Part shown: positions 1 through 64,000 of the stretch, piece by piece
How the letters are laid out: every line of letters begins with the position of its first letter
Position numbering within the stretch: the first letter of the stretch is position 1
Origin: Minisyncoccia bacterium
GTDB lineage: Bacteria; Patescibacteriota; Minisyncoccia; Phycocordibacterales; Phycocordibacteraceae
Length of the DNA: 64,000 bases
Reading direction: 5' to 3'
Assembly: GCA_041485695.1 (NCBI GenBank)
Contig: JBGPJZ010000002.1
Location: forward strand, 65,499 to 129,498
Notes under the pieces: generated by a model
Told to the model about the DNA's origin: nothing
The model's database searches: none
The model's input: only the letters and a program-made list of their open reading frames with translations
Translations under genes and position numbers: made by a program

Positions 1-389
1 ATGAGGATGATGCCGAACGCCACGTACCATGAAAGCGTCTCGCCGAGAAAGAGGTATGCGAGGGCGAAGGTGAACACGGTCTGGAGCTGAAAGAGGGGCG
101 CGACGACCGATGCCTCCTCCTTCTGTATGGCGCGCAGATAAAAGAGCATCGCGAGCATATAGAGCGCGCCAGCGATGGCCATGATGAATGCGCTCAGTGC
201 CGAGACGCCGAGGACCGCGGGGTCGAAATACCAGATGACGGGGAGCGTGAGGAGCCCGAGGAGCGCGGTGAAGATCATGAGGACGGCCGTGTCGCTCCGC
301 GCGAAGTATTTGCTTACCAGATACTTATCGATATGAAAGCCAATGCCCCAAAAGACGGGGCCGGAGAAGGCGAAAAGGAGCCAAAGCAT
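1..389 (-). CDS. DMT/EamA-family transporter, N-terminal part (gene continues past window start)
   Basis: Reverse translation from ATG at 389..387 reads MLWLLFAFSGPVFWGIGFHIDKYLVSKYF... and stays open to position 1 with repeated hydrophobic TM stretches. Truncated by the window edge, so absent from the ORF track. Confidence 0.45.
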   Translation of the reverse strand, partial: MLWLLFAFSGPVFWGIGFHIDKYLVSKYFARSDTAVLMIFTALLGLLTLPVIWYFDPAVLGVSALSAFIMAIAGALYMLAMLFYLRAIQKEEASVVAPLFQLQTVFTFALAYLFLGETLSWYVAFGIIL

Positions 390-448
390 ACGAGGTCGAA
401 GTATAACAAACCCCCGGCCCCTCTCGGGGCCGGGGTCTGCATCTTATC

Positions 449-2403
<1,955 letters not shown>

Positions 2404-2792
2404 AGGGATTTACAAGCTGCTAAGGTGCTCGCAATATAGAGAAACTAACGTTTCCCCGCAACTTGACAAGTGCAGTGATTAAGACGTAAAGTTGATATCA
2501 GGATTCCAACCGCAAAGGCAGAGCAACAATGGAAGCACTTTTCAGCACTCCGCTAGGTGGCGTCGCCTTGGGAGTTTTCTTTATCGGTGCCGCATACACT
2601 TTCGGAATGTTCCTCGAGATTCTTTGTCTAGTGCTTGATTTGACATCTCGTGTGGTGCAAAGCGCTATCGAAATCGGGAAGTACTATCTGGTTGATTGAT
2701 TCGATCGGGCGCGAGGGGGTCAAGGGACCCGCTCGCGCTATTTTTATACCCATTTGCGCCCAATTAGTTGACGTGATAACCTATCCATAAAG

Positions 2793-3032
2793 ATGGAGGC
2801 ACTCGTATCGGCACTGCCGTACGCAGAGATTGTCCTCGCCCTCCTCACCATCATCGGCGTCGTGCTTCAGCAGCGCGGTGCAAGTCTTGGCGGGGCGTTC
2901 GGCGGCGACAACTTCGCGTCAACCTTTTATAAGCGCCGCGGCGCAGAGAAATTTTTATTTAACGCGACTATCGTCGTCGCGACCCTTCTCGTCATCGCCG
3001 CGGGCGCAAACTTTCTTCTTATATCGTCATGA
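2793..3032 (+). CDS. secG: preprotein translocase subunit SecG
   Basis: 79 aa, two hydrophobic segments with a ...LQQRGASLGGAFGG... loop, typical of SecG. Confidence 0.65.
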   Translation: MEALVSALPYAEIVLALLTIIGVVLQQRGASLGGAFGGDNFASTFYKRRGAEKFLFNATIVVATLLVIAAGANFLLISS

Positions 3033-4756
3033 ACGAACGCATCGCGCGCTGGCGAGAAGCGCTCACGCGCCCCCGCGTCGTCGAAACTCTAGAGAGATTG
3101 CGCGCGTATGTCGAGGGTCTTTCGCGCGGCGACCGAGTTATCGCCTATGCGCTCGGCGCCCTCGTCGCCGTCGCCTCGGTTACGAGCCTTTATGCGCTTG
3201 AACAGCATCTCCTCGTGCGCGTCCCGACGTATGGCGGGACCTTGGTTGAAGGCGAGGTCGGGAGCCCTCGCTTCGTAAACCCGCTCCTCGCTATTTCAGA
3301 CGCCGATCGGGACCTTACGACGCTCACCTACGCCGGGCTTATGGGCATCGGGGGAGACGGCTCTCTTATCCCGGTCATAGCAAAAAGCTATAGCGCTTCT
3401 CCCGACGGCAAGGTGTACACGTTTGTGTTGCGCGATAATGCTGTCTTTAGCGACGGATCGCCTGTTACCGCAGACGATATCGTCTTTACCATCCAAAAGG
3501 CGCAAGATCCGGGGTTAAAGAGCCCGCAATTTGCAAACTGGAGCGGCGTTATAGCGGTAGCGACTGATGCCCACACCGTTACGTTCACCCTCGCGAAGCC
3601 CTATGCCCCGTTTCTTGAAAACACCACGCTCGGCATCTTACCTGCCCGCCTCTGGCGAAGCATCCCTGACGAGCAATTCCCCTTTTCAACGCTTACGCTT
3701 GAACCTGTTGGCGCCGGCCCTTTCAAAACATCGGGCGTCTCGCGCGACGCAAGCGGCCTTATCACGAGCTACTCGCTCTTAGCAAATGTTCGGCATCCCT
3801 TGGGCAGACCCTACCTCTCGGGCGTCAAGTTCATCTTCTTCTCTCGCGATGAAGACTTGGTGAAGGCTCTCCAAAACGGCAACGTGCAAAGCGCGTACGG
3901 GCACCCCTCCCTCTACGCACTGACAGCCCCTTACTCGCGAGTCTTCGGCGTCTTCTTTAATCAAAGCAACAATCCCGTATTCGCACGCCTTGAGGTGCGG
4001 GAGGCGCTTTCGCTCGCGGTTGATCGCGCAAAGATTACTGAAAAAATCCTCGGCGGCTACGCGACGCCAATCGTGGGGCCGGTACCGCCGGGGGCGAACA
4101 TTAAGGAGACGCCGGTGCCTGTTTTTACTGACCCGACGAGTAAAGCAGCCGAGATACTCGTAAACGCTGGCTGGCAGTATAACGGCGCAGCACGGGTGTG
4201 GAAGAATGCGAGCGCCAAACTCTCGCTCGATTCGATTACGGTCAAGACATCGAACGTGCCCGAGCTTAAGGCCGTCGCTGGAGCCGTGAAAACCGACTGG
4301 GAAAAGCTTGGCGTCGCGGTCGACATTGAGCTCTATGAGCCTGGTGACCTTAACCAAAACGTCATCCGTCCGCGTAAATATGAGGCGCTCCTTTTTGGGA
4401 TGGTCATCGGGCGGGATAAAGATCTCTACGCCTTCTGGGACTCACAAGAGCGTAACGACCCCGGGCTCAATATCGCTCTTTATGCCAATAAGACCGTCGA
4501 CACCCTTCTTGAAGAGGCACGCCAGGCGAGTGATCCGAGTACGCGCCTTGCTGACCTCCAAAAGATCGAGGACGCTATCGCTCTCGACTACCCGGCCGCG
4601 TTTACGCATGCACCAGACTTCGTCTACACGGTGCCGCAACAACTCGGCGGCGTTGCGCTCCCGCAGATTACGACCCCTTCAGATCGATTTGCGACGGTTG
4701 TCGATTGGTATCTTACGACTGAAGCGGTCTGGCCCTTTTTGAGTACGCAGAGGTAA
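3029..4756 (+). CDS. membrane-anchored extracellular solute-binding protein, family 5 (oligopeptide/nickel-type SBP)
   Basis: 575 aa. N-terminal TM anchor, then SBP_bac_5-like blocks (VYTFVLRDNAVFSDGSPVTADDIVFT...). Start overlaps the secG stop (ATGA). Confidence 0.5.
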   Translation: MNERIARWREALTRPRVVETLERLRAYVEGLSRGDRVIAYALGALVAVASVTSLYALEQHLLVRVPTYGGTLVEGEVGSPRFVNPLLAISDADRDLTTLTYAGLMGIGGDGSLIPVIAKSYSASPDGKVYTFVLRDNAVFSDGSPVTADDIVFTIQKAQDPGLKSPQFANWSGVIAVATDAHTVTFTLAKPYAPFLENTTLGILPARLWRSIPDEQFPFSTLTLEPVGAGPFKTSGVSRDASGLITSYSLLANVRHPLGRPYLSGVKFIFFSRDEDLVKALQNGNVQSAYGHPSLYALTAPYSRVFGVFFNQSNNPVFARLEVREALSLAVDRAKITEKILGGYATPIVGPVPPGANIKETPVPVFTDPTSKAAEILVNAGWQYNGAARVWKNASAKLSLDSITVKTSNVPELKAVAGAVKTDWEKLGVAVDIELYEPGDLNQNVIRPRKYEALLFGMVIGRDKDLYAFWDSQERNDPGLNIALYANKTVDTLLEEARQASDPSTRLADLQKIEDAIALDYPAAFTHAPDFVYTVPQQLGGVALPQITTPSDRFATVVDWYLTTEAVWPFLSTQR

Positions 4757-4775
4757 TTATTTAATTTTCACCACT

Positions 4776-6722
4776 ATGAACACACCATCACCACGACCAG
4801 CACCGCCTCCGGGCCAGGGTCCGCGACCGTTTACGCCTCATCCAGGAAGCGAGCGAGGACCACGGCCCTATGGCCCGGGAAGAGAGGGCGACCGCCGCCA
4901 GGGCGGTCGACCCTATGGCGGTCGAGGCGGCGGGGGCCGCGGCGGAGGGCGACCGGGCGGCGTACGTCGCCGCATCGAGCGTATGCTCCGTCGGCCTACC
5001 GCAGCCCCTAGAAAGCCTCAGAGCGCCGATTACTACCCAGAGCCAGCAACCGGTAACACGGTACGCATCGTCCCTTTAGGCGGCATTGAGGAGGTGGGCC
5101 GCAATATGACCGCCGTTGAGGCCAACGGCGATATCCTCGTCTTTGACGCGGGCTTCCAATTCGTTTCTGAAGACGGATCCCCGGGTGTCGACTACATCCT
5201 CCCCAACACCAAATATCTTGAAAAAAACCAAGACCGCGTGCGCGGCGTCATCATCACGCACGGCCACCTCGACCACATCGGCGGCATCCCGTTCGTGCTC
5301 CCACGCTTCGGCAATCCTCCAATATACACGCTGGCTCTGACCGCAGTGATGATCGCGAAGCGTCAGGAGGAGTATCCCGATATCCCAAAGCCTGAAATCA
5401 TCACGGTCGAAGTCGGCCAATCGATGACGATTGGCCATACCAAGGTCAAATTCTTTCCCGTTACGCACTCTATCCCCGACTCAATGGGCGTCTCCCTAGA
5501 GACTCCGCAAGGAAACGTCGTCATCACCGGCGACTTGAAGCTTGACCACGATGACGGTATCCCCTCAGAGAAAGAGAAGAGGGTGTGGGGCGAGATTGGT
5601 AAAGACAAGAATCTCTTTTTCATTGCGGACTCCACAAACGCAGAGAAAGACGGCTTCTCTATCCCTGAAAAGCGCGTGATTCAGACACTCGAGGACATTG
5701 TGCGCACCGTGAATGGTCGGCTCATTATCGGCACCTTCGCCTCACAATTTGAAAGGATGGTGAAGATCATCGAAATTGCAGAAAAACTCGGCAAGAAAAT
5801 CGTGACCGAAGGACGCTCTATCCGCACCAATCTCGAGATTGCCGAGAAAATGAACCTTTTGAAAATCGACAAAGGCACCATCATCCCCTCACAGGCGATT
5901 GGCGACTACCCTCCTGATAAAATCGTAATCCTCTCAACGGGTGCGCAGGGTGAAGAGTTTGCGGCCTTGATGCGCATCGCGACCAAGCAGCATAAGACCA
6001 TCTTCCTCAATGAACGCGACACCATCGTCCTCTCTTCATCCGTCATCCCGGGGAACGAGCTCAACGTGCAGAAGCTGAAAGACAATCTCTACCGCCAGGG
6101 AGTGACGCTTATCCACTACCGGTCAAGCGACGTGCACTCGACCGGCCACGGCAATACAGGCGAACTCGTATGGATCAACAAACAGGTTCATGCCAAGTAC
6201 TTCATGCCTGCCTATGGCTACCGCTCAATGACCTTCTGCCATGCAAAAGCCGTCGAGCAGAGCGGCTTCCCAAAGGAGAACATCATCTTGGCTGATAATG
6301 GCACCGTCATCGACATCGAAGACGGCGAGAAGCTGAACGTGCACAAGCAAAAAGTCCCTTCGACCCAGATGGTGGTCGATGGATTTTCGATTGGCGATAT
6401 GCAAGAGGTCGTGATACGCGACCGGCAGATGCTCGCCAAAGACGGTATGTTCGTGATTATCGCCTCGATCAATATCAAGACCGGAAAGCTCCGTAAGTCG
6501 CCTGACATCATCTCGCGCGGCTTCATTTACCTCCGCGAATCCCAAGACTTGCTTAACCAAGCACGGCTCCTCATCAAGAAAACCGTCGAGGACTCAACCC
6601 GCAACATGAACCCCATTGACCTTGACTACGTTAAAAACAACCTTGCTGACGTGATGACGGGCTTCCTCTTCACCCGTACGAACAAAGCCCCGATGGTCAT
6701 CCCTGTGCTTATCGGGATGTAA
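4776..6722 (+). CDS. rnj: ribonuclease J (MBL / beta-CASP / RNA-binding) with ~100-aa RGG-rich N-terminal extension
   Basis: IVPLGGIEEVGRNMTAVE...ITHGHLDHIGG... plus beta-CASP and C-terminal domains. The first ~100 aa are Pro/Gly/Arg low complexity (GGRPYGGRGGGGRGGGRPGG). Confidence 0.85.
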   Translation: MNTPSPRPAPPPGQGPRPFTPHPGSERGPRPYGPGREGDRRQGGRPYGGRGGGGRGGGRPGGVRRRIERMLRRPTAAPRKPQSADYYPEPATGNTVRIVPLGGIEEVGRNMTAVEANGDILVFDAGFQFVSEDGSPGVDYILPNTKYLEKNQDRVRGVIITHGHLDHIGGIPFVLPRFGNPPIYTLALTAVMIAKRQEEYPDIPKPEIITVEVGQSMTIGHTKVKFFPVTHSIPDSMGVSLETPQGNVVITGDLKLDHDDGIPSEKEKRVWGEIGKDKNLFFIADSTNAEKDGFSIPEKRVIQTLEDIVRTVNGRLIIGTFASQFERMVKIIEIAEKLGKKIVTEGRSIRTNLEIAEKMNLLKIDKGTIIPSQAIGDYPPDKIVILSTGAQGEEFAALMRIATKQHKTIFLNERDTIVLSSSVIPGNELNVQKLKDNLYRQGVTLIHYRSSDVHSTGHGNTGELVWINKQVHAKYFMPAYGYRSMTFCHAKAVEQSGFPKENIILADNGTVIDIEDGEKLNVHKQKVPSTQMVVDGFSIGDMQEVVIRDRQMLAKDGMFVIIASINIKTGKLRKSPDIISRGFIYLRESQDLLNQARLLIKKTVEDSTRNMNPIDLDYVKNNLADVMTGFLFTRTNKAPMVIPVLIGM

Positions 6723-6723
6723 G

Positions 6724-7644
6724 TTATCTTAAGGGTGTGCCGGAGGGTATCACGGGCATATCTTTGTACGAAGCAAATAAGTCCTCGAGGGAACGGACAG
6801 GTACTTCTGTATTCAGCGCCCGAGCCTTGGGCAGATTCCAGTACGGGACGCTGGTCCAGCGATGGTGTTCGAAGTGATACCAGGTATTGTGCGGAACAAA
6901 AACGAGTCGGTACAGGAACCGAGCATAAATGCGATGGACATCCGCCGTACCCATGTGTTCTGTCCAGATTCGTAGGCGAAAGACTGCCCAGAATGCCGAC
7001 CCCATAGCGGCAAACCAGATCAGTAAGATCCACCACATACTGAAGTGCCAGATGATAAAGAGCGCCACTACCCACCAGACAACCGGTACCAACTTATCTT
7101 TAATGGAGTCCCGCACTGCGATATAACTCAATACAAAAAACTCTTCTTCTACACCTCCAAAAAGAAACATATCCCCGAAGAAAAACCGTATGATGCGCGC
7201 TACTCTCGCAGGCAAGTCATAGTGCGGAGCGAGGTGTTTCTTGTGGTACAACTCTGGATCCTTTTCAGTTCCTAGATTTTCATGATGCGTAAAATGAAAC
7301 CGCCGATAACCGCTGATGCCGATGCCCATCGGCCAGAACACGAGCAATTCAGCAAGGAAATCATTGAGCCACAATTTACTGCTAATGTGCCCATGGGCCC
7401 CTTCATGCCCCAGAATGACAATGGAGTGTTGACGTGTGCCTGTTACGAATGTCGCGAGAATGGCAGTAATGATGAGAAAAATATCCCAGAGAGGAGCGTA
7501 ACCGCGGCTTTCCGTCAATTGAAAAACTTCATACACGGCTGCCATCGAAAGTCCGATGATTCCCCAGTCTATGAGAGCGGCAAGGAGCCACCGTGCGATG
7601 CTGGGGCGACTTATTGAGGCGGCTTCTGGCGCGGGAGGAGGCAT
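6724..7644 (-). CDS. membrane fatty-acid desaturase family protein (three His boxes)
   Basis: 306 aa with HEGAHG, HFTHH and HFEHH boxes and multiple TM segments. Codons are visibly AT-richer than neighbouring genes. Confidence 0.7.
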   Translation of the reverse strand: MPPPAPEAASISRPSIARWLLAALIDWGIIGLSMAAVYEVFQLTESRGYAPLWDIFLIITAILATFVTGTRQHSIVILGHEGAHGHISSKLWLNDFLAELLVFWPMGIGISGYRRFHFTHHENLGTEKDPELYHKKHLAPHYDLPARVARIIRFFFGDMFLFGGVEEEFFVLSYIAVRDSIKDKLVPVVWWVVALFIIWHFSMWWILLIWFAAMGSAFWAVFRLRIWTEHMGTADVHRIYARFLYRLVFVPHNTWYHFEHHRWTSVPYWNLPKARALNTEVPVRSLEDLFASYKDMPVIPSGTPLR

Positions 7645-7679
7645 GTTCTTGAAGCTTGGGTGATTTTATCATAGCAGCG

Positions 7680-8492
7680 TCAAGGGTGTACATCCATTGT
7701 CTCTTTGCGTTGTGCGACGATATTGCAGAACATGAAGATGTTATCTACGAAATGGGCTGGTTTGATTTTTATCCAGCCGCGAGGTAAGAGGCGGTAGAGT
7801 TCGTACTCGGGGAGTAGCTCTGACAAGCTGTGGAGCGTGTAGTTGCGGCGCAATTGGAGAATATTAAATTCAAATTGTATGAATCTCGGCTTGAATCGCT
7901 CGATTGTTTTGCGCGCACCTAACAGTACCTCGCGCTCATACCCTTCAGTATCTATCTTTATGAAATCAAGCTGTTTGAGTGAGAGCTCCTCGACGACATG
8001 ATCGACGGTAGTGACAGGGACCTCTTCTCCCCTAACTCCTATCGGCATCAAATTTTTATCGAGTGTGGCGGTAGCGGCTCGCTCTCCTCTTGAGAAGAGA
8101 GTCGCGGCGCCGTTAAAATCTGCTACCGCAGTTCGGAGCGCGACGACCCTCCCGGCATTCTCGGCCTCGACTTTCTGTAATTCTACAAACGAAGAGGTGG
8201 AGGGCTCAAAAGCATAAACGATGCAGTTTAAATGGCTGTGGAGCGCTTTCGTGTAATTGCCGACGTTCGCACCAATGTCTAAGCAGGTACGTATGCCTGC
8301 AGGTTTCAAGACAGACTTTATAAACCATTCTTCACCGGTAAACCTGGGCTGCTTGTACGCGTTATCGTACCCGAGCCCGTGGAGCGAAAGATTGATGAGC
8401 GCGTGATGAAACCCCTGCATAGACGGCCGGCCGCATACTCTCGCATAATAGTTCGCCGCTATCCACGCGTAGTGCTTCAGCCGCTTTTTCAT
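7680..8492 (-). CDS. FkbM-family SAM-dependent methyltransferase
   Basis: 270 aa. DIGANVGNYT ... AFEP ... IKIDTEGYE motifs of Methyltransf_21/FkbM. Start overlaps the mutY-like stop (ATGA). Confidence 0.75.
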   Translation of the reverse strand: MKKRLKHYAWIAANYYARVCGRPSMQGFHHALINLSLHGLGYDNAYKQPRFTGEEWFIKSVLKPAGIRTCLDIGANVGNYTKALHSHLNCIVYAFEPSTSSFVELQKVEAENAGRVVALRTAVADFNGAATLFSRGERAATATLDKNLMPIGVRGEEVPVTTVDHVVEELSLKQLDFIKIDTEGYEREVLLGARKTIERFKPRFIQFEFNILQLRRNYTLHSLSELLPEYELYRLLPRGWIKIKPAHFVDNIFMFCNIVAQRKETMDVHP

Positions 8493-9313
8493 GAGAGCAC
8501 ACTACCACGCGGTAACTGGAAACGGTTACCGCGTTTTTGTATGAGATGCTCGGAGAGAAGTGCGGAAAGGGCCGCGCGGAGCTGCGCGCGGCGAGAGAGG
8601 CCGAGGAGATTCGCAAGAGATGCGGACGTGCGCCCGCCCCCGACAAGCGCACGGAGGATCGCCCCACGCGCTTCGCGATTAGAACCAGCAAACTTCGATT
8701 GTTTGACGTAATGTTTGCTTTTTGTGTTTAGTTTTATGCCCGACTGCTTTAAGTACGCGCCGTAGTCCATCAAGGCCGAGTACCACTTCCTCGCCTCCCT
8801 TTTTGGGAGTACCTGCTCAAGGATTTTTGTAATCTGCACGTCGGAAATGTCCTTCGTATCGCCAAAAAAGTGGTGCAGAACTGCCGTCCGGATATTCGTT
8901 TCGATAAAAATGCAATCTTTGTTGAAGGCGAAAGCCACGACAGCGCGCGCTGTATAGGGACCCACGCCATCGAGCGCTTCCCATTGTTCGACGGTTCTCG
9001 GGAACGAGCCTCGATAATGCCCGACAATCTCTTGCACAGCGTGATGCAGGTTACGGGCTCTGCGATTGTAGCCGAGGCCTTGCCACACTTTGAGCACGCT
9101 TGAAAGAGGTGCTACTGCCAAACGTTCGACCGTGGAAAATTTCTCTAGAAATCGCCAATAAAACGGGATGACGCGTTCCACCTGTGTTTGCTGGAGCATT
9201 ACTTCAGATACTAAAATTCTGTATGGATCTTTAGTTTTACGCCACGGCAGATCATGCCGCCCGTGTTTTTTATAATGCACCCACACTATCTTTCTAAAAT
9301 CTGTATACAACAC
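8489..9313 (-). CDS. HhH-GPD DNA glycosylase, MutY catalytic domain fused to a C-terminal winged-helix; no [4Fe-4S] motif, no NUDIX domain
   Basis: 274 aa. LPWRKTKDPYRILVSEVMLQQTQVERV and ALMDYGA match the MutY N-domain, but there is only one Cys. The C-terminal ~70 aa are wHTH-like. GTG start with a GAGGTAGGA SD. Confidence 0.65.
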   Translation of the reverse strand: MLYTDFRKIVWVHYKKHGRHDLPWRKTKDPYRILVSEVMLQQTQVERVIPFYWRFLEKFSTVERLAVAPLSSVLKVWQGLGYNRRARNLHHAVQEIVGHYRGSFPRTVEQWEALDGVGPYTARAVVAFAFNKDCIFIETNIRTAVLHHFFGDTKDISDVQITKILEQVLPKREARKWYSALMDYGAYLKQSGIKLNTKSKHYVKQSKFAGSNREARGAILRALVGGGRTSASLANLLGLSRRAQLRAALSALLSEHLIQKRGNRFQLPRGSVLS

Positions 9314-9336
9314 GTCCGTATCCTACCTCTGCTGGT

Positions 9337-9370
9337 ATAAAAAGAAAAAGAGCACCACAAGTGGTGCTCG
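9337..9370 (-). terminator. intrinsic terminator (GAGCACCAC-AA-GTGGTGCUC + U-run) on minus strand
   Basis: Perfect 9-bp GC-rich stem followed by UUUUUCUUUUU on the minus strand, ~25 nt upstream of the mutY-like start. Confidence 0.6.
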
Positions 9371-9628
9371 AAGGAGGGAAAGTTGCTGGACTGCATAGAG
9401 CCACGCGATCTTCGACTGAACCGCCCCCAGGGGTGGTCGTCACCTCATGCCGGTATTCGCTTGCGTATTCTAGACTACGCGCACTTGTTCTTTGGCATCC
9501 TGGAGCACCGCTTTGCGCAAAGCGATACTCCATCGAGAGTCGTACATTCTCTCGGGACACTTCTAACCCTTTCCGGTTTCAGCATTGGCCATTGATACCC
9601 GCGCCCAGGGCAACTCCAGCAACTGACC
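9371..9628 (-). ncRNA. candidate structured small RNA (~290 nt) between nth and mutY-like; family unassigned
   Basis: Bounded by a minus-strand TTGACA-17-TAGTAT promoter (9663..9635) and the terminator at 9337..9370. The 5' CAGUUGCUGGA pairs with the 3' UCCAGCAACU, and there is an internal 16-nt perfect palindrome CGCUUUGCGCAAAGCG. No convincing ORF. Confidence 0.3.
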
Positions 9629-9634
9629 CGCCCC

Positions 9635-9663
9635 TATACTATGCCTCTCGACACGAATGTCAA
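9635..9663 (-). promoter_or_regulatory. sigma70-like promoter, -35 TTGACA / 17 bp / -10 TAGTAT (minus strand)
   Basis: On the minus strand TTGACA is at 9663..9658 and TAGTAT at 9640..9635. The -35 overlaps the nth stop codon. Confidence 0.45.
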
Positions 9664-10358
9664 CTCGCCCTTGGCCAGCGTTTGTTGGCGGGCGGCCAGA
9701 GCTTAGTAAGAGGATGTGCGGAGCAGTCATGTGGGCGCGCTGGGCAGAGATAGCGGCCATAGAGGACGAGGCCATTATTCACATACTTCCAATCTTTCTT
9801 TGGTATCAGTGACTCAAGGTCTTTTGAGATCCTTTTGAGATCGCTTTGATCAGTCAAATCAAAGCGCTTCGCGAATCTTTTTACGTGGGTATCCGTAGGT
9901 ATCCCCTCCCACGTGTCATAAAGCTCACCTAAGACGACGTGTGCTGTTTTGTAGCCCACGCCAGGGAGCGCGACCAGCTCTGCTTCGGTACGTGGCACTT
10001 CCCCACCGTACTTTTCTTCAATAATCTTCGCGGCCCCTATCACCGCCTTGGCTTTATTACGGAAAAATGGGATTGAAGAGATTTCTTTCGTGAACACGGT
10101 AAGATTTGCCCGAGTAAAGTCTTTCGGTGTCTTGTATCGCTTAAAAAGCGAGTTCGTAAGTTTATTCACTGCTTTGTCAGTGCACTGCGCTGAAAAAACA
10201 ACTGCTGCAACAAACTGGAACGGCGTTTCATGCCTGAGCTCGCTCTTCGGGACGGGGTACGCACGTTTTAAATAGGAGAGAATCTTCTTAGCTCTTGCCC
10301 GGCGCTCTTTAGCTTTTGAGGGAGTCACTAGCACAGCATAAAGGAATGGCGGGCTCAT
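9660..10358 (-). CDS. nth: endonuclease III-like HhH-GPD glycosylase (degenerate Fe-S loop)
   Basis: 232 aa. ...FSAQCTDKAVNK...LVALPGVGYKTAHVVL...IPTDTHVKR.. is a typical Nth core. The C-terminal Cys cluster is reduced to C-x6-C only. Confidence 0.7.
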   Translation of the reverse strand: MSPPFLYAVLVTPSKAKERRARAKKILSYLKRAYPVPKSELRHETPFQFVAAVVFSAQCTDKAVNKLTNSLFKRYKTPKDFTRANLTVFTKEISSIPFFRNKAKAVIGAAKIIEEKYGGEVPRTEAELVALPGVGYKTAHVVLGELYDTWEGIPTDTHVKRFAKRFDLTDQSDLKRISKDLESLIPKKDWKYVNNGLVLYGRYLCPARPHDCSAHPLTKLWPPANKRWPRAS

Positions 10359-10657
10359 TCAAGAGCCCGCCTCTTCTTTCGCTTGACTCGCTTCGTAAGC
10401 GTCTCGCTAATCTCCTGCCGTACATAGACGCGAGCCCCTATCTGAATCTGAACATTGATGGCGTCGGCGACATTACTTACTAGTTCACGAATTTCCTTTC
10501 GCGCCCGACACCCATTCAACTGTCCGTTTTTTGCGCAACGGCGCCACGCGCCCAGTAGCTTTTTCTTATCTCTGCGAGTATACACATCCGCTGCCGCAAA
10601 AAGAGCACCGAGCGGGCGCGTGAGCCGCGTCCACGGTATATCAAACCGCTTGTCCAT
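10355..10657 (-). CDS. small basic hypothetical protein (~100 aa)
   Basis: ATG (MDKRFDIPW...) preceded by GGGGGAG. Stop overlaps the nth start (ATGA), suggesting translational coupling. Confidence 0.4.
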   Translation of the reverse strand: MDKRFDIPWTRLTRPLGALFAAADVYTRRDKKKLLGAWRRCAKNGQLNGCRARKEIRELVSNVADAINVQIQIGARVYVRQEISETLTKRVKRKKRRALE

Positions 10658-10687
10658 TTTCTCCCCCAAAAGAACCCTTCTATCGGA

Positions 10688-11845
10688 TTATACTGCAGTG
10701 CCTTCAGATTCGCGAGGGAAGGCAAAACGGTATACAAGGTGTGTCAGTACGCCGAGCATGTAGACGATGGCGAGCGCAGTAACGAATCCGCCGATATAGG
10801 GCAAGGACCACACGAGAAAGAGTACGAGCATCCCGAAAACGGCATCGCTCCATCGAAGCTCGGTGCGCTTAAAGAGGTCGTGCGCAAGGTACGAACCGAT
10901 GACAATCGCCGCGTAAATAAAAGCGAGCGGAATAAGGAGCAGGTACGCGAGGCCAAGGATGAGAGCGAGGCCGAGACCGACGAAAGTGACTGCGAGGATG
11001 AGCAGCAATACAGGTGTCGCTACGAGGACGCCGAAACCGAGTAGGAGGGTGAGGAGCGCGCGACGCACTGATACGTGAGTTGCCCTAGTGACTACGCGGT
11101 CGACAAACGTGGGAAAAATTCCTGCAAGGAGCCCTGCGAGAATAAGCGCGCCAAGAATCTTTACGAAAAGAAAGACGCCAAAGGAAGCGAGAGCGATGGC
11201 GCGCGCCTCTTTAGAGGTGGGAAGATACGACGCTCCTGTGTAATGGACGCCTCCGGCAATAGTCGCCGAACTGGGGATGTTCGCTTGTTCGGGCGCCTGA
11301 TAGCGGAGCTCACCGCGAATCACCGCCCCTGGGAGGAGCGTAACGCGGCTGCCGGCAATCACCTCGACGTCACTGAGGAATGTGCCTCCGAGCGATATGG
11401 TGTTGCCATAGACGGTGACGGGGCCGGCGGCGCCCTTAGTCATGCTTACGTCTCCTGCAGCAATAAGCACGTTCGCTCCCCCGCCACCCGAGTCGACAAC
11501 CGAGCCGCCGAAAGCAACAAGATCGCCACCGACGGCTCCAGAAAGCGTGATGCTCCCGCCCATAAGCCGGGCATCGCCAGCAACGGGAGCGTTAATGTGA
11601 AGCGAACCGCCCGCAAGCGACAGGTCGCCGCCAACAGCAGCCTCAACGGAGAGCGACCCACCGGCTGCCGTGAAATCGCCCTTGATTGGCGTAGTGACAG
11701 CAACCGTGCCGCCAATAGCGTAGACATTGGCTGGGGTCGTTGTCGCGATTAAGATGCTGCTCCCGCTCACGAAAGCGGGAGCAGCTGCTGCTGCCGCACT
11801 CCCCGGGAGCGTAACGAGAGCGAGCGTAAGGAGAAGCCGGGTCAT
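10688..11845 (-). CDS. signal-peptide protein with beta-helical GG(S/D)L repeat region (bactofilin/DUF4097-like) and C-terminal polytopic membrane domain
   Basis: Start taken at MTRLLLTLALVTLPGSAAAAA (ATGA overlap with the VKOR stop at 11843..11845). ~17-aa repeats (AGGSLSVEAAVGGDLSL...), then 4-5 TM helices. No cysteines. Confidence 0.5.
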   Translation of the reverse strand: MTRLLLTLALVTLPGSAAAAAAPAFVSGSSILIATTTPANVYAIGGTVAVTTPIKGDFTAAGGSLSVEAAVGGDLSLAGGSLHINAPVAGDARLMGGSITLSGAVGGDLVAFGGSVVDSGGGGANVLIAAGDVSMTKGAAGPVTVYGNTISLGGTFLSDVEVIAGSRVTLLPGAVIRGELRYQAPEQANIPSSATIAGGVHYTGASYLPTSKEARAIALASFGVFLFVKILGALILAGLLAGIFPTFVDRVVTRATHVSVRRALLTLLLGFGVLVATPVLLLILAVTFVGLGLALILGLAYLLLIPLAFIYAAIVIGSYLAHDLFKRTELRWSDAVFGMLVLFLVWSLPYIGGFVTALAIVYMLGVLTHLVYRFAFPRESEGTAV

Positions 11846-12369
11846 GTCTGGGGTGGCGGTAAGACGAGAGTCGAGCGGAAGCGTGGTGGAGGCATCTCGA
11901 TAACGGTCATGCGGGGAGCAAGCGGCTCGATGAAATAAGCAAGAATGAAGACCAAGAGCGAAATGAGCGCCGAGAGCGAACAATAAATACACAGCGCGTT
12001 AATGACGGAAAGCTGGATAAATATGAAGTAGGCCGAGGCAATAAGGCCGAGAGCAACGAGTCCTTGTATCACGCGTCGAACATGCACTTGCACATACATC
12101 ACTTCAACCGCCGCGAGAATGAACAGGAGCGTGTAAAAAGCGACACCGTAGTCGGCGAGAGGGATCCCGAGGATATGCGAATAGGGGCTCTCGGCTACGA
12201 CGTTACAGCCGGAGAGCCCAGCGATATCGCAAATGAGGGGAATGCCCGAGAAGGCCTCTTTAGCGAGGTACACGGAGTCTGAAAGGCCGAAAAAGGCAAG
12301 GAGGAGTATGAGCCAGACCGCGAGCCGTTTCATACTGGGCATCGTACGCTCCCGAGTGATATTCTTCAA
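11842..12369 (-). CDS. vitamin K epoxide reductase (VKOR)-family membrane oxidoreductase
   Basis: Loop Cys pair CDIAGLSGC and an intramembrane CIYC (CxxC), typical of bacterial VKOR/DsbB-like proteins. True start may be an internal Met (MKRLAVW...). Confidence 0.6.
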   Translation of the reverse strand: MKNITRERTMPSMKRLAVWLILLLAFFGLSDSVYLAKEAFSGIPLICDIAGLSGCNVVAESPYSHILGIPLADYGVAFYTLLFILAAVEVMYVQVHVRRVIQGLVALGLIASAYFIFIQLSVINALCIYCSLSALISLLVFILAYFIEPLAPRMTVIEMPPPRFRSTLVLPPPQT

Positions 12370-12371
12370 GC

Positions 12372-12734
12372 ATGAAGGAGCTCACTCCCGAAGAACGCCG
12401 TGTCATGCTTGAGGGCGGCACCGAAGCGCCCTTTACCGGAGAATATGTTGACAACCACGAGCCGGGCGTCTACCGCTGTAAGCAGTGCGGCAACGTCCTC
12501 TTCACCTCCGCACAAAAGTTCGACTCCGGCACCGGCTGGCCCTCGTTTACCGACCCCGCGGTCGCCGAAAACGTCGGCACGCGCCTCGATGCAGACAGAA
12601 GCCGCACTGAAGTCTACTGCAAGAACTGCGGCGGCCATTTAGGCCACGTATTTAACGACGGCCCTGCAGACAAAAGCGGCAAGCGCTACTGCATCAACTC
12701 CGTCTGCCTCGATTTTGAAGCAGAGAAAAAGTAA
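12372..12734 (+). CDS. msrB: peptide-methionine (R)-S-oxide reductase MsrB
   Basis: 120 aa with CKQCG ... GWPSF ... RTEVYCKNCGGHLGHVF ... RYCINS. Canonical SelR/MsrB with the Zn-binding CxxC pairs. Confidence 0.9.
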   Translation: MKELTPEERRVMLEGGTEAPFTGEYVDNHEPGVYRCKQCGNVLFTSAQKFDSGTGWPSFTDPAVAENVGTRLDADRSRTEVYCKNCGGHLGHVFNDGPADKSGKRYCINSVCLDFEAEKK

Positions 12735-12771
12735 TAAGGTAGCACTATAACACTGCCCCCTCTTACTTGTT

Positions 12772-13338
12772 TTAATCGTTTGATTTGTGGTTCGACGTCG
12801 AGGACGCGGTGGTCGTACCAACTTTATTATCGTTTGATAACCCCTTGCCGCAACGGCGCTCGAAGAATCCGCGGGTGAGCGGCCCCACGGTGCCTGTCGT
12901 GGTCGAAGCGATGCTGTTCTTTAATTGGAAACGCTTCAGCGCCTCTGCCGTCAAGGAGCCGAAATAGCCGGTCGATGACGCAGTAAAATTACGATCATCG
13001 TCTTCTTTCAGCATCTCTTGCAGCTTCCTCACATCGTCCCCGCGCGAGCCGATGCCGAGGTCGCGATAAAGGGCGATGCAAACCATCTTTCCAACTTGGC
13101 CGGGAGCGGTCGAGGGCTTCTTGTCTTCGTTCTCGCCTGAACGTGGCGGCGCCTGTCCGTTCAGTACCGCGCGCACCGTGTCAACGGTTTTCGTATCTAC
13201 ATTGAATGACTGTAGCAAGGTAAGGACCGAATTAATCTGGTTCGTAGTGAGCCCTGCCGCTTGCACGGGAGAGGCGGTCGTAAAGAGGGCGAGGGCGAAG
13301 GCTGCACTCGTGAGGGTGACTTTGATTGATGGGCGCAT
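12772..13338 (-). CDS. secreted protein with peptidoglycan-binding (PG_binding_1-like) domain
   Basis: Signal peptide MRPSIKVTLTSAAFALALFTTASPVQA, then ...GSRGDDVRKLQEML...YFGSLTAEALKRFQ..., characteristic of a PG-binding domain. Confidence 0.5.
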   Translation of the reverse strand: MRPSIKVTLTSAAFALALFTTASPVQAAGLTTNQINSVLTLLQSFNVDTKTVDTVRAVLNGQAPPRSGENEDKKPSTAPGQVGKMVCIALYRDLGIGSRGDDVRKLQEMLKEDDDRNFTASSTGYFGSLTAEALKRFQLKNSIASTTTGTVGPLTRGFFERRCGKGLSNDNKVGTTTASSTSNHKSND

Positions 13339-13488
13339 AATTCGATAATGTAAAGTCGTATAAATAGCGCGGAACGACCCGCTCCCCCTAGCGTATCACG
13401 AATCGGACCCCCACGTGCGACCATCCTACCACTACGACAAGTTCTTATAGACAGGAGTTGCTGACGACTTATCAATTACTTCATCAGT

Positions 13489-13662
13489 ATGAAGATATTC
13501 GGCGCTCTGGGATTCGGCGTATTCCTGATGGTGCTTGCAGCACTCATGCCCCCGGTACTTGCGGAGCTCACGAACACCCTTGTGGTCGTCTTGCAAAGTT
13601 CGGCCAAGGCATTCGTCGCGGCGGGCATCATCGCGGCATACGCAGGACACATCCCTCACTGA
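13489..13662 (+). CDS. possible 57-aa hydrophobic small protein (below ORF-track cutoff)
   Basis: MKIFGALGFGVFLMVLAALMPPVLAELTNTLVVVLQSSAKAFVAAGIIAAYAGHIPH, followed by an AAGGCCGGAC-AGTA-GTCCGGCCTT hairpin. No SD. Confidence 0.2.
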   Translation: MKIFGALGFGVFLMVLAALMPPVLAELTNTLVVVLQSSAKAFVAAGIIAAYAGHIPH

Positions 13663-13690
13663 CCCAAGGCCGGACAGTAGTCCGGCCTTG

Positions 13691-15256
13691 TTATGCTGCA
13701 AGCGGCATCGTGAACCAAAAGGTGCTCCCCTTCCCCTCTCCTTCGCTCACAATGCCGATACGGCCGCCCTGCCGGTCAACGATATTCTTTGAAAGCGAGA
13801 GCCCCAGACCCACTCCCTCGGTGTCAGCTGTGCGGGCCGCATTCGTACGATAAAAACTCGAAAAGATATTTTCTTGATCCTCGCGATTAACACCAATGCC
13901 GGTGTCGGTCACTGCAAAACGTACACCGTGCCGATCCGGCGCCACGGTGATGTGGACCTTCCCTCCCGCAGGCGTATACATGACGGCGTTTTCTACGAGC
14001 ACCTCAGCGACAAGAGCAAGCCGGCGCGCATCCCCGAGAGCTAAGGGGGGATTCTCAGCGTCTACCGATACGGCAAGTTTTTTCTCCGCAATTTGAGTTG
14101 CGAAGCGCTTCACGGCCTCCCAGGCAAGATGCCGCAAATCGACAGGAATCTGCTGGTAATCGTAGGTCCCGCCCGGATGCGCTGCTTCCATAAGGACATT
14201 GGTGAGCTCGATGAGTTGGTTATTGGCGTCATCAATGCGCCGTATCCCCTCACGAAGGTCGTGGTTAGTACCCGCTTGCGCAAGGAGTTCCGGGATGACC
14301 CAGCGAATGCGCGTAAGAGGGGTCCGCAACTTGTGTGTGGCAACCGTGATGAACTCGTATTTCAGCTTTTCAGACTCTCGCGCCTGCTTAAGGACCGACC
14401 GGCCGATAATGAATGCGACGATGGCAACGATGACCGGTACTGTCCAAAACTGGAAGCCCGGTATTGTGCGCTCCAAAAATCCGTTGAAGAGGATGAGAGC
14501 GACCAGGAACGCGGCGATTGCCGCGATGCTAAAGGCATAATAGAACGCGCGTCGAACGACGAGCCGGATATCAAGGAGATCGGTCGCGAAGACGCCGTAC
14601 GCGACCGGAATCAAATAGAAACCGACGAATGAGCCGAACACGGGGTCAAAGGGAATGTTGAACACCAAGAGAAAATTGAGGCAACCGATTGAGTAGCCGA
14701 CCGCGATCATCAAAATGAAATATTCGAGTCGCTGGCGTTCAATCCCGGCTGAAAGTCGGTAGGCGTTGACCAGATTCGCGACCGCGACGAACAAGGCACC
14801 GAAGAAATAGACGAGCATGACGATATACCACCACCCGGCGGTGAGATAAAAGGGGAAGTAGAGCTTCGGCACGACGTCAGGGAGAAACCACGTGGGGTGA
14901 AACCAGGGGACGATGAAGACGACGGCGCCGATAAGGTAGGTAGCGATAATAAACCAGCGCCATTCCCGATCTCTCTTGATGACACGAAAGATAAAATGTA
15001 CGACGGCCATCGGGATGATGGTGTCGAAGATATTCAAGAACCACCAAAAATAGGCAGCATCGTGTGCGGTCTGCAAGGAGGCAATGATGAAAAAGACCGT
15101 GTAGAGGAGAGTGGTAACGGTGATGAAGAAAAAGAGCCAGTTGATGTCGCGCCGCGGATTCTGAAATAAGACGAAGAGCCCGCCAATGAAGATGATTGCC
15201 CCCGAAACGGCGTTAGCACCGACCGTAATCCAAAGTTCGTTTGCAAACCCGGCCAT
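13691..15256 (-). CDS. sensor histidine kinase with N-terminal multi-TM sensor domain
   Basis: 521 aa. ~8 TM helices, H-box HKLRTPLTRIRW, HATPase_c motifs (...DTGIGV...GLGLS...). Confidence 0.8.
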   Translation of the reverse strand: MAGFANELWITVGANAVSGAIIFIGGLFVLFQNPRRDINWLFFFITVTTLLYTVFFIIASLQTAHDAAYFWWFLNIFDTIIPMAVVHFIFRVIKRDREWRWFIIATYLIGAVVFIVPWFHPTWFLPDVVPKLYFPFYLTAGWWYIVMLVYFFGALFVAVANLVNAYRLSAGIERQRLEYFILMIAVGYSIGCLNFLLVFNIPFDPVFGSFVGFYLIPVAYGVFATDLLDIRLVVRRAFYYAFSIAAIAAFLVALILFNGFLERTIPGFQFWTVPVIVAIVAFIIGRSVLKQARESEKLKYEFITVATHKLRTPLTRIRWVIPELLAQAGTNHDLREGIRRIDDANNQLIELTNVLMEAAHPGGTYDYQQIPVDLRHLAWEAVKRFATQIAEKKLAVSVDAENPPLALGDARRLALVAEVLVENAVMYTPAGGKVHITVAPDRHGVRFAVTDTGIGVNREDQENIFSSFYRTNAARTADTEGVGLGLSLSKNIVDRQGGRIGIVSEGEGKGSTFWFTMPLAA

Positions 15257-15258
15257 GG

Positions 15259-15654
15259 CTATCCGAGCTGTTTCTTGATTGCTTCGACGATTGCCGAGGG
15301 CAGCGTCATTGCCTTAACGAAAAAGCCGGCTGCGCCAAGAGCAACTGTCTCGCGCTGATCAGCTTCAGCGGAGAGATTCGAGAGGACGAACACAGGGATT
15401 TCTTTTGTAGCCGAATCGCTCTTAAGGCGCTTCAAGACCTCTTTGCCATCAATCTTGGGAAGAACGAGATCGAGGAGAATGAGATCAGGCTTCTCTTTGC
15501 CGACCAGGGCAAGTCCTGTTTCACCGTCACTTGCGACCGCCGTCGTGTATCCAGCTTCAGTTAAAAGACGGCTCATCGTGCCTGCGAAAAACGGCTCATC
15601 CTCGATATATACGATTCGAATACGTTCACCGCTTATGTTTTGGGGGGCATCCAT
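15259..15654 (-). CDS. single-domain response regulator (CheY-like receiver)
   Basis: IRIVYIEDEP...DLILLDLVLPKIDG...K... receiver motifs. Start chosen at MDAPQ... (tatATG context) rather than the longer ORF-track start. Directly upstream of the histidine kinase. Confidence 0.75.
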   Translation of the reverse strand: MDAPQNISGERIRIVYIEDEPFFAGTMSRLLTEAGYTTAVASDGETGLALVGKEKPDLILLDLVLPKIDGKEVLKRLKSDSATKEIPVFVLSNLSAEADQRETVALGAAGFFVKAMTLPSAIVEAIKKQLG

Positions 15655-15743
15655 ATACGAATAGTATAACCCACTCCTTAAAAAAGGGGAGCCTGCAGTT
15701 GCGTTATGGGTGTTCATTGTGGTAGAGTCGCTTTACTAACGCT

Positions 15744-16316
15744 TTGAGTACCGAACGACTACTACTAAACAACGAGATCCGTGCGCGTGAACTGCGCGTT
15801 ATCGGCGCCCAAGGTGAGAACCTCGGGGTCCTCTCCATTGAGGATGCCTTGGCGGCCGCCAAGGCGGCAGGTCTTGACCTTATCGAGATTTCGCCCTTGG
15901 CCGTGCCGCCGGTTGCTAAGATTACCGATTATGGTAAATTTGAGTACGAGCGAAGTAAGAAAGAGAAGGCCGTAAAGGCCAAAGCCGTTGTATCGGAGAC
16001 CAAGGAGGTCCAGATCAAGGTCGGTACTGGGGAGCACGATGTGATGCTCAAAGCCAAAAAGACAGCCGAATGGCTTGCCGAGGGGCACCGTGTGCGCGCA
16101 GAGCTTTTCCTTAAAGGGCGATACAAGGGGATGGAGGAAGCCTTTCTTAGAGAACGGCTTGAGAAGTTCCTCCTCCGTATCCCCTACGCGTACCGCATCG
16201 CCGAACCGATCGAACGGAGCCCGAAGGGCTTCGCCGGGGTCATCGAACGCGATAAGGAAGCGCAAGCGAAGCGCGAGAAGGAGCAGAAGCTCCACACAAA
16301 AAATGAAAACCAATAA
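15744..16316 (+). CDS. infC: translation initiation factor IF-3
   Basis: NNEIRARELRVIGAQGENLGVLSIEDAL...LDLIEISPLAVPPVAKITDYGKFEYE... is a canonical IF3. C-terminal Lys/Glu-rich tail. Confidence 0.85.
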   Translation: MSTERLLLNNEIRARELRVIGAQGENLGVLSIEDALAAAKAAGLDLIEISPLAVPPVAKITDYGKFEYERSKKEKAVKAKAVVSETKEVQIKVGTGEHDVMLKAKKTAEWLAEGHRVRAELFLKGRYKGMEEAFLRERLEKFLLRIPYAYRIAEPIERSPKGFAGVIERDKEAQAKREKEQKLHTKNENQ

Positions 16317-16488
16317 ATCATATTTAAAACGAGTTCGCGTCACCCGAAACGGCAAGATTATTGCGCGTGTGAAGGGGCAGAATCATTTCAATGCGAAAGC
16401 ATCTGGCAATAAGCGCCGCGGCAAGCGCGCGGACGTTACGCTTGTCTTTACCGCGCGCGCGCGCCGACGCTTTCTCCCAGGCTCATAA
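16303..16488 (+). CDS. rpmI: 50S ribosomal protein L35
   Basis: MKTNKSYLKRVRVTRNGKIIARVKGQNHFNAKASGNKRR..., starting inside the end of infC in another frame. Confidence 0.8.
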   Translation: MKTNKSYLKRVRVTRNGKIIARVKGQNHFNAKASGNKRRGKRADVTLVFTARARRRFLPGS

Positions 16489-16523
16489 TTCAAGTTCTTA
16501 CTTAACTGCGTAATCACTAACGT

Positions 16524-16871
16524 ATGGCACGAGTAAAAGGTGGAGTCATGGCGCAGAAGCGCCGTAAGAATATCCTCGCGCGAGCGAAGGGCTATCGCCA
16601 TGGGCGCTCGAAGAAGGAGCGCTATGCGCACGAGGCACTCCTCCATGCTGGTAAGTATGCGTTTGCGCACCGCAAAGACAAAAAGAATGACTTTCGCTCG
16701 CTCTGGATTGTCCGCCTCAATGCCGCAGTACGTGATAATGGCCACGCCTCCTACAGCCAATTTATCGGGAAGCTGAAGAAAGGCGGTATGCAGCTCGACC
16801 GCAAAGTCCTCGCCCAGTTCGCCGCCGACCACCCCGAGGTCTTCGCCCGCATCGCTAAGAAAGTTTCGTAA
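16524..16871 (+). CDS. rplT: 50S ribosomal protein L20
   Basis: MARVKGGVMAQKRRKNILARAKGYRHGRSK...LWIVRLNAAVR... Confidence 0.9.
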   Translation: MARVKGGVMAQKRRKNILARAKGYRHGRSKKERYAHEALLHAGKYAFAHRKDKKNDFRSLWIVRLNAAVRDNGHASYSQFIGKLKKGGMQLDRKVLAQFAADHPEVFARIAKKVS

Positions 16872-18243
16872 CTTTCTCTTTTGTAATCTCCCAGGTTTGG
16901 CCGAGCTCGGGGGCGATGGCGCGAGCACCGAGATAGTCGTGGATACGCTGGGCGAGGAAGTGTGAGGCCGCTGGCTCACCGAGCGCAGTGAAAATCGCCT
17001 TAGGTCTTTTATTAACAAGCGCCGCCTTGGCAAATTTAAGGAGCTCATCTCTATCGGCATGCGCCGACCATCCCTCAAGTAGCTCTATTTTTGCTCTAAT
17101 GTGAACCTCTTGGCCATTGAGACGCACTGAAGACGCTCCTTCCTGTATTTGCCGGCCCGGAGAGCCAGGAGCTTGGTACCCGACCATAAAAAGGGTCGTT
17201 TTGGGGTCGGGTAGGTACTTAATCTCGTGCTTACCGATGCGACCTCCGTGGCTCATCCCCGCCCCTGCGATGATTATTTTTGGGTTAGGAGCCGCATCTA
17301 TCTTCTCCGATTCGGTGTTGTGGGGTGTTTGGGTAAGAAACGGGAATTTGAACAAACTTTTTTCTCGCTTCATCTCCTCTTCTGCTGCTGGTTTGAAATA
17401 GGTGCTCCCCCACTTCTCGTACACCCGGGTCACGTCAATCGCAAGCGGTGAATCAAGAAAGACAGGGATTTTGGGCAAATCGCCCGTAGCAAAAAAGTTT
17501 GAGAGCTCGTAGAGCATGAGTTGCGTACGCTCCATAGCAAAGGCAGGGATGAGGATAGCGCCACCCCGTTTAATCGCAAGTTGAAGTCTCCCTTTGAGCA
17601 GCAAATCCCGTGTTGCTCGCGGAGGATGGACTCGGTCACCGTACACACTCTCCATAACGAGAGCATCGGCGTCCGGCACCGGCTCCCAGTCAGGCAATAA
17701 GGGCGAGGGCGAGTTGCCTATATCGCCCGTAAGTACGAGCGTGGTACCATCGCCAGCCGTAATACGTACGCTTGCCGAGCCTAAGATATGGCCCGTGTTG
17801 CGCAGATAGATTGAAAGCTCCGGAGCGACCTCCTTCTCTTCATGGTAGCTAAGCGTTTTGACGAGAGCGAAGGTAGCGTCGACATCGCTGGCTTCATACA
17901 ATACTGGTAAATTACGCCGATGCGCCTCTTTAGCAAGAATGTCGATACTATCGCGCAAAATAAGTTCGGCTAGGTCCCGGGTAGGCGGCGTCATATAGAT
18001 GTCGCCGCGAAAGCCGTCTCTCACTAACTTTGGTATGCGGCCCACATGATCGAGATGCGAATGAGTCACCACGAGCGCCTGTATCTCTTTCGGGTCATAA
18101 GGGAAATCACCGTATACGCATGACTCGCAAAAGTCAGCCCCTTGCTCGATACCACAATCGACTAAGATCTTCTGGCCGTCTTCTTCAATTAAAAAATTCG
18201 AACCGGTCACCTTCCCTGCTCCACCATAAAACGTCAGTCGCAT
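16855..18243 (-). CDS. MBL-fold beta-CASP family RNA-metabolising hydrolase
   Basis: 462 aa. ...VVTHSHLDHVGRIP..., ...HILGSASV..., ...GWSAHADRDEL... are the MBL His/Asp motifs plus a beta-CASP C-terminal half. Confidence 0.7.
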   Translation of the reverse strand: MRLTFYGGAGKVTGSNFLIEEDGQKILVDCGIEQGADFCESCVYGDFPYDPKEIQALVVTHSHLDHVGRIPKLVRDGFRGDIYMTPPTRDLAELILRDSIDILAKEAHRRNLPVLYEASDVDATFALVKTLSYHEEKEVAPELSIYLRNTGHILGSASVRITAGDGTTLVLTGDIGNSPSPLLPDWEPVPDADALVMESVYGDRVHPPRATRDLLLKGRLQLAIKRGGAILIPAFAMERTQLMLYELSNFFATGDLPKIPVFLDSPLAIDVTRVYEKWGSTYFKPAAEEEMKREKSLFKFPFLTQTPHNTESEKIDAAPNPKIIIAGAGMSHGGRIGKHEIKYLPDPKTTLFMVGYQAPGSPGRQIQEGASSVRLNGQEVHIRAKIELLEGWSAHADRDELLKFAKAALVNKRPKAIFTALGEPAASHFLAQRIHDYLGARAIAPELGQTWEITKEKVTKLS

Positions 18244-18466
18244 TGGGAGACTCTACCACGAGAAAATCCGCCAAGAGGGCGGATGTTCTCGTGGAGCCAC
18301 TATAAGAGTGCAACTTAATTATGCCAGGCGGGTGTCCGCATCGCGTCTATCGGAACTCCGTGAGGAACTCGACCAAAACGCGTGAATCTAAGACTCCCAA
18401 AGGAGAGGCAAGTTGCGTTTTTAAAGAGTGGCTCCACTAAAAAGTATACACCCCCTGTCAAGCGCT

Positions 18467-19048
18467 TTATTCGCCGTGGCGCTTGTAGCTATGAAGGGGG
18501 CTCTTGCCGAACCAGTGTTCAATCTCGTGTGCAGCTTCTTCTGGAGTCTCGGAGGCATGCATGATATTGGCGACCGCACGCTTCTCCGCGTTCGCGACCG
18601 CAGGCGAGTCGTTGGAGAAATCGCCGCGGATAGTGCCCATATCAGCGATATAGGGCATCGTCGGCCCCGCTATTTTGCGCACCATATCTACCGCATGAGT
18701 CCCTTCGACCACCATTTTCACCAAGGGCGCCGAAACCATGTAATCGACCACCCACTTGCGCACTTCTGGGCCAATTTTTACGGGGTCGTCAGTACCAAAA
18801 TCTTCAAGCGGGTCATAACCATACTTTTTATACGTTTCAAGAGTTTTATGCCCGAGCCGGGTAATCCACACTTCTTCCTTCGGGTAGTGATTATCTATGA
18901 GGTCTCGCGTCGGTTGAAACATCTCAAGCGCCACTATCTTCAAATCGCGCTGTTCGAAACGCTTGATGATCTCGCCGATGAGGCCCTTCTTGACCCCATC
19001 GGGCTTAATCATCACGTAGGTACGCTCCTCTCTCGGGTTTCTTTTCAT
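18467..19048 (-). CDS. ndk: nucleoside-diphosphate kinase (with internal insertion)
   Basis: ERTYVMIKPDGVKKGLIGEIIKRFE ... GTIRGDFS ... N..H.SE. Catalytic-His region conserved, plus a ~40-aa insertion. Confidence 0.8.
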   Translation of the reverse strand: MKRNPREERTYVMIKPDGVKKGLIGEIIKRFEQRDLKIVALEMFQPTRDLIDNHYPKEEVWITRLGHKTLETYKKYGYDPLEDFGTDDPVKIGPEVRKWVVDYMVSAPLVKMVVEGTHAVDMVRKIAGPTMPYIADMGTIRGDFSNDSPAVANAEKRAVANIMHASETPEEAAHEIEHWFGKSPLHSYKRHGE

Positions 19049-19072
19049 GAAATAAAAATGCGCCTAAGGCGG

Positions 19073-19837
19073 TTATGCGGTGATGATACGCGTTCCTGCC
19101 TTTTCGAGCAAGATGGTGTGTTCGAAGTGAGCACTCTTGGAGCCGTCACGGGTTCGATAAGTGTAGCCGTCGGGAGCGAGCGTAACTGCACCTTTGCCGG
19201 CGTTCGCGATAGGTTCGAGCGCAAGCACCATGCCCTCTATAAGTTCCTCACCTGCTCCTTCATGGCCAACATTAGGCACGAAGGGCCCTTCATGGACATG
19301 CTCGCCTACCCCATGACCACCAAGCACCTTCACAACCGAAAAATGTGTGCCTTTATACGTCTCCTCAATCGCATGCGAGATGTCGCCGACGCGGCCGCCA
19401 ACTCTGGCGGCCGCGATACCATTCGCAAGCGCAAGCTCCGTCGTCTGCAAAAGGCTCTCTGTCTCTGTATCTATCTTCCCTACAGGTACCGTAATCGCTG
19501 CATCGACAATAATGCCTTTATGCCGTAGCCCGAGATCGAGGCCAACAATATCACCCGTCTTCAAGACTTTCTTCGATTCATTCGGGATGCCGTGCACTAC
19601 TTCATCGTTAATCGAAACACAAAGCGTCGCCGGGTACGGGCGAGAAGCTCCTTCGGGTGTATACCCCAAAAATGCCGGTTCATCACCGCTGTCGCGTATC
19701 ATCTGCTCGGCGAGATCGTCTAATGCTTCAGCGGTAACTCCGGGCGCGACCTTTGCGCGAAGCGCCTTTAAAACGGCGCCGAGCCGATGCCCCGCTTCTA
19801 TCAAATTCTCGCGTTCTTCGTCAGTACGGATGATCAT
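19073..19837 (-). CDS. map: methionine aminopeptidase, type I
   Basis: 254 aa with the pita-bread fold metal ligands (...GIIVDAAITV..., ...HGVGEHVHE..., ...LEP...). Confidence 0.9.
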   Translation of the reverse strand: MIIRTDEERENLIEAGHRLGAVLKALRAKVAPGVTAEALDDLAEQMIRDSGDEPAFLGYTPEGASRPYPATLCVSINDEVVHGIPNESKKVLKTGDIVGLDLGLRHKGIIVDAAITVPVGKIDTETESLLQTTELALANGIAAARVGGRVGDISHAIEETYKGTHFSVVKVLGGHGVGEHVHEGPFVPNVGHEGAGEELIEGMVLALEPIANAGKGAVTLAPDGYTYRTRDGSKSAHFEHTILLEKAGTRIITA

Positions 19838-20400
19838 GCAACACCTAAGGCTTTATTAATATCTTCAGCGATTTTCTCTGGTGCCTGTTCGCCGTTTACC
19901 TCAATAAGGCTCCCTGCTGCGCGAAAGATGTTGATGGCTGCTTCAGTGTGAGCGCTGTACTCCTTGAGGCGCTCTTCGACGACGCTATCATCGGCGCGAC
20001 CCTCTGTCTCTTTGCGGACAAGAAGCCTGCGGCGCACCTCTTCGTCTGAAACGACAATATTGACCACGGTAAAGGAGCGACCAAGCCACGCGAGCGATGA
20101 AACGATGAGCTCGGCCTCGGGCACCTTGCGGTTAAACCCGTCAAAAATGACGCTCGAGTCAGCTGAAAGCGAGAAAAGCGCTTTTTGATAGAGATACATC
20201 GCGAACCAGTGCGGCATAAGGGCGCCATTCCCCATCTCCGATTTCACTTTCCTGCCGACAGGCGTGTCCTCAAGAGCTATCTCTCGGAACTGCTTGCCGG
20301 CGGAGATGGTCGGCCAGCCGGTTTTCTCGCTTAACAGTTTCGCCTGGGTGCCTTTGCCGCACCCAGGCTTACCAACAAAAAAGATAGTGCGCGTATCCAT
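19834..20400 (-). CDS. adk: adenylate kinase (short, LID-less form)
   Basis: FFVGKPGCGKGTQAKLL ... FDGFNR ... In the canonical position after secY. Stop overlaps the map start. Confidence 0.85.
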   Translation of the reverse strand: MDTRTIFFVGKPGCGKGTQAKLLSEKTGWPTISAGKQFREIALEDTPVGRKVKSEMGNGALMPHWFAMYLYQKALFSLSADSSVIFDGFNRKVPEAELIVSSLAWLGRSFTVVNIVVSDEEVRRRLLVRKETEGRADDSVVEERLKEYSAHTEAAINIFRAAGSLIEVNGEQAPEKIAEDINKALGVA

Positions 20401-20427
20401 GCTATTTACTCTAGCACCTTTGTAAAA

Positions 20428-21702
20428 CTAGTACTCCCGGAGCGATACCTGCGCGTCGATTTTCCTTGCCAAGTCGAGCGCGACCTGGACTGCGATGAGA
20501 AGAGCCGTGCCGCCAATCACCAGCGTTGTGACACCCGTCACGCCCTGCACGATAGAGGGCGCAACCGCAAGAAGGCCGAGAAAGACGGCGCCCGGCAAGG
20601 TGATGCGATTCACGACATTCGCGATATACGCCTGCGTCTCGGTGCCCGGCCGCACTCCTGGTACGAAGGCGCCCGACTTTTGGAGATTTTCAGCCACACG
20701 ATCGGGCTCGAAGGTAATCGAGGTGTAAAAGTATGTAAAGAGCACGACCAAAACGAAGTACGCTGCCCCATACTGCCACGGGTTTGAAAGAAAGGCCGTG
20801 TATAAAGCTGAAAACGCGACAGCTTGGGTGATGCCGAGTGCTCCAAGAGCTGACAGGGCGAATTGCGGCAAGAGGATGAATGAGAGTGCGAAGATGATTG
20901 GGATGACGCCGGCTTGGAGGAGGCGTATCGGGAGGTAGGTAGCCGCCCCTTGGCTCATAGCTGCGCCGCGCACCGCGCGCGCGTAGGCGATGGGTATCGT
21001 CCGCTCGGCATCCGACACGATGACGACAGCATAAATCATCGCGAGGCCGAGTAAAGCGAACCCGAGAAATGCCGGTATGTTCGCTATGGTTGCGGCAAAC
21101 AAGCTCTGTGAGATGCCTGAAGGAAGGCGCGCCACGATACCAGCGAAGATGACGAGCGACACGCCATTGCCAATGCCGAACTCCGTCACCAACTCACCAA
21201 GCCACATAAGGAGCAAGGATCCGGCAGTCACGAGAGCGATATTGGCGATAAGCGATACCGAAGAAAGCGGCACAAGGACGCCTTGGCTCCGAAGGAGAAA
21301 GAGGAAGGCGATGGCTTGGAGCGCGGCCAAGGGGACGGTGAGGAGGCGGCTCCAATTGATGAAGCGCGCGCGGCCAGCTTCACCCTCTTCGGTGTACGCC
21401 CGCTTCACGCCCGGGAAAATGATGGTCGCGACTTGCATCACGATAGACGCAGTGATATAGGGGCCCACCCCGAGCATGACGACCGAGAGGTGAGAGAGCC
21501 CGCCGCCCGAGAATATATTGAGGAGTCCGAAAAATTGGTTGTTTGCAAAGAAATTCTCAAGTGCGAGGCGGTTGACGCCCGGGATGGGGATATTGGCGAG
21601 GAGGCGGAAGAGCGCAAGCGCAGCTATCACAAAGAAAATGCGGCCGCGGATGGCCGAATCTGTAAATGCAAGCTTTGCTTTATGTATGAAAGCGTTAATC
21701 AT
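20428..21702 (-). CDS. secY: preprotein translocase SecY
   Basis: 424 aa, 10 TM helices, ...FSGGGLSHLSVVMLGVGPYITASIVMQ... Confidence 0.93.
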   Translation of the reverse strand: MINAFIHKAKLAFTDSAIRGRIFFVIAALALFRLLANIPIPGVNRLALENFFANNQFFGLLNIFSGGGLSHLSVVMLGVGPYITASIVMQVATIIFPGVKRAYTEEGEAGRARFINWSRLLTVPLAALQAIAFLFLLRSQGVLVPLSSVSLIANIALVTAGSLLLMWLGELVTEFGIGNGVSLVIFAGIVARLPSGISQSLFAATIANIPAFLGFALLGLAMIYAVVIVSDAERTIPIAYARAVRGAAMSQGAATYLPIRLLQAGVIPIIFALSFILLPQFALSALGALGITQAVAFSALYTAFLSNPWQYGAAYFVLVVLFTYFYTSITFEPDRVAENLQKSGAFVPGVRPGTETQAYIANVVNRITLPGAVFLGLLAVAPSIVQGVTGVTTLVIGGTALLIAVQVALDLARKIDAQVSLREY

Positions 21703-22174
21703 GAATGGGGGGACTATCGATCGGATTTTTAATGGTTCCCCCTGCTTTTTCTACCGCAGCGCGGGCACCTGTCGAGAGAGCACAGTTTTGTATCGTAAAC
21801 GCCTTAGTAAGTTCACCCACGCCGAGGATCTTCACGTGAGGCGCGCGACCATTTGCTCGGCGGACAAGACCCTTAGCAAGAAGGGTGGAGGGAGTAATCG
21901 TCTCGCCCGCTTTAAATTTCGCCTCGAGTACGAAGAGGTTCACGGGCGCGTACTCCATGCGCTCTTCTCGCACCGTATGCGAACGGTTACGTCCATGGCC
22001 GCGGCGCTTCGGGAGCTTCTTGATGAGATCCCGCATTTCGGGACGGATCTTGTGGCCCGAGCGCGCAGTCTGACCCTTGCCGCCGTGACCGGAGGTCTTG
22101 CCGCGCTTGCCGCCGCGCCCTACAGGCGCGTTGCGGTGCTTCGGATGACTAGGCGTGAGTGTATTGAGTTGCAT
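21695..22174 (-). CDS. rplO: 50S ribosomal protein L15
   Basis: MQLNTLTPSHPKHRNAPVGRGGKRGKTSGHGGKGQ... It directly follows rpsE; no L30 gene lies between them. Confidence 0.9.
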   Translation of the reverse strand: MQLNTLTPSHPKHRNAPVGRGGKRGKTSGHGGKGQTARSGHKIRPEMRDLIKKLPKRRGHGRNRSHTVREERMEYAPVNLFVLEAKFKAGETITPSTLLAKGLVRRANGRAPHVKILGVGELTKAFTIQNCALSTGARAAVEKAGGTIKNPIDSPPIHD

Positions 22175-22179
22175 AGGGG

Positions 22180-22791
22180 CTAGCGTGCTTTGAGATTCTT
22201 CAAAGCCTCGACGGTCGCGCGCGCGATGGTGAGCTTGTTCTTGGTGCGCGAATGAATTTTCGAGACGATATCGGTGACGCCACCGAAATCGAGCACGGTA
22301 CGCACTGCTGAACCGGCAACTAAGCCGCGACCCGGAGAAGGGATGAGCTCGACCACCGAGGAGGCGTATTTGGCACGCACGTCGTGCGGTATGGAGTTGT
22401 ACTTCGTACGCACGATCGTAATGAGATGCTTCTTCGCGTCCCGCGTCGCCTTATCGACCGCGAGCGCGGTGTCTGCACCCTTGCCGAGGCCGACGCCGAC
22501 GCGACCCTTGCGGTCGCCAATGACGACCACGATGCTGAAATTGAAACGGCGACCGCCGGCCATGACGCGGGCAACGCGACGCGCGTCGATGGTTACCTGG
22601 TCGAACTCGCCTCGCTCGCGCGGCGCTCGCTCGCGACCGCGGCCGCCTCCCCCCCTACCCCCTGGGCGCCCGCCGCGACCCTGCCCGCGGCCGTGACCCG
22701 CCCCACGCGCGGGTGTTACAGGAGCTACCGGCGGCGCCTCGAGAGGCGCCGCTGCAGTCGTTTCGATGACGGTACCTTCGGCGGGTTCCAT
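22180..22791 (-). CDS. rpsE: 30S ribosomal protein S5 with RGG-rich N-terminal extension
   Basis: Core ...FNFSIVVVIGDRKGRVGVGLGKGAD...VRTVLD..., preceded by ~60 aa including GHGRGQGRGGRPGGRGGGGRGRERAPRERG. Confidence 0.9.
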   Translation of the reverse strand: MEPAEGTVIETTAAAPLEAPPVAPVTPARGAGHGRGQGRGGRPGGRGGGGRGRERAPRERGEFDQVTIDARRVARVMAGGRRFNFSIVVVIGDRKGRVGVGLGKGADTALAVDKATRDAKKHLITIVRTKYNSIPHDVRAKYASSVVELIPSPGRGLVAGSAVRTVLDFGGVTDIVSKIHSRTKNKLTIARATVEALKNLKAR

Positions 22792-22793
22792 AC

Positions 22794-23144
22794 TTAAAAA
22801 GTGAGGCCTCCTTTACGCGCGGCCGTTGCAAGCGCTTTTACTTGCGCGACGTACTGGTACCCGCCACGGTCGAAGACGACCTTCGTAACCCCCGCCTCCT
22901 TGGCGCGCGCCGCGATCGCCTCCCCTACTTTCGCGGCTTGTACGGCCTGCGACGCCTTGAACTCGCGCCCGTGAGCCGAGGCAAGCGTGTGCCCAGTGTT
23001 ATCGTCGATTACCTGCGCCGAGACGAAACGATTCGACTTATAGATTACGAGGCGGGGACGCTCCTTTGTGCCCGCCACACGCGCGCGTACGCGCGCGTGT
23101 CGGCGCTGTCGCATTTCATTCTTGCCGGTAAAGCCTCGTTGCAT
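22794..23144 (-). CDS. rplR: 50S ribosomal protein L18
   Basis: ...RLVIYKSNRFVSAQVIDD...VFDRGGYQYVAQVKALATAARKGGLTF. Confidence 0.9.
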   Translation of the reverse strand: MQRGFTGKNEMRQRRHARVRARVAGTKERPRLVIYKSNRFVSAQVIDDNTGHTLASAHGREFKASQAVQAAKVGEAIAARAKEAGVTKVVFDRGGYQYVAQVKALATAARKGGLTF

Positions 23145-23147
23145 ACG

Positions 23148-23678
23148 TTAGACGGCTTTCTTGCCCTGCTTGCGGCGAATCACTTCTCCCTCGTAGCGAA
23201 TCCCTTTGCCGAGATACGGCTCTGGCTTCTTCACGGCACGCACAATCGCCGCAAATTGCCCCACTGACTCCTTGTTCGGGCTCTCAAGGGTAATCACGTT
23301 CTTCTCTGCCGTCGCGCTTACATCGGCAGGGATAGGAAGTTTCACCGGGTGCGAGAAACCAACGACGAATTGGAGGTCCTTCCCTTTCATTTCGACCTTA
23401 TAACCAACGCCCTCGAGTATCAAAACTTTCTTGTACGGGGTCAGGACTCCCTTCACCATATTGCGGACATGCGAGGCATAAGTGCCCGTCAGTGTTTTAG
23501 CGAGGTGCGAATGGTTTTTAGCTGTAATCGAGACGCCTTCAGGAGCGATTGCGATTGCAATGCCTGGGTGAACGCGCTTGGTCAAGGTCCCCTTCGGACC
23601 TTTTACGGTCAGCGTGTCCCCGGCGAAGGAGACTTCAGCCTTACCCGGCGCTATCGGCTTTTTTGCAAGACGGCTCAT
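23148..23678 (-). CDS. rplF: 50S ribosomal protein L6
   Basis: MSRLAKKPIAPGKAEVSF...KGPKGTLT...VGYKVEMKGKDL...KGIRYEGEVIRRK. Confidence 0.9.
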   Translation of the reverse strand: MSRLAKKPIAPGKAEVSFAGDTLTVKGPKGTLTKRVHPGIAIAIAPEGVSITAKNHSHLAKTLTGTYASHVRNMVKGVLTPYKKVLILEGVGYKVEMKGKDLQFVVGFSHPVKLPIPADVSATAEKNVITLESPNKESVGQFAAIVRAVKKPEPYLGKGIRYEGEVIRRKQGKKAV

Positions 23679-23704
23679 AGTCACTTGTAGCGAATCATAT
23701 CGAA

Positions 23705-24097
23705 CTACCAGATCTTAAAGAGGTCCTCGCCGCCCACCCGCACCTTGCGCGCTTCGGCGTCTGAAAGGATGCCTTTCGGCGTCGAGACGATGCGCGCGCC
23801 AGCCCCCATCTTTACCTGATGTGTCTCGCGATGCGAGACGTAGAGTCGACGGCCAGGCTTTGAGATGCGCTCGACGCCGCGAATCTTCGGGCGACCCTCT
23901 TCATCAAGAGCGAGCGTTACGGTAATCGTCTTTTTTATGTCGTCATCGACCGAGACATCTGCGACATACCCGAGCTGTTTCAGCTTCTTCGCGATGGCCT
24001 CGAGGTGGTTCGAGTGCGGGAGAGTGACCACGGACTTCTCGGCTGCCGCGGCATTCTTGAGGCGAACTATGAAATCTCCGACGCGGTCAGTAATCAT
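23705..24097 (-). CDS. rpsH: 30S ribosomal protein S8
   Basis: MITDRVGDFIVRLKNA...GILSDAEARK... Confidence 0.9.
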   Translation of the reverse strand: MITDRVGDFIVRLKNAAAAEKSVVTLPHSNHLEAIAKKLKQLGYVADVSVDDDIKKTITVTLALDEEGRPKIRGVERISKPGRRLYVSHRETHQVKMGAGARIVSTPKGILSDAEARKVRVGGEDLFKIW

Positions 24098-24100
24098 GAT

Positions 24101-24370
24101 TTACCAGGAAGCCTTTTTTACGCCCGGAATCTTGCCCTCTCGAGCAAGCTCGCGAAATTGTATGCGCGAAAGGCCGAAGGCCCGCATGTAGCCGCGAGAG
24201 CGCCCGGTCACCGCACAGCGATTCTTGATACGCACCGCCGAGGAGTTGCGAGGCAGCGCCTGAAGCCCTTCCCAGTCCCCTGCAGCCTTAAGAGCCGCGC
24301 GCTTGGCGGCGTACTTCTTGACGAGTTTTTGCTTCTTCGCAAGCCTCGCGATCTGGGACTTTTTAGCCAT
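24101..24370 (-). CDS. rpsN: 30S ribosomal protein S14 (long form)
   Basis: [20 protein letters not shown]...[27 protein letters not shown]. Confidence 0.9.
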
Positions 24371-24412
24371 GAAAGTAAGAAAAATAGCCCCGAAGAGCGT
24401 GGGTAGAGATTA

Positions 24413-24961
24413 TCAGCGTTTTACCTTCTGGTCAACGAGCGGGAGGCCGAGGTGGCGGAAGAAGGCATCGGCCTCTTTTTTCGACTTTGAAGTGGTTACG
24501 ATGGTGACGGCAAGACCAAAGACGTCTTTGAGGTCTTCGTCGCTGGTCTCGGGGAAGATGGTGTGCTCGCGGATGCCGACCGTGAGGTTGCCCATATCGT
24601 CGACTGCAGAGGCCGGGATGCCGCGGAAGTCGCGCGTACGCGGGAGCGCGATATGAATCAGTTTGTCCAAAAAATCGTACATGCGGGGGCCCCTAAGCGT
24701 TACCTGGAGCCCGACCGTATCACCCTCGCGCACCTTGAAGGAGGCGATAGAGAGACGCGCCGTGCGCGGGGCGGGCTTTTGCCCGGTGATGCGCGCGAGG
24801 CGGTCGACGATAACGGCGAGCTGCTTGGGTTCGCGCTTCTTGCCTACCCCGCTCGAGACGATAACCTTGAGGACGCGAGGTGCCTGCATCGGCGAGGTGT
24901 ACTTGAAGATCTCGGCAAGAGCGAGATAGGCGGTTTGCTGGCGTTGTTTGGTAAGCATCAT
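24413..24961 (-). CDS. rplE: 50S ribosomal protein L5
   Basis: ...MQAPRVLKVIVSSGVGK...REHTIFPE... Confidence 0.9.
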   Translation of the reverse strand: MMLTKQRQQTAYLALAEIFKYTSPMQAPRVLKVIVSSGVGKKREPKQLAVIVDRLARITGQKPAPRTARLSIASFKVREGDTVGLQVTLRGPRMYDFLDKLIHIALPRTRDFRGIPASAVDDMGNLTVGIREHTIFPETSDEDLKDVFGLAVTIVTTSKSKKEADAFFRHLGLPLVDQKVKR

Positions 24962-24963
24962 AC

Positions 24964-25188
24964 TTATTTGCCGACTTTCATGACATTCGAGGCGTCGATG
25001 GGCGTCGGACGCTCGACGATATGGCCGGATTGGTTCCCTATCTTCTTGGTGTGGCGCTTCGCAATCGCGATGCCCTCAATAACGACCTTGTTCTCCTTAG
25101 GAAGGGCACGGAAAATGACCCCCGTCTTACCCTTGTCTTTGCCGGAGATGACTTTTACCTTGTCGCCCTTTTTTACGTGCATAGCCAT
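24964..25188 (-). CDS. rplX: 50S ribosomal protein L24
   Basis: [25 protein letters not shown]... is the KOW motif. Confidence 0.9.
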
Positions 25189-25191
25189 ACG

Positions 25192-25569
25192 TTAGACGAC
25201 TTCAGGCGACAAGGCGACAATCGAGTGCCAGCCGCGCTCGCTCAACTCGCGCGGCACCGGGCCGAAGACGCGGTTGCCTTTTGGAGCCATCTCCTTGCCC
25301 TGCTTCTCGATGATGACAACGGCGTTTTCATCAAAGCGGATGTACGAGCCGTCTTTGCGGGCAAAAGGATTTTTCGTGCGTACGACGACCGCACGGTAGA
25401 CCTCCTTCTTTTTCACCGCTTTGCGCGGCTCGGCAACTTGTATAGAAATGATGACGACGTCGCCGATACCCGCATAGCGGCGCTTTGAGCCGCCAGGCAC
25501 TTTGAAAACCCGTGCGATCTTTGCGCCGGTATTATCTCCCACCATCACGAGCGATTTATCCTGCAACAT
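25192..25569 (-). CDS. rplN: 50S ribosomal protein L14
   Basis: Start taken at MLQDKSLVMVGDNTGAKIARV... (internal Met of the 174-aa ORF); ...RYAGIGDVVIISI...RFDENAVVII... Confidence 0.85.
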   Translation of the reverse strand: MLQDKSLVMVGDNTGAKIARVFKVPGGSKRRYAGIGDVVIISIQVAEPRKAVKKKEVYRAVVVRTKNPFARKDGSYIRFDENAVVIIEKQGKEMAPKGNRVFGPVPRELSERGWHSIVALSPEVV

Positions 25570-25570
25570 A

Positions 25571-25858
25571 TTATTTCGTAGGACGCGAGTCCGAAGATGC
25601 CGAGCCAGCAGGCGAGGTATTCGCGAGAGCGAAACGTTTAAGCTTCGAGATGGGGCGACATGCGACGATTGTGACCTTATCCCCCACCTGCGCCGTATTA
25701 CCCGGGTCGTGAACAAGATACTTCTTCGAGCGAACGAGAAACTTCTGGTACTTCACATTCTTGACGTACCGGTCGACGCGCACGGTCGCCGTATCTTTCA
25801 TCGCCGTCTTGACGACGACGCCAGTGAAGGTCTGCGGACGTGAAGTGGTGGGAGTCAT
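25571..25858 (-). CDS. rpsQ: 30S ribosomal protein S17
   Basis: ...FTGVVVKTAMKDTATVRVDRYVKNVKYQKF...HDPGNTAQVGDKVTIVACRPISK... Confidence 0.85.
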   Translation of the reverse strand: MTPTTSRPQTFTGVVVKTAMKDTATVRVDRYVKNVKYQKFLVRSKKYLVHDPGNTAQVGDKVTIVACRPISKLKRFALANTSPAGSASSDSRPTK

Positions 25859-25859
25859 A

Positions 25860-26096
25860 CTATTTTTTCGCAGGGTGAGAGCCCGAAGATACTGAGGCAG
25901 TAGCCGAAGTAGTGCGAACGCGCTGCTCGGTTAGTACGCGAGCGGTCGTCTTGCGCGCCTTCGTAAGCGAGTTCGTGTCCTTGGGGCGCGAGCCGGCCGC
26001 CGCAAAACGATGCTCATGCAACTCCTTGCGAGTGTCCGCAAGGGTCTTAGTGAGCTCGGTATCGCTCAAGGCCTTCATGTGAATTCGTTTTGCCAT
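25860..26096 (-). CDS. rpmC: 50S ribosomal protein L29 (C-terminal extension)
   Basis: ...LSDTELTKTLADTRKELHEHRFAAA... is the L29 helix-turn-helix core. Confidence 0.8.
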   Translation of the reverse strand: MAKRIHMKALSDTELTKTLADTRKELHEHRFAAAGSRPKDTNSLTKARKTTARVLTEQRVRTTSATASVSSGSHPAKK

Positions 26097-26098
26097 AC

Positions 26099-26530
26099 TT
26101 ATCGGTGGCGCGCAATGACCGCTGTCTTCATAGGGAGCTTCATCCCTGCTTGGCGGAGGTGCTCACGAGCTGAAGCTTCGGCAACGCCATCGAGCTCGAA
26201 GAGGACGCGGCCGGGACGCACTTCAAAGACAAAATGCTTCAAATCTCCCTTACCGCTACCCATACCCACTTCAGCTGGCTTCGCGGTAATCGGCCGGTCA
26301 GGGAAGACGCGAATCCACAGCTTGCCGCCCTTCGTCGTCGCGCGCGTGAGCACCTTGCGCGCCGCTTCGATTTGATTTGAGGTGAGGCGCGCCGGAGTCA
26401 TTGCCTTCAAGGCATAGGAACCGAAGGCTACCGTGATGCCGCGCGTATCGGGGCGGCGGAGTTTCGCCTCGCTTTTGCGCTGCGTCTGCCACTTACGGTG
26501 TTTTACTTTTTTAGGAAATAACATAAGCAA
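26099..26530 (-). CDS. rplP: 50S ribosomal protein L16
   Basis: MLFPKKVKHRK...RGITVAFGSYALKA...RLTSNQIEAARK... Confidence 0.9.
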   Translation of the reverse strand: MLMLFPKKVKHRKWQTQRKSEAKLRRPDTRGITVAFGSYALKAMTPARLTSNQIEAARKVLTRATTKGGKLWIRVFPDRPITAKPAEVGMGSGKGDLKHFVFEVRPGRVLFELDGVAEASAREHLRQAGMKLPMKTAVIARHR

Positions 26531-26531
26531 T

Positions 26532-27218
26532 TTACGCGCTCACGGTCGCCTTGCCTTTTTTATCAGCGAAAATATTCCCGCGATAGATCCACACCTTAAT
26601 GCCGATTACGCCGTACGGGAGGTACGCCTGCTCATGGGCAAAGTCAATATCAGCGCGAAAGGTCTGCAAGGGGATGCGCCCTTTACGAATCGATTCTTTG
26701 CGGCTCATCTCCGCTCCGCCAAGGCGGCCTGAAATGGTGATGCGAACGCCCTGGATGTCTTTGACCGCCATCACCTTCTCGACCGTCTGCTTGAGGACGC
26801 GGCGAAACGGCATGCGCTTCTCGAGACCTTCGGCGACCATGTAGCCCACGACTGCCGCGTCACTCTCAGGCTGGCGCACCTCGAGGATATCGATCTTTAC
26901 CGAGCGCTTGTCTTTCGGCGCTGCCTTGCGGACGACATCAGTCAATTCCTTGCGGAGCTTGGTGGCATTCTCCCCCGAACGGCCGATGACAAGCCCGGGG
27001 CGCGCGGTGTGGATGATGACGTGGAGCTCCGCCGTCGAGCGTTCGATCTCGATGTTCGCCGAGTAGGTGCCACGCAAACGCTTCTTGAGAAAGCCGCGCA
27101 CCGCCTCATCGACCTTGATGTTCTCGCGAAAGATATTCTTCGCGCTCGCGAACCAGCGGCTCTTCCAATCTCGGATGATGCCGAGGCGGTGCGCATAAGG
27201 ATGTACGATATGAGTCAT
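26532..27218 (-). CDS. rpsC: 30S ribosomal protein S3
   Basis: MTHIVHPYAHRLGIIRDWKSRWFA... KH domain ... C-terminal domain. Confidence 0.9.
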   Translation of the reverse strand: MTHIVHPYAHRLGIIRDWKSRWFASAKNIFRENIKVDEAVRGFLKKRLRGTYSANIEIERSTAELHVIIHTARPGLVIGRSGENATKLRKELTDVVRKAAPKDKRSVKIDILEVRQPESDAAVVGYMVAEGLEKRMPFRRVLKQTVEKVMAVKDIQGVRITISGRLGGAEMSRKESIRKGRIPLQTFRADIDFAHEQAYLPYGVIGIKVWIYRGNIFADKKGKATVSA

Positions 27219-27224
27219 AGAAAT

Positions 27225-27542
27225 TTACCCGAGAATGACAATCACGCGCGAGCGATGACGGCGAATCGGAGATGCACGGCCGAAGGCGCGCGGCATGAAG
27301 CGTTTGAACGTGCCTGCGCTCTCGACCGTGAAGCCTTTCACGGTGAGCTTCTCGACATCCTCCCCTTTTGCTTTTGCATTAGCAACCGCGCTCTTGATGA
27401 GCTTGGCGAGGGGTTCTGCCGCGCGCTTCGGCAAAAAGGCGAGCGCTGCAAGAGCGTCCTTAACCGACTTGCTTTTCACAAGCTCGGTCACCAAGCGCAC
27501 CTTGCGCGGGGTCTGATTGTAATTATCTAAAATAGCTTTCAT
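27225..27542 (-). CDS. rplV: 50S ribosomal protein L22
   Basis: MKAILDNYNQTPRKVRLVTELV... Confidence 0.9.
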   Translation of the reverse strand: MKAILDNYNQTPRKVRLVTELVKSKSVKDALAALAFLPKRAAEPLAKLIKSAVANAKAKGEDVEKLTVKGFTVESAGTFKRFMPRAFGRASPIRRHRSRVIVILG

Positions 27543-27548
27543 ACCGGA

Positions 27549-27908
27549 TTATTTTGCCGGGGCTTTCGTTTGCCCCTCGGTGGTTGCTGCCTTTGCAGAT
27601 TGCGCCGCAGCGATTTCAGACTCCGCCTGCTTCATCTCGAGCTCCTTCTGCATCTTGCCGCCGTGGCGTTGGAACTTCTTCGTCGGCGAAAACTCGCCCA
27701 AACGATGTCCCACCATCTCTTCAGTGACGAGAACGTCCACGAAAGCCTTGCCATTGTGGACGCCGAAGGTGAACCCGACCATTTCAGGAGCTATCTGCGA
27801 GCGGCGCGCCCACGTCTTAATAGCCTCGGTAGACGAGGGCTTCTTGCCAGCGACCTTCTTCATGAGCTTTACGTCAACGAAGGGCCCTTTCTTAAGTGAG
27901 CGCGACAT
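27549..27908 (-). CDS. rpsS: 30S ribosomal protein S19 (C-terminal extension)
   Basis: [19 protein letters not shown]...[18 protein letters not shown], plus a ~35-aa Ala/Lys/Glu tail. Confidence 0.9.
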
Positions 27909-28123
27909 GAAAGTAATTAAAAATCCGCTTCCGCGGTCCCCTCTAACCTACAGGAAGCGCTGCCTGCCGTCAAATACCCTCCGATTTCAAATCGCCTCAT
28001 ATTTACTGGGCGATTTTAAAACCTTGACAGGTGGGCAAAATATTTCAATTCTCCTCACGGGCTTTTTCTTTATATAAAATCTGGTACTGTAGAGTGAGGA
28101 AATATTCATCAACGGGTGCGACG

Positions 28124-28552
28124 ATGGCTGTTCTTACCACTAGCGAGGCAGAGTTTGCCGCCGAAGAGCTCTTTGACTGGCTTATGCAGGAGGCATCCAG
28201 GCTTATCGAAGAGCATAAAAGGGCGGTGTGGAGAGATGACTTCCGCGCCAACTTCAGACCGATGGGAGCGAGCACGACATCATTAGCAAACGGTGTGGTC
28301 TCAGTCATCCACGTCCCTAAGTCACTCAAAGGTTTATTCCTCATCGAGCGCCGAGAGCGTTCCGGCACATGGTCGCCATTCGTTTCTTTCGACTTCTCGC
28401 AAGCCGATTGGGACCACCGGCCGCGTTGGCAAATCATCATTTGCTGGGAACATACGCCGGCGTTGCTGCGTCCCTCGTTTCGGGATGACCTGCGTGATCT
28501 TTGTTCGCGTATGTTCGGGTGCACGCAAATCATGTACCATGTCACCCGATAG
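28124..28552 (+). CDS. orphan hypothetical protein (142 aa) on the opposite strand, inside the rplB-rpsS junction
   Basis: MAVLTTSEAEFAAEELFDWLMQEASRLIEEHKRAVWRDDF... Balanced, non-repetitive composition. AT-rich upstream region (27909..28123). Followed by an intrinsic terminator. Confidence 0.45.
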   Translation: MAVLTTSEAEFAAEELFDWLMQEASRLIEEHKRAVWRDDFRANFRPMGASTTSLANGVVSVIHVPKSLKGLFLIERRERSGTWSPFVSFDFSQADWDHRPRWQIIICWEHTPALLRPSFRDDLRDLCSRMFGCTQIMYHVTR

Positions 28553-28559
28553 GCAAACG

Positions 28560-28602
28560 AAAGTCCCGGCAGATTACTGCCGGGACTTTTTGATTTCTAT
28601 TT
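28560..28602 (+). terminator. intrinsic terminator AGTCCCGGCAG-ATTA-CTGCCGGGACT + UUUUUGAUUUCUAUUUUUAUUU
   Basis: Perfect 11-bp stem plus a long U-tract on the plus strand, directly after the orphan ORF. Confidence 0.65.
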
Positions 28603-29445
28603 TTATTTATTCTTGCCGGTACGGCGGCGAGTGACGATGAAGACGTTGGAGTATTTTTTGGGCGTGCGGGTCTTCTGGCCCTTCCCTGTGGGCTTGCCCC
28701 ACATACTCTTCGCGCGGCGCAGGCCGCGGCCTTGCTTGCCCTCGCCGCCGCCGTGCGGGTGATCAACGGGGTTCATCGCCGAGCCGCGCACGGTCGGGCG
28801 GATGCCCATCCAGCGTGAGCGACCGGCCTTGCCGATAACGACGAGATTATATTCCTCATTCCCTACTGCGCCGACCGATGCCCAACACAGGTCGGAGACC
28901 TTGCGCACCTCGGTCGAGGGGAGCTTAAGGAGCGCGAAGCCCGCGTCGTGCGCCACAACTTCAGCATAATTGCCGGCTGAACGCGCGATGACGCCACCGG
29001 CGCCCGGCTTGAGTTCAATATTGTATACAAACGTACCGACAGGGAGCGCGCCGAGCGGCAAGCGGTTACCGAGCTTAACGGGTGCATCGGGAGAGACGGT
29101 GAACGAATCTCCTACTTTCATCCCTTTAGGGGCCGTGATGTAGCGACGCTCACCGTCTGCGTAGAGAGCGAGGGCGATGAATGCAGAACGAAATGGGTCG
29201 TACTCGATTGTCTCGACCTTCGCCGGGACATTCTTCTTATCGAAAATGAAATCGATGTCGCGCAAGCGGCGTTTATGACCGCCGCCCTGGTGGCGCGTCG
29301 TGATGCGGCCGAACGCATTGCGGCCTCCGCGGCGCTTCTTGGCACGCATAAGAGCCTTTGTTGGCTTATCGCCTGAAAGGAGCTCCTTGTAAGGGAGCGT
29401 GGTCATGAAGCGGCGGCTCTTGGTGGTTGGGCGATAGGATTTCAT
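28603..29445 (-). CDS. rplB: 50S ribosomal protein L2
   Basis: 280 aa, ...GRNAFGRITTRHQGGGHKR...GSAMNPVDHPHGGGEGK... Confidence 0.93.
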   Translation of the reverse strand: MKSYRPTTKSRRFMTTLPYKELLSGDKPTKALMRAKKRRGGRNAFGRITTRHQGGGHKRRLRDIDFIFDKKNVPAKVETIEYDPFRSAFIALALYADGERRYITAPKGMKVGDSFTVSPDAPVKLGNRLPLGALPVGTFVYNIELKPGAGGVIARSAGNYAEVVAHDAGFALLKLPSTEVRKVSDLCWASVGAVGNEEYNLVVIGKAGRSRWMGIRPTVRGSAMNPVDHPHGGGEGKQGRGLRRAKSMWGKPTGKGQKTRTPKKYSNVFIVTRRRTGKNK

Positions 29446-29454
29446 ACGAAAATA

Positions 29455-29739
29455 TTAGGCAAATTGGATAGTGTCGCCTTTCTTAAGGTAGACATAGGCC
29501 TTGCGGCGCTTCGCGCGAGTAGCGACACCCCGGCGAGAACGCTGCGAGACGCGCGCGCCAGGCAAATTCACGATGCGCACCGCCCTCGGCGTTATTTTAT
29601 AGATTTCTTTAACAGCTTTCGCAATTTCAAATTTGTTTATGCCCTTGGGTACCGCAAAGGTATAGACGCCCTTTTCGGTCAATATCAAGGCCTTTTCAGA
29701 GAACCATGGGGCGATCAGGATGTCGTGGGAGTTTTTCAT
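29455..29739 (-). CDS. rplW: 50S ribosomal protein L23
   Basis: MKNSHDILIAPWFSEKALIL...FAVPKGINKFEIAKAV... Confidence 0.9.
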   Translation of the reverse strand: MKNSHDILIAPWFSEKALILTEKGVYTFAVPKGINKFEIAKAVKEIYKITPRAVRIVNLPGARVSQRSRRGVATRAKRRKAYVYLKKGDTIQFA

Positions 29740-29742
29740 AGA

Positions 29743-30516
29743 TTATTTTGCGCGCGCGGCAAGCGTCTTAAACGCCTCCTCCGGGTTCTCGATGATGAGG
29801 TAGCGATACGAGAGCAAGGAGAGCGGGTTAACGTTCCGGATGTCTTCAGTCGCGATATTGCCAAGATTACGGAAGCTCTTCACCGCGTTCGCCTCGTGCT
29901 TTGAAAGCGCAATCAAAACAGTATTCTTGTTCTTCTCGAGCAATTTTGCATCTGCGGCCTTACCGAGCGCGATGAGCGATGCAATCGCTCCCTTCGTCGA
30001 CGGCGCGCCAAAGGCAAACTGGTCGACCAAGATCACTTCGCCGTCTTTTGCCTTGCGTGAGAGCACGGAAACAAGGGCCTGTACCTTCATCTTGCGATTT
30101 ATCTTTTCGTGATAGTCGCGCTCAACTCTCGGCCCGAAGGTAACGCCGCCGTGGCGCCAAATCGGCGAACGTGTCGAACCGTGGCGCGCTTGGCCGGTGC
30201 CCTTCTGCTTCCATGGCTTACGGCCCCCGCCTGCGACCTCGGCGCGGTTCTTGGTGTGAGCGCGGTTCTGTCGCTTGTTCGCCGCAAGGGCGGTTGTTAC
30301 CTGGTGCACCATGTCTGCGCGCCACTTCGCGCCGAAAATTTTTGCTGGGAGCGTTACCGTTCCAACTTTCTTTCCGACCGCTGAAAAGACGGCGAGCTCT
30401 CGTACCTCACCGGCGGCAGGCGCAACTTTCGCAGCGCGAGGCTTCGCAACGCGCTTTACCGACGCCCTCTTCGGGCCGGTGTCCGCAGTCTTACGGTTGA
30501 TAGGTTTTGTAGCCAT
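29743..30516 (-). CDS. rplD: 50S ribosomal protein L4 (Lys/Ala-rich N-terminal extension)
   Basis: ...GGGRKPWKQKGTGQARHGSTRSPIWRHGGVTFGP... preceded by ~35 basic residues. Confidence 0.9.
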   Translation of the reverse strand: MATKPINRKTADTGPKRASVKRVAKPRAAKVAPAAGEVRELAVFSAVGKKVGTVTLPAKIFGAKWRADMVHQVTTALAANKRQNRAHTKNRAEVAGGGRKPWKQKGTGQARHGSTRSPIWRHGGVTFGPRVERDYHEKINRKMKVQALVSVLSRKAKDGEVILVDQFAFGAPSTKGAIASLIALGKAADAKLLEKNKNTVLIALSKHEANAVKSFRNLGNIATEDIRNVNPLSLLSYRYLIIENPEEAFKTLAARAK

Positions 30517-30520
30517 ACAA

Positions 30521-31156
30521 TTATTTACCCGTCTTTAAGGAGGGTTGAGAAACGACCTCGAGCAAGGCGCCGCGTACGCCAGGAACGGCGCCCGAGACGA
30601 CCATTTCGCTCGCGATCGGGTCAATCGCAAGCACCTTTAGATTTTTCACGGTTACGCGGTCGCTCCCCATCCTGCCCGGCATGCGCATGCCTTTGGCGAC
30701 GCGGCCGCCAGCGCGGCCGCCCGAGCCGCCGATAGAGCCGCCCTCGCGCTCCGAGTGCTTCTGGCCGTGGGTCCGCGGGCCGCCATGAAAGCCATGGCGC
30801 TTCACGACGCCTGCAAAGCCGTGGCCTTTTGAAATACCAGATACCTGTACGACATCGCCAATCGCAAATGTATCAATCTTTATTTCAGAACCAACCTCCG
30901 CAGTAGCATCAGTACGAAATTCGCGGATCGCCTTGTAAGCCTTGCCCTTCGTGTGGCCCAAGACTGCCTTGCTGACATTTTTTGTTTTGCGCGTGCCCGT
31001 ACCAACCTGTATAGCCGAGTACGCGTCTTTGCCCTCTTTAGTTTTGACGGCGGTCACGATGACTGAGTCTACCTTGAGCACGGTGCCAGCCAGCGCACGG
31101 CCGTCATCCGTGAAGACTCGCGTCATGCCCTCTTTCTTTGCAAGAATGAATTTCAT
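30521..31156 (-). CDS. rplC: 50S ribosomal protein L3
   Basis: Start at [19 protein letters not shown] (matches the E. coli MIGLVGKKVGMTRIF pattern); ...[22 protein letters not shown]... Confidence 0.9.
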   Translation of the reverse strand: [211 protein letters not shown]

Positions 31157-31194
31157 CGAAAATAGAAATCGCGCACCAGCAATCGCTGGTGCGC
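31157..31194 (-). promoter_or_regulatory. leader hairpin GCGCACCAGC-GAUU-GCUGGUGCGC + U-tract ending 3 nt before the rplC AUG (attenuator-like)
   Basis: Perfect 10-bp stem (31171..31194) followed on the minus strand by GAUUUCUAUUUUCG, then AUG. No SD. Downstream of the TTGCAT/TAAAGT promoter. Confidence 0.4.
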
Positions 31195-31244
31195 GATTTG
31201 CTGGAGGTCCTTCGGCAAGAGCCTCAGGACATAGCGACTCGGGC

Positions 31245-31273
31245 ACTTTACACGAGCCCTAACAATTATGCAA
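31245..31273 (-). promoter_or_regulatory. sigma70-like promoter for rplC block: -35 TTGCAT / 17 bp / -10 TAAAGT
   Basis: Minus-strand TTGCAT (31273..31268) and TAAAGT (31250..31245). Located after the terminator that follows the inserted PGT gene. Confidence 0.45.
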
Positions 31274-31289
31274 GAAACGCAAAACCCGC

Positions 31290-31330
31290 CTCATAAAGAA
31301 GACGCCGTCGCGGTAACCCGCGACGGCGTT
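31290..31330 (-). terminator. intrinsic terminator after PGT gene (ACGCCGUCGCGG-GUUA-CCGCGACGGCGU + CUUCUUUAU)
   Basis: 12-bp perfect stem at 31302..31329 with a U-rich tail on the minus strand. Confidence 0.5.
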
Positions 31331-31353
31331 TATTTTTCGTGATTCTCGATACG

Positions 31354-31938
31354 TCAGATGCCCTGACCCTGGAATACGACGAGGACCGTTCTCCCCAAGA
31401 GACGGAGATCGAGCGCGAAGCATGAGTGCTCGATATACCACAGGTCCCAATTACGGGTTCGGCGGTAGTTCCCTCGCACCGAGGCGGCTCTGCCTTTGAT
31501 CGCGGCCGGTCCCGTGATGCCCGGTCGCACAAAGTGACGCCGACTGAAGCCTGGCACCTCTTTGGCGAGTCGGGCAACGAGATCCACTGGCTGGGGTCGC
31601 GGGCCGACCACACTCATGTCTCCCACGAATACGTTCCAGAACTGGGGGAACTCGTCGATACGTCGCCGCCGAAGGAATTTCCCGAAGCGAGTGAGCCGTG
31701 GGTCGTCTTGTGACGAGATGAAATCCTGTGCGCGAGCTGACCCGGGCTGCATGGTACGGAACTTGTAGCAGCGGAATGTCTTTCCGCCCTTGCCAACCCG
31801 AAGCCCGGCATAGAACGCCCGCCCTTCAGGCGAGTCGATAACGACCATAAGCGCGATAAGCGCGTACAGCCAGCAAAAGCAAAGCAAGAACGTAGCCGAG
31901 ACGGCTACGTCGAAGATACGTTTAACCAAAGAGTACAT
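31354..31938 (-). CDS. monotopic phosphoglycosyl transferase (bacterial sugar transferase family, PglC/WbaP C-domain-like)
   Basis: Start at MYSLVKRIFDVAVS (SD GGAGGG); ...KFRTMQPG...DPRLTRFGKFLRRRRIDEFPQFWNVFVGDMSVVGPRPQ... is the sugar-transferase signature. Inserted between rpsJ and rplC. Confidence 0.8.
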   Translation of the reverse strand: MYSLVKRIFDVAVSATFLLCFCWLYALIALMVVIDSPEGRAFYAGLRVGKGGKTFRCYKFRTMQPGSARAQDFISSQDDPRLTRFGKFLRRRRIDEFPQFWNVFVGDMSVVGPRPQPVDLVARLAKEVPGFSRRHFVRPGITGPAAIKGRAASVRGNYRRTRNWDLWYIEHSCFALDLRLLGRTVLVVFQGQGI

Positions 31939-31975
31939 AGCAAATGCCCTCCGTTTGGACCTAAAACCTGCGTGG

Positions 31976-32004
31976 ACTTTACCGACAGGCCCTCGTATTG
32001 TCAA
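31976..32004 (-). promoter_or_regulatory. sigma70-like promoter for PGT gene: -35 TTGACA / 17 bp / -10 TAAAGT
   Basis: Minus-strand TTGACA (32004..31999) and TAAAGT (31981..31976), ~35 nt upstream of the PGT SD/ATG. Confidence 0.5.
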
Positions 32005-32011
32005 TAGTAAC

Positions 32012-32040
32012 GCAAAACCGGCCATACGGCCGGTTTTGCG
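32012..32040 (-). terminator. hairpin after rpsJ (CAAAACCGGCC-GUAU-GGCCGGUUUUG)
   Basis: 11-bp stem with U-rich 3' half, immediately downstream of the rpsJ stop. Probable terminator/attenuator separating rpsJ from the inserted gene. Confidence 0.4.
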
Positions 32041-32116
32041 CAAGCGAAGCGGAAATTCTTATGGAGACAGTAAGTATTTGTTTATCTCTGCCGGAAGAAG
32101 GACTTCCGCGAAACGT

Positions 32117-32560
32117 CTACGCCATTTTAACGTCAATCGTGACGCCGGAGGGGAGATTGAGATTCGTGAGCGCTTCGATTACTTTCGGCGAAGGGTTCAA
32201 GATATCAATCAAGCGTTTGTGAATGCGCATCTCGAACTGTTCGCGTGCGTCTTTGTGGACGAAGGTCGAACGGTTTACCGTCCAGCGCTTGATTTCGGTC
32301 GGCAAAGGCACTGGGCCGACGACCTTCGCGTCGAGGCGTGCGGCCGTGTCCATAATCTGCTTCACCGAGACATCGAGGATCTTGTGCTCGTATGCGCGAA
32401 CGCGAATACGGAGCTTGTGCTCGACGAGGGGTGCGGCGGGAGCGGCCGCGCTTTTTCTGGCCGGAGCCTTCGCGCGCGGCGCTCCGCCAGCCGGCGGACG
32501 AGCCGCGCTCTTCGCTGACGCTTTCTTCACCGTTCGTTTCGCTTTAACCGCCGTCGCCAT
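32117..32560 (-). CDS. rpsJ: 30S ribosomal protein S10 (Lys/Ala/Pro-rich N-terminal extension)
   Basis: ...HKLRIRVRAYEHKILDVSVKQIMDTA...GPVPLPTEIKRWTVNRSTFVHKDAREQFEMRIHKRLIDI..., preceded by ~45 aa AKRTVKKASAKSAARPPAGGAPRAKAPARK. Confidence 0.9.
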   Translation of the reverse strand: MATAVKAKRTVKKASAKSAARPPAGGAPRAKAPARKSAAAPAAPLVEHKLRIRVRAYEHKILDVSVKQIMDTAARLDAKVVGPVPLPTEIKRWTVNRSTFVHKDAREQFEMRIHKRLIDILNPSPKVIEALTNLNLPSGVTIDVKMA

Positions 32561-32565
32561 TATAG

Positions 32566-33765
32566 TTAGGCCGTAATCTTCGTTACGACGCCGGCTCCAA
32601 CCGTCTTGCCTCCTTCGCGTATAGCGAAGCGCTGATTTGCTTCAAGCGCGACTGGTGCAACGAGCTTCACCTTGAAGGTGATCGTGTCGCCCGGCATCAC
32701 CATCTCCTTCCCTTCCGGCAGGGTCACTTCGCCGGTCACGTCCGTGGTGCGGATGTAGAACTGCGGCTTGTAGCCGGTGAAGAATGGCGTGTGTCGGCCG
32801 CCTTCATCCTTGCCGAGAATGTATACCTCTGCGTCGAAGTCGGTGTGTGGAGTTACCGAGCCCGTCTTCGCGATGACCTGGCCGCGATGCACATCTTCCT
32901 TCTTCGTACCGCGCAGGAGGATTCCGGCATTGTCGCCTGCCATGCCCTCCTGGAGCTGCTTGTTGAACATTTCAATGCCAGTGACGGTCGACTTCGCCGT
33001 CGGCTTCAAGCCGACGATCTCAACTTCCTCACCCACTTTCACCTTCCCGCGCTCGATGCGGCCGGTGACGACGGTTCCGCGGCCTTCAATCGAGAAGATG
33101 TCTTCTATAGGCATCAGGAACGGCTTGTCCACTTCACGCGCAGGGATCTCGAAGTACGTGTCCATGGTGTCGACGAGCTCCTTCGCCTTCATCGCCCATT
33201 CGTCCTCGGCGTTCTTCGCTTCAAGCGCTTTCAAGCCCGAGCCGCGGATAATCGGCGTATTAACGCCGTCGTAGCCCTGCTTCGTAAGGAGTTCGCGCAC
33301 TTCCTCTTCAACGAGGTCGATGAGGTCTGCCTCGGCGACCATGTCTACTTTGTTGAGGAAGACGATGAGCTTTTTCAATCCCACCTGCTTTGCAAGGAGG
33401 ATGTGCTCACGCGTCTGCGGCATCACGCCGTCGGTGGCGGCGACGACGAGGACGGCTCCGTCCATCTGGGCGGCGCCCGTGATCATGTTCTTAATATAGT
33501 CAGCGTGGCCCGGCGCATCGATGTGCGCGTAGTGGCGAGAGGGCGTCTCGTACTCCGAGTGGTGGAGGGCGATGGTAATGCCGCGCGCCTTCTCTTCCGG
33601 TGCGCTGTCGATTTTATCAACGGCCTCAACCCTAGCGCTGTAGCCCTTGTCCTTCAGCATATCGAGCGTATGGAGGATGCCAGCGGTGAGGGTCGTCTTG
33701 CCGTGGTCGACGTGACCAATAGTGCCGACGTTCATATGCGGCTTCGCACGATTGAATTCTGCCAT
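32566..33765 (-). CDS. tuf: elongation factor Tu
   Basis: Start at [30 protein letters not shown]...; full GTPase and beta-barrel domains through ...[13 protein letters not shown]. Confidence 0.95.
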
Positions 33766-33907
33766 GGTAGCGATTGGTAAATAATTCGCCCACTTGCGTG
33801 GGAGAAAGCTTAATAATTGACGCGCCAACCGCGCACACGACAAAGTACACGCGGTGACTTGCGTTATCTATGAATGTACACAAAACGTCCCGAAAACGCA
33901 AGCGACT

Positions 33908-33952
33908 TCAAAAAAGTAAGACGGCCAGTGTTTCCTTACGAAACACTGGCCG
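33908..33952 (-). terminator. intrinsic terminator CGGCCAGUGUUUC-GUAAG-GAAACACUGGCCG + UCUUACUUUUUUG
   Basis: 13-bp perfect stem plus U-tract on the minus strand. The stop codon of the 68-aa ORF lies in the loop. Confidence 0.6.
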
Positions 33953-34142
33953 ATTCTTGTACGTCGCTGGTAATTCGCAAAAGGGGTTCGATTCCTTTGC
34001 GCATCTGCGCAATAATGAGCAATGCACCGTGGATGTCTTCGTCGTTCACACAGGCCTCAAGTTCGTCCAGATACGTTTTGAGCGCATGTGCTCGTTGTAC
34101 ACGAGGACTCTCCGCCCCCAAATCTTGATCGGTACCAGACAT
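33936..34142 (-). CDS. small hypothetical protein (68 aa) between fusA and tuf
   Basis: MSGTDQDLGAESPRVQRAHALKTYLDELEACVNDEDIHGALLIIAQMRKGIEPLL..., preceded by a strong SD (GAGGGAGGAAATC ATG) and followed by an intrinsic terminator. Confidence 0.4.
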   Translation of the reverse strand: MSGTDQDLGAESPRVQRAHALKTYLDELEACVNDEDIHGALLIIAQMRKGIEPLLRITSDVQESASVS

Positions 34143-34247
34143 GATTTCCTCCCTCAGTTCTAAAAGAGGTAACGCGCCATTTTTCAATAAAGTAACGCTT
34201 GGCCGCTGTTTCCCCGAAACAGCGGCCAACTGAGCGAGCGGAACGAT

Positions 34248-34544
34248 TCAAATCAGGTGTTTTGGAACCTCTTTTTTCCCGTTTGGCGTAAAGGGCGGCC
34301 ATGACGGGAGTGGACGTCCGTGATATCGGAGATAGATGCGATAGGCAAACTCAATGCGTCGTTCCCATGGTGGCGGCCTGTCCTTTCGCGGCTTTGGTGA
34401 GAACGGCGCGTTTTCAAGCAGTGCATCTCGAATTTTCGCCACCGCGACGTACTCTTCGTGTGTCACCGGATATCGTCCGCATCCATAGGCAATGTTCGAT
34501 TCTGACACTCTGCTCTGTATGTTCATCTTGCTACTCCCATACAT
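34248..34544 (-). CDS. small hypothetical protein (~92-98 aa) between fusA and tuf
   Basis: MYGSSKMNIQSRVSESNIAYGCGRYPVTHEEYVAVAKIRDALL..., with an AGGGAGAG SD just upstream. Confidence 0.35.
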   Translation of the reverse strand: MYGSSKMNIQSRVSESNIAYGCGRYPVTHEEYVAVAKIRDALLENAPFSPKPRKDRPPPWERRIEFAYRIYLRYHGRPLPSWPPFTPNGKKEVPKHLI

Positions 34545-34594
34545 CTCTCCCTATCATAGCAGTACCAAAAGCCCCGCAATTGTGGAGATTTGTC

Positions 34595-36742
34595 TTATTT
34601 TCGGCTCGCGATAATGTCGTCGGCGACGTTTTTTGGGACAACGTCGTAATGGTCGAATTCCATGGTCATAGAGCCGCGGCCTTCGGTCATAGAACGAAGC
34701 GTCGTCGTGTAGCCAAACATTTCCGAGAGCGGGACTTTTGCTTTAATCGCCTTGTTCATACCGCGATCCTCCATGCCCTCGATGGCGCCGCGCTTACCCG
34801 AGAGGTTGCCGGTGATGTCGCCCATGAATTGCTCGGGGACGACAACCTCAATCCTCATAATTGGCTCAAGCAAGACTGGCTTCGCCCGCTGTGCCGCTTC
34901 TTTAAACGCCATCGATGCAGCGATTTTAAAAGCAATTTCAGACGAGTCGACATCGTGGTAGGAGCCATCGTAGAGCTCGACAGAAATGTCGACAACCGGG
35001 AAGCCGGCCAAGATACCCCTATCCATCGACTCGCGAATACCTTTTTCAACGGGAGCAATAAACTCCTGTGGGATGACGCCGCCCTTGATGTTGTTGATGA
35101 ATTCGAAGTGGTCTTCTCGTGTAACGTTCTTTGCAATCTTCTTCTCGGGGTCGAGCTCCTCCATCTTCTTCATGCGGATACGCACATGGCCGTATTGTCC
35201 CTTACCACCGGTCTGTTTGATGTACTTCCCTTCTGCCTCCGAGTTGCCGAGGATTGTTTCGCGATACGCGACTTGCGGCTTCCCCACGTCTGCGACCACG
35301 TTGAATTCGCGCTTCATGCGGTCTACCAAGATTTCAAGATGGAGTTCACCCATGCCAGAGATAATCGTCTCCATCGTCTCTTGGTCAGAGGTAACGCGGA
35401 AGGTGGGGTCTTCATCTGAAAGTTTCTTGAGCGCCATGCCCATCCTCTCCTGATCGGCCTTGGTCTTAGGCTCGATGCGGAGCGAGACCACCGGTTCATG
35501 GAATTTGATGGTCTCCAAAATAATCGGCGAGTTCTCATCGCAGAGCGTGTGCGAGGTACGGGTATCCTTAAGCCCGACCGCGGCCGCGATTTCTCCCGAA
35601 AATACCTTCTTCACCTCTTCGCGCTTGTCAGCCTGGAGCCGGACGATGCGGCCGACGCGCTCCTTGGTGCCCGTCGTTGCATTGTAGAGATACGAGCCTG
35701 CTTCAAGCGTGCCCGAGTAGACGCGAAAGAAGGTCAACTGCCCGACAAACGGGTCAGCTTGGAGTTTGAACGCGAGCGCGGTAAAGGGCTCGTCATCATT
35801 GGCGTAACGCACCACCTCTTCACCCGTCTTCGGATTGATGCCTTTCACGGGCGGCATGTCGAGGGGCGACGGGAGATAGTCGACGACGCCATCGAGGACG
35901 AGCTGGACGCCCTTATTCTTCAAAGCCGAGCCCGTGAAGACGGGGAAAATCTCATTATTAATGACTGCCTTGCGCAGAATCTTTTTTAGCTCTTCAACAC
36001 CTGGCTCCTCCCCTTCTAAATACGCGGCCATTGCCACGTCATCGTGCTCGACGATGCGCTCGATGAGCTCTGCGCGAAACTTTGTTGCCTCTTCGAGGAG
36101 GTTCGCGGGCACCTCGCCCTCAACGACATCCTCGCCCATCTCGCCCTCAAAATGGTACGCCTTCATTTTGAGGAGATCGATGACGCCTTCATGCTCACTC
36201 TCCTCCCCTATGGGGATCTGCATACGCACGGCCTTTTTTGAAAGGCGGTCGAGGATAGATGCATAGGAGCGCTCAAAGGAGGCGCCTGTGCGGTCAAGCT
36301 TGTTAATGAAGCAGAGGCGCGGCACGTTTGCCTCGTCGGCGTAGCGCCAGTTCGTCTCGCTTTGCGGCTCAACACCCGCGACACCGTCGAAGACGACGAC
36401 GGCGCCGTCGAGGACGCGCATCGAGCGCTTCACCTCAACGGTGAAGTCAATGTGCCCCGGCGTGTCGATGACGTTGAAGCGGGTCTTTTTTGAAATATCC
36501 TTTTTGTCCTTTTCAGTCGAAAGCGTCCAAAAGCAGGTGATGGCAGCAGCGGTGATAGTGATGCCGCGCTCGCGCTCTTGCTCCATCCAGTCGGTAGTCG
36601 TATCGCCCTCGTGCACCTCGCCGATCTTGTGCTGGCTCCCGGTATAGAAAAGGACGCGTTCAGACGTGGTCGTCTTGCCCGCGTCGATGTGCGCGATGAT
36701 GCCGAAGTTGCGCACGCGTTCTAGTGGATAATCTCTGTTCAT
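34595..36742 (-). CDS. fusA: elongation factor G
   Basis: Start at [35 protein letters not shown]...; all five EF-G domains present. Confidence 0.93.
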
Positions 36743-36809
36743 GAGTGGAATAAAAAATGCCCGTGGGGCGTTTCCGTACAATAGCGAATTCTGTATAAAA
36801 AGCAAAGTC

Positions 36810-36838
36810 TTGAAGTATGCACGCATTACTAGTACATT
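36810..36838 (+). promoter_or_regulatory. sigma70-like promoter -35 TTGAAG / 17 bp / -10 TACATT (plus strand)
   Basis: Located ~22 nt upstream of the SD/ATG of the antisense 116-aa ORF. Confidence 0.4.
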
Positions 36839-36860
36839 CAGCAACGGAAAGGAGATTGTC

Positions 36861-37211
36861 ATGACCGCCACGATCCGCACTCGACGCGCTAATAAATGGT
36901 CGCCGCATAAAGTCGTGAGCAAGCATGAAAAGCAGCTCAAGCGGCTCGGCTTTAAGCGTTGGCACCGTTCTGAATGTGTCGTTACCTCCCTGCCGCTCCC
37001 CTGCTTTCGAGTGAACCTCTTAGTAGCAACAGCGTGCGGGGCCGTGTATCGGACCTACGCGAGAGACGAACATCGGCGCGACTGGTACATTGGAGAAAAG
37101 GTTGACTTGAAACCGCTCGGTTTCGTTGAGCTCATCCGTTCCACCGCACCGGTCGATATCGAAACTCTCAACTACAAACTCGAGCACCCAAGAGCCATTG
37201 TATATATTTAA
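36861..37211 (+). CDS. hypothetical basic protein (116 aa) on the opposite strand, between rpsG and fusA
   Basis: GGAAAGGAGATTGTC ATG is a strong [43 protein letters not shown]... Followed by an ATCGGCGCC-TCCG-GGCGCCGAT hairpin (37225..37246). Confidence 0.45.
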
Positions 37212-37251
37212 ATTCCGCATAAGCAATCGGCGCCTCCGGGCGCCGATTTCT

Positions 37252-37716
37252 CTACCATGCGAAATGGGCAAAGGCTTTGTTGGCCTCGGCCATGCGGTGC
37301 ATCTCGTCCTTCTTCTTGATTGCATCGCCCTCATTCTTTGCAGCAAGAGAGAGCTCTTCAGCAAGTTTTATAGCCATAGGGCGGCCCTTTTTAGAGCGGG
37401 CGCCGCCGATGATCCAACGGTACGCGAGCGCAAGGCGGCGATTCTGCGGCACCTCGCGAGGCACCTGGTAGTTCGCGCCGCCGACGCGGCGACTTCGCAC
37501 CTCCATCAAGGGCGAGACATTGCGAATAGCCGCCTCAAAGGTCTCAAGCGGGTCTGCTCCGCCCTCTTTTATTTTTGAAAGTGCGCCGTACACGACTTTG
37601 CGCGCCGTATCTTTCTTGCCGTCCCACATGACCGCGTTAATGAAACGAGTGACGTCTATTGATTTATATTGCAAATCTGGCTTCCACGGGCGGCGGGCTT
37701 TTTGAGGGCGTCGCAT
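37252..37716 (-). CDS. rpsG: 30S ribosomal protein S7
   Basis: MRRPQKARRPWKPDLQYKSIDVTRFINAVMWDGKKDTARKVVYGAL... Confidence 0.9.
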   Translation of the reverse strand: MRRPQKARRPWKPDLQYKSIDVTRFINAVMWDGKKDTARKVVYGALSKIKEGGADPLETFEAAIRNVSPLMEVRSRRVGGANYQVPREVPQNRRLALAYRWIIGGARSKKGRPMAIKLAEELSLAAKNEGDAIKKKDEMHRMAEANKAFAHFAW

Positions 37717-37719
37717 AGG

Positions 37720-38127
37720 TTATTTGGGGCGCTTCGCGCCGTAGCGCGAGCGGCCGCGGCGGCGCTTCTCGATACCGCTGGTGTCGAGCTTGCCGCGCAC
37801 GATGGTGTACTGCACGCCGATATCCTTCACGCGGCCGCCGCGCAACATCACGACCGAGTGCTCTTGGAGGTTGTGCCCCTCTCCCGGGATGTAGGCCGTC
37901 ACTTCCATCCCGTTGGTGAGGCGGACGCGGGCAATCTTACGGATAGCGGAGTTCGGTTTGCGAGGGGTCTTGGTGGTCACTTTGACGCAGACGCCGCGCT
38001 TAAAAGGAGCCGGATAGAAGGTCGGACGATTTTTGAGTACGTTAAAGCCGCGCCCGAGCGCGATGACTTTGCTCTTCCTCGACTTGTCGTGTCGACGCTT
38101 CTTTGAAAGCTGATTGATAGTGGCCAT
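37720..38127 (-). CDS. rpsL: 30S ribosomal protein S12
   Basis: [64 protein letters not shown]... Confidence 0.92.
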
Positions 38128-38189
38128 TTAGAAAAAATCGACCCAGGAGGGGTCAAGGGCAATATAAATGAATTCGCGCTCAAATGCAA
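38128..38189 (-). promoter_or_regulatory. rpsL promoter (-35 TTGCAT / 17 / -10 TATATT) and leader hairpin GACCC-CUCCU-GGGUC + U6 abutting the AUG
   Basis: Minus-strand TTGCAT (38189..38184) and TATATT (38166..38161). Hairpin at 38141..38155, then GAUUUUUUCUAA-AUG. No SD; the loop is anti-SD-like (CUCCU). Confidence 0.45.
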
Positions 38190-38331
38190 ACCTTCTCAAG
38201 GGAGATGTGAAAAAGGCGGCGCGACGTATCGCGCCGCCCTTCCCTGATGAAGCGAATCCCGCAACCCCGGAAGGGAGACTACCGGAGTGTTTCGCTTCAG
38301 CAAGATGATGCAGCGTAGGAACCAAGGATGT

Positions 38332-38940
38332 TTATACCACGCCAGGAGCAATCTTCGTTAATTGCTCGCGGATGACTTCAGGGTACAGCTTCCGCTCCTC
38401 GACCTTGATCCGTTCCCACAGATGCGCCACGCGCAGAGCGAGTGAGATTGATTCGTCAAGCTCTTCGGGCAATACCGGCACTTCTACTTGGGCGATGACG
38501 GGGCCGCCATCGAGGTCCTCGGTTAGGTAATGGATAGTAGAGCCTGCAATGCTTTCGCGAGCGCGGAGTGTATCAGCGACTGCTTCTTCTCCCTTGTATT
38601 TTGGCAAGAGCGCAGGATGTGAGTTCGTAGCTACGCCGCCGTAGATCGTAAAGAAGACGGGGCTCAAACGAGTATTGAAGCCCATTGACGCCGTCACACG
38701 AATCCCCTCGTCCTCGAGACACTGCGCAACCTCGGCCGAAAAGTCGTCCCGCTTCTCCGGCGTGAATTCTGATCTGCGAAGCGGACGACTGACAAGTTTG
38801 ATGCGCAGACCCTCCGCTTTAGCTACCTCGAGCGCCCGGCAGGGGCGATCGGCCAGGACAATCGCAAAATCTATACCAGCGGCACTTGCCGCTTCTCGCA
38901 GTGTTCCGCTACCAGATACCAGCGCAGCTATCTTGAACAT
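38332..38940 (-). CDS. formyltransferase-family protein (PurN-like)
   Basis: ...IAALVSGSGT...NSHPALLPKYKG...GSTIHYLTEDLDGGPVIAQ... are the formyl_trans_N motifs. Followed by a GGCGGCGCGA-UACG-UCGCGCCGCC terminator (38215..38238). Confidence 0.7.
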   Translation of the reverse strand: MFKIAALVSGSGTLREAASAAGIDFAIVLADRPCRALEVAKAEGLRIKLVSRPLRRSEFTPEKRDDFSAEVAQCLEDEGIRVTASMGFNTRLSPVFFTIYGGVATNSHPALLPKYKGEEAVADTLRARESIAGSTIHYLTEDLDGGPVIAQVEVPVLPEELDESISLALRVAHLWERIKVEERKLYPEVIREQLTKIAPGVV

Positions 38941-38974
38941 TCCTGCTCTCCTCTTAAAACGGTCCCGAGCGATT

Positions 38975-39598
38975 TTACATCCCGCTCAACAAATGGGCAA
39001 GGTAGGCAACAAAAAGTCCGAAGGGACCGATAAATATGAATGAAAAAAGGATGAGTACGAGAATGATGCCTACCGAACCGAGCGCGCGAATGCGATTTTC
39101 AAACATGATGAGATTGTGCGAATAGCTAAAGGGCAAGATGCCGCGGAGGACGGTGTAGCCATCCATCGGCGGGAATGGGATGAGATTGAAAAGGCCGAGA
39201 AAAAGATTGACGAAGCAGATGAGCGCCGCGAAGGCAGCCGCGGCGGGTAACGTACCCGCCGTTGCTCGCGCAATGAAAGCAAAAATAACCGCGAGTAAGA
39301 TGTTGGTCGCTGAGCCCGCGACGGCGACCAACGCCTCGCCCCAGCGTTTATTACGCAAATTATAGGGGTTATAGGGCACCGGCTTTGCCCACCCGAAAAG
39401 CACCCCGGCGTTTGAAAAAACGAGGAGCGCCGGAACGATGATCGAGCCCATAAGGTCGATGTGCGGGAGCGGATTAAGGGTGAGGCGGCCGGCAAGCCGC
39501 GCCGTCGGGTCGCCAAGAGCGTTCGCCGCATAGCCGTGCGCCACCTCGTGCGCAATAACCGAAAGTATAAGGACGATAACGATAAATAGCGGCTCCAT
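38975..39598 (-). CDS. site-2 protease family (peptidase M50) membrane metalloprotease
   Basis: HEVAHG zinc motif in TM1 and ...NLIPFPPMDG... in a later TM; ~6 TM helices. Confidence 0.8.
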   Translation of the reverse strand: MEPLFIVIVLILSVIAHEVAHGYAANALGDPTARLAGRLTLNPLPHIDLMGSIIVPALLVFSNAGVLFGWAKPVPYNPYNLRNKRWGEALVAVAGSATNILLAVIFAFIARATAGTLPAAAAFAALICFVNLFLGLFNLIPFPPMDGYTVLRGILPFSYSHNLIMFENRIRALGSVGIILVLILFSFIFIGPFGLFVAYLAHLLSGM

Positions 39599-39600
39599 GC

Positions 39601-39629
39601 TTGGCGTGTTCGGTGACTCATGGTAGCAT
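39601..39629 (+). promoter_or_regulatory. promoter -35 TTGGCG / 17 / -10 TAGCAT giving a near-leaderless rpmB mRNA
   Basis: The -10 ends ~9 nt before the rpmB ATG. Confidence 0.35.
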
Positions 39630-39638
39630 GCGGCGACT

Positions 39639-39881
39639 ATGGCACGAGAATGCGCGATTACCGGTAAATCGACTCAGGTTGGCGGGCGGTACTCCAACCG
39701 TACCCGCGCGACGCAATTCAACCCAACCGGCAAGGTTCGCCGCAAGTCGAACCTTCAACGCCGCAAGATTTTCGTACCTGAACTCAATAAGACGGTCATC
39801 GTCGACGTCTCGGTGAAAGGCCTCCGCACGATTAAAAAGCATGGCGCCTACGCCACTCTCAAGAAAGCCGGCGCGATTTAA
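39639..39881 (+). CDS. rpmB: 50S ribosomal protein L28
   Basis: MARECAITGKSTQVGGRYSNRTRATQFNPTG...VSVKGLRTIKKHG... Confidence 0.85.
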   Translation: MARECAITGKSTQVGGRYSNRTRATQFNPTGKVRRKSNLQRRKIFVPELNKTVIVDVSVKGLRTIKKHGAYATLKKAGAI

Positions 39882-39887
39882 AAAGAT

Positions 39888-39920
39888 AAAAGTCCCGCGG
39901 TAATCCGCGGGACTTTTGCA
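39888..39920 (+). terminator. intrinsic terminator AGUCCCGCGG-UAAU-CCGCGGGACU + UUUUG
   Basis: 10-bp perfect stem after rpmB. Stem sequence resembles the terminator at 28560. Confidence 0.6.
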
Positions 39921-40072
39921 TGCAGACGCTTTTTCAGCCATAGAGCCGCCTCTCTCTGGCAGCCTTATGATACGGATTCACAAACCAACTCTGCAGCCAC
40001 TGAACAAGCGCACGGGCCTTTTTCATGGGAACCCCCTAATCGTTAACCGAACAACGATACTAACACGCGTTC

Positions 40073-40936
40073 TTATCTTTTAGTTACCTTTCGACCGTCC
40101 GACGTGAATATAAGTCGGCCCTGCTCGTCAGTGCGATAGACAGTGGCGCCTTCGTTTGCGACGCGCGAAAGCACTTCAGGCGTCGGGTGGCCGTACGTGT
40201 TATGCGCCCCGACTGAAATCGCGACCGTGCTCGGGTGGAGCGCGGCGAGCCACGCGTCATCGGTCGAGTATTTCGAACCGTGGTGTCCTGCCTTCAATAC
40301 ATCGGTCGGCAACTCTCCATCAGTCGCGTCGAGCTGTACGAGCCAATCCTCAATAATCGACGTGAGGTCTCCCGTAAGCATGAACGATGTCGAGCCGTAG
40401 ACGACGTGCATCGTTATCGAGCCGGAGTTGGTATCAAACTTCGATACGTCGCGGTCGGGGTAGATGATGTCGGCGTACGCACCAGCGCCGAGGTCGAGGC
40501 GCATGCCGCGGCGCGCGATGACGTGGTTCACGCCCGGCTCTGCGGCCGCCGCCGCGACGAGCGCGGCGGCCGCGCGCGTGCCGTCAGGTATCCCCGGCTC
40601 GAAGAAGTTCTTGACCTCGTAGTTCGCGAACACGTCAGGCAAGCCGCCGATATGGTCTTTGTCCGGATGCGTCTCGACGACGGCGTCGAGAGTTCGCTGC
40701 CCTATCGGCAGTACTGCCCCGAGCTCGCGCAAGACCGAGCGGTCGGGGCCTCCGTCTACGAGCATCGTGATGCCGGTCGGCCCCCGCACGAGTATCGAAT
40801 CTCCCTGCCCGATATTTAGGACGGCGACCTCGAGCCCGCGCGGCGCAAGTACGTTGCGAAAGATGAACAGGTCGAGTACCGCGAGAGCCGCAGCCACGAC
40901 AAGCAAGTATTGGCGACCCCACGTGCGGCCTTGCAT
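40073..40936 (-). CDS. ComEC-type MBL-fold (lactamase_B) domain protein, membrane-anchored, encoded separately from the ComEC channel
   Basis: Start at MQGRTWGRQYLLVVAAALAVL (TM anchor); ...VLNIGQGDSILV...DAVVETHPDKDHIGGL...LKAGHHGSKYST... is typical of the ComEC C-terminal domain. Confidence 0.65.
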   Translation of the reverse strand: MQGRTWGRQYLLVVAAALAVLDLFIFRNVLAPRGLEVAVLNIGQGDSILVRGPTGITMLVDGGPDRSVLRELGAVLPIGQRTLDAVVETHPDKDHIGGLPDVFANYEVKNFFEPGIPDGTRAAAALVAAAAAEPGVNHVIARRGMRLDLGAGAYADIIYPDRDVSKFDTNSGSITMHVVYGSTSFMLTGDLTSIIEDWLVQLDATDGELPTDVLKAGHHGSKYSTDDAWLAALHPSTVAISVGAHNTYGHPTPEVLSRVANEGATVYRTDEQGRLIFTSDGRKVTKR

Positions 40937-40978
40937 AAATATAAGAACTATAGTATAGTATAGATCGAAACAGTACAA

Positions 40979-41215
40979 ATGGTGGGTATCGTGAAATGCT
41001 TGGAAGAAGCAGTTCGTCAGACTCGAGCCATATTCCCGCACGCAACTCCGCAGGAGGTGACCAGAGACATTGAGGACATCGTGTTGACTGCCCGAGAAGA
41101 AGCGGGCCGAAGATTCCCGACGGATTCGAACGAACAAGAACGATTTATCGAGACGACGGTTTCGGCGGCGGTTCAGCGAGCGCTCGGTTCTCTGACAGGC
41201 CGGATTATGCATTAG
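40979..41215 (+). CDS. small hypothetical protein (~75 aa)
   Basis: MVGIVKCLEEAVRQTRAIFPHATPQEV... (GTG at 40991 with a GGTGGG SD is an alternative start). Followed by a strong bidirectional terminator. Confidence 0.35.
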   Translation: MVGIVKCLEEAVRQTRAIFPHATPQEVTRDIEDIVLTAREEAGRRFPTDSNEQERFIETTVSAAVQRALGSLTGRIMH

Positions 41216-41228
41216 TGCAACAGTGCAA

Positions 41229-41272
41229 CGAAAACGGGCGCTCCTTGCGAGGAGCGCCCGTTTTGTATTTCA
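41229..41272. terminator. bidirectional intrinsic terminator ACGGGCGCUCC-UUGCGA-GGAGCGCCCGU
   Basis: 11-bp stem, U-run on the plus side (UUUUGUAUUUC) and UUUUCGUUGC on the minus side. Sits between convergent small ORFs. Confidence 0.6.
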
Positions 41273-41279
41273 GAAAAAT

Positions 41280-41450
41280 CTATTGATAGCCCTCGTTAGC
41301 TGTTCGGGCGCCTTGTGCAGCCTCGTCTTTGCTTTTCCCGAAGTGAGGCATGCCGTGCTTGTCCATCACGTAATAGGCGGGTCCCTCCTCAGCCATTTCT
41401 TCTGCTGCGGCTTCGGCTTCTTTGCTTCGTTTAAACTCTTCCATGCTCAT
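41280..41450 (-). CDS. small acidic hypothetical protein (~56 aa)
   Basis: MSMEEFKRSKEAEAAAEEMAEEGPAYYVMDKHGMPHFGKSKDEAAQGARTANEGYQ. Divergent from sod across an AGTATACT palindromic -10-like element. Confidence 0.3.
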   Translation of the reverse strand: MSMEEFKRSKEAEAAAEEMAEEGPAYYVMDKHGMPHFGKSKDEAAQGARTANEGYQ

Positions 41451-41539
41451 AGTCAAGATGCATTTAAGCATTTAGTAATACGCTCTAAGTATACTGTAGG
41501 CGCTCAAAAACACCAGAGTGCTTTGCTATACTGACAGAT

Positions 41540-42130
41540 ATGACTTACACCGCACGACAATTCAACCTCCCGGCCCTTAAGGGGCTTTCGGAGAAGCAGA
41601 TCAAGGTACACCTCGCGCTCTACGAGGGGTACGTCAAACACGTGAACCTCATCGCAGAGAAGCTAGGGGCGGTGCGTAGCGGCACGCTCGAACTCGACCC
41701 CTACATCGTCGCCGAGCTCCGGCGGCGGTTCGCCTTCGAGTTCGACGGCATGCGCATGCATGAATATTATTTCGAACAGTTCGAGGGGGACAAAGGTGGA
41801 GACCCGGAGTCGGCGCTCGCCAAGGCCGCCGCAGAGAAATACGGGAGCGGAGAGAATTTCCTCACGCATATCAAAGAGGTCGCGGGTACGCGCGGCATCG
41901 GCTGGGTCGTCGTTTACTACGACCCGATCGGCAAAGTGCTTCACACCGTCTTCGTCGGCGATCACGAGCTCGGCCAGCTTGCCGGCCTCCCTATCATCCT
42001 TGCTTTGGACCTCTGGGAGCACGCCTACATGGTCGACTATGTCCCTGCTGAAAAGAAGAACTACGTCGACGCCTTTTTAGATAATGTGAATTGGAGCGTC
42101 ATCGAGTCGCGCTTCGCGAAAGCGATGTAA
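41540..42130 (+). CDS. Fe/Mn-family superoxide dismutase (divergent)
   Basis: 196 aa. C-terminal DLWEHAYMVDY matches the SOD D-x-W-E-H-A-Y-Y signature, with N-terminal helical hairpin His residues. Leaderless-type start (TATACT -10 ~9 nt upstream). The 3' end overlaps the comEC 3' end by ~70 bp on the opposite strand. Confidence 0.65.
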   Translation: MTYTARQFNLPALKGLSEKQIKVHLALYEGYVKHVNLIAEKLGAVRSGTLELDPYIVAELRRRFAFEFDGMRMHEYYFEQFEGDKGGDPESALAKAAAEKYGSGENFLTHIKEVAGTRGIGWVVVYYDPIGKVLHTVFVGDHELGQLAGLPIILALDLWEHAYMVDYVPAEKKNYVDAFLDNVNWSVIESRFAKAM

Positions 42131-43554
42131 ATAAGGGCGGCGTACGCGAGGAGCACGAATATAAACGGGAACGCCGGCAGGTGAAGCGCGGCGAATGGGA
42201 GCGCGCTCCCCCACCGTGCGATAGCGATGATGTAGGCCGTGAGCGCGTACCCCGGGAGCGCAAGCGGCCAGCCAGCGGCGCCGAAGATGGCACCAGCGAG
42301 GCCGGCGAGCGCCGCGAGACCCATTGCGGCCGGCATCACCGCGGTTACGAGGAGATTCGCCGGCACCGAGACTATCGAGAAGACGCCGGTCTGGTAGAGG
42401 AGGAGCGGGAGCACTGCAGCCTGTGCGGAGAGCGTCGTCGCGAGCGCGCTACGCCAGAAGGCGTTCTTGATACGCGCTAATTTGAGCTCAATCAAGGGTG
42501 AGAGCCAAATGAGCCCCGCAGTCGCCGCGACCGAGAGGCCGAAGCCGGGGTCGAAGGCGAGGATGAACGGATTCCACGCGAGAACGAGCACGATGATGGC
42601 GAGGAGGGCGCGACCAGCCGCATAGGTGCGCCCGCTTGCGCGCGCATAGAGAGCGATTAGAGCCATAAGCGCGGCGCGGATTGCCGTTGAAGTCGCGCCT
42701 GCGACTGCCACGAAGAGGACGACCGCAATGGCTCCTGCGAGCGCGGCGCTGCCACGGCGAAATCTCAATACACCGATGAGGTACATCACCCATTCGGCGA
42801 CGACCATCACGTTGTAGCCCGAGAGCACGATGATCTGCACGAGCCCGGTCATGATAAATGCGTTTTGGAGTTCGCTCCCGAGCCCGGTCTTGCCGCCGAT
42901 GACGATGCCGCCGGCAAGCGAGGCGTATGGCTCGGGGAGGGCGGCCGAGAGGCCGCCTAAGAATGCGTGCTTCACCTGCGCAAGCGCCGAGGGCACGGAG
43001 TACCACGGAGCGGGCTCGAGGACCTTGAACGAAGCGTTGTTTATCAAGAATCGCACGCCATCTTTTTGCAGGTATTTATCATAGGCGAAGACGCGGCCCC
43101 CTTCATCGGCGCTTGAAAAGGGTTGCGGCAGGGCGAGCGTGCCTGAAACGCTGACCCGCTCCCCCACCGCTACGCCCGGGTAGCGGTCAGCAACCGCAAG
43201 CATCTTTGCACTTTCTCCGTTCGCAGAGACGAACACCGGCACGCGCTGGTTCGTGTCGCGCACATCAGGGTCGCCGACGACGACTCCTTCGTAACTCACG
43301 AAAGTGCCGAGGGTGGTCGCAAAGTGGGGCGGGAGCGGAGTGTCTGCAAGGTGCATCCGTGCAGCACCAAGCGCGAAGGATATAAAAAATAAAGCGCAGA
43401 GCGTGTACGCGAGCCGCGGCCGCGTTTTCGCGGCCGCGGCAAAAATCCCCGCAAGCATGAAGGTGAAGATGATGATCGGCCAGCCAGAAACGAAAAGCGA
43501 GCGGAGTAAGACCCCGCTCGCGAATCCGCCGACAACAGCGAACAGTGTATTCAT
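42061..43554 (-). CDS. comEC: competence protein ComEC/Rec2 membrane channel (DUF4131 + Competence domains), no fused MBL domain
   Basis: 497 aa polytopic; N-terminal OB-like region (VVVGDPDVRDTNQRVPV...) then the competence-domain TM bundle. Start overlaps the rnhA stop (ATGA). Confidence 0.75.
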   Translation of the reverse strand: MNTLFAVVGGFASGVLLRSLFVSGWPIIIFTFMLAGIFAAAAKTRPRLAYTLCALFFISFALGAARMHLADTPLPPHFATTLGTFVSYEGVVVGDPDVRDTNQRVPVFVSANGESAKMLAVADRYPGVAVGERVSVSGTLALPQPFSSADEGGRVFAYDKYLQKDGVRFLINNASFKVLEPAPWYSVPSALAQVKHAFLGGLSAALPEPYASLAGGIVIGGKTGLGSELQNAFIMTGLVQIIVLSGYNVMVVAEWVMYLIGVLRFRRGSAALAGAIAVVLFVAVAGATSTAIRAALMALIALYARASGRTYAAGRALLAIIVLVLAWNPFILAFDPGFGLSVAATAGLIWLSPLIELKLARIKNAFWRSALATTLSAQAAVLPLLLYQTGVFSIVSVPANLLVTAVMPAAMGLAALAGLAGAIFGAAGWPLALPGYALTAYIIAIARWGSALPFAALHLPAFPFIFVLLAYAALIYIAFAKRDSMTLQFTLSKKAST

Positions 43555-44000
43555 GCCTCGCCCGTGGCCGGGCTACGGCCGAGGGCACCCCGATCCATCG
43601 CTTCGTTGGCCAAGGCGTCGGCGTCGCTGTTCTGCGCACGCGGGACATGTATGAAGGTGACTGATTTGAATGCGCCAGCCTTATGCGCGAGCTTCGCGTG
43701 CTGACCCTTAAGGTTTGGATGCTTCACCTTATACTCCCCCTTCATCTGCTTTACGATGAGTTCGCTGTCCATCTTTACAACTACATCAGTTTTTTCGTGC
43801 TTGCCTTCTCCCACGATACGCGAGAGTTCGTCGAAAGCGAGGATGACCGCTTGGTATTCAGCAAAGTTATTCGTCTGATGGCCCAAGAACTTCGAAACCA
43901 CCGCGACGGTACTGCCGGCTTCATCGCGCACGACGGCGCCCGCGCCCGCGGGCCCCGGGTTCCCTCTCGCCCCGCCATCAGCATGAATCGTAAAATGCAT
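43551..44000 (-). CDS. rnhA: ribonuclease HI
   Basis: MHFTIHADGGARGNPGPAGAGAVV...NNFAEYQAVILA...VVKMDSELIVKQ...HVPRAQNSDADALAN is the DEDD RNase H fold. Confidence 0.8.
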   Translation of the reverse strand: MHFTIHADGGARGNPGPAGAGAVVRDEAGSTVAVVSKFLGHQTNNFAEYQAVILAFDELSRIVGEGKHEKTDVVVKMDSELIVKQMKGEYKVKHPNLKGQHAKLAHKAGAFKSVTFIHVPRAQNSDADALANEAMDRGALGRSPATGEA

Positions 44001-44067
44001 GCGGGCAGTATAGCAAGATACGAACTACCGGCATCCCATAAAGAGGCGCCGGTAGGTGAAACCAGGA

Positions 44068-44646
44068 TTATTTGAATTCAAGAACGAGCCCGCGGAGACC
44101 CAGCAAAATACTTTCTACTGGACGCTCTCCGTTTACTTGATGCAGAAGGCCCTGCGATTCGAAGAATGCACACGCCGTGTCAAGCGCAGCATTTTGCTCC
44201 TTAAGCCGCGCGACCATTTTCTCGAGCGTGTCGCTATCAGGCCGATGTTCTTTTTGTGCACGCGCCTGTTGTCGCCGAAGAGATTCTTCGTCGCTTATGA
44301 CGAGCTCGATGGCTCTGTAAGGCCGTTTAAGCCAAGATACTACCGTGTGGAAGTATTCTGCTTGCCTTTCGCTCCGGCCGAAGCCGTCAAAGATCGCTCC
44401 TTCTTCTGTATTCAGGCTAAGCGCGGCGTTGGAAAACAGGGAGTCGACGAACCACGTGGGCAGCATCTGACCGGTGTCATACACCTTGCGGACTCGCTCA
44501 CCGAGCTCGCTGTGGGAACCACGTATGGCACGAAACATCTCGCCGGAAGCAAAGTGTCGCCACCCGAGTTCCTTCGCGAGGAGCTTCGCTTGCGTCCCCT
44601 TGCCGGCACCTGGCCGGCCGAGGAGGAGTATCGTTTTAGTTTTCAT
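44068..44646 (-). CDS. second adenylate-kinase-family NMP kinase (short, LID-less paralog)
   Basis: Start at MKTKTILLLGRPGAGKGTQAKLLAKELG...FDGFGRS...ISDEES...VNGE. Clear paralog of adk at 19834..20400. Confidence 0.7.
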   Translation of the reverse strand: MKTKTILLLGRPGAGKGTQAKLLAKELGWRHFASGEMFRAIRGSHSELGERVRKVYDTGQMLPTWFVDSLFSNAALSLNTEEGAIFDGFGRSERQAEYFHTVVSWLKRPYRAIELVISDEESLRRQQARAQKEHRPDSDTLEKMVARLKEQNAALDTACAFFESQGLLHQVNGERPVESILLGLRGLVLEFK

Positions 44647-44682
44647 GTGAGTAATCCTTCCATTTCGTCTCAAGGCATCAAA

Positions 44683-46344
44683 TCACGACGGCTTCTGTAG
44701 GTCAACGATACGCAGGCGGGGTCGGTTCCTCCGCGAGAACTGGTCGCGCTCGAGGTGGGCGAGGATGTTTGCGCGCGAGCCTTGCGTAAGAGCTCGCGCC
44801 GCCTTCGCGATATCGCCTTTTGCGAAAAAGGTGACGGCCTCAAGCTTCCCAAAGTCGTGGACGATTTCGATTTTTAAGTGTTCGTTGCCTTTCCCGAAGT
44901 ACGAAACCCGCGAAATCGCGCACTCTCTAAGGAGAAACAGCGGTTTCCTATTCTTCTCTCCGAAGGGAGCGAGTCGTTCGACCTTCTCAAGGAGCGAGTC
45001 GTTCGCCTGATGAGCAACAATCTCGACGTCGACGTTGAGAGCCCCTTCGACAGCGAGCGTGCTCGCCGTTTTTTTATGGGCCTCAATGAGACGCTCTTCA
45101 AGATAGAAAACCTGGTCATCTTTCACAGTGAAACCAGCGGACATGGCGTGCCCGCCGAACTCGACAAAAACTCCGTCGGCGGCCGTCATGAGGTTTACGA
45201 CATGTACGGCACCATCAGAGCGGCAGGAGCCCTTCAAGGCTTGGTTGCCCTCCCTGCCCCAAAGAAAGACGGGCCGCTCATACTCTTCAGCAATCCCGTT
45301 TGCGACAAGGCCAAGTAGGCCTGGCCGCCACGCAGGGTCACCAAGCGCGATGATGCTCGGGATACTAGTGCGCGCCTTGAGCCGGTCGTGCACCGCGCGT
45401 GTTATAGCGCCGGCCTGCGCCTTGCGCTCGCGATTCGCCTTATCGAGTTTTTTCGCGAGCGCTTCGGCTTCGGTCTCGTCTTTCGTCGTAAAGAGCTTGA
45501 AGGCTTCGTGGGCGTCGCCCATCCTCGACGCGGCATTCACGCGCGGCGCGATCATAAAACCGACGTCGTCCTCGGTAATCATCGATTGGTTCATGCGCAT
45601 GACGCGGCAGAGTCTTTGCAGCCCGATGCGCGGGGATTTGCGAAGCACTTTGAGGCCGTACTTCGCGAGCACGCGATTCTCGCCCACCAAGGGCATCATG
45701 TCAGCGATAGTCGCGAGACCGACCATGTCGAGGAGCCACTTCTCCCAGCCCGTCGGGACCTTTTCACGGAGCGAGGGGTGGACAGCGAGTACGGCGCAGA
45801 CAAGCTTCCACGCCGTCGCTGCCCCGCAAAGCTCGGGAAAGGGATATGTTTCTCCTTCTTGCTTGTCATCCACCACGATGGCATCCGGGAGGATGTCGCC
45901 AGGGAGATGGTGGTCGGTCACGATGACATCCATCCCGAGCGCTCGCGCTCGCGCGACCGGCGCGATATCCGTAATGCCCGAGTCGGCGGTGACGAGAAGT
46001 TTCACCCCGCTCTCGGCGAGTTTCTCGACGCCCTCGACATTCACGCCATACCCCTCTTCGTGCCGGTGCGGTATGTAAATCTCGAAATTCGCGCCCGCTT
46101 TTTGCAAAAAATCATGGAGCAAAACCGCTGCGGGGATGCCGTCGCAGTCATAATCGGTCCATGCGGCGATTCTCTCACCAGAGAGAATCGCCGCCCCGAG
46201 CCGCTCCGCAGCCTCTCGCATGTTCTTCATCAGTAGCGGGTCGTAGAGGTGGAGGTCGTACGAAGGGTTCAAGAATCTCTCGATGTCTTCTTTCGTCTCG
46301 ACACCGCGATTGCGCAAGAGGAGGAGCGTAAAATCATCCGGCAT
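44683..46344 (-). CDS. recJ: single-stranded-DNA-specific exonuclease RecJ
   Basis: 553 aa with DHH (VIVTDHH) and DHHA1 motifs plus a C-terminal OB-like region. Confidence 0.85.
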   Translation of the reverse strand: MPDDFTLLLLRNRGVETKEDIERFLNPSYDLHLYDPLLMKNMREAAERLGAAILSGERIAAWTDYDCDGIPAAVLLHDFLQKAGANFEIYIPHRHEEGYGVNVEGVEKLAESGVKLLVTADSGITDIAPVARARALGMDVIVTDHHLPGDILPDAIVVDDKQEGETYPFPELCGAATAWKLVCAVLAVHPSLREKVPTGWEKWLLDMVGLATIADMMPLVGENRVLAKYGLKVLRKSPRIGLQRLCRVMRMNQSMITEDDVGFMIAPRVNAASRMGDAHEAFKLFTTKDETEAEALAKKLDKANRERKAQAGAITRAVHDRLKARTSIPSIIALGDPAWRPGLLGLVANGIAEEYERPVFLWGREGNQALKGSCRSDGAVHVVNLMTAADGVFVEFGGHAMSAGFTVKDDQVFYLEERLIEAHKKTASTLAVEGALNVDVEIVAHQANDSLLEKVERLAPFGEKNRKPLFLLRECAISRVSYFGKGNEHLKIEIVHDFGKLEAVTFFAKGDIAKAARALTQGSRANILAHLERDQFSRRNRPRLRIVDLQKPS

Positions 46345-46358
46345 GGAGGAATGATACT

Positions 46359-46769
46359 ATGTCGGGGATGGAAGATACTATTTTCGATAAAATCATCCGT
46401 CGCGAGGTACCGGCCGACGTCGTGTACGAAGACGAAAGCGTCATTGCCTTTCTCGACATCAAACCCAACAACCCAGGCCATACGCTCGTCGTACCAAAAA
46501 ACTGGTCGCGCAACATTTTTGATATGGAGGACGCCAATCTGTGCACTCTTATAACGCGTGTCAAAAAAATCGCCCATGCCGTAAAAGAGGCGCTGAACGC
46601 GGATGGCGTCAATATCGCCATGAACAACGAACCAGCGGCCGGGCAAATCGTCTTTCATGCCCACATCCATGTCATCCCCCGTTTTATAGGAGATAACCGC
46701 GAACACAAGACGTACGCCCCCGGCGAAGCCGCTGCTATAGCTGCAAAAATCCGCGCCGCACTTACATAA
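46359..46769 (+). CDS. HIT-family (histidine triad) nucleotide hydrolase
   Basis: ...FLDIKPNNPGHTLVVPK...HAHIHVIPR... Confidence 0.85.
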   Translation: MSGMEDTIFDKIIRREVPADVVYEDESVIAFLDIKPNNPGHTLVVPKNWSRNIFDMEDANLCTLITRVKKIAHAVKEALNADGVNIAMNNEPAAGQIVFHAHIHVIPRFIGDNREHKTYAPGEAAAIAAKIRAALT

Positions 46770-46825
46770 AAAATGCCGTCGTCGATTTTCACGACGACGG
46801 CAGGTCTCTGTGGACATACGAGCGA

Positions 46826-47128
46826 CTACTCGGCCGCCTCATGAAGTACCGCAGAGGCAAACGGTTCGAAATTCTTTTGCACCTGCTTCTGCACCGCCAG
46901 ACGATACTCGCCCCAGCACATCGGGCTGGTACCGGCATCGCGATATTCTGCACGGCCGTTTTTTGCGAGATCCTTGAACACGAGCTCGACCTCCCCCAGG
47001 GTGAGCTTTCGCCCCAATTCCCTAACGGCATCGGTACGATTGAGCTCATACCCCATATACATTGGCGTCTGATAGTAGCTCTCGAGGCACCGAAACGCTG
47101 CCTCACTCACCTGCTGTGGAATCTGCAT
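46826..47128 (-). CDS. hypothetical protein (~100 aa)
   Basis: Start at MQIPQQVSEAAFRCLESYYQTPMYMGYELNRTD..., SD AAGGGAGAGGG. Lies downstream of pgk. Confidence 0.4.
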   Translation of the reverse strand: MQIPQQVSEAAFRCLESYYQTPMYMGYELNRTDAVRELGRKLTLGEVELVFKDLAKNGRAEYRDAGTSPMCWGEYRLAVQKQVQKNFEPFASAVLHEAAE

Positions 47129-47186
47129 ACGGCTAACCCTCTCCCTTGGAACCCGCGAGGATAGTACGCTACTACAGCTGAAAAAT

Positions 47187-48311
47187 CTACTGGAGCGCGG
47201 CGATGCCGGGGAGGGTGCCTTTGGCGAGGAAGTCGAGCATTGCGCCGCCGCCGATAGAGATGAACGAGAAGCGGTCGAGTAGATTAATGCGCTCGAGTTC
47301 GGCAACAGTGTCACCGCCGCCGATTACTGAGTAGCTGCTGCTCCCGACAATTGCCTTAGCGACCGTGTCAGTCGTCTCAACATATCCTTTTTCGTACTCG
47401 CCTAAGGGGCCATTCCACAGTACTGCCTTAGACTTTTTCACCAAATCAACAAGGAGCGCCGCAGTACCGGGGCCGTGATCGAGCACCGCTTCATCGGGCG
47501 TAGCGCTGTCGATTGACCCGACTCTCGAACTCCCGTCACTTGTAACAAACCGCCCGTCGATAGGGAGCACGAGATGCGGGTGGGTAAGCAATGTCTTTAT
47601 CTCGTCTCCCGCAGCGTGCGACACCAGAGAGCGCCCGACTGGGTACCCCTTGGCCGCGATAAAGTCATTGGCGAGGGCTCCGCCCACGAAAACCTTGTCG
47701 TACGCCTCTAAGAGTTTCTTGACGACGGGCTCTTTAGTTGAGAATTTCGCGCCACCAATGATTGCGAGCGAAGGACGCAGGGGCGTGAGCGCTTTGGTAA
47801 GTTCGCGCACCTCCTCAAGGAGCTCCCAGCCAGCGTACGAGGGCAAGATGCGGGGAACGCGCATGATAGATGCGTGAGCGCGGTGGCACGTGTCAAATGA
47901 ATCCTGTACGAACACATCAGCCAGTTGAGCGAGTTCGTGCGCGAAAGCGAGGTCGTTGGCCGCCTCTCCTGGGTTACGCCGTAGATTTTCTAACACGAGG
48001 ATGTGGCCCGGGGAGAGCCCGCGAACCGCTTTGCGCGCGAGCTCTCCCGTATTCGCCTCACAAAATGAAACCCCATTGATCAGCTTCGAGAGAGCGTCGA
48101 CGACTGGCTTTAGGGTTTCAGTACCCGCTTCGCCGATATGGCTCGCGACGATGACGCGCGCGCCTTGTTCACTCAAATATTTAAGGGTCGGCAGCGCACG
48201 GCGTAGCCGATGATCATTGCGCACTATCCCTCCCTCAAGAGGAACGTTTAACGCCGCGCGAACGAGGACGGGAATGGTGTGGAGTACCGGTATCTCTTTA
48301 AATGAACGCAT
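47187..48311 (-). CDS. pgk: phosphoglycerate kinase
   Basis: 374 aa, ...PTLKYLSEQGARVIVASHIG... and C-terminal ...IGGGDTVA... motifs. Confidence 0.92.
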   Translation of the reverse strand: MRSFKEIPVLHTIPVLVRAALNVPLEGGIVRNDHRLRRALPTLKYLSEQGARVIVASHIGEAGTETLKPVVDALSKLINGVSFCEANTGELARKAVRGLSPGHILVLENLRRNPGEAANDLAFAHELAQLADVFVQDSFDTCHRAHASIMRVPRILPSYAGWELLEEVRELTKALTPLRPSLAIIGGAKFSTKEPVVKKLLEAYDKVFVGGALANDFIAAKGYPVGRSLVSHAAGDEIKTLLTHPHLVLPIDGRFVTSDGSSRVGSIDSATPDEAVLDHGPGTAALLVDLVKKSKAVLWNGPLGEYEKGYVETTDTVAKAIVGSSSYSVIGGGDTVAELERINLLDRFSFISIGGGAMLDFLAKGTLPGIAALQ

Positions 48312-48321
48312 GTGAGGCTGG

Positions 48322-49071
48322 TTATGCGAGCGCTTTTACGAGCGCTGAAAAAAGAGAGGGGTCAACCGAGGCGTGCCCGACCAAGAAACCGTCGACAGCC
48401 GAACCGCCGGCGAGCCCGCGGATATTCTCGGGCTCAACCGAGCCGCCGTAAATCACCGTCGTCTTTGCGGAGGCTTTCGCGGTCGAGAGCTCAGCGAGCA
48501 CCTTGCGGATATAGAGGGTCATTTCAGCAAGGTCGGTAACGCCGATAGCCTCAGCAGAGGTCTTACCGATCGCCCATACCGGCTCATACGCGATGATGAC
48601 TTTTGATTTTTCTTTGGGTTCTATCCCCTCAAGCGCCGAAACGATATCAGCGCGAACCTGCGCCAAGTAATGCCCCTCGGTGTCGCGCGCCTGCTCACCC
48701 ACGCACACGATGGGTATGAGGCCGTGTGCTATGGCATGGGCCACCTTCTGTGAAATCATCTCGCGAGTCTCACCGGCGGCTCGACGCTCGGAATGGCCGA
48801 TGATGGCGTAGGTTACGCCGAGCGAGGTGAACATAGGGGCGGTCACCTCCCCTGTGTGCGGGCCGCCAGCTGCAAGCGAGATGTCCTGGGCCGCAAACTC
48901 AATCTTTGACTTGTTTTTGGGCGCCAAAAGACCAATCTGCGGCGCCGGGGGTGCGAGCACTATCGTTACTTTGGTGGCAGCCGTGAGGCGCTTCGCGAGG
49001 GAAAAGAGCTTTTTAGCCTTCGCAGAGTCCTCCACATACGCCTTCCAATTCGCAATAACGATCATGAACAT
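48322..49071 (-). CDS. tpiA: triosephosphate isomerase
   Basis: ...IANWK...IIGHSERR...IIAYEPVWAIG... Confidence 0.92.
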   Translation of the reverse strand: MFMIVIANWKAYVEDSAKAKKLFSLAKRLTAATKVTIVLAPPAPQIGLLAPKNKSKIEFAAQDISLAAGGPHTGEVTAPMFTSLGVTYAIIGHSERRAAGETREMISQKVAHAIAHGLIPIVCVGEQARDTEGHYLAQVRADIVSALEGIEPKEKSKVIIAYEPVWAIGKTSAEAIGVTDLAEMTLYIRKVLAELSTAKASAKTTVIYGGSVEPENIRGLAGGSAVDGFLVGHASVDPSLFSALVKALA

Positions 49072-49124
49072 ATAATACCAGGTATAAAAACTAGGTCGTT
49101 GTCACTACGTAGTAGAATTGCATT

Positions 49125-50231
49125 ATGTATAAAGAGACCGTAGAAAGACAATTTAAGGCCGCAGATATTGAGATAAACGGCAAAAGGCCATGGGACATTC
49201 AAGTACATGATGAGAGATTCTATAAACGTTTATTCTTGCATCGCTCGCTCGGGTTAGGAGAGTCTTACATGGAAAAGTGGTGGGACTGTGAAAGGATCGA
49301 TCTGTTTATCGAGAAAGTGTCGCGTTCAATCGGAAATAATAAAATAACCATATCCTTTGCGATGTTATGGATTAAAGCCCGTCTTTTTAACTTGCAGTCA
49401 CCACAGGGCGCACGCAAAGTTATTGAGGAGCATTATGACCTCAGCAACGATTTGTACATGTCCTTTCTCGACCGCTATAACCAGTACACCTGCGGATTTT
49501 TCCAAGAGACTACCGACCTCAACAAAGCACAGGAGCAGAAACTAGAACTCATTTGTAAGAAGCTGCATTTAAAACGGGAAGACCGCGTTCTCGATATCGG
49601 GTGCGGGTGGGGTGGTTTCGCTAAATACGCAGCAGAGCACTACGGATGTCGTGTGGTAGGAATTACCATCTCTGATGCACAGCTTGCCTACGCACAAAAA
49701 GACACGGATGGACTACCTGTGGAAATACGCAAACAAGATTACAGGGACTTATCAGGCGAGGAGTTCGACAAAATCGTTATCATCGGGATGATTGAACACG
49801 TTGGTTATAAGAATTATGAGAAACTATTAAAGACAGTAGCAGGGTGTTTGGCCGACGACGGGCTTTTTCTTCTTCATACCATCGGAAGGAACGACAGCGC
49901 GTCTACCGGTGAACCTTGGTCACATAAATACATCTTCCCGAACGGGATGCTTCCCTCTATCAAACAAATCGGAGAAGCGAGCGAAGACGTCTTTGTCATG
50001 GAAGACTGGCATAACTTTGGTCCTTATTATGTCGATACGCTTCTTGCTTGGGACGCAAACTTCCAGAAGAACTGGCTCCAGATAAAAAAGGATTACTCAG
50101 AAACGTTCTTTAGGATGTTTAGATATTATTTCAATAGTTTTGCAGGCGCTTTCAGGGCACGCCATATCCAATTGTGGCAAGTAGTTTTTAGCAAAGGAGT
50201 AACCAATAGGGTTTACGAGCGTGTACGCTAA
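49125..50231 (+). CDS. cfa: cyclopropane-fatty-acyl-phospholipid synthase family methyltransferase (CMAS)
   Basis: ...HYDLSNDLYMSFLDRYNQYTCGFF...LDIGCGWGGFAKYAAEHYG... CMAS signature. Gene is visibly AT-rich (roughly 40-45% GC) against ~60% flanks. Confidence 0.85.
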   Translation: MYKETVERQFKAADIEINGKRPWDIQVHDERFYKRLFLHRSLGLGESYMEKWWDCERIDLFIEKVSRSIGNNKITISFAMLWIKARLFNLQSPQGARKVIEEHYDLSNDLYMSFLDRYNQYTCGFFQETTDLNKAQEQKLELICKKLHLKREDRVLDIGCGWGGFAKYAAEHYGCRVVGITISDAQLAYAQKDTDGLPVEIRKQDYRDLSGEEFDKIVIIGMIEHVGYKNYEKLLKTVAGCLADDGLFLLHTIGRNDSASTGEPWSHKYIFPNGMLPSIKQIGEASEDVFVMEDWHNFGPYYVDTLLAWDANFQKNWLQIKKDYSETFFRMFRYYFNSFAGAFRARHIQLWQVVFSKGVTNRVYERVR

Positions 50232-50232
50232 A

Positions 50233-51663
50233 TTATTGCTCGCGCCAATCGACGAACTGGTACTGGGTCGAGGTAATCGGGGTAAATACGGGCGGATTCG
50301 TTGAATTTTGCCGGTCGAACGTCGTAGTGCGCGTCGGGTACCCCGAATGTTTCCCATTGCCGCAGCCGTAGCCCGAATACGTCCAATACGTGCCGGGCTT
50401 TAAGTTCGACACGATAGTACCGAGGATGGTTAGGGTGTTTTTGTTTGCATACGCAGCGTTCGCACAGGTGTACATATTCATACCGAAGGCGCCTGATTGC
50501 GAGATGAAGATGCCATCAAGCGTAAGGTTCGATGGTGCGTCCGGAGCAATGAGGACATCTCCTTGCGATACGAGCGTGAACCCGGCGCTCCCGTCAAAAA
50601 CGGAGTATACGATGTTGTTTTTAAGGAGCGTGTAGGGGACAACTCCAGCGTGCGCAACATCAGCGACCGCGAGCGTTACCTTGCCGCTTATCGTTCCCTC
50701 AACCCAGGTGTGATCCTCGACATAGATAAGCGGGCAGCCTGAAGGGATGGCGTAGGTGCCGTCCAAGACTTCATTCTGGATAAGCGTGTATTCGGTCTGG
50801 AGCCCGGCGCCCGGGTTACTGACCGGAACGGCCGAGACCGTATTCTCGCTACCCACCCTGTAAACAGTGACGGTTCCGTTCGAATTAAAAATAAGGTGAT
50901 AGCCCTTGAAATAGGCATTGCCGCCGTTACCCGAGCTGGTGCGGGCGAAATAGAGCCCTGTTGCTTGTGCCGTCGTCTTGAGCGCAGAGAAGTCTGCTGA
51001 AATCGCCCCGAAGTCTGTCTGGGGCGTCGGGTACTGCCACAAGCTCTGATCGACACCCGCGCCGAAAACCCCGGGCTTCACTGCAGAAGGAGCGCAGCCG
51101 AAATTCGCATCGCAGGTCCAGGTCGCGAGAGAGCTCGTTACCGGCGACGTCGAGGTGCCGTCCATGCGGATACCGCCGTTTGAATGAAAGGGGCCGAAGA
51201 GGGTCGAACCGACCCATACGCTTGAATTGACGATAAAAGAGTACTGCGCCACTGAAGGCTGCGCATAGCGCGCCCAGAGCGTTTTCGAAACCGTGGGAGC
51301 GTCGCTTGGCACGCCCTTCGAGGTCACATCGATTGAACTCTTCTGCCCGCACGCTGCGTTGCCTGTGATGGAGAGCGTGTAGGTACCGGCGGCACCCCCT
51401 TGCGGGTCAAGGTAGGAAACTTGGTATGGCCCAGGCTGGCCGGTACCGTTCTGCGTGTCACCCGGGAAGTGGGAAAGGAACCAGCGGTAATACTCAAGGC
51501 CCGCTTCAGAAATAGCGAATGATTCCTGTTTCTGCCGCTGCAGCTCCTCTGCGCGATTTTCGAGTAAAACGTACCCTGAAATGGCGGTAAGAACCGAAAA
51601 AAAGATCGCCCCGAATACAAGCACAAGGAGGAGTATCGAGCCCCGTCGGCGGATAGTTTTCAT
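50233..51663 (-). CDS. large pilus-associated protein with PilX-like N-terminal anchor
   Basis: MKTIRRRGSILLLVLVFGAIFFSVL... N-terminal hydrophobic helix, then Gly/Ser/Thr-rich beta-rich domain. Last gene of the pilus operon, overlapping the upstream pilin stop. Confidence 0.4.
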   Translation of the reverse strand: MKTIRRRGSILLLVLVFGAIFFSVLTAISGYVLLENRAEELQRQKQESFAISEAGLEYYRWFLSHFPGDTQNGTGQPGPYQVSYLDPQGGAAGTYTLSITGNAACGQKSSIDVTSKGVPSDAPTVSKTLWARYAQPSVAQYSFIVNSSVWVGSTLFGPFHSNGGIRMDGTSTSPVTSSLATWTCDANFGCAPSAVKPGVFGAGVDQSLWQYPTPQTDFGAISADFSALKTTAQATGLYFARTSSGNGGNAYFKGYHLIFNSNGTVTVYRVGSENTVSAVPVSNPGAGLQTEYTLIQNEVLDGTYAIPSGCPLIYVEDHTWVEGTISGKVTLAVADVAHAGVVPYTLLKNNIVYSVFDGSAGFTLVSQGDVLIAPDAPSNLTLDGIFISQSGAFGMNMYTCANAAYANKNTLTILGTIVSNLKPGTYWTYSGYGCGNGKHSGYPTRTTTFDRQNSTNPPVFTPITSTQYQFVDWREQ

Positions 51664-52256
51664 TTTTGAGTTGAAAGGTTGCGCAAGGTCGCACCGGCAG
51701 AGAGCGTATACACGGTCGGTGCGCGGGTCGGGTTCACGTCGGTGAGGACCGTCAATTTGACCGAAATGATGGAAGGGATGACCGGAGCCGCCCCGAGAGC
51801 GGTCCCGTTGCTATCATAGTACGTGAACAGCGGCGTCGACGTACCATTACGTATGTTATCAACCACGAGAGTCACGACCTCTGGTTGCCCAGCATACGAA
51901 GGGGGGTTGCCAATCGGCTCGGTTACTCCGCGATAGAAGGTGAACCCTGAAAGGTAGTAGCGGACTTTCTCAAGTACCGACGTACCGGATATGTCAGAGT
52001 AAAAAGTGATGGTCGAGGTGGCTGCAGCGGCAATCGGATAGGAGCCATCAGCAGCATACGAGGCCTCGCGCAGGTTAGAGACGGCGTTTTGAATACTGCG
52101 GCGCGCGCTCTCAACCGCCTGGGTCTGCTCCAGCGTGTAGGCATTCGTTTGATAGAAATATTGAATCAAGAATCCCACTGCGAGCATGACGACCACCGAG
52201 ATAGTCATTGTTACCAGCATCTCAATGAGCGTAAAACCGCGAGGGAGGTAGGCCAT
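51660..52256 (-). CDS. type IV minor pilin / pseudopilin (prepilin-type N-terminal methylation motif)
   Basis: MAYLPRGFTLIEMLVTMTISVVVMLAVG... is the class III signal peptide G|FTLIEML. Confidence 0.8.
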   Translation of the reverse strand: MAYLPRGFTLIEMLVTMTISVVVMLAVGFLIQYFYQTNAYTLEQTQAVESARRSIQNAVSNLREASYAADGSYPIAAAATSTITFYSDISGTSVLEKVRYYLSGFTFYRGVTEPIGNPPSYAGQPEVVTLVVDNIRNGTSTPLFTYYDSNGTALGAAPVIPSIISVKLTVLTDVNPTRAPTVYTLSAGATLRNLSTQK

Positions 52257-52260
52257 ACGA

Positions 52261-53964
52261 TTAGGGAAAAGCAGCCTCGAATGTCGTCAGTCCTCCCACG
52301 GCAACGCCCGGGAACTGCGTCGTGGTGTATCCCGCCTTTGATATCGTAACGGTATAGGTGTTGGCAGAGATGTTGCCGAAATACGCATTGCCGCACGCAG
52401 AGCTCACGACGCTTGCAGAAAATCCTGCTCGAGTAAGGTCGACTGTAGCACCACTGACTGCGAGCCCTCCTGAATCGACGACCGAGATAAAGAGCGAATT
52501 CGTTGTGGCGGCGCCAAGCACGAGAGAGGCGGCAAGCGACTCTCCAGCTGCAAGGGTATACGGGGGCGTGGGGCACGTATCGACGATATCGTAACCTGGC
52601 ACCGAGAGAGCGTACCCGTCCCGTTCAAGAGGGGCTGCCACCTGCGCGCCCGCTCCTGTTGTCGTATTCACCACTGTCTTGTAAATGGGCGCCCCGCCGG
52701 CGGTCGAACCAATCGTCTTAGTGCCTGTAAGCATAAACGATACATTCGCTAAAGGAGCGGGGCCCGCAAGCGCAGAGATTGACCAGCCAAGGATGGAAGG
52801 GGCTGTCGTGGTAGCGGTCGAAAGCAGGGCTCCTATCGCAAGCGAGGGATAGGTCGAGGTTGAAATAGTTGAGAGATTGATGGGGAAAGTCATGAATCCG
52901 ACTGAATTGCCAGGGAGTACCGCGTCAGGGAGAAGCGCTCCAGAGCCGTCGTAGATTTGAATAGCTGCAGACGTATCGGTCGTGGTCGAAAGCGCTGACG
53001 AGACGCTCTCCCACCTCGAAAGGTACTGCGGAGCGAACGCGATGGAGCGAACGTTCCCGTTCACCTCCCCTGGGTTAAGAGTAAGCGTCCCGCCTGAAAC
53101 AATGACGCTTGAAGAAGCTGCGATGTTTGAACCGTTCGCAAACGTATCCGCGAACGTCGTAGTTGCAGGGGGTGAAAAGGTCGAAAGCGTCAGCACTCCC
53201 ATGAGGTCAATCGCAAAGGTCCCCGTTGTCGTTTGATCTTTTGAAATAGTGAGTAATCCGGGAGTCGGGTTCGCATTCTGTGCATCTACCGGGTAGGTCT
53301 GAGCCGAGGAGCAGCCGCTCTTGCTCACGTACACTTGGTACTCTGACGACGTCGCGGCACCCGGCAAGTAGACGATGCCGCTCATGTTGCTAAAGGTGGT
53401 GAGGTCAACGGGGGGCGACGTGCTTGTATTTATGATGTGGACGGTGGCGCCCGAGAGGCAAGCGCCAGCCGGGTCGACCACCTTGACCTGGAGCGTCCCA
53501 CCGCCCGTTGAACTTTCGATGGTGGGCGGTACGAAATTCGAAATGAACGCGATGCTTTTAGCGATCCCTGCGATCACATATGAGACTGAAACCTTAGCGA
53601 CTTTGTAGTCAGTCGTGATGCCAGTCTGATCTAAGGCGCCCGTGCCATCAGCAGGGTCATCGACGTATTCAATGAACGTGTGCGTTACGAAATCCACGCC
53701 GCTCACGGTCGTCGTTGCGACCTGCGGTATCAGCCCTGCAGGAATGCCACCCACGGTGCCCAAGGAGTCGTAGGCGAGGCCGCGCAAGTATTCCACTTGG
53801 CTCTGCGCAACAGAGCTTGCAGAGGCACTGGCCTTGCCCACGATTGAAAGGATGATTGAAACGCGCAGGAGCCCGAGGAGGGCAAGAAACAGCGCCAGGA
53901 AGATTGCGATACCCACGATGGTCTCGATAAGACCGAATCCCCGCGCATGGTGCGAGGTTGGCAT
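52261..53964 (-). CDS. large type IV pilin (567 aa) with prepilin N-terminus and CarboxypepD_reg-like Ig domains
   Basis: ...HHARG|FGLIETIVGIAIFLAL... prepilin motif; long Thr/Ser/Gly-rich extracellular region with ...SGATVHIINTS...YQVYVSKSG... domain repeats. Confidence 0.75.
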   Translation of the reverse strand: MPTSHHARGFGLIETIVGIAIFLALFLALLGLLRVSIILSIVGKASASASSVAQSQVEYLRGLAYDSLGTVGGIPAGLIPQVATTTVSGVDFVTHTFIEYVDDPADGTGALDQTGITTDYKVAKVSVSYVIAGIAKSIAFISNFVPPTIESSTGGGTLQVKVVDPAGACLSGATVHIINTSTSPPVDLTTFSNMSGIVYLPGAATSSEYQVYVSKSGCSSAQTYPVDAQNANPTPGLLTISKDQTTTGTFAIDLMGVLTLSTFSPPATTTFADTFANGSNIAASSSVIVSGGTLTLNPGEVNGNVRSIAFAPQYLSRWESVSSALSTTTDTSAAIQIYDGSGALLPDAVLPGNSVGFMTFPINLSTISTSTYPSLAIGALLSTATTTAPSILGWSISALAGPAPLANVSFMLTGTKTIGSTAGGAPIYKTVVNTTTGAGAQVAAPLERDGYALSVPGYDIVDTCPTPPYTLAAGESLAASLVLGAATTNSLFISVVDSGGLAVSGATVDLTRAGFSASVVSSACGNAYFGNISANTYTVTISKAGYTTTQFPGVAVGGLTTFEAAFP

Positions 53965-53967
53965 AGG

Positions 53968-55179
53968 CTAGAATGCTGACGAAAGCGAGTAGATTGGCGC
54001 AATCATCGCGACGGCGAAGACACCTACCATGCCTCCGATGAAAAGCATCAAGACCGGCTCGATGATCGTCGAGAGATCCTTCGTCTTTTGCGAGACGTCG
54101 CCCTCGTAAAACTCTGCCACCTGGAGGAGCATCTCGGCAAGCTTGCCGGTTTCCTCTCCCACGGCGACCATATCGCTCATCATGAGCGGATAGAGCTTGG
54201 GGTGCTCGATAAACGCGGCTGAAAGAGGGTCGCCCTTCTTGACCCTCAAGGCTGCCTCACCTAGCACCTTCGCGAACAGGGGCGCTCCCACGACCTCTTC
54301 GGTTATTGAAAGGGCACTCAGCACGGGCACGCCCGCCGAGAGAAGCGAGGCAAGGGTGCGCGAGGCGCGCGCCGCGAATGTTTCGCGGACAAGCTCTCCC
54401 ACGACTGGCGCATAGAGCGCGATGCGCAATACCACGGCACGACCTACTGGAGAACGTACGAAGGCGAGACCTCCAACGACGAGGAGGACGAGAGAGCCGA
54501 TGACTACATAGGTATGATTCACCATGAAGTTTGAGACGGCGACAATGATCTGCGTCGCAAGCGGTAACTTGACCCGAAGCTGTGAGAAGGTCGCCGTCAA
54601 GGTTGGCACGACATAGATGAGCATGAGGACAGCGACGATCACGATGGCGCCCATGACGATTGAAGGGTAGATCATCGCTCCCTTTATCTTGCGCGAGAGA
54701 TCTTCGGCTCGCTCCATCTGCGTGCTCACGACCGTGAGCGCTTGCGCGAGCCCTCCCGACTCTTCGCCAGCTTTGACCATGGCGATAAAGAGCTTTGAGA
54801 ACACCTTGGGGTGCTCTCCGAGCGCCTCGTGGAGCGTCGACCCTTTAGTGATCGTCGCCGAGACATGCGCCGCTATCTCTCGCAGATGCCTGTTGCGGGA
54901 CTGCCGTTCGAGTATTGAGAGCGCCCGAGAGAGGGAGAGGCCAGCCGTGAGCATCGCCGAGAGGTTTTTCGACATCGTAATGATCTCTTGGCGCTTCACT
55001 CCCGTGCCAATCACGAGATTGAGACGCTGTGGGAGCCTTAATCCACCGCCTTCGGCTATCGAAACCACCGAACCTCCCTCTTTTTGCACGAGGTCATACA
55101 CCGCGAAGCGCGACTCTGCCTCGACGAAGCGTTCTTCGTTGGTTGCCCCTCCTTTTTTTATGGTGACGCGGAATTTCAT
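53968..55179 (-). CDS. pilC: type IV pilus assembly platform protein PilC (two T2SSF domains)
   Basis: 403 aa with duplicated GspF-like domains and 3 TM segments. Confidence 0.85.
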   Translation of the reverse strand: MKFRVTIKKGGATNEERFVEAESRFAVYDLVQKEGGSVVSIAEGGGLRLPQRLNLVIGTGVKRQEIITMSKNLSAMLTAGLSLSRALSILERQSRNRHLREIAAHVSATITKGSTLHEALGEHPKVFSKLFIAMVKAGEESGGLAQALTVVSTQMERAEDLSRKIKGAMIYPSIVMGAIVIVAVLMLIYVVPTLTATFSQLRVKLPLATQIIVAVSNFMVNHTYVVIGSLVLLVVGGLAFVRSPVGRAVVLRIALYAPVVGELVRETFAARASRTLASLLSAGVPVLSALSITEEVVGAPLFAKVLGEAALRVKKGDPLSAAFIEHPKLYPLMMSDMVAVGEETGKLAEMLLQVAEFYEGDVSQKTKDLSTIIEPVLMLFIGGMVGVFAVAMIAPIYSLSSAF

Positions 55180-55181
55180 AC

Positions 55182-56939
55182 CTATTCGGTGACGGCGCGG
55201 AGCACCTCCTCGAGCGAGGTGAGGCCGCGCGCAGCTTTATAGATGCCGTCGTCAAGCATGGTGAGCATCCCCTCTTGCTTAGCCTGATTTTCGATTGCTT
55301 CAGAGGTGCCTTTTTGCAAAATGACTTCGCGTATGGCCGAGGAGACAGAGAGAACCTCGTGGATACCGATACGGCTCTTGTAGCCATCCTCGCTATCACC
55401 CGAAGGAACAGGCTTATAAAACGGGAGCGAGTCGACGGTCACCGTGTCTTTTACCAGTTTCTCATCCTTGAGGGCCTTCAAGGCTGCTGCGAAATTTTCT
55501 TCGTTCGTGACCTTCGACTGCTCGACCTTCCCGAGCTTGTACTCTTCTTTGCTATCAGTAAGGCGTCGCACCAAGCGCTGGCCGATGATGACCTTCAAGG
55601 TCGAGACGAGGAGAAACGGCTCGACACCCATGTCCATGAGGCGCGGTATGGCGCCCGCGGCGCTGTTCGTGTGTATCGTCGAGAGCACGAGGTGACCGGT
55701 CAAGGCTGCGTTAATCGCAAGCGACGCCGTCTCGCCATCGCGAATCTCGCCTACCATGATGATGTCCGGGTCTTGGCGCACCAGGGAGCGTAGCCCGTTC
55801 GCGAAGGTGAAGCCTATTTGCGGGGCGACCTGCGTCTGGTTAACGCGCTTCATCTGGTACTCGATAGGGTCTTCAATCGTCGAAATATTCACATCGGGCG
55901 TGTTTAAAATGTCGAGCATGGTGTACAGGGTTGTCGTCTTGCCGGAGCCTGTTGGCCCTGAAGCAAGGATGATGCCGGTTGTCTGTTTCATGGCGCTGTG
56001 GATGCGCTCCAAATTTTCACCATGAAAGCCGAGTGACTCGAGCGTAAAGCCCTCTCCCGTCCCCGTCTCCCGTAGAAGGCGCATAACGATTTTCTCCCCA
56101 AAGAAGGTCGGGAGTATCGAGACGCGGAACGACACCTTATCGACCTCGGTTTCCATCTTAAAGCGACCGTCTTGCGGGAGACGCTTTTCATCGAGCTTCA
56201 AGTTCGACAAGACTTTTATGCGCGCAACAAGCCCGGGCGCAGCCGCCTTAGGCAAGGTCATCGCGTCGTGGAGGATGCCATCGATACGGTAGCGCACTAG
56301 CACTTCAGCCTCCATGGGCTCGATATGAACGTCGGATGCGTCTTGGACAATCGCGTGGCGGAGGAGGGTGTCGACGATGCGCACAATCGGCAAATCTTCA
56401 GCCAGCTTCTTCAAATCCTCGCCCGAGACATCTGCGTCGGCTTTGATGAGCTTCAGTTTGCCCGCTTCAGTCGAAATAATGTCGCCGAACTCGTCTTTGA
56501 GCGACTTCTGGTATTGCAAGAGCGCATGCTTAATCGAATCAGTGTCGGTGAGGCGCGACAATATCTTAAGCCCGGTCTTCTTCCGAACGGACTCGATAGA
56601 TTGCAAATCCTCGACGTCGAGCATCGCGACCTCCAAGGAGTCGCCCTCCTTCTTAAACGCGATGATATTGTGCGTGCGGGCTATAGGCTCGGGGATAAGA
56701 GCGAGGACGTCTATGGGGACCTTCTCTCCTTTGAGGTTTACGAAAGGGATGCCGAGCACGTAGGCTTGGATACGGCGCAGGGCGTCTTCGGTTATCGCGC
56801 CGCTCGAAACCAAAATATCGCCCAGAGGCTGTCCGCGCTTTTTACCTTCTTCAGCGGCGGCATCGACGTCTTTCCTCGAGACCAGTCCGGAGTCGACGAT
56901 GAAATCCTTGAGCTCGCTCTCTGAAACATGCATATACAA
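55182..56939 (-). CDS. pilB: type IV pilus assembly ATPase PilB (GspE family)
   Basis: 585 aa. N-terminal GspII_E domain, Walker A GPTGSGKTTT, Asp and His boxes. Confidence 0.9.
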   Translation of the reverse strand: MYMHVSESELKDFIVDSGLVSRKDVDAAAEEGKKRGQPLGDILVSSGAITEDALRRIQAYVLGIPFVNLKGEKVPIDVLALIPEPIARTHNIIAFKKEGDSLEVAMLDVEDLQSIESVRKKTGLKILSRLTDTDSIKHALLQYQKSLKDEFGDIISTEAGKLKLIKADADVSGEDLKKLAEDLPIVRIVDTLLRHAIVQDASDVHIEPMEAEVLVRYRIDGILHDAMTLPKAAAPGLVARIKVLSNLKLDEKRLPQDGRFKMETEVDKVSFRVSILPTFFGEKIVMRLLRETGTGEGFTLESLGFHGENLERIHSAMKQTTGIILASGPTGSGKTTTLYTMLDILNTPDVNISTIEDPIEYQMKRVNQTQVAPQIGFTFANGLRSLVRQDPDIIMVGEIRDGETASLAINAALTGHLVLSTIHTNSAAGAIPRLMDMGVEPFLLVSTLKVIIGQRLVRRLTDSKEEYKLGKVEQSKVTNEENFAAALKALKDEKLVKDTVTVDSLPFYKPVPSGDSEDGYKSRIGIHEVLSVSSAIREVILQKGTSEAIENQAKQEGMLTMLDDGIYKAARGLTSLEEVLRAVTE

Positions 56940-56968
56940 CGAAGTATAACGCTCTTTCGGTACTTATA

Positions 56969-56997
56969 TTGACTTCTTCCCCACCATCGGCTATCTT
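56969..56997 (+). promoter_or_regulatory. sigma70-like promoter for nusA: -35 TTGACT / 17 / -10 TATCTT
   Basis: Followed in the leader by an AUGCCC-GUUA-GGGCAU hairpin + UUCUUUUU (57011..57035). Confidence 0.4.
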
Positions 56998-57059
56998 GCA
57001 GGTATCAGATATGCCCGTTAGGGCATTTCTTTTTACAAGGTGCGACATACACAATCCAT

Positions 57060-58415
57060 ATGTTAGACCTCAAAACAATCAATTCGGTCTTAGGGGAGTT
57101 CGAGGAGCGCGGTATCGAGCGGCAGACGATGATCGACGCTATCGAAAGCGCCATGGCGACCGCATACAAGCGCGAGTTCGGCAAGCGCGGGCAAGTCATC
57201 CGCACCAAGCTCGACATGAATACGGGCACGGTCTCTTTCGAACAGGTCAAGACCGTTGTCGACGACACGCTCGTCCGCTTCCCCAAGGAAGATGAGGAGG
57301 CGCCGGCGCACGATGCCCACCCGCACCATTTCCATGAAGAGGAGGTGTTGGCTGAAGGAGAACTCCCTCGCTACGACTCCGAGAAACACATCCTCATCGA
57401 GGATGCGAAGCGCATCAAGCGCGACGCGGCGCTTGGCGGCGAGATCATCTTCCCTCTTGAGCCGCAAGAGGACTTCGGCCGCATCGCGGCACAGACGGCG
57501 AAGCAAGTCGTCATTCAAAAAGTGCGCGAGGCCGAGAAGCAGTCGATGCTTGAAGAGTTCGGCGAGAAAAAAGGCGAGATTGTAAGCGGGCTGGTGCAGC
57601 GTATGGAGCGCGGGGCGCTTTTCATCGACCTCGGCCGCACCACCGGCATCATCCCGTACGAAGAGCAGATACCTGGCGAGCGCTATCGCCCTGGCGAGCG
57701 TATCCGTGCCTATCTCTACAACGTTGAGGAGGGCTTTCGGGGCGTCTACCTGCGTCTCTCCCGCGCGCATCCTAAATTCATCGTCAAGCTTTTCGAATCA
57801 GAGGCGCCCGAGCTAGCTGCGGGCTCAATCGAGGTGAAAGGCATCGCGCGAGAGCCGGGGAGCCGGACGAAGATCGCGGTCGCTTCCTTGGACCCGCATG
57901 TCGACCCGGTCGGCTCCTTGGTGGGCCAGCGCGGCGTGCGCGTCTCGACCGTGATGAGCGAGCTTGGCGGTGAACGCATCGACATCATCGAGTGGAATGA
58001 AAACGCTACTGCCTATATAAAGGAGGCACTTTCACCCGCGACTCCTCTTGAGGTCGTGCTCGACGAAGCTGCGCATCGCGCCACCGTCACCGTCTCTCTC
58101 GACGAGCAGTCGCTTGCTATCGGGCGAGGCGGGCAAAACGTACGCCTTGCCGCGAAGCTTACGGGGTGGAATATCGACATCGTGTCTTCGCAGGGCGCGA
58201 ACGTTGCTGAAAGCGATGGCGACGAGGTGACGCTCGCTTCCGAGTCCTCGGTACAGGCAGGAGTAAGCCCGACTGAAAGCAACGAAATAATCACTGACGA
58301 CACGGTCGAGAAGACCGTCCTCCCTGCAGAGGAGGAGCTCACACCTGCCCCCTCGGGAGACGAGACCGTAGCCGACAAGGAGGAGGACCGCGACAAAGAA
58401 GCTCCGAGCGAGTAA
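57060..58415 (+). CDS. nusA: transcription termination/antitermination factor NusA (acidic C-terminal tail)
   Basis: N-terminal domain, S1 and two KH domains (...GIAREPGSRTKIAV...VGQRGVRV...), then ~90 aa Asp/Glu-rich tail. Confidence 0.85.
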   Translation: MLDLKTINSVLGEFEERGIERQTMIDAIESAMATAYKREFGKRGQVIRTKLDMNTGTVSFEQVKTVVDDTLVRFPKEDEEAPAHDAHPHHFHEEEVLAEGELPRYDSEKHILIEDAKRIKRDAALGGEIIFPLEPQEDFGRIAAQTAKQVVIQKVREAEKQSMLEEFGEKKGEIVSGLVQRMERGALFIDLGRTTGIIPYEEQIPGERYRPGERIRAYLYNVEEGFRGVYLRLSRAHPKFIVKLFESEAPELAAGSIEVKGIAREPGSRTKIAVASLDPHVDPVGSLVGQRGVRVSTVMSELGGERIDIIEWNENATAYIKEALSPATPLEVVLDEAAHRATVTVSLDEQSLAIGRGGQNVRLAAKLTGWNIDIVSSQGANVAESDGDEVTLASESSVQAGVSPTESNEIITDDTVEKTVLPAEEELTPAPSGDETVADKEEDRDKEAPSE

Positions 58416-58427
58416 CATATCCTGTAT

Positions 58428-58952
58428 ATGAACTTACTTCATGATATCGACCCAGGAACCTCGGAGGAGATGAATGTCATCATCGAGATCCCCAAGGGCT
58501 CTCACAATAAGTACGAAGTCGACAAAAAGACGGGGCTCATCAAACTCGATCGCGCAAATTACACTCCGGCTGCATACCCAATAGAGTACGGGTTCATCCC
58601 TCAGACGCTTGATGACGACGGCGATGCGTCAGACGTACTCCTCTTTGCAACGTACCCTATTCACCCCGGGGTACTCGTTGAGGTGCGCCCAGTTGCGCTG
58701 ATGGAAATGACTGATGACGGTGAACGAGATAATAAAATTATCGGCGTACCAGCAAAAGATCAGCGATGGGACGATGTACAGGATCTAAAAGACCTGAATC
58801 GTCATGCTCTCCAAGAGATAAAATTGTTTTTCGAGACAATCAAACAACTCAAGACAAAACCAGCGGTCGTTACCGTACACGGATTTAAAGACCGCGCGGC
58901 TGCGCAAGCTGAATTTGAGCGCGGATGTAAGATGTACGCCGACAAAAAGTAG
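58428..58952 (+). CDS. ppa: inorganic pyrophosphatase (family I)
   Basis: ...KYEVDKKTGLIKLDR...YPIEYGFIPQTLDDDGD..DVL... are the family I active-site Asp cluster. Confidence 0.9.
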   Translation: MNLLHDIDPGTSEEMNVIIEIPKGSHNKYEVDKKTGLIKLDRANYTPAAYPIEYGFIPQTLDDDGDASDVLLFATYPIHPGVLVEVRPVALMEMTDDGERDNKIIGVPAKDQRWDDVQDLKDLNRHALQEIKLFFETIKQLKTKPAVVTVHGFKDRAAAQAEFERGCKMYADKK

Positions 58953-58954
58953 CC

Positions 58955-59143
58955 ATGCCCCCTTCAAGCCCGGCACCGCTTATCCAGCCCCCTACCCCTC
59001 GGCAACAGTCGTGGGGCACCATCGTCTCCTTGGTGATTATCGTCGCGATGATCATCGTAGGGGCCTTGTACGCCTGGGGTAAGCGCATCGCCGATGAGCG
59101 CGCCCTGGTGCCTGCAACCGCGACGACGACTGAAACGTACTAA
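58955..59143 (+). CDS. small single-TM hypothetical protein (62 aa)
   Basis: Pro-rich N-terminus then TM helix [19 protein letters not shown]. Start 3 nt after the ppa stop. Confidence 0.35.
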
Positions 59144-59150
59144 CCTATAT

Positions 59151-59756
59151 ATGAATACTGAAACCAAAGTCCCGCGCGCCTCGTACCTCGTCCCTATGGT
59201 GATCGAGAAGACCCAGTTCGGCGAGCGCGCCTACGACATCTATTCGCGCCTCTTAAAGGAGCGTATCGTCTTTTTGGGCGGCCCCATTGATGACGACGTC
59301 GCGAATCTCGTTATCGCCCAGCTCCTCTTCTTGGAGGCTGAAGACCCGAAGAAGGATATCTCGCTCTACATCAATTCGCCCGGCGGCTCGGTCACAGCCG
59401 GCCTCGCCATCCTCGACACGATGAACCACGTCAAGCCGGATGTCGGGACGGTGTGCGTCGGCATCGCCGCTTCAGCCGCCGCGGTCATCCTCGCTGCAGG
59501 TCAAAAAGGCAAGCGCCACTCGCTCCCTAACGCAGAAGTGATGATTCACCAGCCGTGGGGTGGGGCGCAGGGCCAGGCGGCGGATATCGAGATTACCGCG
59601 AAGCATATCGTCGCGACACGCGAAAAATTGAACCGTATTCTTGCCAAAACGACCGGCCAGTCGCTCGAGAAAGTCTCGAAGGATGTCGACCGCGACTACT
59701 TCATGAGCGCCGACGAAGCTAAGAAGTACGGCATCGTCGACCAAGTCTATAAATAA
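59151..59756 (+). CDS. clpP: ATP-dependent Clp protease proteolytic subunit
   Basis: ...[21 protein letters not shown]...[10 protein letters not shown]...[13 protein letters not shown]... (Ser-His-Asp triad context). Confidence 0.9.
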
Positions 59757-59896
59757 TCCGCCGGTTGGCGGAGCAAGGAGCCGCGGCCCCCTTTGGGGGC
59801 CGCGGCTTTCGTGATAAGGTAGCGAAGTACTGCGATTCTGCGCGAAAGATACGGGTGCACGGCTGCTTTTCTTTATTCGACTTTTAGGGCGCTTAT

Positions 59897-61426
59897 ATGT
59901 CGTTACAAATCATTCTTGCACTGCTTGCGCTTTCAGGCGCCGGCGGGATTTTGCTCGGGTACGTACTCCGGTGGCTCGTCGCCTTGGGCCAGCGCGGCTC
60001 TTTGGAATTGGAAATCAAACAGAAGATGCTTGCCGCGCAGGAGAAAGCGGCCAAGATACTTTCAGACGCCGAGTACCGCGCCGAGGTGCTGGAGACCGAG
60101 CGGCTCGTCGGCATCGAGGAGCGTGAAGAAAAGACGAATAAAACCGAGGAGCGCCTCTCAAAGCGAGAAGAATTCCTGGATCAGCGCCAGCAAGATCTCG
60201 ATGCGAAAGACGAGGATATCCGCGCACGCGAGCAAGAGGCGGCTCACGCGAAGAAGGCCGCCGACGAGCTTATCGCCGAACGGACCAAGATCCTTGAGCG
60301 CGCTGCGCACCTCTCGGCAGAGAAGGCGCGCGAGGAGCTTATACATGAGGTAGAGCGCAAGAATGAGGAAGCTATCCTCCTCCGGCTCCAAAAGCTCGAC
60401 GCGCACGGCCGTGAGCGGCTTGAGGAGAAGGCGCGCAATATCCTTACCGCGGCGATTCATCGCCTCGGCAACCCCGTGAATGCCGAAGTGATGTCGCTGG
60501 CGGTCGCTATCCCCTCTGAAGAGATGAAGGGCAAGGTCATCGGCAAAGAGGGCCGCAATATCAAGGCCTTCGAGCGCGCCACCGGCGTCGATGTCATCAT
60601 CGACGAGGCTCCTTTGAAAATTACCCTCTCCTCCTTCGACCCTCTCCGCCGGCATATCGCAAAAATCGCGCTTGAAAGGCTTATCGCCGATGGCCGTATC
60701 CAGCCCGCGAAAATCGAGGAGATCGTCGAAAAGACCAAGGCCGAACTTACCGAGACAATCAAACAAAAAGGCGAGCAGGCCTGCTACGAGGTCGGCATCG
60801 TGGGGCTTGACCCGAAGCTCATCGCACTTCTCGGCCGCCTGCACTTCCGTACGAGCTACGGGCAGAATGTCCTCCAGCACTCAATAGAGATGGCGCACAT
60901 CGCCGGCATGCTTGCCGCGGAGCTCGGAGCTGATGTGCAAGTTGCAAAGAGCGGCGCCCTCCTCCATGACATCGGCAAAGCTGTCGACCACGAGGTCGAG
61001 GGCACGCACGTCGAAATTGGCCGCCGCATCCTCGAGAAATTCGGTGTCGGGAAGGGTGTCATACAGGCCATGCAGTCGCACCACGAGGAGTTCCAGTATG
61101 AAACGCCTGAATCGGTCATCGTTCAAGTGGCTGATGCCATCTCGGCTGGGAGGCCGGGTGCGCGGCGCGACACGGTGGAGCGCTATCTTGAGCGCCTCGG
61201 CGACCTTGAGCGCCTCGCGAGCGGCTTCGAGGGGGTTGAGAAGGTCTACGCCATCTCCGCCGGGCGCGAATTGCGCATTTTCGTGAACCCAGGTAAGGTC
61301 TCCGACCTCGTAATGCATAAGATGGCTCGCGACATCGCCGAACGTATCCAAAAAGAGCTCAAATACCCGGGCGAAATCAAGGTGAACGTCATCCGCGAGA
61401 ATAGAGTCGTCGAATTCGCTCGCTAA
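59897..61426 (+). CDS. rny: ribonuclease Y
   Basis: N-terminal TM helix, coiled coil, KH domain (...KGKVIGKEGRNIKAFE...) and HD domain (...LLHDIGKAVDHE...). Confidence 0.9.
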   Translation: MSLQIILALLALSGAGGILLGYVLRWLVALGQRGSLELEIKQKMLAAQEKAAKILSDAEYRAEVLETERLVGIEEREEKTNKTEERLSKREEFLDQRQQDLDAKDEDIRAREQEAAHAKKAADELIAERTKILERAAHLSAEKAREELIHEVERKNEEAILLRLQKLDAHGRERLEEKARNILTAAIHRLGNPVNAEVMSLAVAIPSEEMKGKVIGKEGRNIKAFERATGVDVIIDEAPLKITLSSFDPLRRHIAKIALERLIADGRIQPAKIEEIVEKTKAELTETIKQKGEQACYEVGIVGLDPKLIALLGRLHFRTSYGQNVLQHSIEMAHIAGMLAAELGADVQVAKSGALLHDIGKAVDHEVEGTHVEIGRRILEKFGVGKGVIQAMQSHHEEFQYETPESVIVQVADAISAGRPGARRDTVERYLERLGDLERLASGFEGVEKVYAISAGRELRIFVNPGKVSDLVMHKMARDIAERIQKELKYPGEIKVNVIRENRVVEFAR

Positions 61427-61457
61427 TTTCCTTATCCACCTGGCAGTTTTGGCGTAC

Positions 61458-61485
61458 TTGCAGGGTATTTTGCTGCGCGTATACT
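61458..61485 (+). promoter_or_regulatory. sigma70-like promoter for hup: -35 TTGCAG / 16 / -10 TATACT
   Basis: Upstream of a ~160-nt structured leader. Confidence 0.4.
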
Positions 61486-61494
61486 TGCCCCGTG

Positions 61495-61650
61495 CTCCGT
61501 TTAACTCGGACGCACAGATTTGGGGCAGTTCGAGGAGCGGGGAGACGAGTTTCGGAGGCGTACTCTCGGGTACGACGGAGAAAATCGGCGGGACCCGCAA
61601 CAAAGAAGTGCGTCAAATCTGTGCGCCCCGTTATTAATCTCACTACCAGA
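61495..61650 (+). promoter_or_regulatory. structured 5' leader of hup (long-range helix GCACAGAUUUG ... CAAAUCUGUGCGC enclosing ~85 nt)
   Basis: An ~12-bp helix formed by 61505..61518 and ~61607..61622 closes a GC-rich domain (GGGCAGUUCGAGGAGCGGGGAGACGAGUUUCGGAGG...). No ORF. Confidence 0.35.
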
Positions 61651-61652
61651 AT

Positions 61653-61925
61653 ATGAATAAAGCAGATATTGCAGGTAAAGTGCAGGCAACTCTCGGCTCG
61701 ACCCGCGCCGACGCAGAGCGCGCCGTCGAGACAGTAATCGACTGCATCACTCAAGGCCTCAAAGGAGGCGACGAGGTCTCAATCGCCGGACTTGGCATCT
61801 TCGTCGCGAAGGCGCGCCCCGCCCGCACTGGCCGTAACCCTCGCACGGGCGAGACCATCCAGATAAAGGCGACCCGCACCCCCAAATTCCGCCCCGCTAA
61901 GGGCCTCAAAGACGCCGTTAAATAA
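61653..61925 (+). CDS. hup: DNA-binding protein HU
   Basis: MNKADIAGKVQATLGS...GLGIFVAKARPARTGRNPRTGETIQIKAT... Confidence 0.9.
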   Translation: MNKADIAGKVQATLGSTRADAERAVETVIDCITQGLKGGDEVSIAGLGIFVAKARPARTGRNPRTGETIQIKATRTPKFRPAKGLKDAVK

Positions 61926-61937
61926 AAAGGGCTTAGA

Positions 61938-61976
61938 GAGACAGCCACTTCTCCCGAAGCGGCTGTCTTCTTTTCC
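61938..61976 (+). terminator. intrinsic terminator after hup (GACAGCCACUUC-UCCC-GAAGCGGCUGUC + UUCUUUUCC)
   Basis: Near-perfect 12-bp stem then a U-tract. Confidence 0.55.
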
Positions 61977-62026
61977 TCCACACACGCGGCTTGCCAACAG
62001 GCACAGGACTGTGTAAGGTTTTAATG

Positions 62027-62262
62027 TTCGTCACCTCAAGCGCTAGGAGAAAACCATGCGCAATTGCAGATCGACTTGCACTTTCTACACGGTACGAAGA
62101 ACGAAAGGCAAGAAGATCAATCGGGGAAAGACTGAGGAGAACGAAGCTCTTTTTCGGGGAGGATCCACCTAGCAGCCACTTTCAACCCATAGCTGCGTAA
62201 GCAGCCAAGCAGTTACCAACGGGCGCGGATTAGACCTCCGCGCCCGTTTTGCTATTTGAAAT
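62027..62262 (+). ncRNA. candidate small RNA (~235 nt) with SRP-RNA-like motif; identity unconfirmed
   Basis: Upstream TTGCCA-17-TAAGGT promoter (61991..62019); ends in a strong terminator ACGGGCGCGGA-UUAGACC-UCCGCGCCCGU + UUUUGCUAUUUG (62220..62262). Contains GCUGC-GUAA-GCAGC (a GNRA hairpin) and AAGCAGCCAAGCAG, which resembles the conserved 4.5S RNA domain-IV strand GAAGCAGCCAAGGCAG; AGCAGCCA also occurs 25 nt upstream. No convincing ORF. Confidence 0.3.
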
Positions 62263-63403
62263 ACTTTTTCTTTTTGAGTTTGTCGGGGAGATAAGATTCG
62301 TCCGAGTACATTTCGTAATTCTTTCCGTAGTCGAGCTCTTTCATAAGCTTGGTGGGGGCGTTGCGGAGTTTTTTGGGAACGGGAAGGTTACCAAATGCCT
62401 GTACGTCCGCCTGCGCGGCGCGGAGCGCGTTGTAGGCAGAGCGATCTTTTTTAGAATTGCATAGGTATGCGACGCCGTGAGCGAGGTTTATGGCGCACTC
62501 GGGGTACCCTATCGTCTCGCAAGTGCGAAAGACGGCGTTCGCGACGACGAGCGCCGTCGGCTGGGCAAGCCCGATGTCTTCAGAGGCGAAAACGACCATA
62601 CGACGGGCGATAAAGAGAGGGTCCTCCCCCGCTTCCACCATCCGGGCGAGGTAGTACATCGCCGCATCCGCCTGCGAGGCACGCATGCTTTTAATAAACG
62701 CACTGATGGTGTCGTAATGCTCCTCGCCTTTTTTGTCGTAGCGCAGATGCGGCGACTCAAGCGCCTTGTTCAGCGTCTCGACCGTTACCTTGCCATACAA
62801 ACTCTCGGCGCCCTCGAGCATCCCGAGCGCCTTACGCGCGTCGCCATTGGCGTAGCCCATGAGCCAATCGAACGTTTCGGCATTGATTTTTATTTTCGTG
62901 CTCTTCACGATGGCTTTCAACGCTTCTTCAGAGAGCGGTTCGAGCACGAAGACTCGCGCGCGTGAAAGGAGCGCGGGTATCACCTCGAAACTAGGGTTCT
63001 CGGTCGTGGCACCAATGAGGGTGAGGGCACCGCTCTCGACGTACGGCAAGAGAAAATCCTGCTGCGCCTTGTTAAATCTATGTATCTCATCAAGAAAGAG
63101 CACTTTCGGCTTTTGAAACATCGCAGTTTCTTTTCGCTTCTCACCCGTATCGACGATTTTCTTGATGTCTTCTTTCCCTGCAGACACTGCCGAGAGCTCG
63201 TGTAACTCAGCATCAAGGACGCGCGCATAGATGCGCGCGATGGTCGTCTTCCCCGTCCCGGGCGGGCCCCAGAGGATGAATGAGAAGAGGTGCTTCTTCT
63301 CGACCGCAACCCGCAAGGGCTTACCCCTCCCCACCAAATGCTCCTGCCCCACGACTTCGTCGAGGGTTTGTGGGCGTATGCGGGCTGCGAGCGGCTCTGG
63401 CAT
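62252..63403 (-). CDS. rarA: replication-associated recombination protein A (RarA/MgsA AAA+ ATPase)
   Basis: ...[15 protein letters not shown]...[15 protein letters not shown]...TENPSFEV... plus MgsA C-terminal domain. Confidence 0.85.
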
Positions 63404-63475
63404 TATCTCATTGTACGCTTCTCAATAAGAAAAGGCCGACTCCGTTGGGAGCCGGCCTTCTATCCGTTGTATGGC

Positions 63476-63988
63476 CTAATCGGGCCACAGTGTAAGCATC
63501 ACGACCGAACTGCGCCACGGGAGGTCCTGCCACATACGGAGGAGCTGCTCCTCGCTCAATTCGACATTACCGATGGGGAATGCCGGGTCGTAGGCGAACT
63601 CGCCGACGCGGTCGTCCATCGCCCAGTACCGCGACCTTTCCGTGTCGTAGGCGCCCACCGTGATGATGTGATCGGCGACGGGGAGGGGGGCGTGAGCCTG
63701 CACCCATAGTGCGGCGCTCTGCCCTCCCCTCAATACTTCTTGAAGGGCCGGGATACGGTAGTTGTACGGGACGCGACTGCAGCTTGAGTCGAGCCCAACT
63801 TGCTTCAGATGTCTTTTCATGAGCCACGGCACGCCAGGACGAACACTCTTCCACAAGATGCCGTGGTTGTGGTCGATGTATTCTCTCCCTGCCGCGAACG
63901 CGAGCGACCTGCTGCAGTCCTCTTCGCAAAACGGCGGATGACGCAACCTGAACTGTGGTACGTGCTTGAAGCCGCGAACGATTGCCAA
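63476..63988 (-). CDS. hypothetical protein (170 aa)
   Basis: ORF with ordinary composition (MAIVRGFKHVPQFRLRHPPFCEEDCSRS...). An alternative 142-aa ORF overlaps it in another frame, so the frame is uncertain. Confidence 0.3.
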   Translation of the reverse strand: MAIVRGFKHVPQFRLRHPPFCEEDCSRSLAFAAGREYIDHNHGILWKSVRPGVPWLMKRHLKQVGLDSSCSRVPYNYRIPALQEVLRGGQSAALWVQAHAPLPVADHIITVGAYDTERSRYWAMDDRVGEFAYDPAFPIGNVELSEEQLLRMWQDLPWRSSVVMLTLWPD

Positions 63989-64000
63989 GACACACCTCTT

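Follow-up and report, generated by a model that had tools for sequence, protein, structure and literature searches.

Two accessory loci in a Candidatus Kaiserbacteria genome: a very likely laterally acquired cyclopropane synthase gene and a desaturase-like/FkbM gene pair

The window (the whole 64-kb stretch of DNA that was analysed) harbours three genes that a sequence-only reading had singled out as AT-rich, horizontally acquired lipid-modification genes. Two of them are adjacent and on the minus strand, namely des (6724..7644), which codes for a 306-residue membrane protein of the di-iron desaturase/hydroxylase family, and fkbM (7680..8492), which codes for a 270-residue FkbM-family S-adenosylmethionine (SAM)-dependent methyltransferase. 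The third, cfa (49125..50231, plus strand), codes for a 368-residue cyclopropane-fatty-acyl-phospholipid synthase of the E. coli type.

The source of the window is Candidatus Kaiserbacteria (Paceibacteria, CPR), a tiny, host-dependent groundwater bacterium. Its SecY marker shares 86% identity with those of named Ca. Kaiserbacteria RIFCSP genomes, and all the SecY matches that carry a taxon name are CPR members (Kaiserbacteria, Patescibacteria, Minisyncoccota, Paceibacterota and Pacebacteria), two others being labelled just 'bacterium'. The spc operon is devoid of uL30, as S5 (22180-22791) is followed after 5 bp by L15 (21695-22174), and the gene order continues with SecY-adk-map-ndk. An SD core precedes 4 of 55 genes, and genes for ComEC, PilB, PilC and pilins are all present in the window. 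The CPR-like host deduced earlier from the missing L30, the SD-poor starts and the combination of pili with ComEC is thus corroborated. The S10-spc region had also been called shortened; the gene order after L15 is as described, but the S10 operon spans S10 to L15, with two insertions. Among the ORFs annotated in the 64 kb of the window we found no lipid-synthesis gene; the window also contains no tRNA gene and yielded no match in an Rfam scan.

The cfa product scores 545.2 bits with the NCBIfam Cfa equivalog NF008686, above the cutoff of 400, and 272.6 bits (E 4e-81) with the CMAS signature PF02353. Its residues 11-362 align with residues 26-378 of E. coli Cfa (PDB 6bqc, E 1e-117), an alignment that covers both the N-terminal lipid-binding and the C-terminal catalytic domains and indicates a full-length protein. 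Cys123, Glu224, His251, Ile253 and Tyr302 correspond to the E. coli bicarbonate/active-site residues Cys139, Glu239, His266, Ile268 and Tyr317, i.e. five out of five. Across 22 homologues, Cys123, Glu224, Ile253 and Tyr302 are invariant, His251 is nearly so, and the SAM motif VLDIGCGWGG is conserved. The product is a complete, apparently functional Cfa of the E. coli type, in line with the initial assignment. CFA synthases use as substrates phospholipids already placed in the membrane, and in model bacteria cyclopropanation lowers membrane permeability and enhances stress tolerance.

The glycolytic and pilus genes reported on the opposite strand on either side of cfa were both recovered. To its left are pgk and tpiA (47187..49071, minus strand; GC 0.577 and 0.581), which are divergent from cfa and were identified from their ORFs and translations, PGK being named as such in the sources. 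To its right is a convergent type IV pilus block (50233..56939, minus strand), with PilB, PilC and pilin-like genes harbouring T2SSE, T2SSF and N_methyl domains. Direct reading of this junction showed that the stop codons of cfa and of the pilus block are 1 bp apart. A candidate promoter, TTCGCA-16-TATAAT (49049..49076, plus strand), is present in the AT-rich spacer that precedes cfa; it is a pattern match only, with 10/12 in a consensus scan.

We calculated composition statistics for the 60 curated genes of the window, whose mean GC is 0.561. With a GC of 0.442 (z -3.3) and a GC3 of 0.499 (z -2.4), cfa is the lowest of all 60 genes on both counts, and its codon usage deviates most among the window genes of at least 200 residues. 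Its 10-kb flanks have a GC of 0.571, and the transitions are sharp: GC drops from 0.54 to 0.38 at position 49051 and climbs back from 0.41 to 0.57 at position 50251, both matching ORF ends. The low GC that had been noted for cfa (40-45% against ~60% in the flanks) is confirmed by these values. The two other genes had been described as AT-richer than their neighbours as well, but des (0.505) and fkbM (0.501; z about -1.5 to -1.6 for both) are level with the adjacent genes for a MutY-like glycosylase (0.515) and endonuclease III (Nth, 0.499), and similar values were obtained for the genes of a PPase (0.486) and a response regulator (0.503). The 5.4-10.6 kb stretch shows a GC of ~0.50-0.53 throughout, without any step. 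cfa is the sole clear GC outlier of the three genes.

The amino-acid composition of the protein accounts for approximately half of the GC deficit of cfa, as it predicts a GC of 0.508 compared with the gene mean of 0.561, and leaves a residual of -0.067 (z -2.6). We collected cfa loci from 74 genomes of many phyla by a profile search of genome contigs; these are mostly non-CPR genomes, with at most 59% identity to the window protein, among the matches listed. In this set, the GC of cfa follows that of its flanks (slope 0.88, r 0.96), with a mean gene-minus-flank difference of 0.002 (SD 0.03), and the window cfa departs from the trend by z -4.5 in units of residual SD. We rejected the explanation that cfa is AT-rich merely through protein composition, because cfa GC equals host GC in those 74 other genomes. 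The four nearest relatives sampled are likewise under-GC for their hosts (z -2.5 to -3.2). cfa is compositionally foreign to its genome.

The relatives of cfa inform on its provenance. The nearest are other CPR proteins, at 67-74% identity. Among the best 120 matches, 14 are named proteins, of which 12 belong to Patescibacteria, and the window cfa falls inside a CPR-dominated clade in 100/100 neighbour-joining bootstrap replicates. This makes cfa an accessory gene that recurs in CPR, not an exotic import. A Cfa labelled Pacearchaeota also lies in the half of the tree dominated by CPR, and the sampled Woesearchaeota sequence is in the other half. The genomic context of cfa is different in every relative examined. 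We counted ~15 cfa clusters at 65% identity or more compared with more than 120 SecY clusters at 75% or more; this comparison is a rough one, and it suggests that the distribution of cfa is patchy.

Taken together, these data make lateral acquisition of cfa very likely. Because its nearest relatives are CPR proteins, each in a different context and each under-GC, they point to exchange within the CPR gene pool rather than to import from outside. Thus, the horizontal acquisition proposed in the sequence-only reading is supported for cfa, with the CPR themselves as the donor pool.

Vertical inheritance of cfa within Paceibacteria, with a low GC maintained by gene-specific factors (for example, an AT-rich protein composition, low expression or less stringent codon adaptation), was weighed against this scenario. 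Its nearest named relatives are from Kaiserbacteria and Paceibacterota, and protein composition does explain about half of the deficit. Moreover, the five subclade members are all under-GC at 26-33% protein divergence. An old import should have ameliorated over such a divergence, which leaves either several recent transfers from unsampled donors or a gene-specific constraint, and a stable property fits this pattern more easily than unameliorated imports. Nevertheless, vertical descent appears unlikely given the lack of intrinsic AT bias of cfa in the 74 genomes, the deficit that persists at synonymous sites, the changing contexts and the patchy distribution suggested by the rough cluster counts. 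An assembly or binning chimera, in which the cfa segment would be foreign to the genome, would also account for the compositional break. The NCBI contig is the only recorded source of the exact protein, whereas des, fkbM and pgk are found in JGI assemblies too, and one related cfa is 100% identical between two contigs, an identity that stops abruptly 27 bp past the stop codon, so that breakpoints beside cfa do occur in assemblies. However, the low-GC segment comprises exactly a single intact ORF and a spacer of 53 bp between two flanks of the same GC, with the stop codons nearly abutting on the right. Chimeras join contigs and do not insert whole genes, and four relatives from independent assemblies are similarly under-GC. 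We thus regard a chimera as highly improbable.

At the other locus, the des product matches the FA_desaturase signature PF00487 (96.3 bits, cutoff 29.7). Its three His boxes (HEGAH, HFTHH and HFEHH) do not vary across 31 homologues, confirming the family assigned at the outset, and the residues invariant in this set are His80, His84, His117, His120, His121, Glu229, His230, His257, His260 and His261. The AlphaFold2 model (pLDDT 95.1) displays two helix pairs (residues 16-46/51-83 and 181-200/205-229) in a four-transmembrane-helix di-iron fold. Foldseek matched this model to FtAlkB and to one chloroplast FtsHi motor complex subunit, and a sequence search of the PDB returned no homologue. Just 172 of 1.84 billion representatives reach E<=1e-30, which makes this a small subfamily, and the sole named relatives of des are non-CPR, from Rhizomicrobium (52% identity) and the soil eDNA clone CSLC2 (49%). 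NCBIfam equivalog scores all fall under their cutoffs (GntB 57 vs 380, DesB 28.5 vs 500, CrtW 16 vs 350), which does not uphold the designation of des as a lipid desaturase. As these scores are far below the cutoffs, they give a superfamily-level indication alone. By sequence criteria, des belongs to a rare, uncharacterised subfamily outside the characterised orthologous groups. Its product is predicted to be an O2-dependent membrane di-iron enzyme that would desaturate or hydroxylate a hydrophobic substrate, with an acyl chain being a plausible one.

The identity of fkbM as an FkbM-type methyltransferase gene was confirmed by scores of 72.4 bits with PF05050 (cutoff 22.7) and 88.2 bits with TIGR01444 (cutoff 37.7); a sequence search of the PDB yielded no homologue. 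Its start codon overlaps the stop codon of the MutY-like gene by 4 bp (ATGA), as had been noticed. des and fkbM are on the same strand and 35 bp apart, and we consider that they are probably cotranscribed with the MutY-like gene. Around des homologues, the contexts examined showed neither a conserved neighbourhood nor an FkbM gene. The pairing of the two genes may therefore be incidental, and we found no lipid tie for fkbM, which had been counted among the lipid-modification genes.

des and fkbM occupy a slot between RNase J (4776..6722, plus strand; Pfam RNase_J_b_CASP and RNase_J_C) and the MutY-like HhH-GPD glycosylase gene (8489..9313, minus strand), located upstream of fkbM, whose product harbours an HhH-GPD domain and scores 204 bits with TIGR01084 (mutY), below the cutoff. 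Nth (9660..10358, minus strand; TIGR01083, 204 bits) comes next. Direct reading of the junction placed the des stop codon 1 bp from that of RNase J. The backbone gene order, SBP5-RNaseJ-[slot]-MutY-Nth-membrane protein-VKOR, is retained in 80 related loci, with 75-93% identity for RNase J and 67-85% for Nth. Of these 80 loci, 48 encode the MutY-like protein (56-66% identity), a count that leaves out three weak matches (24-27%) lying within the Nth gene. Neither des nor fkbM was found in any of the 80 loci, 48 of which span the slot. The slot can be as short as 13 bp or as long as 6.1 kb, and its content in the relatives is an MFS transporter gene (the commonest, in 32 loci), assorted other genes, or nothing. 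The des-fkbM arrangement itself recurs in four independent assemblies. Because both genes are missing from the syntenic loci in which the backbone is conserved, des-fkbM is a lineage-specific cargo; this status is established by synteny, GC giving no foreign signal.

We looked for marks of mobility at both loci. Neither an integrase nor flanking direct repeats were found at the cfa and des-fkbM loci. Viral scans yielded no close copies, with at most 53% identity for cfa, at most 36% for des and no match for fkbM; a phage vector is not supported, as all viral copies are distant. tblastn searches of plasmids returned matches at 23-34% identity at most, the best of which is to an unannotated record, and the nearest plasmid-borne fkbM homologues are at 30-34% identity.

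What the two cargo genes might act upon was considered along two lines. They may represent a hydroxylase and an O-methyltransferase whose substrate is not a lipid but, for instance, an amino acid, a glycan or some small metabolite. This would be consistent with the fact that the best NCBIfam similarity of des is to GntB, a hydroxylase of free L-arginine, ahead of DesB, with the close spacing of the two genes on one strand, and with the fact that enzymes of the FkbM family O-methylate macrolides and sugars. It is weakened by the distance of both the GntB and DesB scores from their cutoffs, by the four-helix di-iron fold common to acyl-lipid desaturases and AlkB, and by the lack of an FkbM gene beside any des homologue, and we view it as possible but not favoured. 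All three genes could instead be lipid-modifying, come from non-CPR donors and form one adaptive package for scavenged membranes. The named des relatives are indeed non-CPR, cfa is compositionally foreign, and horizontal transfer of acpP and lysophospholipase genes into Paceibacteria is on record (PMC12455944). Nevertheless, CPR sequences dominate the cfa clade, the two loci are separated by 40 kb and have unlike signatures, des and fkbM have the same GC as the backbone genes, no lipid role has been demonstrated for FkbM, and des scores below the lipid-desaturase equivalogs, which makes a single package quite improbable.

We therefore favour, as the probable explanation, a Kaiserbacteria genome with two independent accessory loci, one with a laterally acquired cfa and the other with the des-fkbM cargo in a hypervariable slot. 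The source of cfa would be a member of the CPR gene pool with a lower GC, and related copies would have landed at different sites in several other Paceibacteria-like genomes of mid to high GC. By homology, Cfa would transfer a methylene group from SAM onto the cis double bonds of phospholipid acyl chains in the membrane. As Cfa works on membrane phospholipids, it would be independent of the cell's own fatty-acid synthesis, which suits a lipid scavenger. The second locus would be a two-gene cargo between RNase J and MutY-like/Nth, with the MutY-like gene upstream in a shared transcription unit, followed by fkbM and des, which would supply an FkbM-type methyltransferase and a di-iron desaturase/hydroxylase. 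The data directly show the identities of the genes, their catalytic residues and composition, the clade to which cfa belongs and the absence of des-fkbM from syntenic relatives; we infer the enzymatic activities, the direction and timing of the transfers, the cotranscription of des-fkbM with the MutY-like gene, and the role in remodelling scavenged lipids.

In a bolder and rather doubtful extension of this scenario, a pool of low-GC cfa alleles would move among ultra-small episymbionts (CPR, and DPANN if the Pacearchaeota label is correct) and be kept for hardening host-derived unsaturated phospholipids or lysolipids in cells without fatty-acid synthesis, and, separately, des-fkbM would be a new hydroxylase/O-methyltransferase or desaturase/methyltransferase module decorating scavenged lipids. 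Reviews state that no route of lipid uptake or processing has been identified in Patescibacteria (PMC11665869), and lipidomics suggests that their cells recycle host lipids (PMC7242380). In the literature searched, we found no paper discussing cfa in CPR; public annotations name cfa in many CPR genomes. Few lipid enzymes work, as CFA synthase does, on phospholipids that are already complete. The recurrence and lateral sharing of cfa among CPR thus offer a lead and a comparative pattern on how scavengers might tune borrowed membranes, but no new mechanism. Gene flux in Kaiserbacteria can conveniently be followed at the hypervariable slot that lies downstream of RNase J.

The closest known system for cfa is E. 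coli Cfa (6bqc, NF008686), with which its product shares the full-length two-domain organization, the SAM motif, the five bicarbonate/active-site residues and a score above the equivalog cutoff. It differs in that it sits in a CPR host presumed to be a lipid scavenger and is strongly under-GC for that host. Expression of E. coli cfa is under sigma-S-dependent stationary-phase control, which cannot be assumed for the window cfa. For des, the characterised counterparts are the acyl-lipid desaturases, AlkB and GntB (PF00487), with which it shares the HX3H, HX2HH and HX2HH boxes, an additional Glu-His pair, the four-helix fold and an FtAlkB-like structure. Unlike them, it belongs to no characterised group, lacks a PDB match at the sequence level and is part of a 172-member subfamily. 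fkbM resembles FkbM, the FK506 31-O-methyltransferase, in scoring above the PF05050 and TIGR01444 cutoffs, but it is not surrounded by a polyketide or glycan gene cluster.

Two precedents concern lipid functions in ultra-small organisms. According to reports that cite Zhang et al. 2024 (PMC11481508, PMC11868695), cfa occurs in DPANN Woesearchaeota of oxygen-deficient zones, another case of a bacterial membrane-lipid modifier in a host-dependent, ultra-small organism whose lipid synthesis is incomplete. The host of the window is bacterial, in contrast, and the sampled Woesearchaeota sequence and the window cfa are on opposite sides of the tree. In ultra-small groundwater Paceibacteria, acpP and a lysophospholipase gene were acquired by horizontal transfer from Pseudomonadota (PMC12455944), a similar supply of lipid-related functions to Patescibacteria by gene transfer. 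In that case the donor is non-CPR and the function is lipid breakdown, whereas the window cfa belongs to a CPR-dominated clade and its predicted function is lipid modification.

We found all three genes of the sequence-only reading by Pfam and NCBIfam matches: a FA_desaturase-family gene (6724-7644, minus strand; PF00487, 96 bits), a FkbM-family methyltransferase gene (7680-8492, minus strand; PF05050, 72 bits; TIGR01444, 88 bits) and a CMAS-family gene, cfa (49125-50231, plus strand; PF02353, E = 4e-81). The 3' end of the MutY-like gene (8489-9313, minus strand) overlaps the fkbM start in an ATGA motif, in agreement with the translational coupling proposed for this pair. The Cfa protein passes the NCBIfam equivalog NF008686 (cyclopropane fatty acyl phospholipid synthase) with 545 bits for a cutoff of 400, and its residues 11-362 align with E. 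coli Cfa (6bqc, E = 1e-117). The SAM motif VLDIGCGWGG and residues C123, E224, H251, I253 and Y302 (C139, E239, H266, I268 and Y317 in E. coli) are all retained. Cfa is an ordinary representative of the E. coli-type family.

The host had been taken for a member of the CPR (Patescibacteria-type bacteria), correctly so. The best matches of SecY (20428-21702) are 86-88% identical, and the named ones among them are Candidatus Kaiserbacteria RIFCSP genomes; all other taxon-named matches are Kaiserbacteria, Patescibacteria, Minisyncoccota, Paceibacterota or Pacebacteria, and two bear only the label 'bacterium'. The ribosomal genes are in the order EF-G, EF-Tu, S10, L3 ... S5, L15, SecY, adk, map, ndk, with L15 directly after S5, indicating that L30 is absent. 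A Shine-Dalgarno core precedes only 4 of 55 genes, and the window encodes ComEC, PilB, PilC and pilins. Its GC content (55.8%) is usual for the host group, in which reference genome names contain '55' or '56'.

Several other features of these regions were recorded. The S10 operon contains, between rpsJ (S10) and rplC (L3), a gene for a Bac_transf sugar transferase (PF02397, E = 1e-55; 31354-32043, minus strand). The gap of ~700 bp between rplB (L2) and rpsS (S19) (27909-28602) contains an opposite-strand ORF (28121-28552, plus strand; 143 aa, no Pfam match), after which come a GC-rich hairpin and a run of T, and looks like a second insertion in the ribosomal operon. ComEC is apparently split into ORFs ~850 bp apart (40073-41212 and 42061-43554, minus strand), with the Competence/DUF4131 and metallo-beta-lactamase parts in separate ORFs and small unannotated ORFs between them. 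RNase J carries an N-terminal extension of ~100 Gly/Arg/Pro-rich residues (4776-5075, local GC 0.75), which the RGG-rich N-terminus of ribosomal protein S5 (22180-22791, gene GC 0.657) resembles.

The three genes had all been described as AT-rich. Windowed GC and codon-usage analyses upheld this for cfa but not for the other two. Over 60 curated genes, the mean GC is 0.561 (SD 0.036) and the mean GC3 0.653 (SD 0.064); cfa has the minimum of both, at 0.442 (z = -3.3) and 0.499 (z = -2.4), respectively, and the largest codon-usage deviation among window genes of at least 200 aa. The GC expected from its amino-acid sequence and the synonymous codon usage of the window is 0.508 (residual -0.067, z = -2.6), so that protein composition and synonymous sites each account for approximately half of the deficit. 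The ends of the cfa ORF plus its 53-bp upstream spacer coincide with stepwise changes in GC, which drops at 49051 (0.54 to 0.38) and rises at 50251 (0.41 to 0.57). In contrast, the desaturase gene (GC 0.505) and fkbM (0.501) are only ~1.5 SD low, and conserved neighbours are equally low (MutY-like, 0.515; Nth, 0.499), as are PPase, map and a response regulator gene. GC stays at ~0.50-0.53 throughout the 5.4-10.6 kb stretch, without a step. Therefore, cfa is a true GC outlier, and the desaturase gene and fkbM are not.

The best database matches of Cfa are 56-74% identical. Among the 14 organism-named matches listed, 12 are Patescibacteria (Paceibacterota, Kaiserbacteria, Pacebacteria, Peregrinibacteria and Parcubacteria), the others being a Pacearchaeota archaeon and a Lewinellaceae bacterium. 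In a distance-based NJ tree of these top matches and the Cfa proteins of 40 genomes from other phyla, the window protein fell inside a CPR-dominated group in 100 of 100 bootstrap replicates, with the order within the group not resolved; because similarity to the query decided which top matches were included, it is their taxonomic labels that are informative. The Cfa labelled Candidatus Pacearchaeota (P0101, from a DPANN archaeon) is in the CPR-dominated half of the tree, which points to gene sharing between CPR and DPANN or else to a binning error. Homologues are also carried by IMG/VR viral contigs, including giant-virus MAGs, the best being 53% identical and most 31-42%.

To see whether low GC is intrinsic to cfa, we set the GC of the gene against that of its flanks in 74 genomes collected by a genome contig profile search. 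Gene GC tracks host GC (slope 0.88, r = 0.96, mean difference 0.002, residual SD 0.027); the GC of the window gene is 4.5 residual SD lower than this line predicts. Its four closest relatives in the sample, among them a named Kaiserbacteria and a Paceibacterota, are 2.5-3.2 SD under the line, with gene GC of 0.42-0.46 in all and flank GC of 0.49-0.55, and the neighbours of cfa differ in each of these genomes. Together, the clade labels, the low GC and the differing contexts favour a scenario in which a cfa lineage of lower GC moved laterally within the CPR gene pool and entered several Paceibacteria-like hosts of higher GC. Nevertheless, the copies are 26-33% divergent, which calls for several separate transfers from unsampled donors or for a gene-specific constraint. 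No mobility hallmarks were present at cfa, which has a promoter-like TTCGCA-16-TATAAT pattern upstream and a stop codon 1 bp from that of a convergent pilus gene.

An identical cfa, 73% identical to that of the window, occurs on two contigs (L173, 8846-11179; L174, 1-2334) that are 100% identical for 2334 bp and diverge completely 27 bp past its stop codon; this point marks a recombination breakpoint or, alternatively, a chimeric assembly. A Kaiserbacteria contig with a related cfa (L087, 1-2214; GCA_028286865.1) also encodes the haem-copper oxidase components COX1, COX3 and COX4, and UbiA, indicating an oxygen-exposed lifestyle in this group. The exact window Cfa is on record solely from the NCBI contig, and JGI assemblies of the same population also contain the desaturase, FkbM and PGK proteins; possible reasons are variation in cfa within this population or excessive fragmentation of those assemblies.

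The desaturase and fkbM genes occupy a slot between RNase J and the MutY-like gene. A metagenome scan with RNase J collected 80 related loci (75-93% identity), many from Hainich and Rifle-type groundwater. By tblastn with the window proteins, the backbone SBP5 - RNase J(+) - slot - MutY-like(-) - Nth(-) - membrane protein(-) - VKOR(-) is kept, with the MutY-like gene itself lacking in some loci. Desaturase and FkbM homologues are absent from all 80 loci, 48 of which span the slot (6723-8488 in the window). In these relatives, the slot is between 13 bp and 6.1 kb long, and its commonest content, in 32 loci, is a MFS transporter of ~390 aa not present in the window; others are a P-type ATPase with cytochrome b, a guanylate-kinase-like protein, a pilin, a DUF5667 protein and hypothetical proteins. 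The slot between the convergent RNase J and MutY-like/Nth genes is hypervariable in related Kaiserbacteria. Four assemblies of the same population, each independent, show the window arrangement. Given this recurrence and the absence from the 80 loci, desaturase-fkbM is lineage-specific cargo, although its composition gives no sign of it.

In the desaturase, the boxes HX3H, HX2HH and HX2HH are invariant and E229-H230 is also conserved. Its AF2 model (pLDDT 95) has two long helical hairpins and resembles FtAlkB and a chloroplast FtsHi motor complex subunit (chains 8xks_K and 8xqw_M). The subfamily is small: there are 38 word-indexed homologues (best identity 57%), and of 1.84 billion representatives 172 score E<=1e-30. 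Named relatives come only from Rhizomicrobium (52%) and the soil eDNA clone CSLC2 (49%). No NCBIfam equivalog cutoff was reached, the strongest similarity being to the arginine hydroxylase GntB (57 bits for a cutoff of 380), above DesB (28 for 500). There is good support for an O2-dependent activity, either desaturation or hydroxylation, on a hydrophobic substrate, for which a membrane acyl chain is plausible but unproven. The neighbourhoods of the homologues are unrelated to one another; in one (L217, 400-1992), the next gene after a 51%-identical homologue encodes an alternative oxidase (PF01786), which is also a membrane di-iron protein. FkbM matches generic family models only, is encoded next to none of the desaturase homologues and had no PDB, viral or close plasmid relative in our searches, and the lipid role implied for it is thus unsupported.

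The membrane phospholipids of this cell would contain cis-unsaturated chains and are presumed from the literature to be host-derived (PMC7242380, PMC11665869). By homology, Cfa would bind the bilayer and use SAM to turn double bonds into cyclopropane rings, a step independent of de novo fatty-acid synthesis. In model bacteria, cyclopropanation reduces membrane permeability and confers protection from acid and oxidative stress. The desaturase-family enzyme, should its substrates be acyl lipids, could make double bonds for Cfa, using O2 and an electron donor; this functional link is speculation.

Public annotations already name cfa in many CPR MAGs, and our literature search found no paper on cfa in CPR. 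The gene has been noted in DPANN Woesearchaeota (PMC11481508, PMC11868695), and Paceibacteria have been reported to acquire other lipid-handling genes horizontally (PMC12455944). To these, our analysis adds a comparative pattern, persistently low GC in shifting genetic contexts, and a testable lipid prediction.

Follow-up and report, generated by a model that had tools for sequence, protein, structure and literature searches.

The stretch of DNA analysed here, a window of 64,000 nucleotides, is from the genome of an uncultivated Candidatus Kaiserbacteria bacterium (Parcubacteria/Patescibacteria, CPR), and all of the 80 best nth-containing loci among GTDB species representatives belong to Kaiserbacteria, Paceibacterota or Patescibacteria MAGs. 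The locus of interest is a spacer between two genes of the HhH-GPD type, nth and a mutY-like gene, within the following series on the minus strand:

11992-10688, minus strand: gene for a DUF8173-like membrane protein
10669-10355, minus strand: open reading frame (ORF) of 104 codons and unknown function, between the DUF8173-like gene and nth
10358-9660, minus strand: nth, with HhH-GPD and HHH domains (TIGR01083, 204 bits)
between nth and the mutY-like gene, minus strand: spacer of 346 nt, non-coding
9313-8489, minus strand: gene for a mutY-like HhH-GPD glycosylase (TIGR01084, 204 bits, below the cut-off of the model and with only the N-terminal catalytic domain covered)
8492-7680, minus strand: gene for an FkbM-type methyltransferase
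7644-6724, minus strand: gene for a fatty-acid desaturase

The stop codon of the mutY-like gene overlaps the start of the FkbM gene (8489-8492), and beyond the desaturase gene lies RNase J, in convergent orientation. At 10348-10371, exactly on the nth start codon and at the place where nth overlaps the 104-codon ORF, there is a GC-rich hairpin of 9 bp, GGCGGGCTC-6 nt-GAGCCCGCC, which scores as terminator-like on both strands. By a rough ORF-based gene call of the window, other intergenic gaps of more than 300 nt are found at 2440-3028, 11993-12371, 19529-19833, 23685-24004, 25717-26098, 36941-37251 and 61755-62251.

The sequence-only reading had described a candidate small RNA (sRNA) in the nth/mutY-like spacer, bounded by a promoter and a terminator. 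The features that it claimed are indeed present on the minus strand, with four small corrections:

9658..9663, minus strand: -35 hexamer TTGACA, containing the nth stop codon TGA (9662-9660)
9636..9641, minus strand: -10 hexamer TAGTAT, 16 nt from the -35 hexamer
9340..9630, minus strand: predicted transcript of ~290 nt, from the positions of the promoter and the terminator
9339..9369, minus strand: intrinsic terminator, with the stem-loop at 9369-9350 and the U-tract UUUUUCUUUUU at 9349-9339
9311..9330, minus strand: Shine-Dalgarno (SD) region AGAGGUAGGA of the mutY-like gene at 9330-9321 and its GTG start codon at 9313-9311

Both promoter hexamers and their overlap with the nth stop codon were confirmed, with a spacer of 16 nt instead of the 17 nt given earlier. 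This promoter matches at 10/12 positions, a score reached by only three sites in 20 kb; the same 20 kb show no general excess of promoter-like sites (14 found against 11.7 expected), so that by itself the promoter is weak evidence. From the two signals together we infer that the segment is transcribed; the transcript would start 5-9 nt after the -10 hexamer, in the G run at 9631-9627, and would end within the U-tract. The two arms of the terminator, GAGCACCAC and GTGGTGCTC (9369-9350), are perfect complements along 9 nt and are followed by the tail TTTTTCTTTTT (9349-9339), as previously described, but only 2 nt separate the arms, and the real hairpin thus has 8 bp and a 4-nt loop in place of the 9 bp claimed. 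It is the most canonical terminator in positions 1-20000 of the window. The SD region of the mutY-like gene begins ~10 nt past the end of the U-tract (9339), and no second promoter matching at least 9/12 was found between the terminator and this SD region.

Predicted fold of the RNA

The 301-nt transcript is predicted to fold with a dG of -123.9 kcal/mol (z -4.0), and 0/100 dinucleotide shuffles were as stable. Among 213 minus-strand tiles of 300 nt, the candidate RNA has the most extreme fold z, a comparison that gives a rank only because the 12 shuffles per tile make the scan noisy and because the tiles were aligned to the boundaries of the RNA itself. Without the terminator the RNA has ~260 nt, and the sense strand (-105.7 kcal/mol, z -2.9) has an advantage in stability of 18.5 kcal/mol over the antisense strand (-87.2 kcal/mol, z -1.7). 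Such a difference fits structure at the RNA level, since G:U pairs contribute on one strand only, and the more stable strand is the one bearing the promoter and the terminator. As predictions from a single sequence, z values of about -3 to -4 are suggestive only. MFE and centroid structures agree on the predicted topology, a long 5'/3' closing helix round a multibranched core of five hairpins, with the following elements:

9610..9634, minus strand: 5' strand of the closing helix, GGGGCGGGUCAGUUGCUGGAGUUGC, with a perfect 10-bp core at 9624-9615
9371..9394, minus strand: 3' strand of the closing helix, GCAGUCCAGCAACUUUCCCUCC, with its perfect core at 9390-9381
9534..9554, minus strand: hairpin CGAGAG-9 nt loop-CUCUCG
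9501..9532, minus strand: 14-bp hairpin holding a perfect 16-nt palindrome, CGCUUUGCGCAAAGCG (9524-9509)
9463..9480, minus strand: hairpin GCGUA-8 nt loop-UACGC
9414..9441, minus strand: hairpin GACGACC.CCC-CUGG-GGG.GGUU..GUC, whose 3' half is copy 2 of a 13-nt repeat
9622..9634 and 9427-9415, minus strand: copies 1 and 2 of the 13-nt direct repeat GGGGCGGKUCAGU

Two structural features noticed earlier were recovered. The RNA ends can pair through AGUUGCUGGA (9624-9615) and UCCAGCAACU (9390-9381), which form 10 perfect bp, and flanking G:C blocks extend the closing helix to ~21 bp with bulges. The perfect 16-nt palindrome, CGCTTTGCGCAAAGCG at 9524-9509, occupies the tip of the 14-bp hairpin 9532-9501. 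Copy 1 of the 13-nt repeat belongs to the 5' strand of the closing helix, copy 2 to the 3' arm of the hairpin at 9414..9441; no further match was found in the 64 kb with one mismatch allowed (expected 0.13), or in 86 fetched loci. The repeat may have arisen by internal duplication, may offer the CU-rich 3' tail another sequence to pair with, or may serve as a binding site.

No Rfam 15 family reached its gathering score anywhere in the 64-kb window. In a permissive Rfam search with 601 nt and with the exact 299 nt, the sole match at E<1 was chrB-a, with 17.8 bits against a cut-off of 43.9, and ARAGORN predicted neither tRNA nor tmRNA in the window or in 18 relative loci.

The nth/mutY-like junction in relatives

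The comparison covered 83 relative loci; among the material retrieved were 80 GTDB loci round nth relatives and the two closest proteins in a database of 5.8 billion proteins. The exact Nth protein occurs once in a collection of 15 billion proteins, and its next-closest relative is 84% identical. Across the 83 related Kaiserbacteria loci, nth mostly runs directly up to the mutY-like gene or into it, as in L001, L003, L009, L012, L047, L053 and L082, where the overlap is an ATGA. Judged by this gene order, the whole 346 nt is an insertion specific to the lineage of the window, with a predicted -10 element and a terminator of its own.

Searches by nhmmer (also with --max), by blastn with word size 7 and with R2, a single-sequence covariance model of the window RNA (261 positions, 84 pairs), revealed no homologue of the RNA in 84 sources amounting to 690 kb; nor did one precede the mutY-like gene in any of the 47 relative loci that allowed this gene to be placed. 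A 19-mer from a junction region gave three matches of 19-21 nt in JGI metagenomes, all of them chance, and neither viral-contig scans nor distant blastn against phages and plasmids returned a homologue. The RNA is present in one copy in the 64 kb.

No counterpart of the FkbM-type methyltransferase and desaturase genes (6724-8492, minus strand) was found in the 83 relative loci, in most of which RNase J comes soon after the mutY-like gene; the two genes are probably a lineage-specific acquisition. Taken with the inserted spacer, this suggests that in the lineage of the window sequence was added on either side of the mutY-like gene.

The junction is a hot spot of insertion, whose contents vary by lineage:

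L005, L008, L018, L021, L031, L058, L063: gene for a HAD-family hydrolase
L022, L025: RelE-type toxin-antitoxin pair
L081: pilin-like gene
L002, L004, L018, L024, L031, L046, L048, L068 and others: Y-shaped element of ~100 nt, here called R1

No remnant of the HAD hydrolase or toxin-antitoxin proteins was detected by tblastn in the spacer of the window.

R1, a Y-shaped element (three-way junction) of ~100 nt, recurs in Kaiserbacteria loci in multiple copies and on both strands, often immediately before the mutY-like gene or close behind nth, and also elsewhere. Copies were located at:

L002: 3563-3665
L031: 5386-5489
L048: 5889-5990
L024: 4672-4775 and 5621-5771
L004: 3905-4011
L046: 5841-5938 and, on the minus strand, 142-241
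L068: 5328-5430
L035: 498-596
L060: 4689-4786, minus strand
L023: 5982-6083
L051: 3861-3957
L018: 5384-5514

Conserved within R1 are the UGCU loop of hairpin 1 and a GCCGUCGC motif in hairpin 2, while the long closing stem varies. The element covaries strongly, with 92.8% of cells paired against 38-51% in slid controls, double changes in 38/40 pairs and 0/500 shuffles reaching the observed values, counts that come from an alignment fitted to the R1 model's own structure with 23 rows, some of them weak matches or reverse-strand matches of the same sites. RNAalifold on five sequences, which found compensatory changes in 29/40 predicted pairs, gives independent support. The L002 and L004 copies had no Rfam match at E<=1, and R1 has the look of a dispersed structured element of the REP/MITE kind, or of an RNA family not yet described. 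The window RNA was rejected as a variant of R1, whose covariance model has no match in the window at E<=1. Both share the nth/mutY junction, a long closing helix, inverted-repeat ends and a patchy distribution among lineages; R1, however, is multi-copy, found on both strands and covarying, whereas the element of the window is single-copy, three times larger and has its own promoter and terminator.

Analogous cassettes after nth

In three of the relative loci, a promoter, a closed structured RNA and a terminator follow directly after nth, the same design as in the window:

L076, 3405-3650: RNA of ~170 nt with a 15-bp closing helix, z -4.67; terminator 3620-3646
L036, 4669-4905: rod-shaped RNA of ~135 nt, z -4.04; terminator 4871-4898
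L038, 4686-4970: closed RNA of ~190 nt, z -3.69; terminator 4939-4962

Their promoters, too, are built on or beside the nth stop codon. In L076, TTGACA overlaps the TGA stop and is followed by a TATACT -10 hexamer after a short spacer of 15 nt, which lies outside the range accepted by the promoter scan; TTGATT-16-TATGAT overlaps the stop codon in L036, and TTGACA-17-TAGAGT straddles it in L038. None of the three cassettes has an Rfam match. No sequence similarity was detected among the four cassettes, R2 matches none of the other three, and the predicted topologies of the four RNAs differ. The three were accordingly discarded as homologues of the window RNA and are better regarded as analogues.

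The gene that follows the L036 cassette is a convergent RNase J, so that the L036 RNA cannot be a leader; at least this cassette, if the predicted elements are taken at face value, must be a free-standing RNA gene. The likeness of design among the four may be coincidence. That they belong to one very fast-evolving class of nth-linked structured RNAs in Kaiserbacteria, diverged beyond detectable sequence similarity, seems improbable to us. Were they one class, they would mark a CPR-specific 'slot' for functional RNAs, perhaps tied to DNA repair, or else to the accessory cassettes that also land at the nth/mutY junction.

Readings of the spacer

The spacer looks like a real small-RNA gene or a leader. 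Three readings had been offered from the sequence, and while the 6S-like one fails for want of an Rfam match and of the right topology, both a novel sRNA and a structured leader survive. Our preference, held tentatively and with somewhat less than even confidence, is for a stand-alone, fast-evolving sRNA gene. The promoter, the terminator, the closing helix, the z of -4.0, the strand bias, the lack of a coding signal and the insertion status speak for it; against it stands the position of the terminator ~10 nt before the mutY-like SD, which is the classic layout of a cis-acting leader and not that of a free-standing sRNA gene.

According to this sRNA model, a sigma-70-type promoter, made in part of the last nth codons, would start transcription near 9630, the RNA would fold into the long 5'/3' closing helix round the five-hairpin core, and a strong, apparently constitutive intrinsic terminator would release it near 9342. 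The product would be a stand-alone small RNA that acts as a free molecule, either in trans or by binding a protein. As a side effect, the cassette would insulate the mutY-like, FkbM and desaturase genes from the nth operon, so that these genes would be expressed only by read-through of the terminator. An own promoter, a terminator and a non-coding transcript are also what sRNA genes with sigma-70 promoters and Rho-independent terminators have, such as that of 6S RNA (RF00013). With 6S the window RNA also has in common the paired 5'/3' ends and a very stable fold; it differs from 6S in being multibranched, in its length of ~290 nt against ~150-200 nt, in having no Rfam match and in having no orthologues found at nth loci, even those of relatives with 81-84% identical Nth.

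It is possible, but on balance unlikely, that the RNA is a cis-acting 5' leader or attenuator of an operon of the mutY-like, FkbM and desaturase genes, driven from the promoter at the nth stop codon. Its structured domain would then sense a ligand, a protein or a condition, and the terminator before the SD would decide on transcription. The layout favours this reading, since the terminator ends at 9339, the SD region (9330-9321) and start codon (9313) follow at once and no room is left for another promoter; moreover, the downstream ORFs are intact and must be expressed somehow. Attenuating leaders such as riboswitches, T-boxes and protein-dependent attenuators likewise have a promoter, a P1-closed domain, a terminator and then the SD and start codon, and the closing helix of the window RNA stands immediately ahead of the terminator, the place that P1 takes relative to the expression platform in a riboswitch. 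Over 24 nt, moreover, the 3' arm of the inner hairpin is 71% complementary to the terminator's 5' arm (duplex -19.7 kcal/mol). However, this pairing is the best competitor helix, and a fold forced to contain it lies 28 kcal/mol above the MFE; blocking the 3' arm of the terminator leaves the 5' arm unpaired, and the mutY-like SD is not sequestered but mostly accessible in the extended transcript. Neither a mutually exclusive antiterminator nor an anti-SD fold of comparable energy was predicted, which sets the window apart from attenuating leaders, as does the lack of a match to any riboswitch, T-box or other leader family or known aptamer in Rfam. No obvious ligand suggests itself from the downstream genes, which encode an HhH-GPD glycosylase, an FkbM methyltransferase and a desaturase, and the mutY-like genes of relatives are without such a leader, no conserved aptamer with covariation being found upstream of them. 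As no switch was found, the terminator looks constitutive, and it is this, together with the L036 analogue that cannot be a leader, that leads us to prefer a stand-alone sRNA over a regulated leader.

It is rather unlikely that the spacer is inserted DNA of a neutral or selfish kind, whether a decayed fragment or a MITE- or REP-like element bounded by terminal inverted repeats. On such an account the promoter- and terminator-like signals would be incidental and the apparent structure would merely reflect inverted repeats. It is consistent with the hot spot of insertion at the nth/mutY junction, with the absence of the segment from all relative loci examined and with the resemblance of the closing helix to imperfect terminal inverted repeats of 18-25 nt. 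A mobile element is less easily reconciled with the single copy in 64 kb, with the lack of matches in 86 loci, the metagenome scan, phages and plasmids, or in the dispersed R1 element, and with the flanks, in which no target-site duplication was seen by reading the sequence. Plain DNA inverted repeats, moreover, do not predict a sense strand that is clearly more stable than the antisense strand, and the strong promoter (one of three at 10/12, with the strongest -35 hexamer) and the best terminator in 20 kb stand in the correct order and orientation.

Far less likely still is a highly divergent housekeeping RNA (6S, RNase P RNA, SRP RNA or tmRNA) missed by current models in CPR. CPR lineages are poorly represented among the sequences behind known RNA families, which leaves some room for such an RNA, and the strong promoter, the paired 5'/3' ends and the high stability would suit one. 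6S is a rod of ~150-200 nt, with a closing stem, a large central bubble and a terminal stem, which binds RNA polymerase holoenzyme and templates pRNA; RNase P RNA has conserved CR-I and CR-V regions that form P4, and tmRNA combines a tRNA-like domain with a tag reading frame. The suggestion that the window RNA might be 6S-like is not borne out, with no covariance-model match to RF00013 at the gathering score or at E<=10, and with a multibranched fold ~100 nt too long in place of a rod with a central bubble. The earlier impression by eye that RNase P RNA, tmRNA and SRP RNA do not match holds. RNase P RNA (RF00010/RF00011) gave no Rfam match, and its CR-I (GGAAAGUCC) and CR-V motifs were not seen by reading the sequence; for SRP RNA (RF00169/RF01854) there was likewise no Rfam match and no sign of the domain IV motifs by reading; tmRNA (RF00023) was found neither by ARAGORN in the window nor by Rfam, and the Rfam result for all these families extends to E<=10. 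Nothing similar was present in ~8 kb round nth in relatives at 71-84% Nth identity, and this absence speaks against a housekeeping RNA, which is normally detectable at that distance.

That the spacer encodes a small protein is barely credible: a GTG ORF of 88 codons does run uninterrupted from 9560 to 9294, at variance with the earlier claim that there is no ORF, but it starts inside the RNA and reads through the terminator hairpin into the start of the mutY-like gene, its GC by codon position (0.60/0.57/0.38) is unlike the ~0.55/0.41/0.55 of real genes of the genome, it has no Pfam match and its exact sequence is absent from the collection of 15 billion proteins. Given the non-coding GC pattern and the lack of a Pfam family, there is no credible ORF, and in substance that claim stands.

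CPR/Patescibacteria genomes are tiny and streamlined. To our knowledge, almost nothing is known of their regulatory RNAs, and a literature search for ncRNAs in Patescibacteria gave nothing relevant among its top matches. If real, a strongly expressed, structured RNA of ~290 nt that originated in one lineage, or was acquired by it, would be an example of lineage-specific RNA innovation in streamlined genomes, and the inserted cassette would have rewired a repair-gene operon by cutting the mutY-like gene and two acquired genes off nth. It would also be one more lineage-specific bacterial sRNA or leader, opening no long-standing question. As it stands, the RNA is a single unconserved candidate, of practical value as a target for metatranscriptome checks.

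A minor observation concerns the RNase J of the window, which carries at 4776-4960 (plus strand) an N-terminal extension of ~65 residues that is Gly/Arg/Pro-rich and of low complexity. The tblastn matches of RNase J to relatives begin at residue 67, indicating that the extension varies between lineages.

Follow-up and report, generated by a model that had tools for sequence, protein, structure and literature searches.

A small opposite-strand gene in a putative accessory-gene slot between rplB and rpsS in the S10 ribosomal protein cluster of Kaiserbacteria-like bacteria

Between the ribosomal protein genes rplB and rpsS in a 64-kb stretch of DNA (the window, i.e. the whole stretch that was analysed) lies a small gene on the opposite strand, ORF142, which we consider, with reasonable though not high confidence, to be an independently transcribed and fast-evolving accessory gene that occupies a permissive slot with a transcription unit on either side. 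According to this explanation, the S10 cluster of a Kaiserbacteria-like lineage would be cut at the rplB|rpsS junction into two transcription units that probably do not form one operon. The cut would consist of a terminator after rplB, together with a dedicated promoter and a hairpin leader before rpsS, and the space between the two units would act as the permissive slot, filled by DUF3298/PdaC genes in many relatives and by unrelated genes elsewhere. ORF142 itself would be transcribed on the plus strand, from a putative promoter of the extended -10 type at about 28075-28090 up to a hairpin at 28559-28590 that would also serve the convergent rplB unit, and the ribosomal genes would be expressed without read-through. 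The promoters, transcription starts and terminators at the junction are all predictions made from the sequence. Probably, ORF142 neither disrupts nor regulates the ribosomal operon. By position, the features that are distinguished in the region are:

27549..27908, minus strand: rpsS, encoding ribosomal protein S19 (119 aa)
27925..27936, minus strand: predicted rpsS leader hairpin, CCGC GGAA GCGG, followed by a U-rich tract and situated just before the start codon
27945..27973, minus strand: predicted rpsS promoter, with -35 TTGACG (27968-27973), a 17-nt spacer and TG abutting the -10 TAGGTT (27945-27952)
27974..28033, no strand assigned: non-coding block that is conserved in the clade, lies upstream of the rpsS promoter and holds the invariant AACCTTGACA (28020-28029)
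28034..28123, plus strand: ORF142-specific 5' region, with the candidate -10 elements TAAAAT (28075-28080) and TGgTACTGT (28082-28090)
28124..28552, plus strand: ORF142, 142 aa and a stop codon, ATG start
28559..28590, no strand assigned: terminator-like hairpin between the convergent stop codons of ORF142 (plus) and rplB (minus)
28603..29445, minus strand: rplB, encoding ribosomal protein L2 (280 aa)

Both flanking genes appear in the list of open reading frames; rpsS is also covered by tblastn matches at 70-88% identity in related loci, and the rplB of relatives is 74-91% identical. The gap that they delimit measures 694 bp (27909..28602), in agreement with the insertion of about 690 bp that an earlier note on this DNA had described at the junction. 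The 142-aa plus-strand ORF of that note is present, as is the AT-rich region of 215 bp upstream of it (27909 to 28123), where the GC content is 43-48%, versus about 55-65% in the flanking genes. ORF142 is convergent with rplB and divergent from rpsS. The other ribosomal junctions of the window, e.g. rplW-rplB and rpsS-rplV, are tight. At the broken junction rplB is probably the last gene of an upstream ribosomal transcription unit, and rpsS probably the first gene of a downstream one.

The conservation of the junction was studied by means of the rplB protein, which as a query yielded 80 species-representative genomes, all Kaiserbacteria or other Paceibacterota (CPR), and in a second scan 80 metagenome contigs; together these gave 160 loci, 127 of them with both rplB and rpsS. 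The gap was under 100 bp in 16 of the 127 junctions, 100-300 bp in 20, 300-800 bp in 6 and 800 bp or more in 85, with a median of 970 bp and a maximum of 3886 bp; that is, it was at least 100 bp in 111 of 127. An expanded rplB-rpsS junction is the norm in the Kaiserbacteria-like lineage, and the tight packing that the earlier note had ascribed to it is not a property of the lineage: related genomes mostly show an expanded junction rather than an intact one.

The expanded gaps carry a varied set of genes. A DUF3298 gene, often together with PdaC, is present in 59 of the 127, in all 59 cases on the strand opposite to the ribosomal genes (divergent from rpsS and convergent with rplB), and its product has an N-terminal membrane anchor. 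Other relatives hold a 1176-aa protein with glucose/sorbosone dehydrogenase, LamG and PKD domains, a protein with fn3 and peptidoglycan-binding domains, a 2OG-Fe(II) oxygenase, an AAA_18 kinase, a HIT hydrolase, a SAM-dependent methyltransferase, a HopJ/DapD-like acyltransferase or coiled-coil proteins, and this non-DUF3298 cargo is found on either strand. We considered whether ORF142 might be the relic of a DUF3298 gene and rejected the idea, there being no similarity between the two and no match in the window to an HMM of the DUF3298 genes from the slot. The rpsJ|rplC junction is likewise expanded in relatives (147-2100 nt) and has accessory genes too. A search of the literature on the rplB-rpsS junction in CPR bacteria returned nothing relevant.

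On the rpsS side of the gap, the predicted promoter combines the spacing of a sigma-70-type promoter with a fixed and conserved position. Its pattern was matched at 63 of 74 loci, with the end of the -10 element 34-38 nt before the rpsS ATG, and it is kept even in gaps of 64-72 bp that carry no cargo; the string TTGAC-N14-17-TGTAnnTT has one match in the 64-kb window, where 0.01 would be expected by chance. The clade consensus before rpsS reads TTGACn, some 17 nt, TG abutting TATCTT and, about 8 nt further on, a 5-bp GC hairpin, CTTTTCATTAC and the ATG. In an alignment of 100 distinct sequences, 91% of the cells of this leader hairpin were paired, 10 of them compensatory, against 24-55% in slid controls, and 70 of the 74 loci have a leader with a folding energy of -6 kcal/mol or better (the hairpin of the window by itself has a z-score of only -1.5). 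The rpsS gene of this clade has no Shine-Dalgarno sequence.

Further upstream, the 121 nt nearest to rpsS (27909..28029) are homologous to an rpsS control region that is found throughout the clade. The conserved non-coding block, of about 60 nt, contains an imperfect 12-nt inverted repeat (27985-27996 and 28009-28020). To the block RNAalifold assigns a weak fold of -4.9 kcal/mol, and its imperfect repeats are equally compatible with direct DNA repeats or with an RNA hairpin. No Rfam family, ribosomal leaders included, reached its gathering score in the 64-kb window, and in the gap the sub-threshold matches fell only on the terminator hairpin. The motif TGTCAAsGTT occurs in 57 of the 127 junctions, nearly always 117-121 nt upstream of the rpsS ATG, and 20 of these 57 gaps measure less than 300 bp and could not accommodate a gene. 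On the other strand this motif reads as the TTGACA (28024-28029) that had earlier been listed, together with TATAAAAT (28073-28080), among the elements upstream of ORF142. Both elements exist, but they do not make up a properly spaced promoter pair, and TTGACA is part of the clade block rather than specific to ORF142, since it is found in the 20 relatives whose gaps are too short for a gene. As a -35 element of ORF142 it was rejected: it is invariant in gene-less relatives, and the window offers no -10 at a suitable distance from it.

At the rplB end of the gap, the terminator-like hairpin has perfect arms of 13 nt (28560-28572 and 28577-28589) around a 4-nt loop and folds at -26.3 kcal/mol on the plus strand (z -6.9) and at -25.5 kcal/mol on the minus strand (z -6.0). 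Its tails are TTTTTGAT on the plus strand and TTTCGTTT on the minus strand, where the U-tract is interrupted. The hairpin scores as a terminator on both strands, and with a GC-rich stem-loop and a U-tract it has the predicted make-up of an intrinsic terminator; the earlier description of a terminator with a perfect stem stands in this respect, although the stem is 13 nt rather than 11 bp and hence stronger than had been stated. Among the 65 loci whose gap is 100 bp or longer, 49 have a terminator-like hairpin within 120 nt downstream of rplB (0.44 in shuffles). Because the window has both a putative terminator after rplB and a putative promoter and leader before rpsS, read-through by the ribosomal transcript is probably unneeded. 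The obligatory read-through of the terminator that had been put forward before is not supported by these data, given that rpsS has its own conserved promoter pattern (63 of 74 loci) and that most relatives have a terminator-like hairpin after rplB (49 of 65).

The same observations bear on the idea of an antisense regulatory cassette, in which plus-strand transcription of ORF142 would collide or pair with read-through from rplB to rpsS and would thereby tune the distal S10 genes, the protein being of secondary importance. The convergence of ORF142 with rplB and its divergence from rpsS would suit such a device, as would the orientation bias of the DUF3298 occupants (opposite strand in 59 of 59), and the interrupted U-tract in the rplB direction (TTTCGTTT) makes some read-through conceivable. 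However, the rpsS promoter is conserved whatever the slot holds, cargo-free gaps of 64-72 bp included, terminator-like hairpins follow rplB across the clade, and several relatives have cargo on the same strand as the ribosomal genes. The analysis yielded no positive support for an antisense cassette, and we hold it to be rather improbable.

In the case of ORF142 itself, an alternative GTG start at 28031 would give a longer version, and the ATG at 28124 is preferred because the start methionines of the homologs align there. A word-indexed search of 5.8 billion clusters returned ORF142 and nothing else. An exhaustive HMMER search of 1.84 billion cluster representatives (about 15 billion proteins) recovered four remote, full-length homologs, namely P0002 (156 aa; the best, E=5.5e-14), P0003 (150 aa), P0005 (146 aa) and P0006 (158 aa), which are of similar length to ORF142 and 26-32% identical to it in the alignment. 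The residues W83, F91, A94, D95, D97, P100, C107, R124 and F131 are invariant in the family alignment and include the motif ADWDxxP. Another hit, P0004, a 1041-aa repeat protein of eukaryotic appearance, was judged spurious and left out of the alignment, as it covers residues 4-67 of ORF142 only and its score is summed over repeats. The family profile added no members in the word-indexed search, and the family stands at five proteins, all of them singletons derived from metagenomes.

The AlphaFold2 model of ORF142, built on a shallow alignment, has a pLDDT of 81 and a pTM of 0.76, and its predicted topology is helix-strand-(disordered loop)-strand-strand-strand-helix-strand. Foldseek comparison of the model to the PDB gave a best E of 0.17, with TM-scores of about 0.3 or lower for the top-ranked matches, and in BFVD the best E was 0.055 and no match reached a TM of 0.5 relative to the query. 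None of the families in Pfam, NCBIfam, PADLOC, PHROGs or the PDB sequence profiles matched ORF142; the best profile scores for any member of the family were at the level of noise (Imm50, E=0.14; MmeI_C, 0.068; the PADLOC model E1-E2, 0.028). The protein is mildly acidic, with a pI of 6.5 (5.5-6.6 for all five proteins), and no hydrophobic N-terminal segment is visible when its sequence is read directly.

ORF142 is more than a chance frame because it has full-length remote homologs and a model of this quality. Judged by the alignment and the predicted fold, it is a real gene that appears to encode a soluble alpha/beta protein, whose family is very small and had not been described before. The homology and structure check that the earlier note had proposed for the 142-aa protein thereby gave four remote homologs and a pLDDT of 81, with no family or fold match, and the suggestion of a lineage-specific gene found support in the form of a real, lineage-restricted gene on the opposite strand. 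Conservation at the protein level (invariant residues and a confidently predicted fold) would be needless for a pure RNA device, which is a further point against the antisense cassette. A minus-strand ORF of 166 aa that overlaps ORF142 matches no family. A toxin-antitoxin or immunity pair, i.e. two adjacent co-oriented small genes, was not found in the gap, of which ORF142 is the sole convincing gene.

As to the genomic context of the homologs, all three whose DNA is readable (P0003, P0005 and P0006) are encoded on the opposite strand and adjoin the rpsS-side sequence that also borders ORF142. The genes for P0003 (loci L081 and L082, two records from ENA and Logan with the same protein) and P0005 (L083) have rpsS and rplB on either side, as in the window; the locus of P0006 (L084) is a 1.2-kb contig that starts inside the conserved rpsS-side block and has a coiled-coil gene as the 3' neighbour. 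The recurrence of the arrangement in other assemblies (L081/L082, L083) also bears on the question whether the insertion is an assembly artefact or a chimeric join. The window does come from a metagenome-type assembly, yet both flanks of the insertion are co-linear with the conserved block and with rpsS and rplB, and the chance that we are dealing with such an artefact seems negligible.

The distribution of the family is patchy. Neither tblastn nor the family HMM applied to six-frame ORFs revealed a member in the 160 related loci. The closest relative that was found (L085; rplB 91% and rpsS 88% identical) is without ORF142, and its gap of 169 bp consists of terminator, block, promoter and leader. 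A variant of the block, 'GTTTTAAAA', is common to the window, L083, L084, L001, L002 and L085; with this variant, L001 and L085 have no gene in the gap and the 524-bp gap of L002 holds an unrelated 83-aa ORF. L081, which does have a homolog, is more distant from the window (rplB 66% identical). Between the window and L083 the nucleotide identity is 70-85% over rpsS and the block (70-78% for the conserved block alone), 30-50% from about 28025 to 28594 and 68% at the end of rplB. The family appears to be fast-evolving and patchily distributed, and has so far been found only in the rplB|rpsS slot. Such a pattern would fit rapid evolution, repeated gain and loss, or an exchange of alleles via recombination in the conserved ribosomal flanks; recombination-mediated exchange is inferred because the distribution is patchy and the cargo is far more diverged than the flanks.

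A mobile-element origin (insertion sequence, MITE, integron cassette or prophage) was considered and rejected. The repeats flanking ORF142 include none that are transposon-like, only AT-rich matches that look like chance, without terminal repeats or a target-site duplication; there is no integrase, tRNA or transposase at the slot, which holds a single gene; and ORF142 belongs to no PHROG family and has no relative on a viral contig, the scan of viral contigs being empty.

With respect to the expression of ORF142, its 5' region, which is absent from L085, has no clear -35 element and no Shine-Dalgarno sequence near the ATG, unlike that of the homologs in L081 and L083. A strict sigma-70 scan returned no -35/-10 pair for the gene. 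Many relatives have a TG+TATAAA-like element after TTGACA on the cargo strand; the window does not. Elements of the extended -10 type do occur upstream of homolog ORFs (TGtTATAAT in L083 and TGaTAAAAT in L084), and the TGgTACTGT of the window resembles TGnTAYACT, which is found 7-9 nt before the start codons of DUF3298 genes in relatives; we infer a promoter of this type for ORF142 at about 28075-28090. Having no strict -35/-10 pair and no Shine-Dalgarno sequence, ORF142 could be poorly expressed.

Another reading would make ORF142 a decaying or non-functional passenger, recently acquired or degenerating, barely expressed and without a current role. The gene is missing from the closest relative, the copy in the window has neither the Shine-Dalgarno sequence nor the canonical promoter that its homologs both have, and the family is extremely rare, points that speak for a passenger. 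Against this stand an intact frame of homolog-like length at only 26-32% identity, the retention of the invariant residues of core and motif, and a fold that is predicted with confidence; besides, rpsS of this clade also does without a Shine-Dalgarno sequence, so that its absence does not imply poor translation. We consider a passenger unlikely.

The position of the family next to the rpsS control region raises another possibility, namely that these proteins are functional partners that act on the control block or leader of rpsS, or on ribosomes, in a subset of the Kaiserbacteria. Every family member with readable DNA adjoins this control region, a conserved block lies between ORF142 and rpsS, and it is classic for a regulator gene to be placed divergently from the operon that it controls. 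If true, this would amount to a new kind of small protein and would explain why all known members occur in a single slot. Nevertheless, searches for a DNA- or RNA-binding domain found none and the family is mildly acidic (pI 5.5-6.6), relatives without ORF142 conserve the control block just as well, the slot of other lineages holds functionally unrelated cargo, and the closest relative does without the gene. We regard a partner role as very unlikely. Our best guess, in line with an accessory gene in a permissive slot, is that ORF142 is a dispensable, niche-specific cytoplasmic protein and not a component of the ribosome, in which a small site for binding or catalysis could be made up of the invariant D95-x-D97, C107 and R124.

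The arrangement resembles several known systems in part. In Escherichia coli the S10 operon (rpsJ-rplC-rplD-rplW-rplB-rpsS-rplV-rpsC-rplP-rpmC-rpsQ) is a single unit that is controlled by L4 at the S10 leader. The window has the same ribosomal gene order and its other junctions are tight, whereas its lineage is apparently cut at rplB|rpsS and expanded at rpsJ|rplC, with accessory genes in both breaks, and the window has no match to an Rfam ribosomal leader. Hotspots of gene flux between conserved core genes exist in bacterial chromosomes, and the slot is like these in that its cargo is variable, patchy and far more diverged than the strongly conserved core genes that flank it; it is unlike them in lying inside a ribosomal protein cluster, in usually holding one or two genes and in having no integrase, tRNA, transposase or flanking repeats. 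With the DUF3298/PdaC (DUF4163) genes of the slot, ORF142 shares position and orientation, but it has no sequence relationship to them, no hydrophobic N-terminal anchor and about half their size. Finally, bidirectional intrinsic terminators between convergent genes are known from transcript-end mapping. The hairpin of the window has their A-rich tract, perfect GC-rich stem (13 bp), T-rich tract and similar stability on both strands; it differs in being predicted from the sequence and in the interrupted U-tract on the rplB side (TTTCGTTT).

It is unlikely that ORF142 will change views on the regulation of ribosomal genes, and it is less notable than the clade-wide fragmentation of S10 and the conserved control region of rpsS. 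Of all syntenic blocks in bacteria, ribosomal protein clusters are regarded as the most stable, and CPR phylogenomics uses them as such. The analysis suggests that one CPR lineage broke its S10 cluster at fixed points and gave rpsS a conserved promoter and leader, the break becoming a slot for accessory genes. It provides a concrete case of operon fragmentation, and it draws attention to a non-coding control region that is conserved and to a protein family without known relatives. In addition, it points to a possible route of gene exchange, via ultra-conserved flanks, in organisms that have few mobile elements.

The predicted rpsS promoter is conserved clade-wide, in the window as well as at the equivalent positions in the related, Kaiserbacteria-like loci L001-L164, and consists of TTGACn, a spacer of about 17 nt and TG+TATCTT. 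It is followed on its 3' side by a 5-bp GC hairpin and then by a U-rich leader, which lacks a Shine-Dalgarno sequence and abuts the rpsS start codon. Hairpin and leader could stabilise the 5' end, act as an attenuator or serve as a ribosomal-protein operator. The promoter/leader region returned zero matches to Rfam families, and the same holds for the whole window (positions 1-64000, 64 kb) at the gathering score; hence no gene for a tRNA, an rRNA or any other known RNA is detectable in the window. The features concerned, in window coordinates, are:

27549-27908, minus strand: rpsS, 119 aa, with a C-terminal tail
27925-27973, minus strand: predicted rpsS promoter and leader
27974-28033: conserved non-coding block of ~60 nt, upstream of the rpsS promoter (alignment A2)
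29743-30516, minus strand: rplD, 257 aa, with an N-terminal extension
31354-32043, minus strand: Bac_transf sugar transferase gene (E=1.4e-55)
32117-32560, minus strand: rpsJ, 147 aa, with an N-terminal extension of ~45 aa

The conserved block was recovered in 57 of the 127 related junctions, and its distance from rpsS is nearly always the same. According to the alignment it contains an invariant TGTCAAGGTT and two imperfect repeats, which read GTTCTGGAA / GTTTTGGAAC in most relatives and TTTnAAATCG in the window. The block could serve as a transcription-factor binding site, as an additional promoter or as an element of the RNA. A 16-nt direct repeat (ATTTCAAATCGCCTCA at 27984-27999 and ATTTCAATTCTCCTCA at 28042-28057; 88% identity) connects the block with the 5' region specific to ORF142, the plus-strand gene for a 142-aa protein in the rplB-rpsS gap. 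In L085, the closest relative found, the rplB terminator has a distal half that is similar to CACGGGCTTTTTCT (28058-28071) of the window. The direct repeat and this likeness may, tentatively, be a scar left when ORF142 arrived in the gap.

A DUF3298/PdaC gene occupies the gap in 59 of the 127 junctions (L008, L021, L031, L075, L077 and 54 others), on the opposite strand in every case, and its product carries an N-terminal membrane anchor. The inspected loci have a TGnTAYACT element 7-9 nt ahead of the ATG, which suggests that the transcripts are leaderless. Just downstream of rplB, a hairpin motif, CCCCGTCACTCGTCCGCGAGTGTCTGGGG, recurs in L023, L029, L047, L069 and L070, with two copies each in the latter two; this may reflect either a small repetitive element or a motif in the RNA.

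Several ribosomal proteins encoded in the window (i.e. those of rpsJ, rplD and rpsS) carry Ala/Lys/Pro-rich extensions. Besides rplB-rpsS, the rpsJ-rplC junction is expanded in the window, where it holds the sugar transferase gene on the same strand, and the rpsJ-rplC distance ranges from 147 to 2100 nt in relatives (L001-L080). Given this spread, rpsJ-rplC is, as read from the sequences, a second point at which the S10 cluster is broken.

Follow-up and report, generated by a model that had tools for sequence, protein, structure and literature searches.

In Escherichia coli and in Bacilli, the junction between rpsJ and rplC lies within the S10 operon. In the E. coli-type arrangement, rpsJ, rplC, rplD, and the genes beyond them are cotranscribed, with the promoter and the L4 leader located upstream of rpsJ. 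Bacterial pangenomes, for their part, reportedly contain integration hotspots that are flanked by core genes (Oliveira et al. 2017, Nat Commun). Within the ribosomal gene cluster, small insertions between operons have been documented, for example bfd-bfr and ilv-leu between str and S10 (Brandis 2021, PMC8046335). In Archaeoglobi, rplC has been described as preceded by a candidate L4 r-leader (Eckert and Weinberg 2020, PMC7247131); beyond this archaeal one, no other published rplC-proximal L4 leader candidate was found. Among the small monotopic phosphoglycosyl transferases (PGTs), PglC of Campylobacter jejuni is inactivated by the substitution P24A, and Pro24 has been proposed to bind polyprenyl phosphate (PMC6133551). 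A literature search found no paper on PGTs in CPR bacteria.

The stretch of DNA analyzed here, 64 kb in length and referred to as the window, carries a PGT gene between rpsJ and rplC. An earlier note on this DNA had placed the gene inside the ribosomal superoperon, as a transcription unit of its own, and had taken this location as a sign that growth and surface glycosylation are co-regulated. The gene and its signals are present much as described, but comparison with relatives suggests a different explanation for where they lie. The account favored here, which is given a probability of about 70%, is that the junction is a boundary between two operons, that the spacer at this boundary is permissive, that a PGT cassette was inserted into it in an ancestor, and that the enzyme has since been maintained by selection.

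Gene order and the end of the tuf-rpsJ unit

All of the features described below lie on the minus strand, on which the genes run in the order fusA (34595 to 36940), tuf, rpsJ, an open reading frame (ORF) of 194 amino acids, rplC, rplD, rplW, and rplB. The tuf gene (32566 to 33765), recognized as an ORF and by reading of its sequence, encodes EF-Tu and stops 5 nt upstream of the ATG of rpsJ. tuf is 71 to 93% identical across all related loci, and rpsJ abuts it in each. The product of rpsJ (32117 to 32560), ribosomal protein S10, has 147 amino acids, of which residues 51 to 145 match PF00338 at 5e-34; the match to the NCBIfam model rpsJ_bact is 4e-38, and a Lys/Ala-rich extension of about 46 amino acids forms the N terminus. 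A search of the whole window returned no Rfam leader upstream of rpsJ, whose ATG, as mentioned, closely follows the tuf stop codon.

On the other side of the junction, rplC (30521 to 31156) encodes the 211-amino-acid protein L3 (PF00297) and is the first gene of a unit that continues with rplD, rplW, rplB, and others. Its N terminus, MKFILAKKEGMTRVF, aligns from residue 1 in at least 70 relatives, and L4 was confirmed by Pfam alongside S10 and L3. Some databases give a longer rplC ORF of 241 amino acids starting at GTG 31246. This was rejected, since the extension corresponds to a covarying leader (described below) and homology to L3 begins at ATG 31156.

The spacer between the rpsJ stop codon and the rplC ATG measures 960 bp. 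It begins with a terminator-like hairpin (32011 to 32040; inverted repeat I3) of 13 perfect pairs and a GUAU loop, with a fold energy of -26.9 kcal/mol (z = -5.25). A simple terminator scan missed this hairpin because of its weak T tail, which may also let transcripts of tuf-rpsJ run on into the PGT gene. Behind rpsJ, 37 of the 39 relatives compared have an equivalent terminator-like hairpin. In genomes whose spacer holds no cargo, the T tail of this hairpin runs directly into the -35 box, TTGCAT, of the rplC promoter.

Is the junction, then, the interior of an S10 operon, as had been assumed? The E. coli-type order, with rpsJ and rplC in succession in one unit, is not what is found here: there is a spacer, a hairpin, and a conserved promoter for rplC. 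rpsJ is the final gene of a tuf-rpsJ unit. Because it is fitted tightly to tuf and followed by a hairpin, while rplC has a conserved promoter and leader of its own, the site between them is best read as an inter-operon spacer rather than as an operon interior.

The rplC promoter and a candidate leader RNA

The promoter-like site of rplC, TTGCAT-17-TAAAGT (31245 to 31273), had been pointed out before and is borne out by the present work. It is the only match in the window, where 0.02 would be expected by chance, and its position is conserved in relatives: nearly all Kaiserbacteria-like loci have TTGCAT-17-TAGAGT between -105 and -145 relative to the rplC ATG. Between this site and the gene lies a structured 5' leader of 84 nt (31159 to 31242), defined by RNAalifold, by covariation, and by a CM. 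It comprises a 3-bp closing helix (P0), a variable hairpin (P1), and a GC-rich hairpin of 15 bp (P2; 31166 to 31199); from P2, a U-rich tract leads directly up to the rplC ATG. In sequence, the elements come in the order CGCUAYG, variable hairpin, CCU(MY)RGC, long GC-rich hairpin, and U-rich tract.

The evidence for a conserved RNA structure is of several kinds. In the RNAalifold consensus, compensatory changes are seen at 8 of the 15 pairs. In the pair counts, 97.7% of cells were paired, and covariation reached 0.396 compared with 0.122 in shuffles (none of 500 reached the observed value) and at most 0.061 in slid controls. The fold has a z of -6.3. The CM scored 70.3 bits at 31159 to 31242 and found one strong match, of 57 to 88 bits, in each Kaiserbacteria-like locus; it had none of this kind in Paceibacteria in which rpsJ and rplC are contiguous. 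Within the window there is a single leader, and the PGT cassette carries no copy of it. At the gathering threshold, Rfam matched no leader anywhere in the window, and a relaxed search (E up to 10) over 31100 to 32120 yielded only sub-threshold hairpin look-alikes. The rplC leader, which covaries strongly, is thus put forward as a new candidate for a ribosomal leader RNA, and it is likely to be a regulatory element of the ribosomal unit. L4 can be proposed as its protein ligand only by analogy.

What occupies the spacer in relatives

The closest relatives by L3, at 69 to 79% identity, are metagenome-assembled genomes of Candidatus Kaiserbacteria and Paceibacterota, which makes the window part of a Kaiserbacteria-like genome of the Paceibacteria (Patescibacteria/CPR). 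The comparison of rpsJ-rplC synteny that the earlier note had proposed has now been made, and contiguity, which it had taken as normal, turns out not to be the rule in this lineage. In 33 relatives with an L3 identity of at least 69%, the spacer ranges from 162 to 2,384 bp, with a median of 845 bp, and in none is it 60 bp or shorter. In more distant Paceibacteria (n = 36), the median is 108 bp, and 15 have a spacer of 60 bp or less.

The contents of these spacers differ greatly. ORFs of at least 95 amino acids fall into 44 clusters, 41 of which are singletons. When 30 spacer ORFs were compared with Pfam, 13 had domains at or above the curated cutoffs and 17 had none. The families found are NYN, PG_binding with Trypsin_2 (in a protein of 668 amino acids), OMPdecase with Pribosyltran, TrmB, DoxX, CarboxypepD_reg, HicA, PaaX_M, and Bac_transf. 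One cargo, pyrF with a phosphoribosyltransferase gene, occurs in two genomes, L016 and the distant L061. Genomes that share the leader subtype of the window carry other cargo or none. Two further genomes, L033 and L034, of one other lineage, do have a PGT gene in the spacer, in the same layout of terminator, promoter, Shine-Dalgarno sequence, gene, and terminator. It is a different PGT, 41 to 42% identical to that of the window, and in an NJ tree the two are not sisters; among the matches of the L033/L034 PGT, that of the window ranks 23rd. No integrase or transposase was present among the Pfam matches, and no tRNA gene was found in 42 loci and the window. ComEC and type IV pilus genes are, however, encoded in the genome. 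The adjacent fusA-tuf junction is variable as well.

Taken together, the comparison indicates that the rpsJ-rplC spacer is a permissive cargo site between operons, a variable hotspot set between core genes. The position of the PGT gene had been called rare, and this holds in one respect: in none of 80 metagenome PGT loci does the gene lie beside those for S10, L3, L4, or EF-Tu. For this lineage, however, the position is ordinary, because accessory genes, different ones in nearly every relative, occupy the boundary between rpsJ and rplC.

The arrangement itself is well attested. The order rpsJ-PGT-rplC recurs in two JGI metagenome contigs and one Logan SRA contig, independent assemblies that argue against an assembly artifact. 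In the metagenome-contig scan, the window, the two JGI contigs (which are identical to each other), and the Logan contig were the only carriers of this PGT lineage. The best matches in a metagenome-contig scan with the PGT were only 38 to 44% identical.

The phosphoglycosyl transferase

The PGT gene (31354 to 31938) encodes 194 amino acids, and its assignment to the PglC/WbaP type, made earlier from the sequence, stands on a match to PF02397 (Bac_transf; 8e-56) that runs from end to end. Residues 6 to 190 cover profile positions 1 to 179 of 179 with 188.8 bits, against a cutoff of 27. The ORF contains KFRTM and DEFPQFWNVFVGDMSVVGPRPQ. The Shine-Dalgarno sequence GGAGGG (31947 to 31952) lies 8 nt upstream of the ATG at 31938 and is conserved in contig L003, which carries the only close relative of the gene. 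A longer ORF of 229 amino acids, starting at TTG 32043, was rejected: it would run across the rpsJ hairpin and the promoter, and the ATG is favored by its Shine-Dalgarno sequence and by the conserved protein start MY(S/P)xVKRIFD.

The motifs of the family are largely in place. Across 78 homologs, K59/R61/M63, D95-E96, and P113-R114-P115 do not vary, and in alignments of 12 and 78 sequences, the columns that hold these motifs and K6-R7 are invariant or nearly so. Sequence matches in the PDB are WbaP and PglC, at an E of about 1e-25. The AF2 model (pLDDT of 91, pTM of 0.87) retrieved PglC (8e37_A; E of 6e-13, TM of 0.74/0.78) and WbaP (8t53; E of 6e-11) in Foldseek. Among NCBIfam models, the best similarities are to the catalytic domains of EPS_sugtrans and WcaJ, which transfer hexose-1-P, all below the equivalog cutoffs.

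Is the gene still a functional one? The only close relative, P0002 on contig L003, is 77% identical and likewise sits between rpsJ and rplC. The two genes are of equal length with no indels, and with a dN of 0.14 and a dS of 0.89, their dN/dS is about 0.16. These values show that the PGT gene is under purifying selection, and with its catalytic motifs kept, the ORF is intact rather than the pseudogene that the earlier note had considered as an alternative. Its GC3, 0.69, matches that of the adjacent genes. Recent horizontal transfer was rejected on composition, both GC and GC3 being equal to those of the neighbors. Outside the lineage, the nearest homologs are only 46 to 47% identical, are of a Bacteroidota type, and are located in ordinary glycan clusters. 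In the window, by contrast with such clusters, no partner glycosyltransferase, flippase, or polymerase was found among 30 ORFs scanned.

There are also departures from the family pattern. The Pro that breaks the N-terminal helix, part of a Ser/BCAA-Pro motif, is present in 117 of 122 homologs and absent here, with no Pro between residues 11 and 33. The motifs GPV(F/I)F and GITGxAQ are altered, the latter reading GITGPAA. The AF2 model breaks the helix at residue 21 despite having no Pro there, a prediction that may be driven by the alignment. The missing Pro, considered with the inactivity of P24A PglC, means that canonical activity of this PGT is not certain.

Signals of the cassette and a flanking direct repeat

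The promoter-like site and Shine-Dalgarno sequence reported for the PGT gene are both present. The former, TTGACA-17-TAAAGT (31976 to 32004), matches the consensus at 10 of 12 positions; the corresponding sequence in L003 is TTGACA-17-TAAGGT. Over the region as a whole, 3 promoter-like sites were found and 1.6 expected, which is no enrichment. The gene is followed, as had been stated, by a terminator-like hairpin (31295 to 31336; inverted repeat I1), which was detected in a terminator scan of both strands. Its stem (31302 to 31329) has 12 pairs, 10 of them GC, and the tail is CTTCTTTATG. The hairpin has an energy of -28.9 kcal/mol (z = -5.5) and is of the bidirectional type, with an A tract, a stem, and a T tract. 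The anatomy from one end to the other (terminator, promoter, Shine-Dalgarno sequence, ORF, terminator, and rplC promoter) fits the independent transcription unit that had been suggested.

The cassette is flanked by a diverged direct repeat of about 52 nt. Copy 1 (31971 to 32023) consists of the 3' arm of the rpsJ terminator and the PGT promoter region, while in copy 2 (31240 to 31290) the rplC promoter region is accompanied by an orphan half-stem that corresponds to the 3' half of the rpsJ terminator. Identity is about 70 to 89% in blocks, among them D3 (18 nt, 89%) and D6 (12 nt, 83%), and the copies are spaced 731 to 733 nt apart. The half-stem in copy 2 is complementary to the 5' arm of the rpsJ hairpin, 737 nt away (inverted repeat I4). 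L003 has the same pair of repeats and the same order rpsJ-PGT-rplC. The 960 bp given earlier for the insert is therefore right for the spacer, whereas the inserted part is the segment between the repeat copies, about 732 bp. Since the flanking repeat includes the promoter, the PGT promoter looks like a diverged duplicate, or paralogue, of the rplC promoter without the leader. Part of the repeat could instead be convergent promoter sequence, and some similarity in the basal behavior of the two promoters is conceivable.

A proposed history and its alternatives

How might the cassette have come to lie here? In the favored account, the Kaiserbacteria-like ribosomal cluster would be divided one gene further along than that of E. 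coli, so that rpsJ would form the translationally coupled end of the tuf-rpsJ unit, closed by the terminator hairpin, and rplC would open a separate unit with its conserved promoter and its structured, attenuator-like leader. The spacer between the two units has acquired different accessory genes in different genomes. The PGT cassette, bringing its own Shine-Dalgarno sequence and terminator, would have been gained in an ancestor common to at least one other sampled lineage, probably by insertion just past the ancestral rplC promoter. The insertion would have duplicated about 52 nt, a segment that starts with the 3' arm of the terminator behind rpsJ and includes the -10 box, leaving one copy to drive the PGT gene and the other still to drive rplC. 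The enzyme most likely transfers a hexose-type sugar 1-phosphate from a nucleotide sugar to polyprenyl phosphate on the cytoplasmic side of the membrane and would thereby prime a glycan of the envelope.

Could the gene have been placed there for a reason? Selection might have put a PGT into the superoperon so that the priming of envelope glycans would be regulated along with ribosome synthesis and with growth rate, and some observations agree with this idea. The PGT promoter resembles that of rplC, with the -10 box TAAAGT and the flanking repeat in common; the arrangement has been kept through a dS of about 0.9; and the second, unrelated PGT in L033 and L034, in its like architecture, could hint at a recurrent benefit. 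Yet the site holds unrelated genes or nothing in most relatives, the hairpins insulate the cassette on both sides, and the cassette is without the leader, through which the ribosomal unit is likely to be regulated. Small PGT genes are moreover frequent as accessory genes, so that chance could account for two PGTs among roughly 30 different cargoes. This explanation is clearly unlikely, and the connection of location with co-regulation drawn in the earlier note is not supported: with spacer content unrelated across almost all relatives, the location reflects a permissive cargo site and is no evidence for a specific co-regulation. The PGT of L033 and L034 also bears on the number of captures. 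A single ancient insertion in a Kaiserbacteria ancestor, inherited vertically by the window lineage and by L033 and L034 and lost or replaced elsewhere, would explain why both cassettes share position, orientation, and architecture, and PGTs evolve fast enough that 41 to 42% identity, at an L3 identity of 73%, is not impossible. As an alternative to two independent captures, it is nevertheless on the whole doubtful. Neither PGT is the closest relative of the other, that of the window being closer to the Bacteroidota type (46 to 47%); the noncoding flanks and promoters of the two cassettes differ; and many losses would be needed to account for the genomes of the window's leader subtype that have other cargo or an empty spacer.

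A different doubt concerns the enzyme. Loss of the Pro in the reentrant helix might have left an inactive or decaying remnant, or a protein repurposed away from the transfer of glycosyl phosphate to polyprenyl phosphate. The absence of a residue so widely retained among homologs, the inactivity of P24A PglC and the role in polyprenyl phosphate binding proposed for its Pro24, the changes in GPV(F/I)F and GITGxAQ, and the lack of partner glycan genes in the window all lean this way. Against it, the low dN/dS and the freedom from indels and stops in two lineages speak for a maintained protein, as do the intact Asp-Glu dyad, PRP, KFRTM, and N-terminal Lys-Arg; the confident AF2 model still predicts the helix break, and three other homologs lack the Pro too. 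A remnant is therefore very improbable, the least probable of the alternatives weighed here. A bolder extension of the data would see the rpsJ-rplC junction as a dedicated, recombination-accessible slot that the tuf-rpsJ terminator would insulate on its upstream side, that would end downstream at a hitherto undescribed rplC leader (an L4-type attenuator absent from Rfam), and that has captured accessory envelope genes repeatedly. The Pro-less PGT, placed under a duplicated ribosomal protein promoter, would then prime glycans at ribosomal strength, perhaps on a noncanonical lipid acceptor, as might suit a CPR cell that scavenges lipids. This is a tentative speculation, somewhat less far-fetched than the alternatives above but still not one to be expected. 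An operon boundary with a permissive spacer, an ancestral cassette insertion, and an enzyme maintained by selection continues to be the preferred account.

Significance

Had the locus been what it was first said to be, it would have implied that surface glycosylation is firmly wired to the synthesis of ribosomes, an implication that the comparative data largely remove. What emerges in its place is a ribosomal cluster split after rpsJ in an uncultivated CPR lineage, with fusA-tuf and rpsJ-rplC both acting as hotspots for small cargo. Such a split is relevant to binning based on marker genes, to phylogenomics, and to the choice of neutral insertion sites in the emerging genetics of Patescibacteria. 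A PGT that naturally lacks the Pro and yet is under purifying selection offers a test of the role of this residue in polyprenyl phosphate binding. The more novel by-products of the analysis are the spacer cargo hotspot and the rplC leader RNA.

Comparison with known systems

Like the integration hotspots of bacterial pangenomes, the Kaiserbacteria spacer has conserved core flanks, here tuf-rpsJ and rplC, around highly variable accessory content. It differs in that the spacers examined yielded neither integrases nor transposases nor tRNA genes and in that the inserts are very small (0.2 to 2.3 kb) and lie within a ribosomal protein cluster. The insertions between str and S10 (Brandis 2021, PMC8046335) are closer in kind, with a few unrelated genes at a junction between operons and collinear flanks. 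Those insertions, however, represent one event inherited by a clade, whereas the Kaiserbacteria spacer differs in nearly every genome, the site lies between rpsJ and rplC, and the fusA-tuf junction varies too. What is new relative to the documented insertions is thus the shift of the boundary past rpsJ and the turnover of content between genomes.

The leader can be compared with that of the E. coli S10 operon, which mediates attenuation by L4, and with the L4 candidate of Archaeoglobi. In each, a structured 5' leader precedes an operon for L3, L4, L23, and L2, and a terminal GC-rich hairpin and a U-rich tract come just before the first start codon. The Kaiserbacteria leader precedes rplC, not rpsJ as in E. 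coli, and differs from both in having no Rfam match and in being restricted to Kaiserbacteria-like genomes.

The PGT, finally, shares with PglC of Campylobacter and with the catalytic domain of WbaP and WcaJ a length of about 200 amino acids, a single hydrophobic helix at the N terminus with a soluble domain after it, and the Lys-Arg dyad, KFRTM, the Asp-Glu catalytic dyad, and PRP. Its predicted fold is that of PglC (8e37 and 8g1n; TM of 0.74 to 0.78) and WbaP (8t53). It stands apart from the PglC/WbaP family by having no Ser/BCAA-Pro helix-break motif, by having GITGPAA in place of GITGxAQ, and by lying alone between ribosomal genes, outside any glycan cluster. By its sequence, it is a slightly atypical addition to a well-known family.

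Cargo in the rpsJ-rplC spacer

The window PGT is not the only gene to occupy the spacer between rpsJ and rplC. In another Kaiserbacteria lineage, represented by the loci L033 and L034, a second PGT fills the same spacer (L033:5282-5853, with a matching position in L034). This protein is 41-42% identical to the window PGT, to which it is not sister, and its gene carries its own TTGACG promoter-like site, AAGGAGG SD, and terminator. A different cargo, pyrF (encoding OMP decarboxylase) paired with a phosphoribosyltransferase gene, lies in the spacer of two distantly related Paceibacteria (L016:4316-5814 and L061:4354-5787), whose L3 proteins are 75% and 56% identical, respectively, to that of the window; their pyrF products share just 39% identity.

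The re-entrant helix of the window PGT (31354-31938, minus strand; residues 11-33) reads WLYALIA where homologs have WLYPILA. The helix proline is absent, as it is from the 77%-identical relative, and yet the window PGT is under purifying selection.

The fusA-tuf junction is a second site of variation. In the window it holds an insert of about 830 bp (33766-34594, minus strand) with two small minus-strand ORFs, each followed by a hairpin: one of 98 amino acids (34248-34544) and one of 68 amino acids that is preceded by an SD (33936-34142). A family search of both returned no match, and their GC3 is low, at 0.49-0.52. Related loci have fusA-tuf spacers of 121-4112 bp, which makes tuf-rpsJ a conserved pair flanked by two variable junctions.

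How might new cargo arrive? The window encodes ComEC (42061-43554, minus strand) and a type IV pilus cluster (51660-56939, minus strand) comprising a pilin-like N_methyl protein, a CarboxypepD_reg protein, a PilC-like T2SSF protein, and a PilB-like T2SSE protein. Together these are consistent with natural competence, which could be a supply route for cargo exchange at the rpsJ-rplC spacer. The window also carries lipid-modifying and oxidative-stress enzymes that stand out in a reduced CPR genome, namely, a fatty-acid desaturase (6724-7644, minus strand), a cyclopropane-fatty-acid synthase (CMAS; 49125-50231, plus strand), and an Fe/Mn superoxide dismutase (41540-42130, plus strand).

Ribosomal protein genes and the rplC leader

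Two of the neighboring ribosomal proteins have N-terminal extensions. That of S10 (32423-32560, minus strand) is Lys/Ala-rich, spans about 46-50 amino acids, and differs in length between relatives, while that of L4 (30358-30516, minus strand) places about 53 amino acids ahead of the Pfam domain. Some database entries also give rplC an extended N terminus, as a 241-amino-acid protein starting at GTG 31246 (30521-31246, minus strand). This extension runs through a structured RNA leader, and the longer call is probably a misannotation.

The leader itself (31159-31242, minus strand) is conserved and covarying, recurs upstream of rplC in the related loci L003 and L009-L047, and is carried solely by Kaiserbacteria-like genomes; Rfam gave no match for it. 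Its 3' end, a GC-rich hairpin with a U tract, abuts the start codon. We regard the leader as a candidate ribosomal-protein attenuator of the L4 type.
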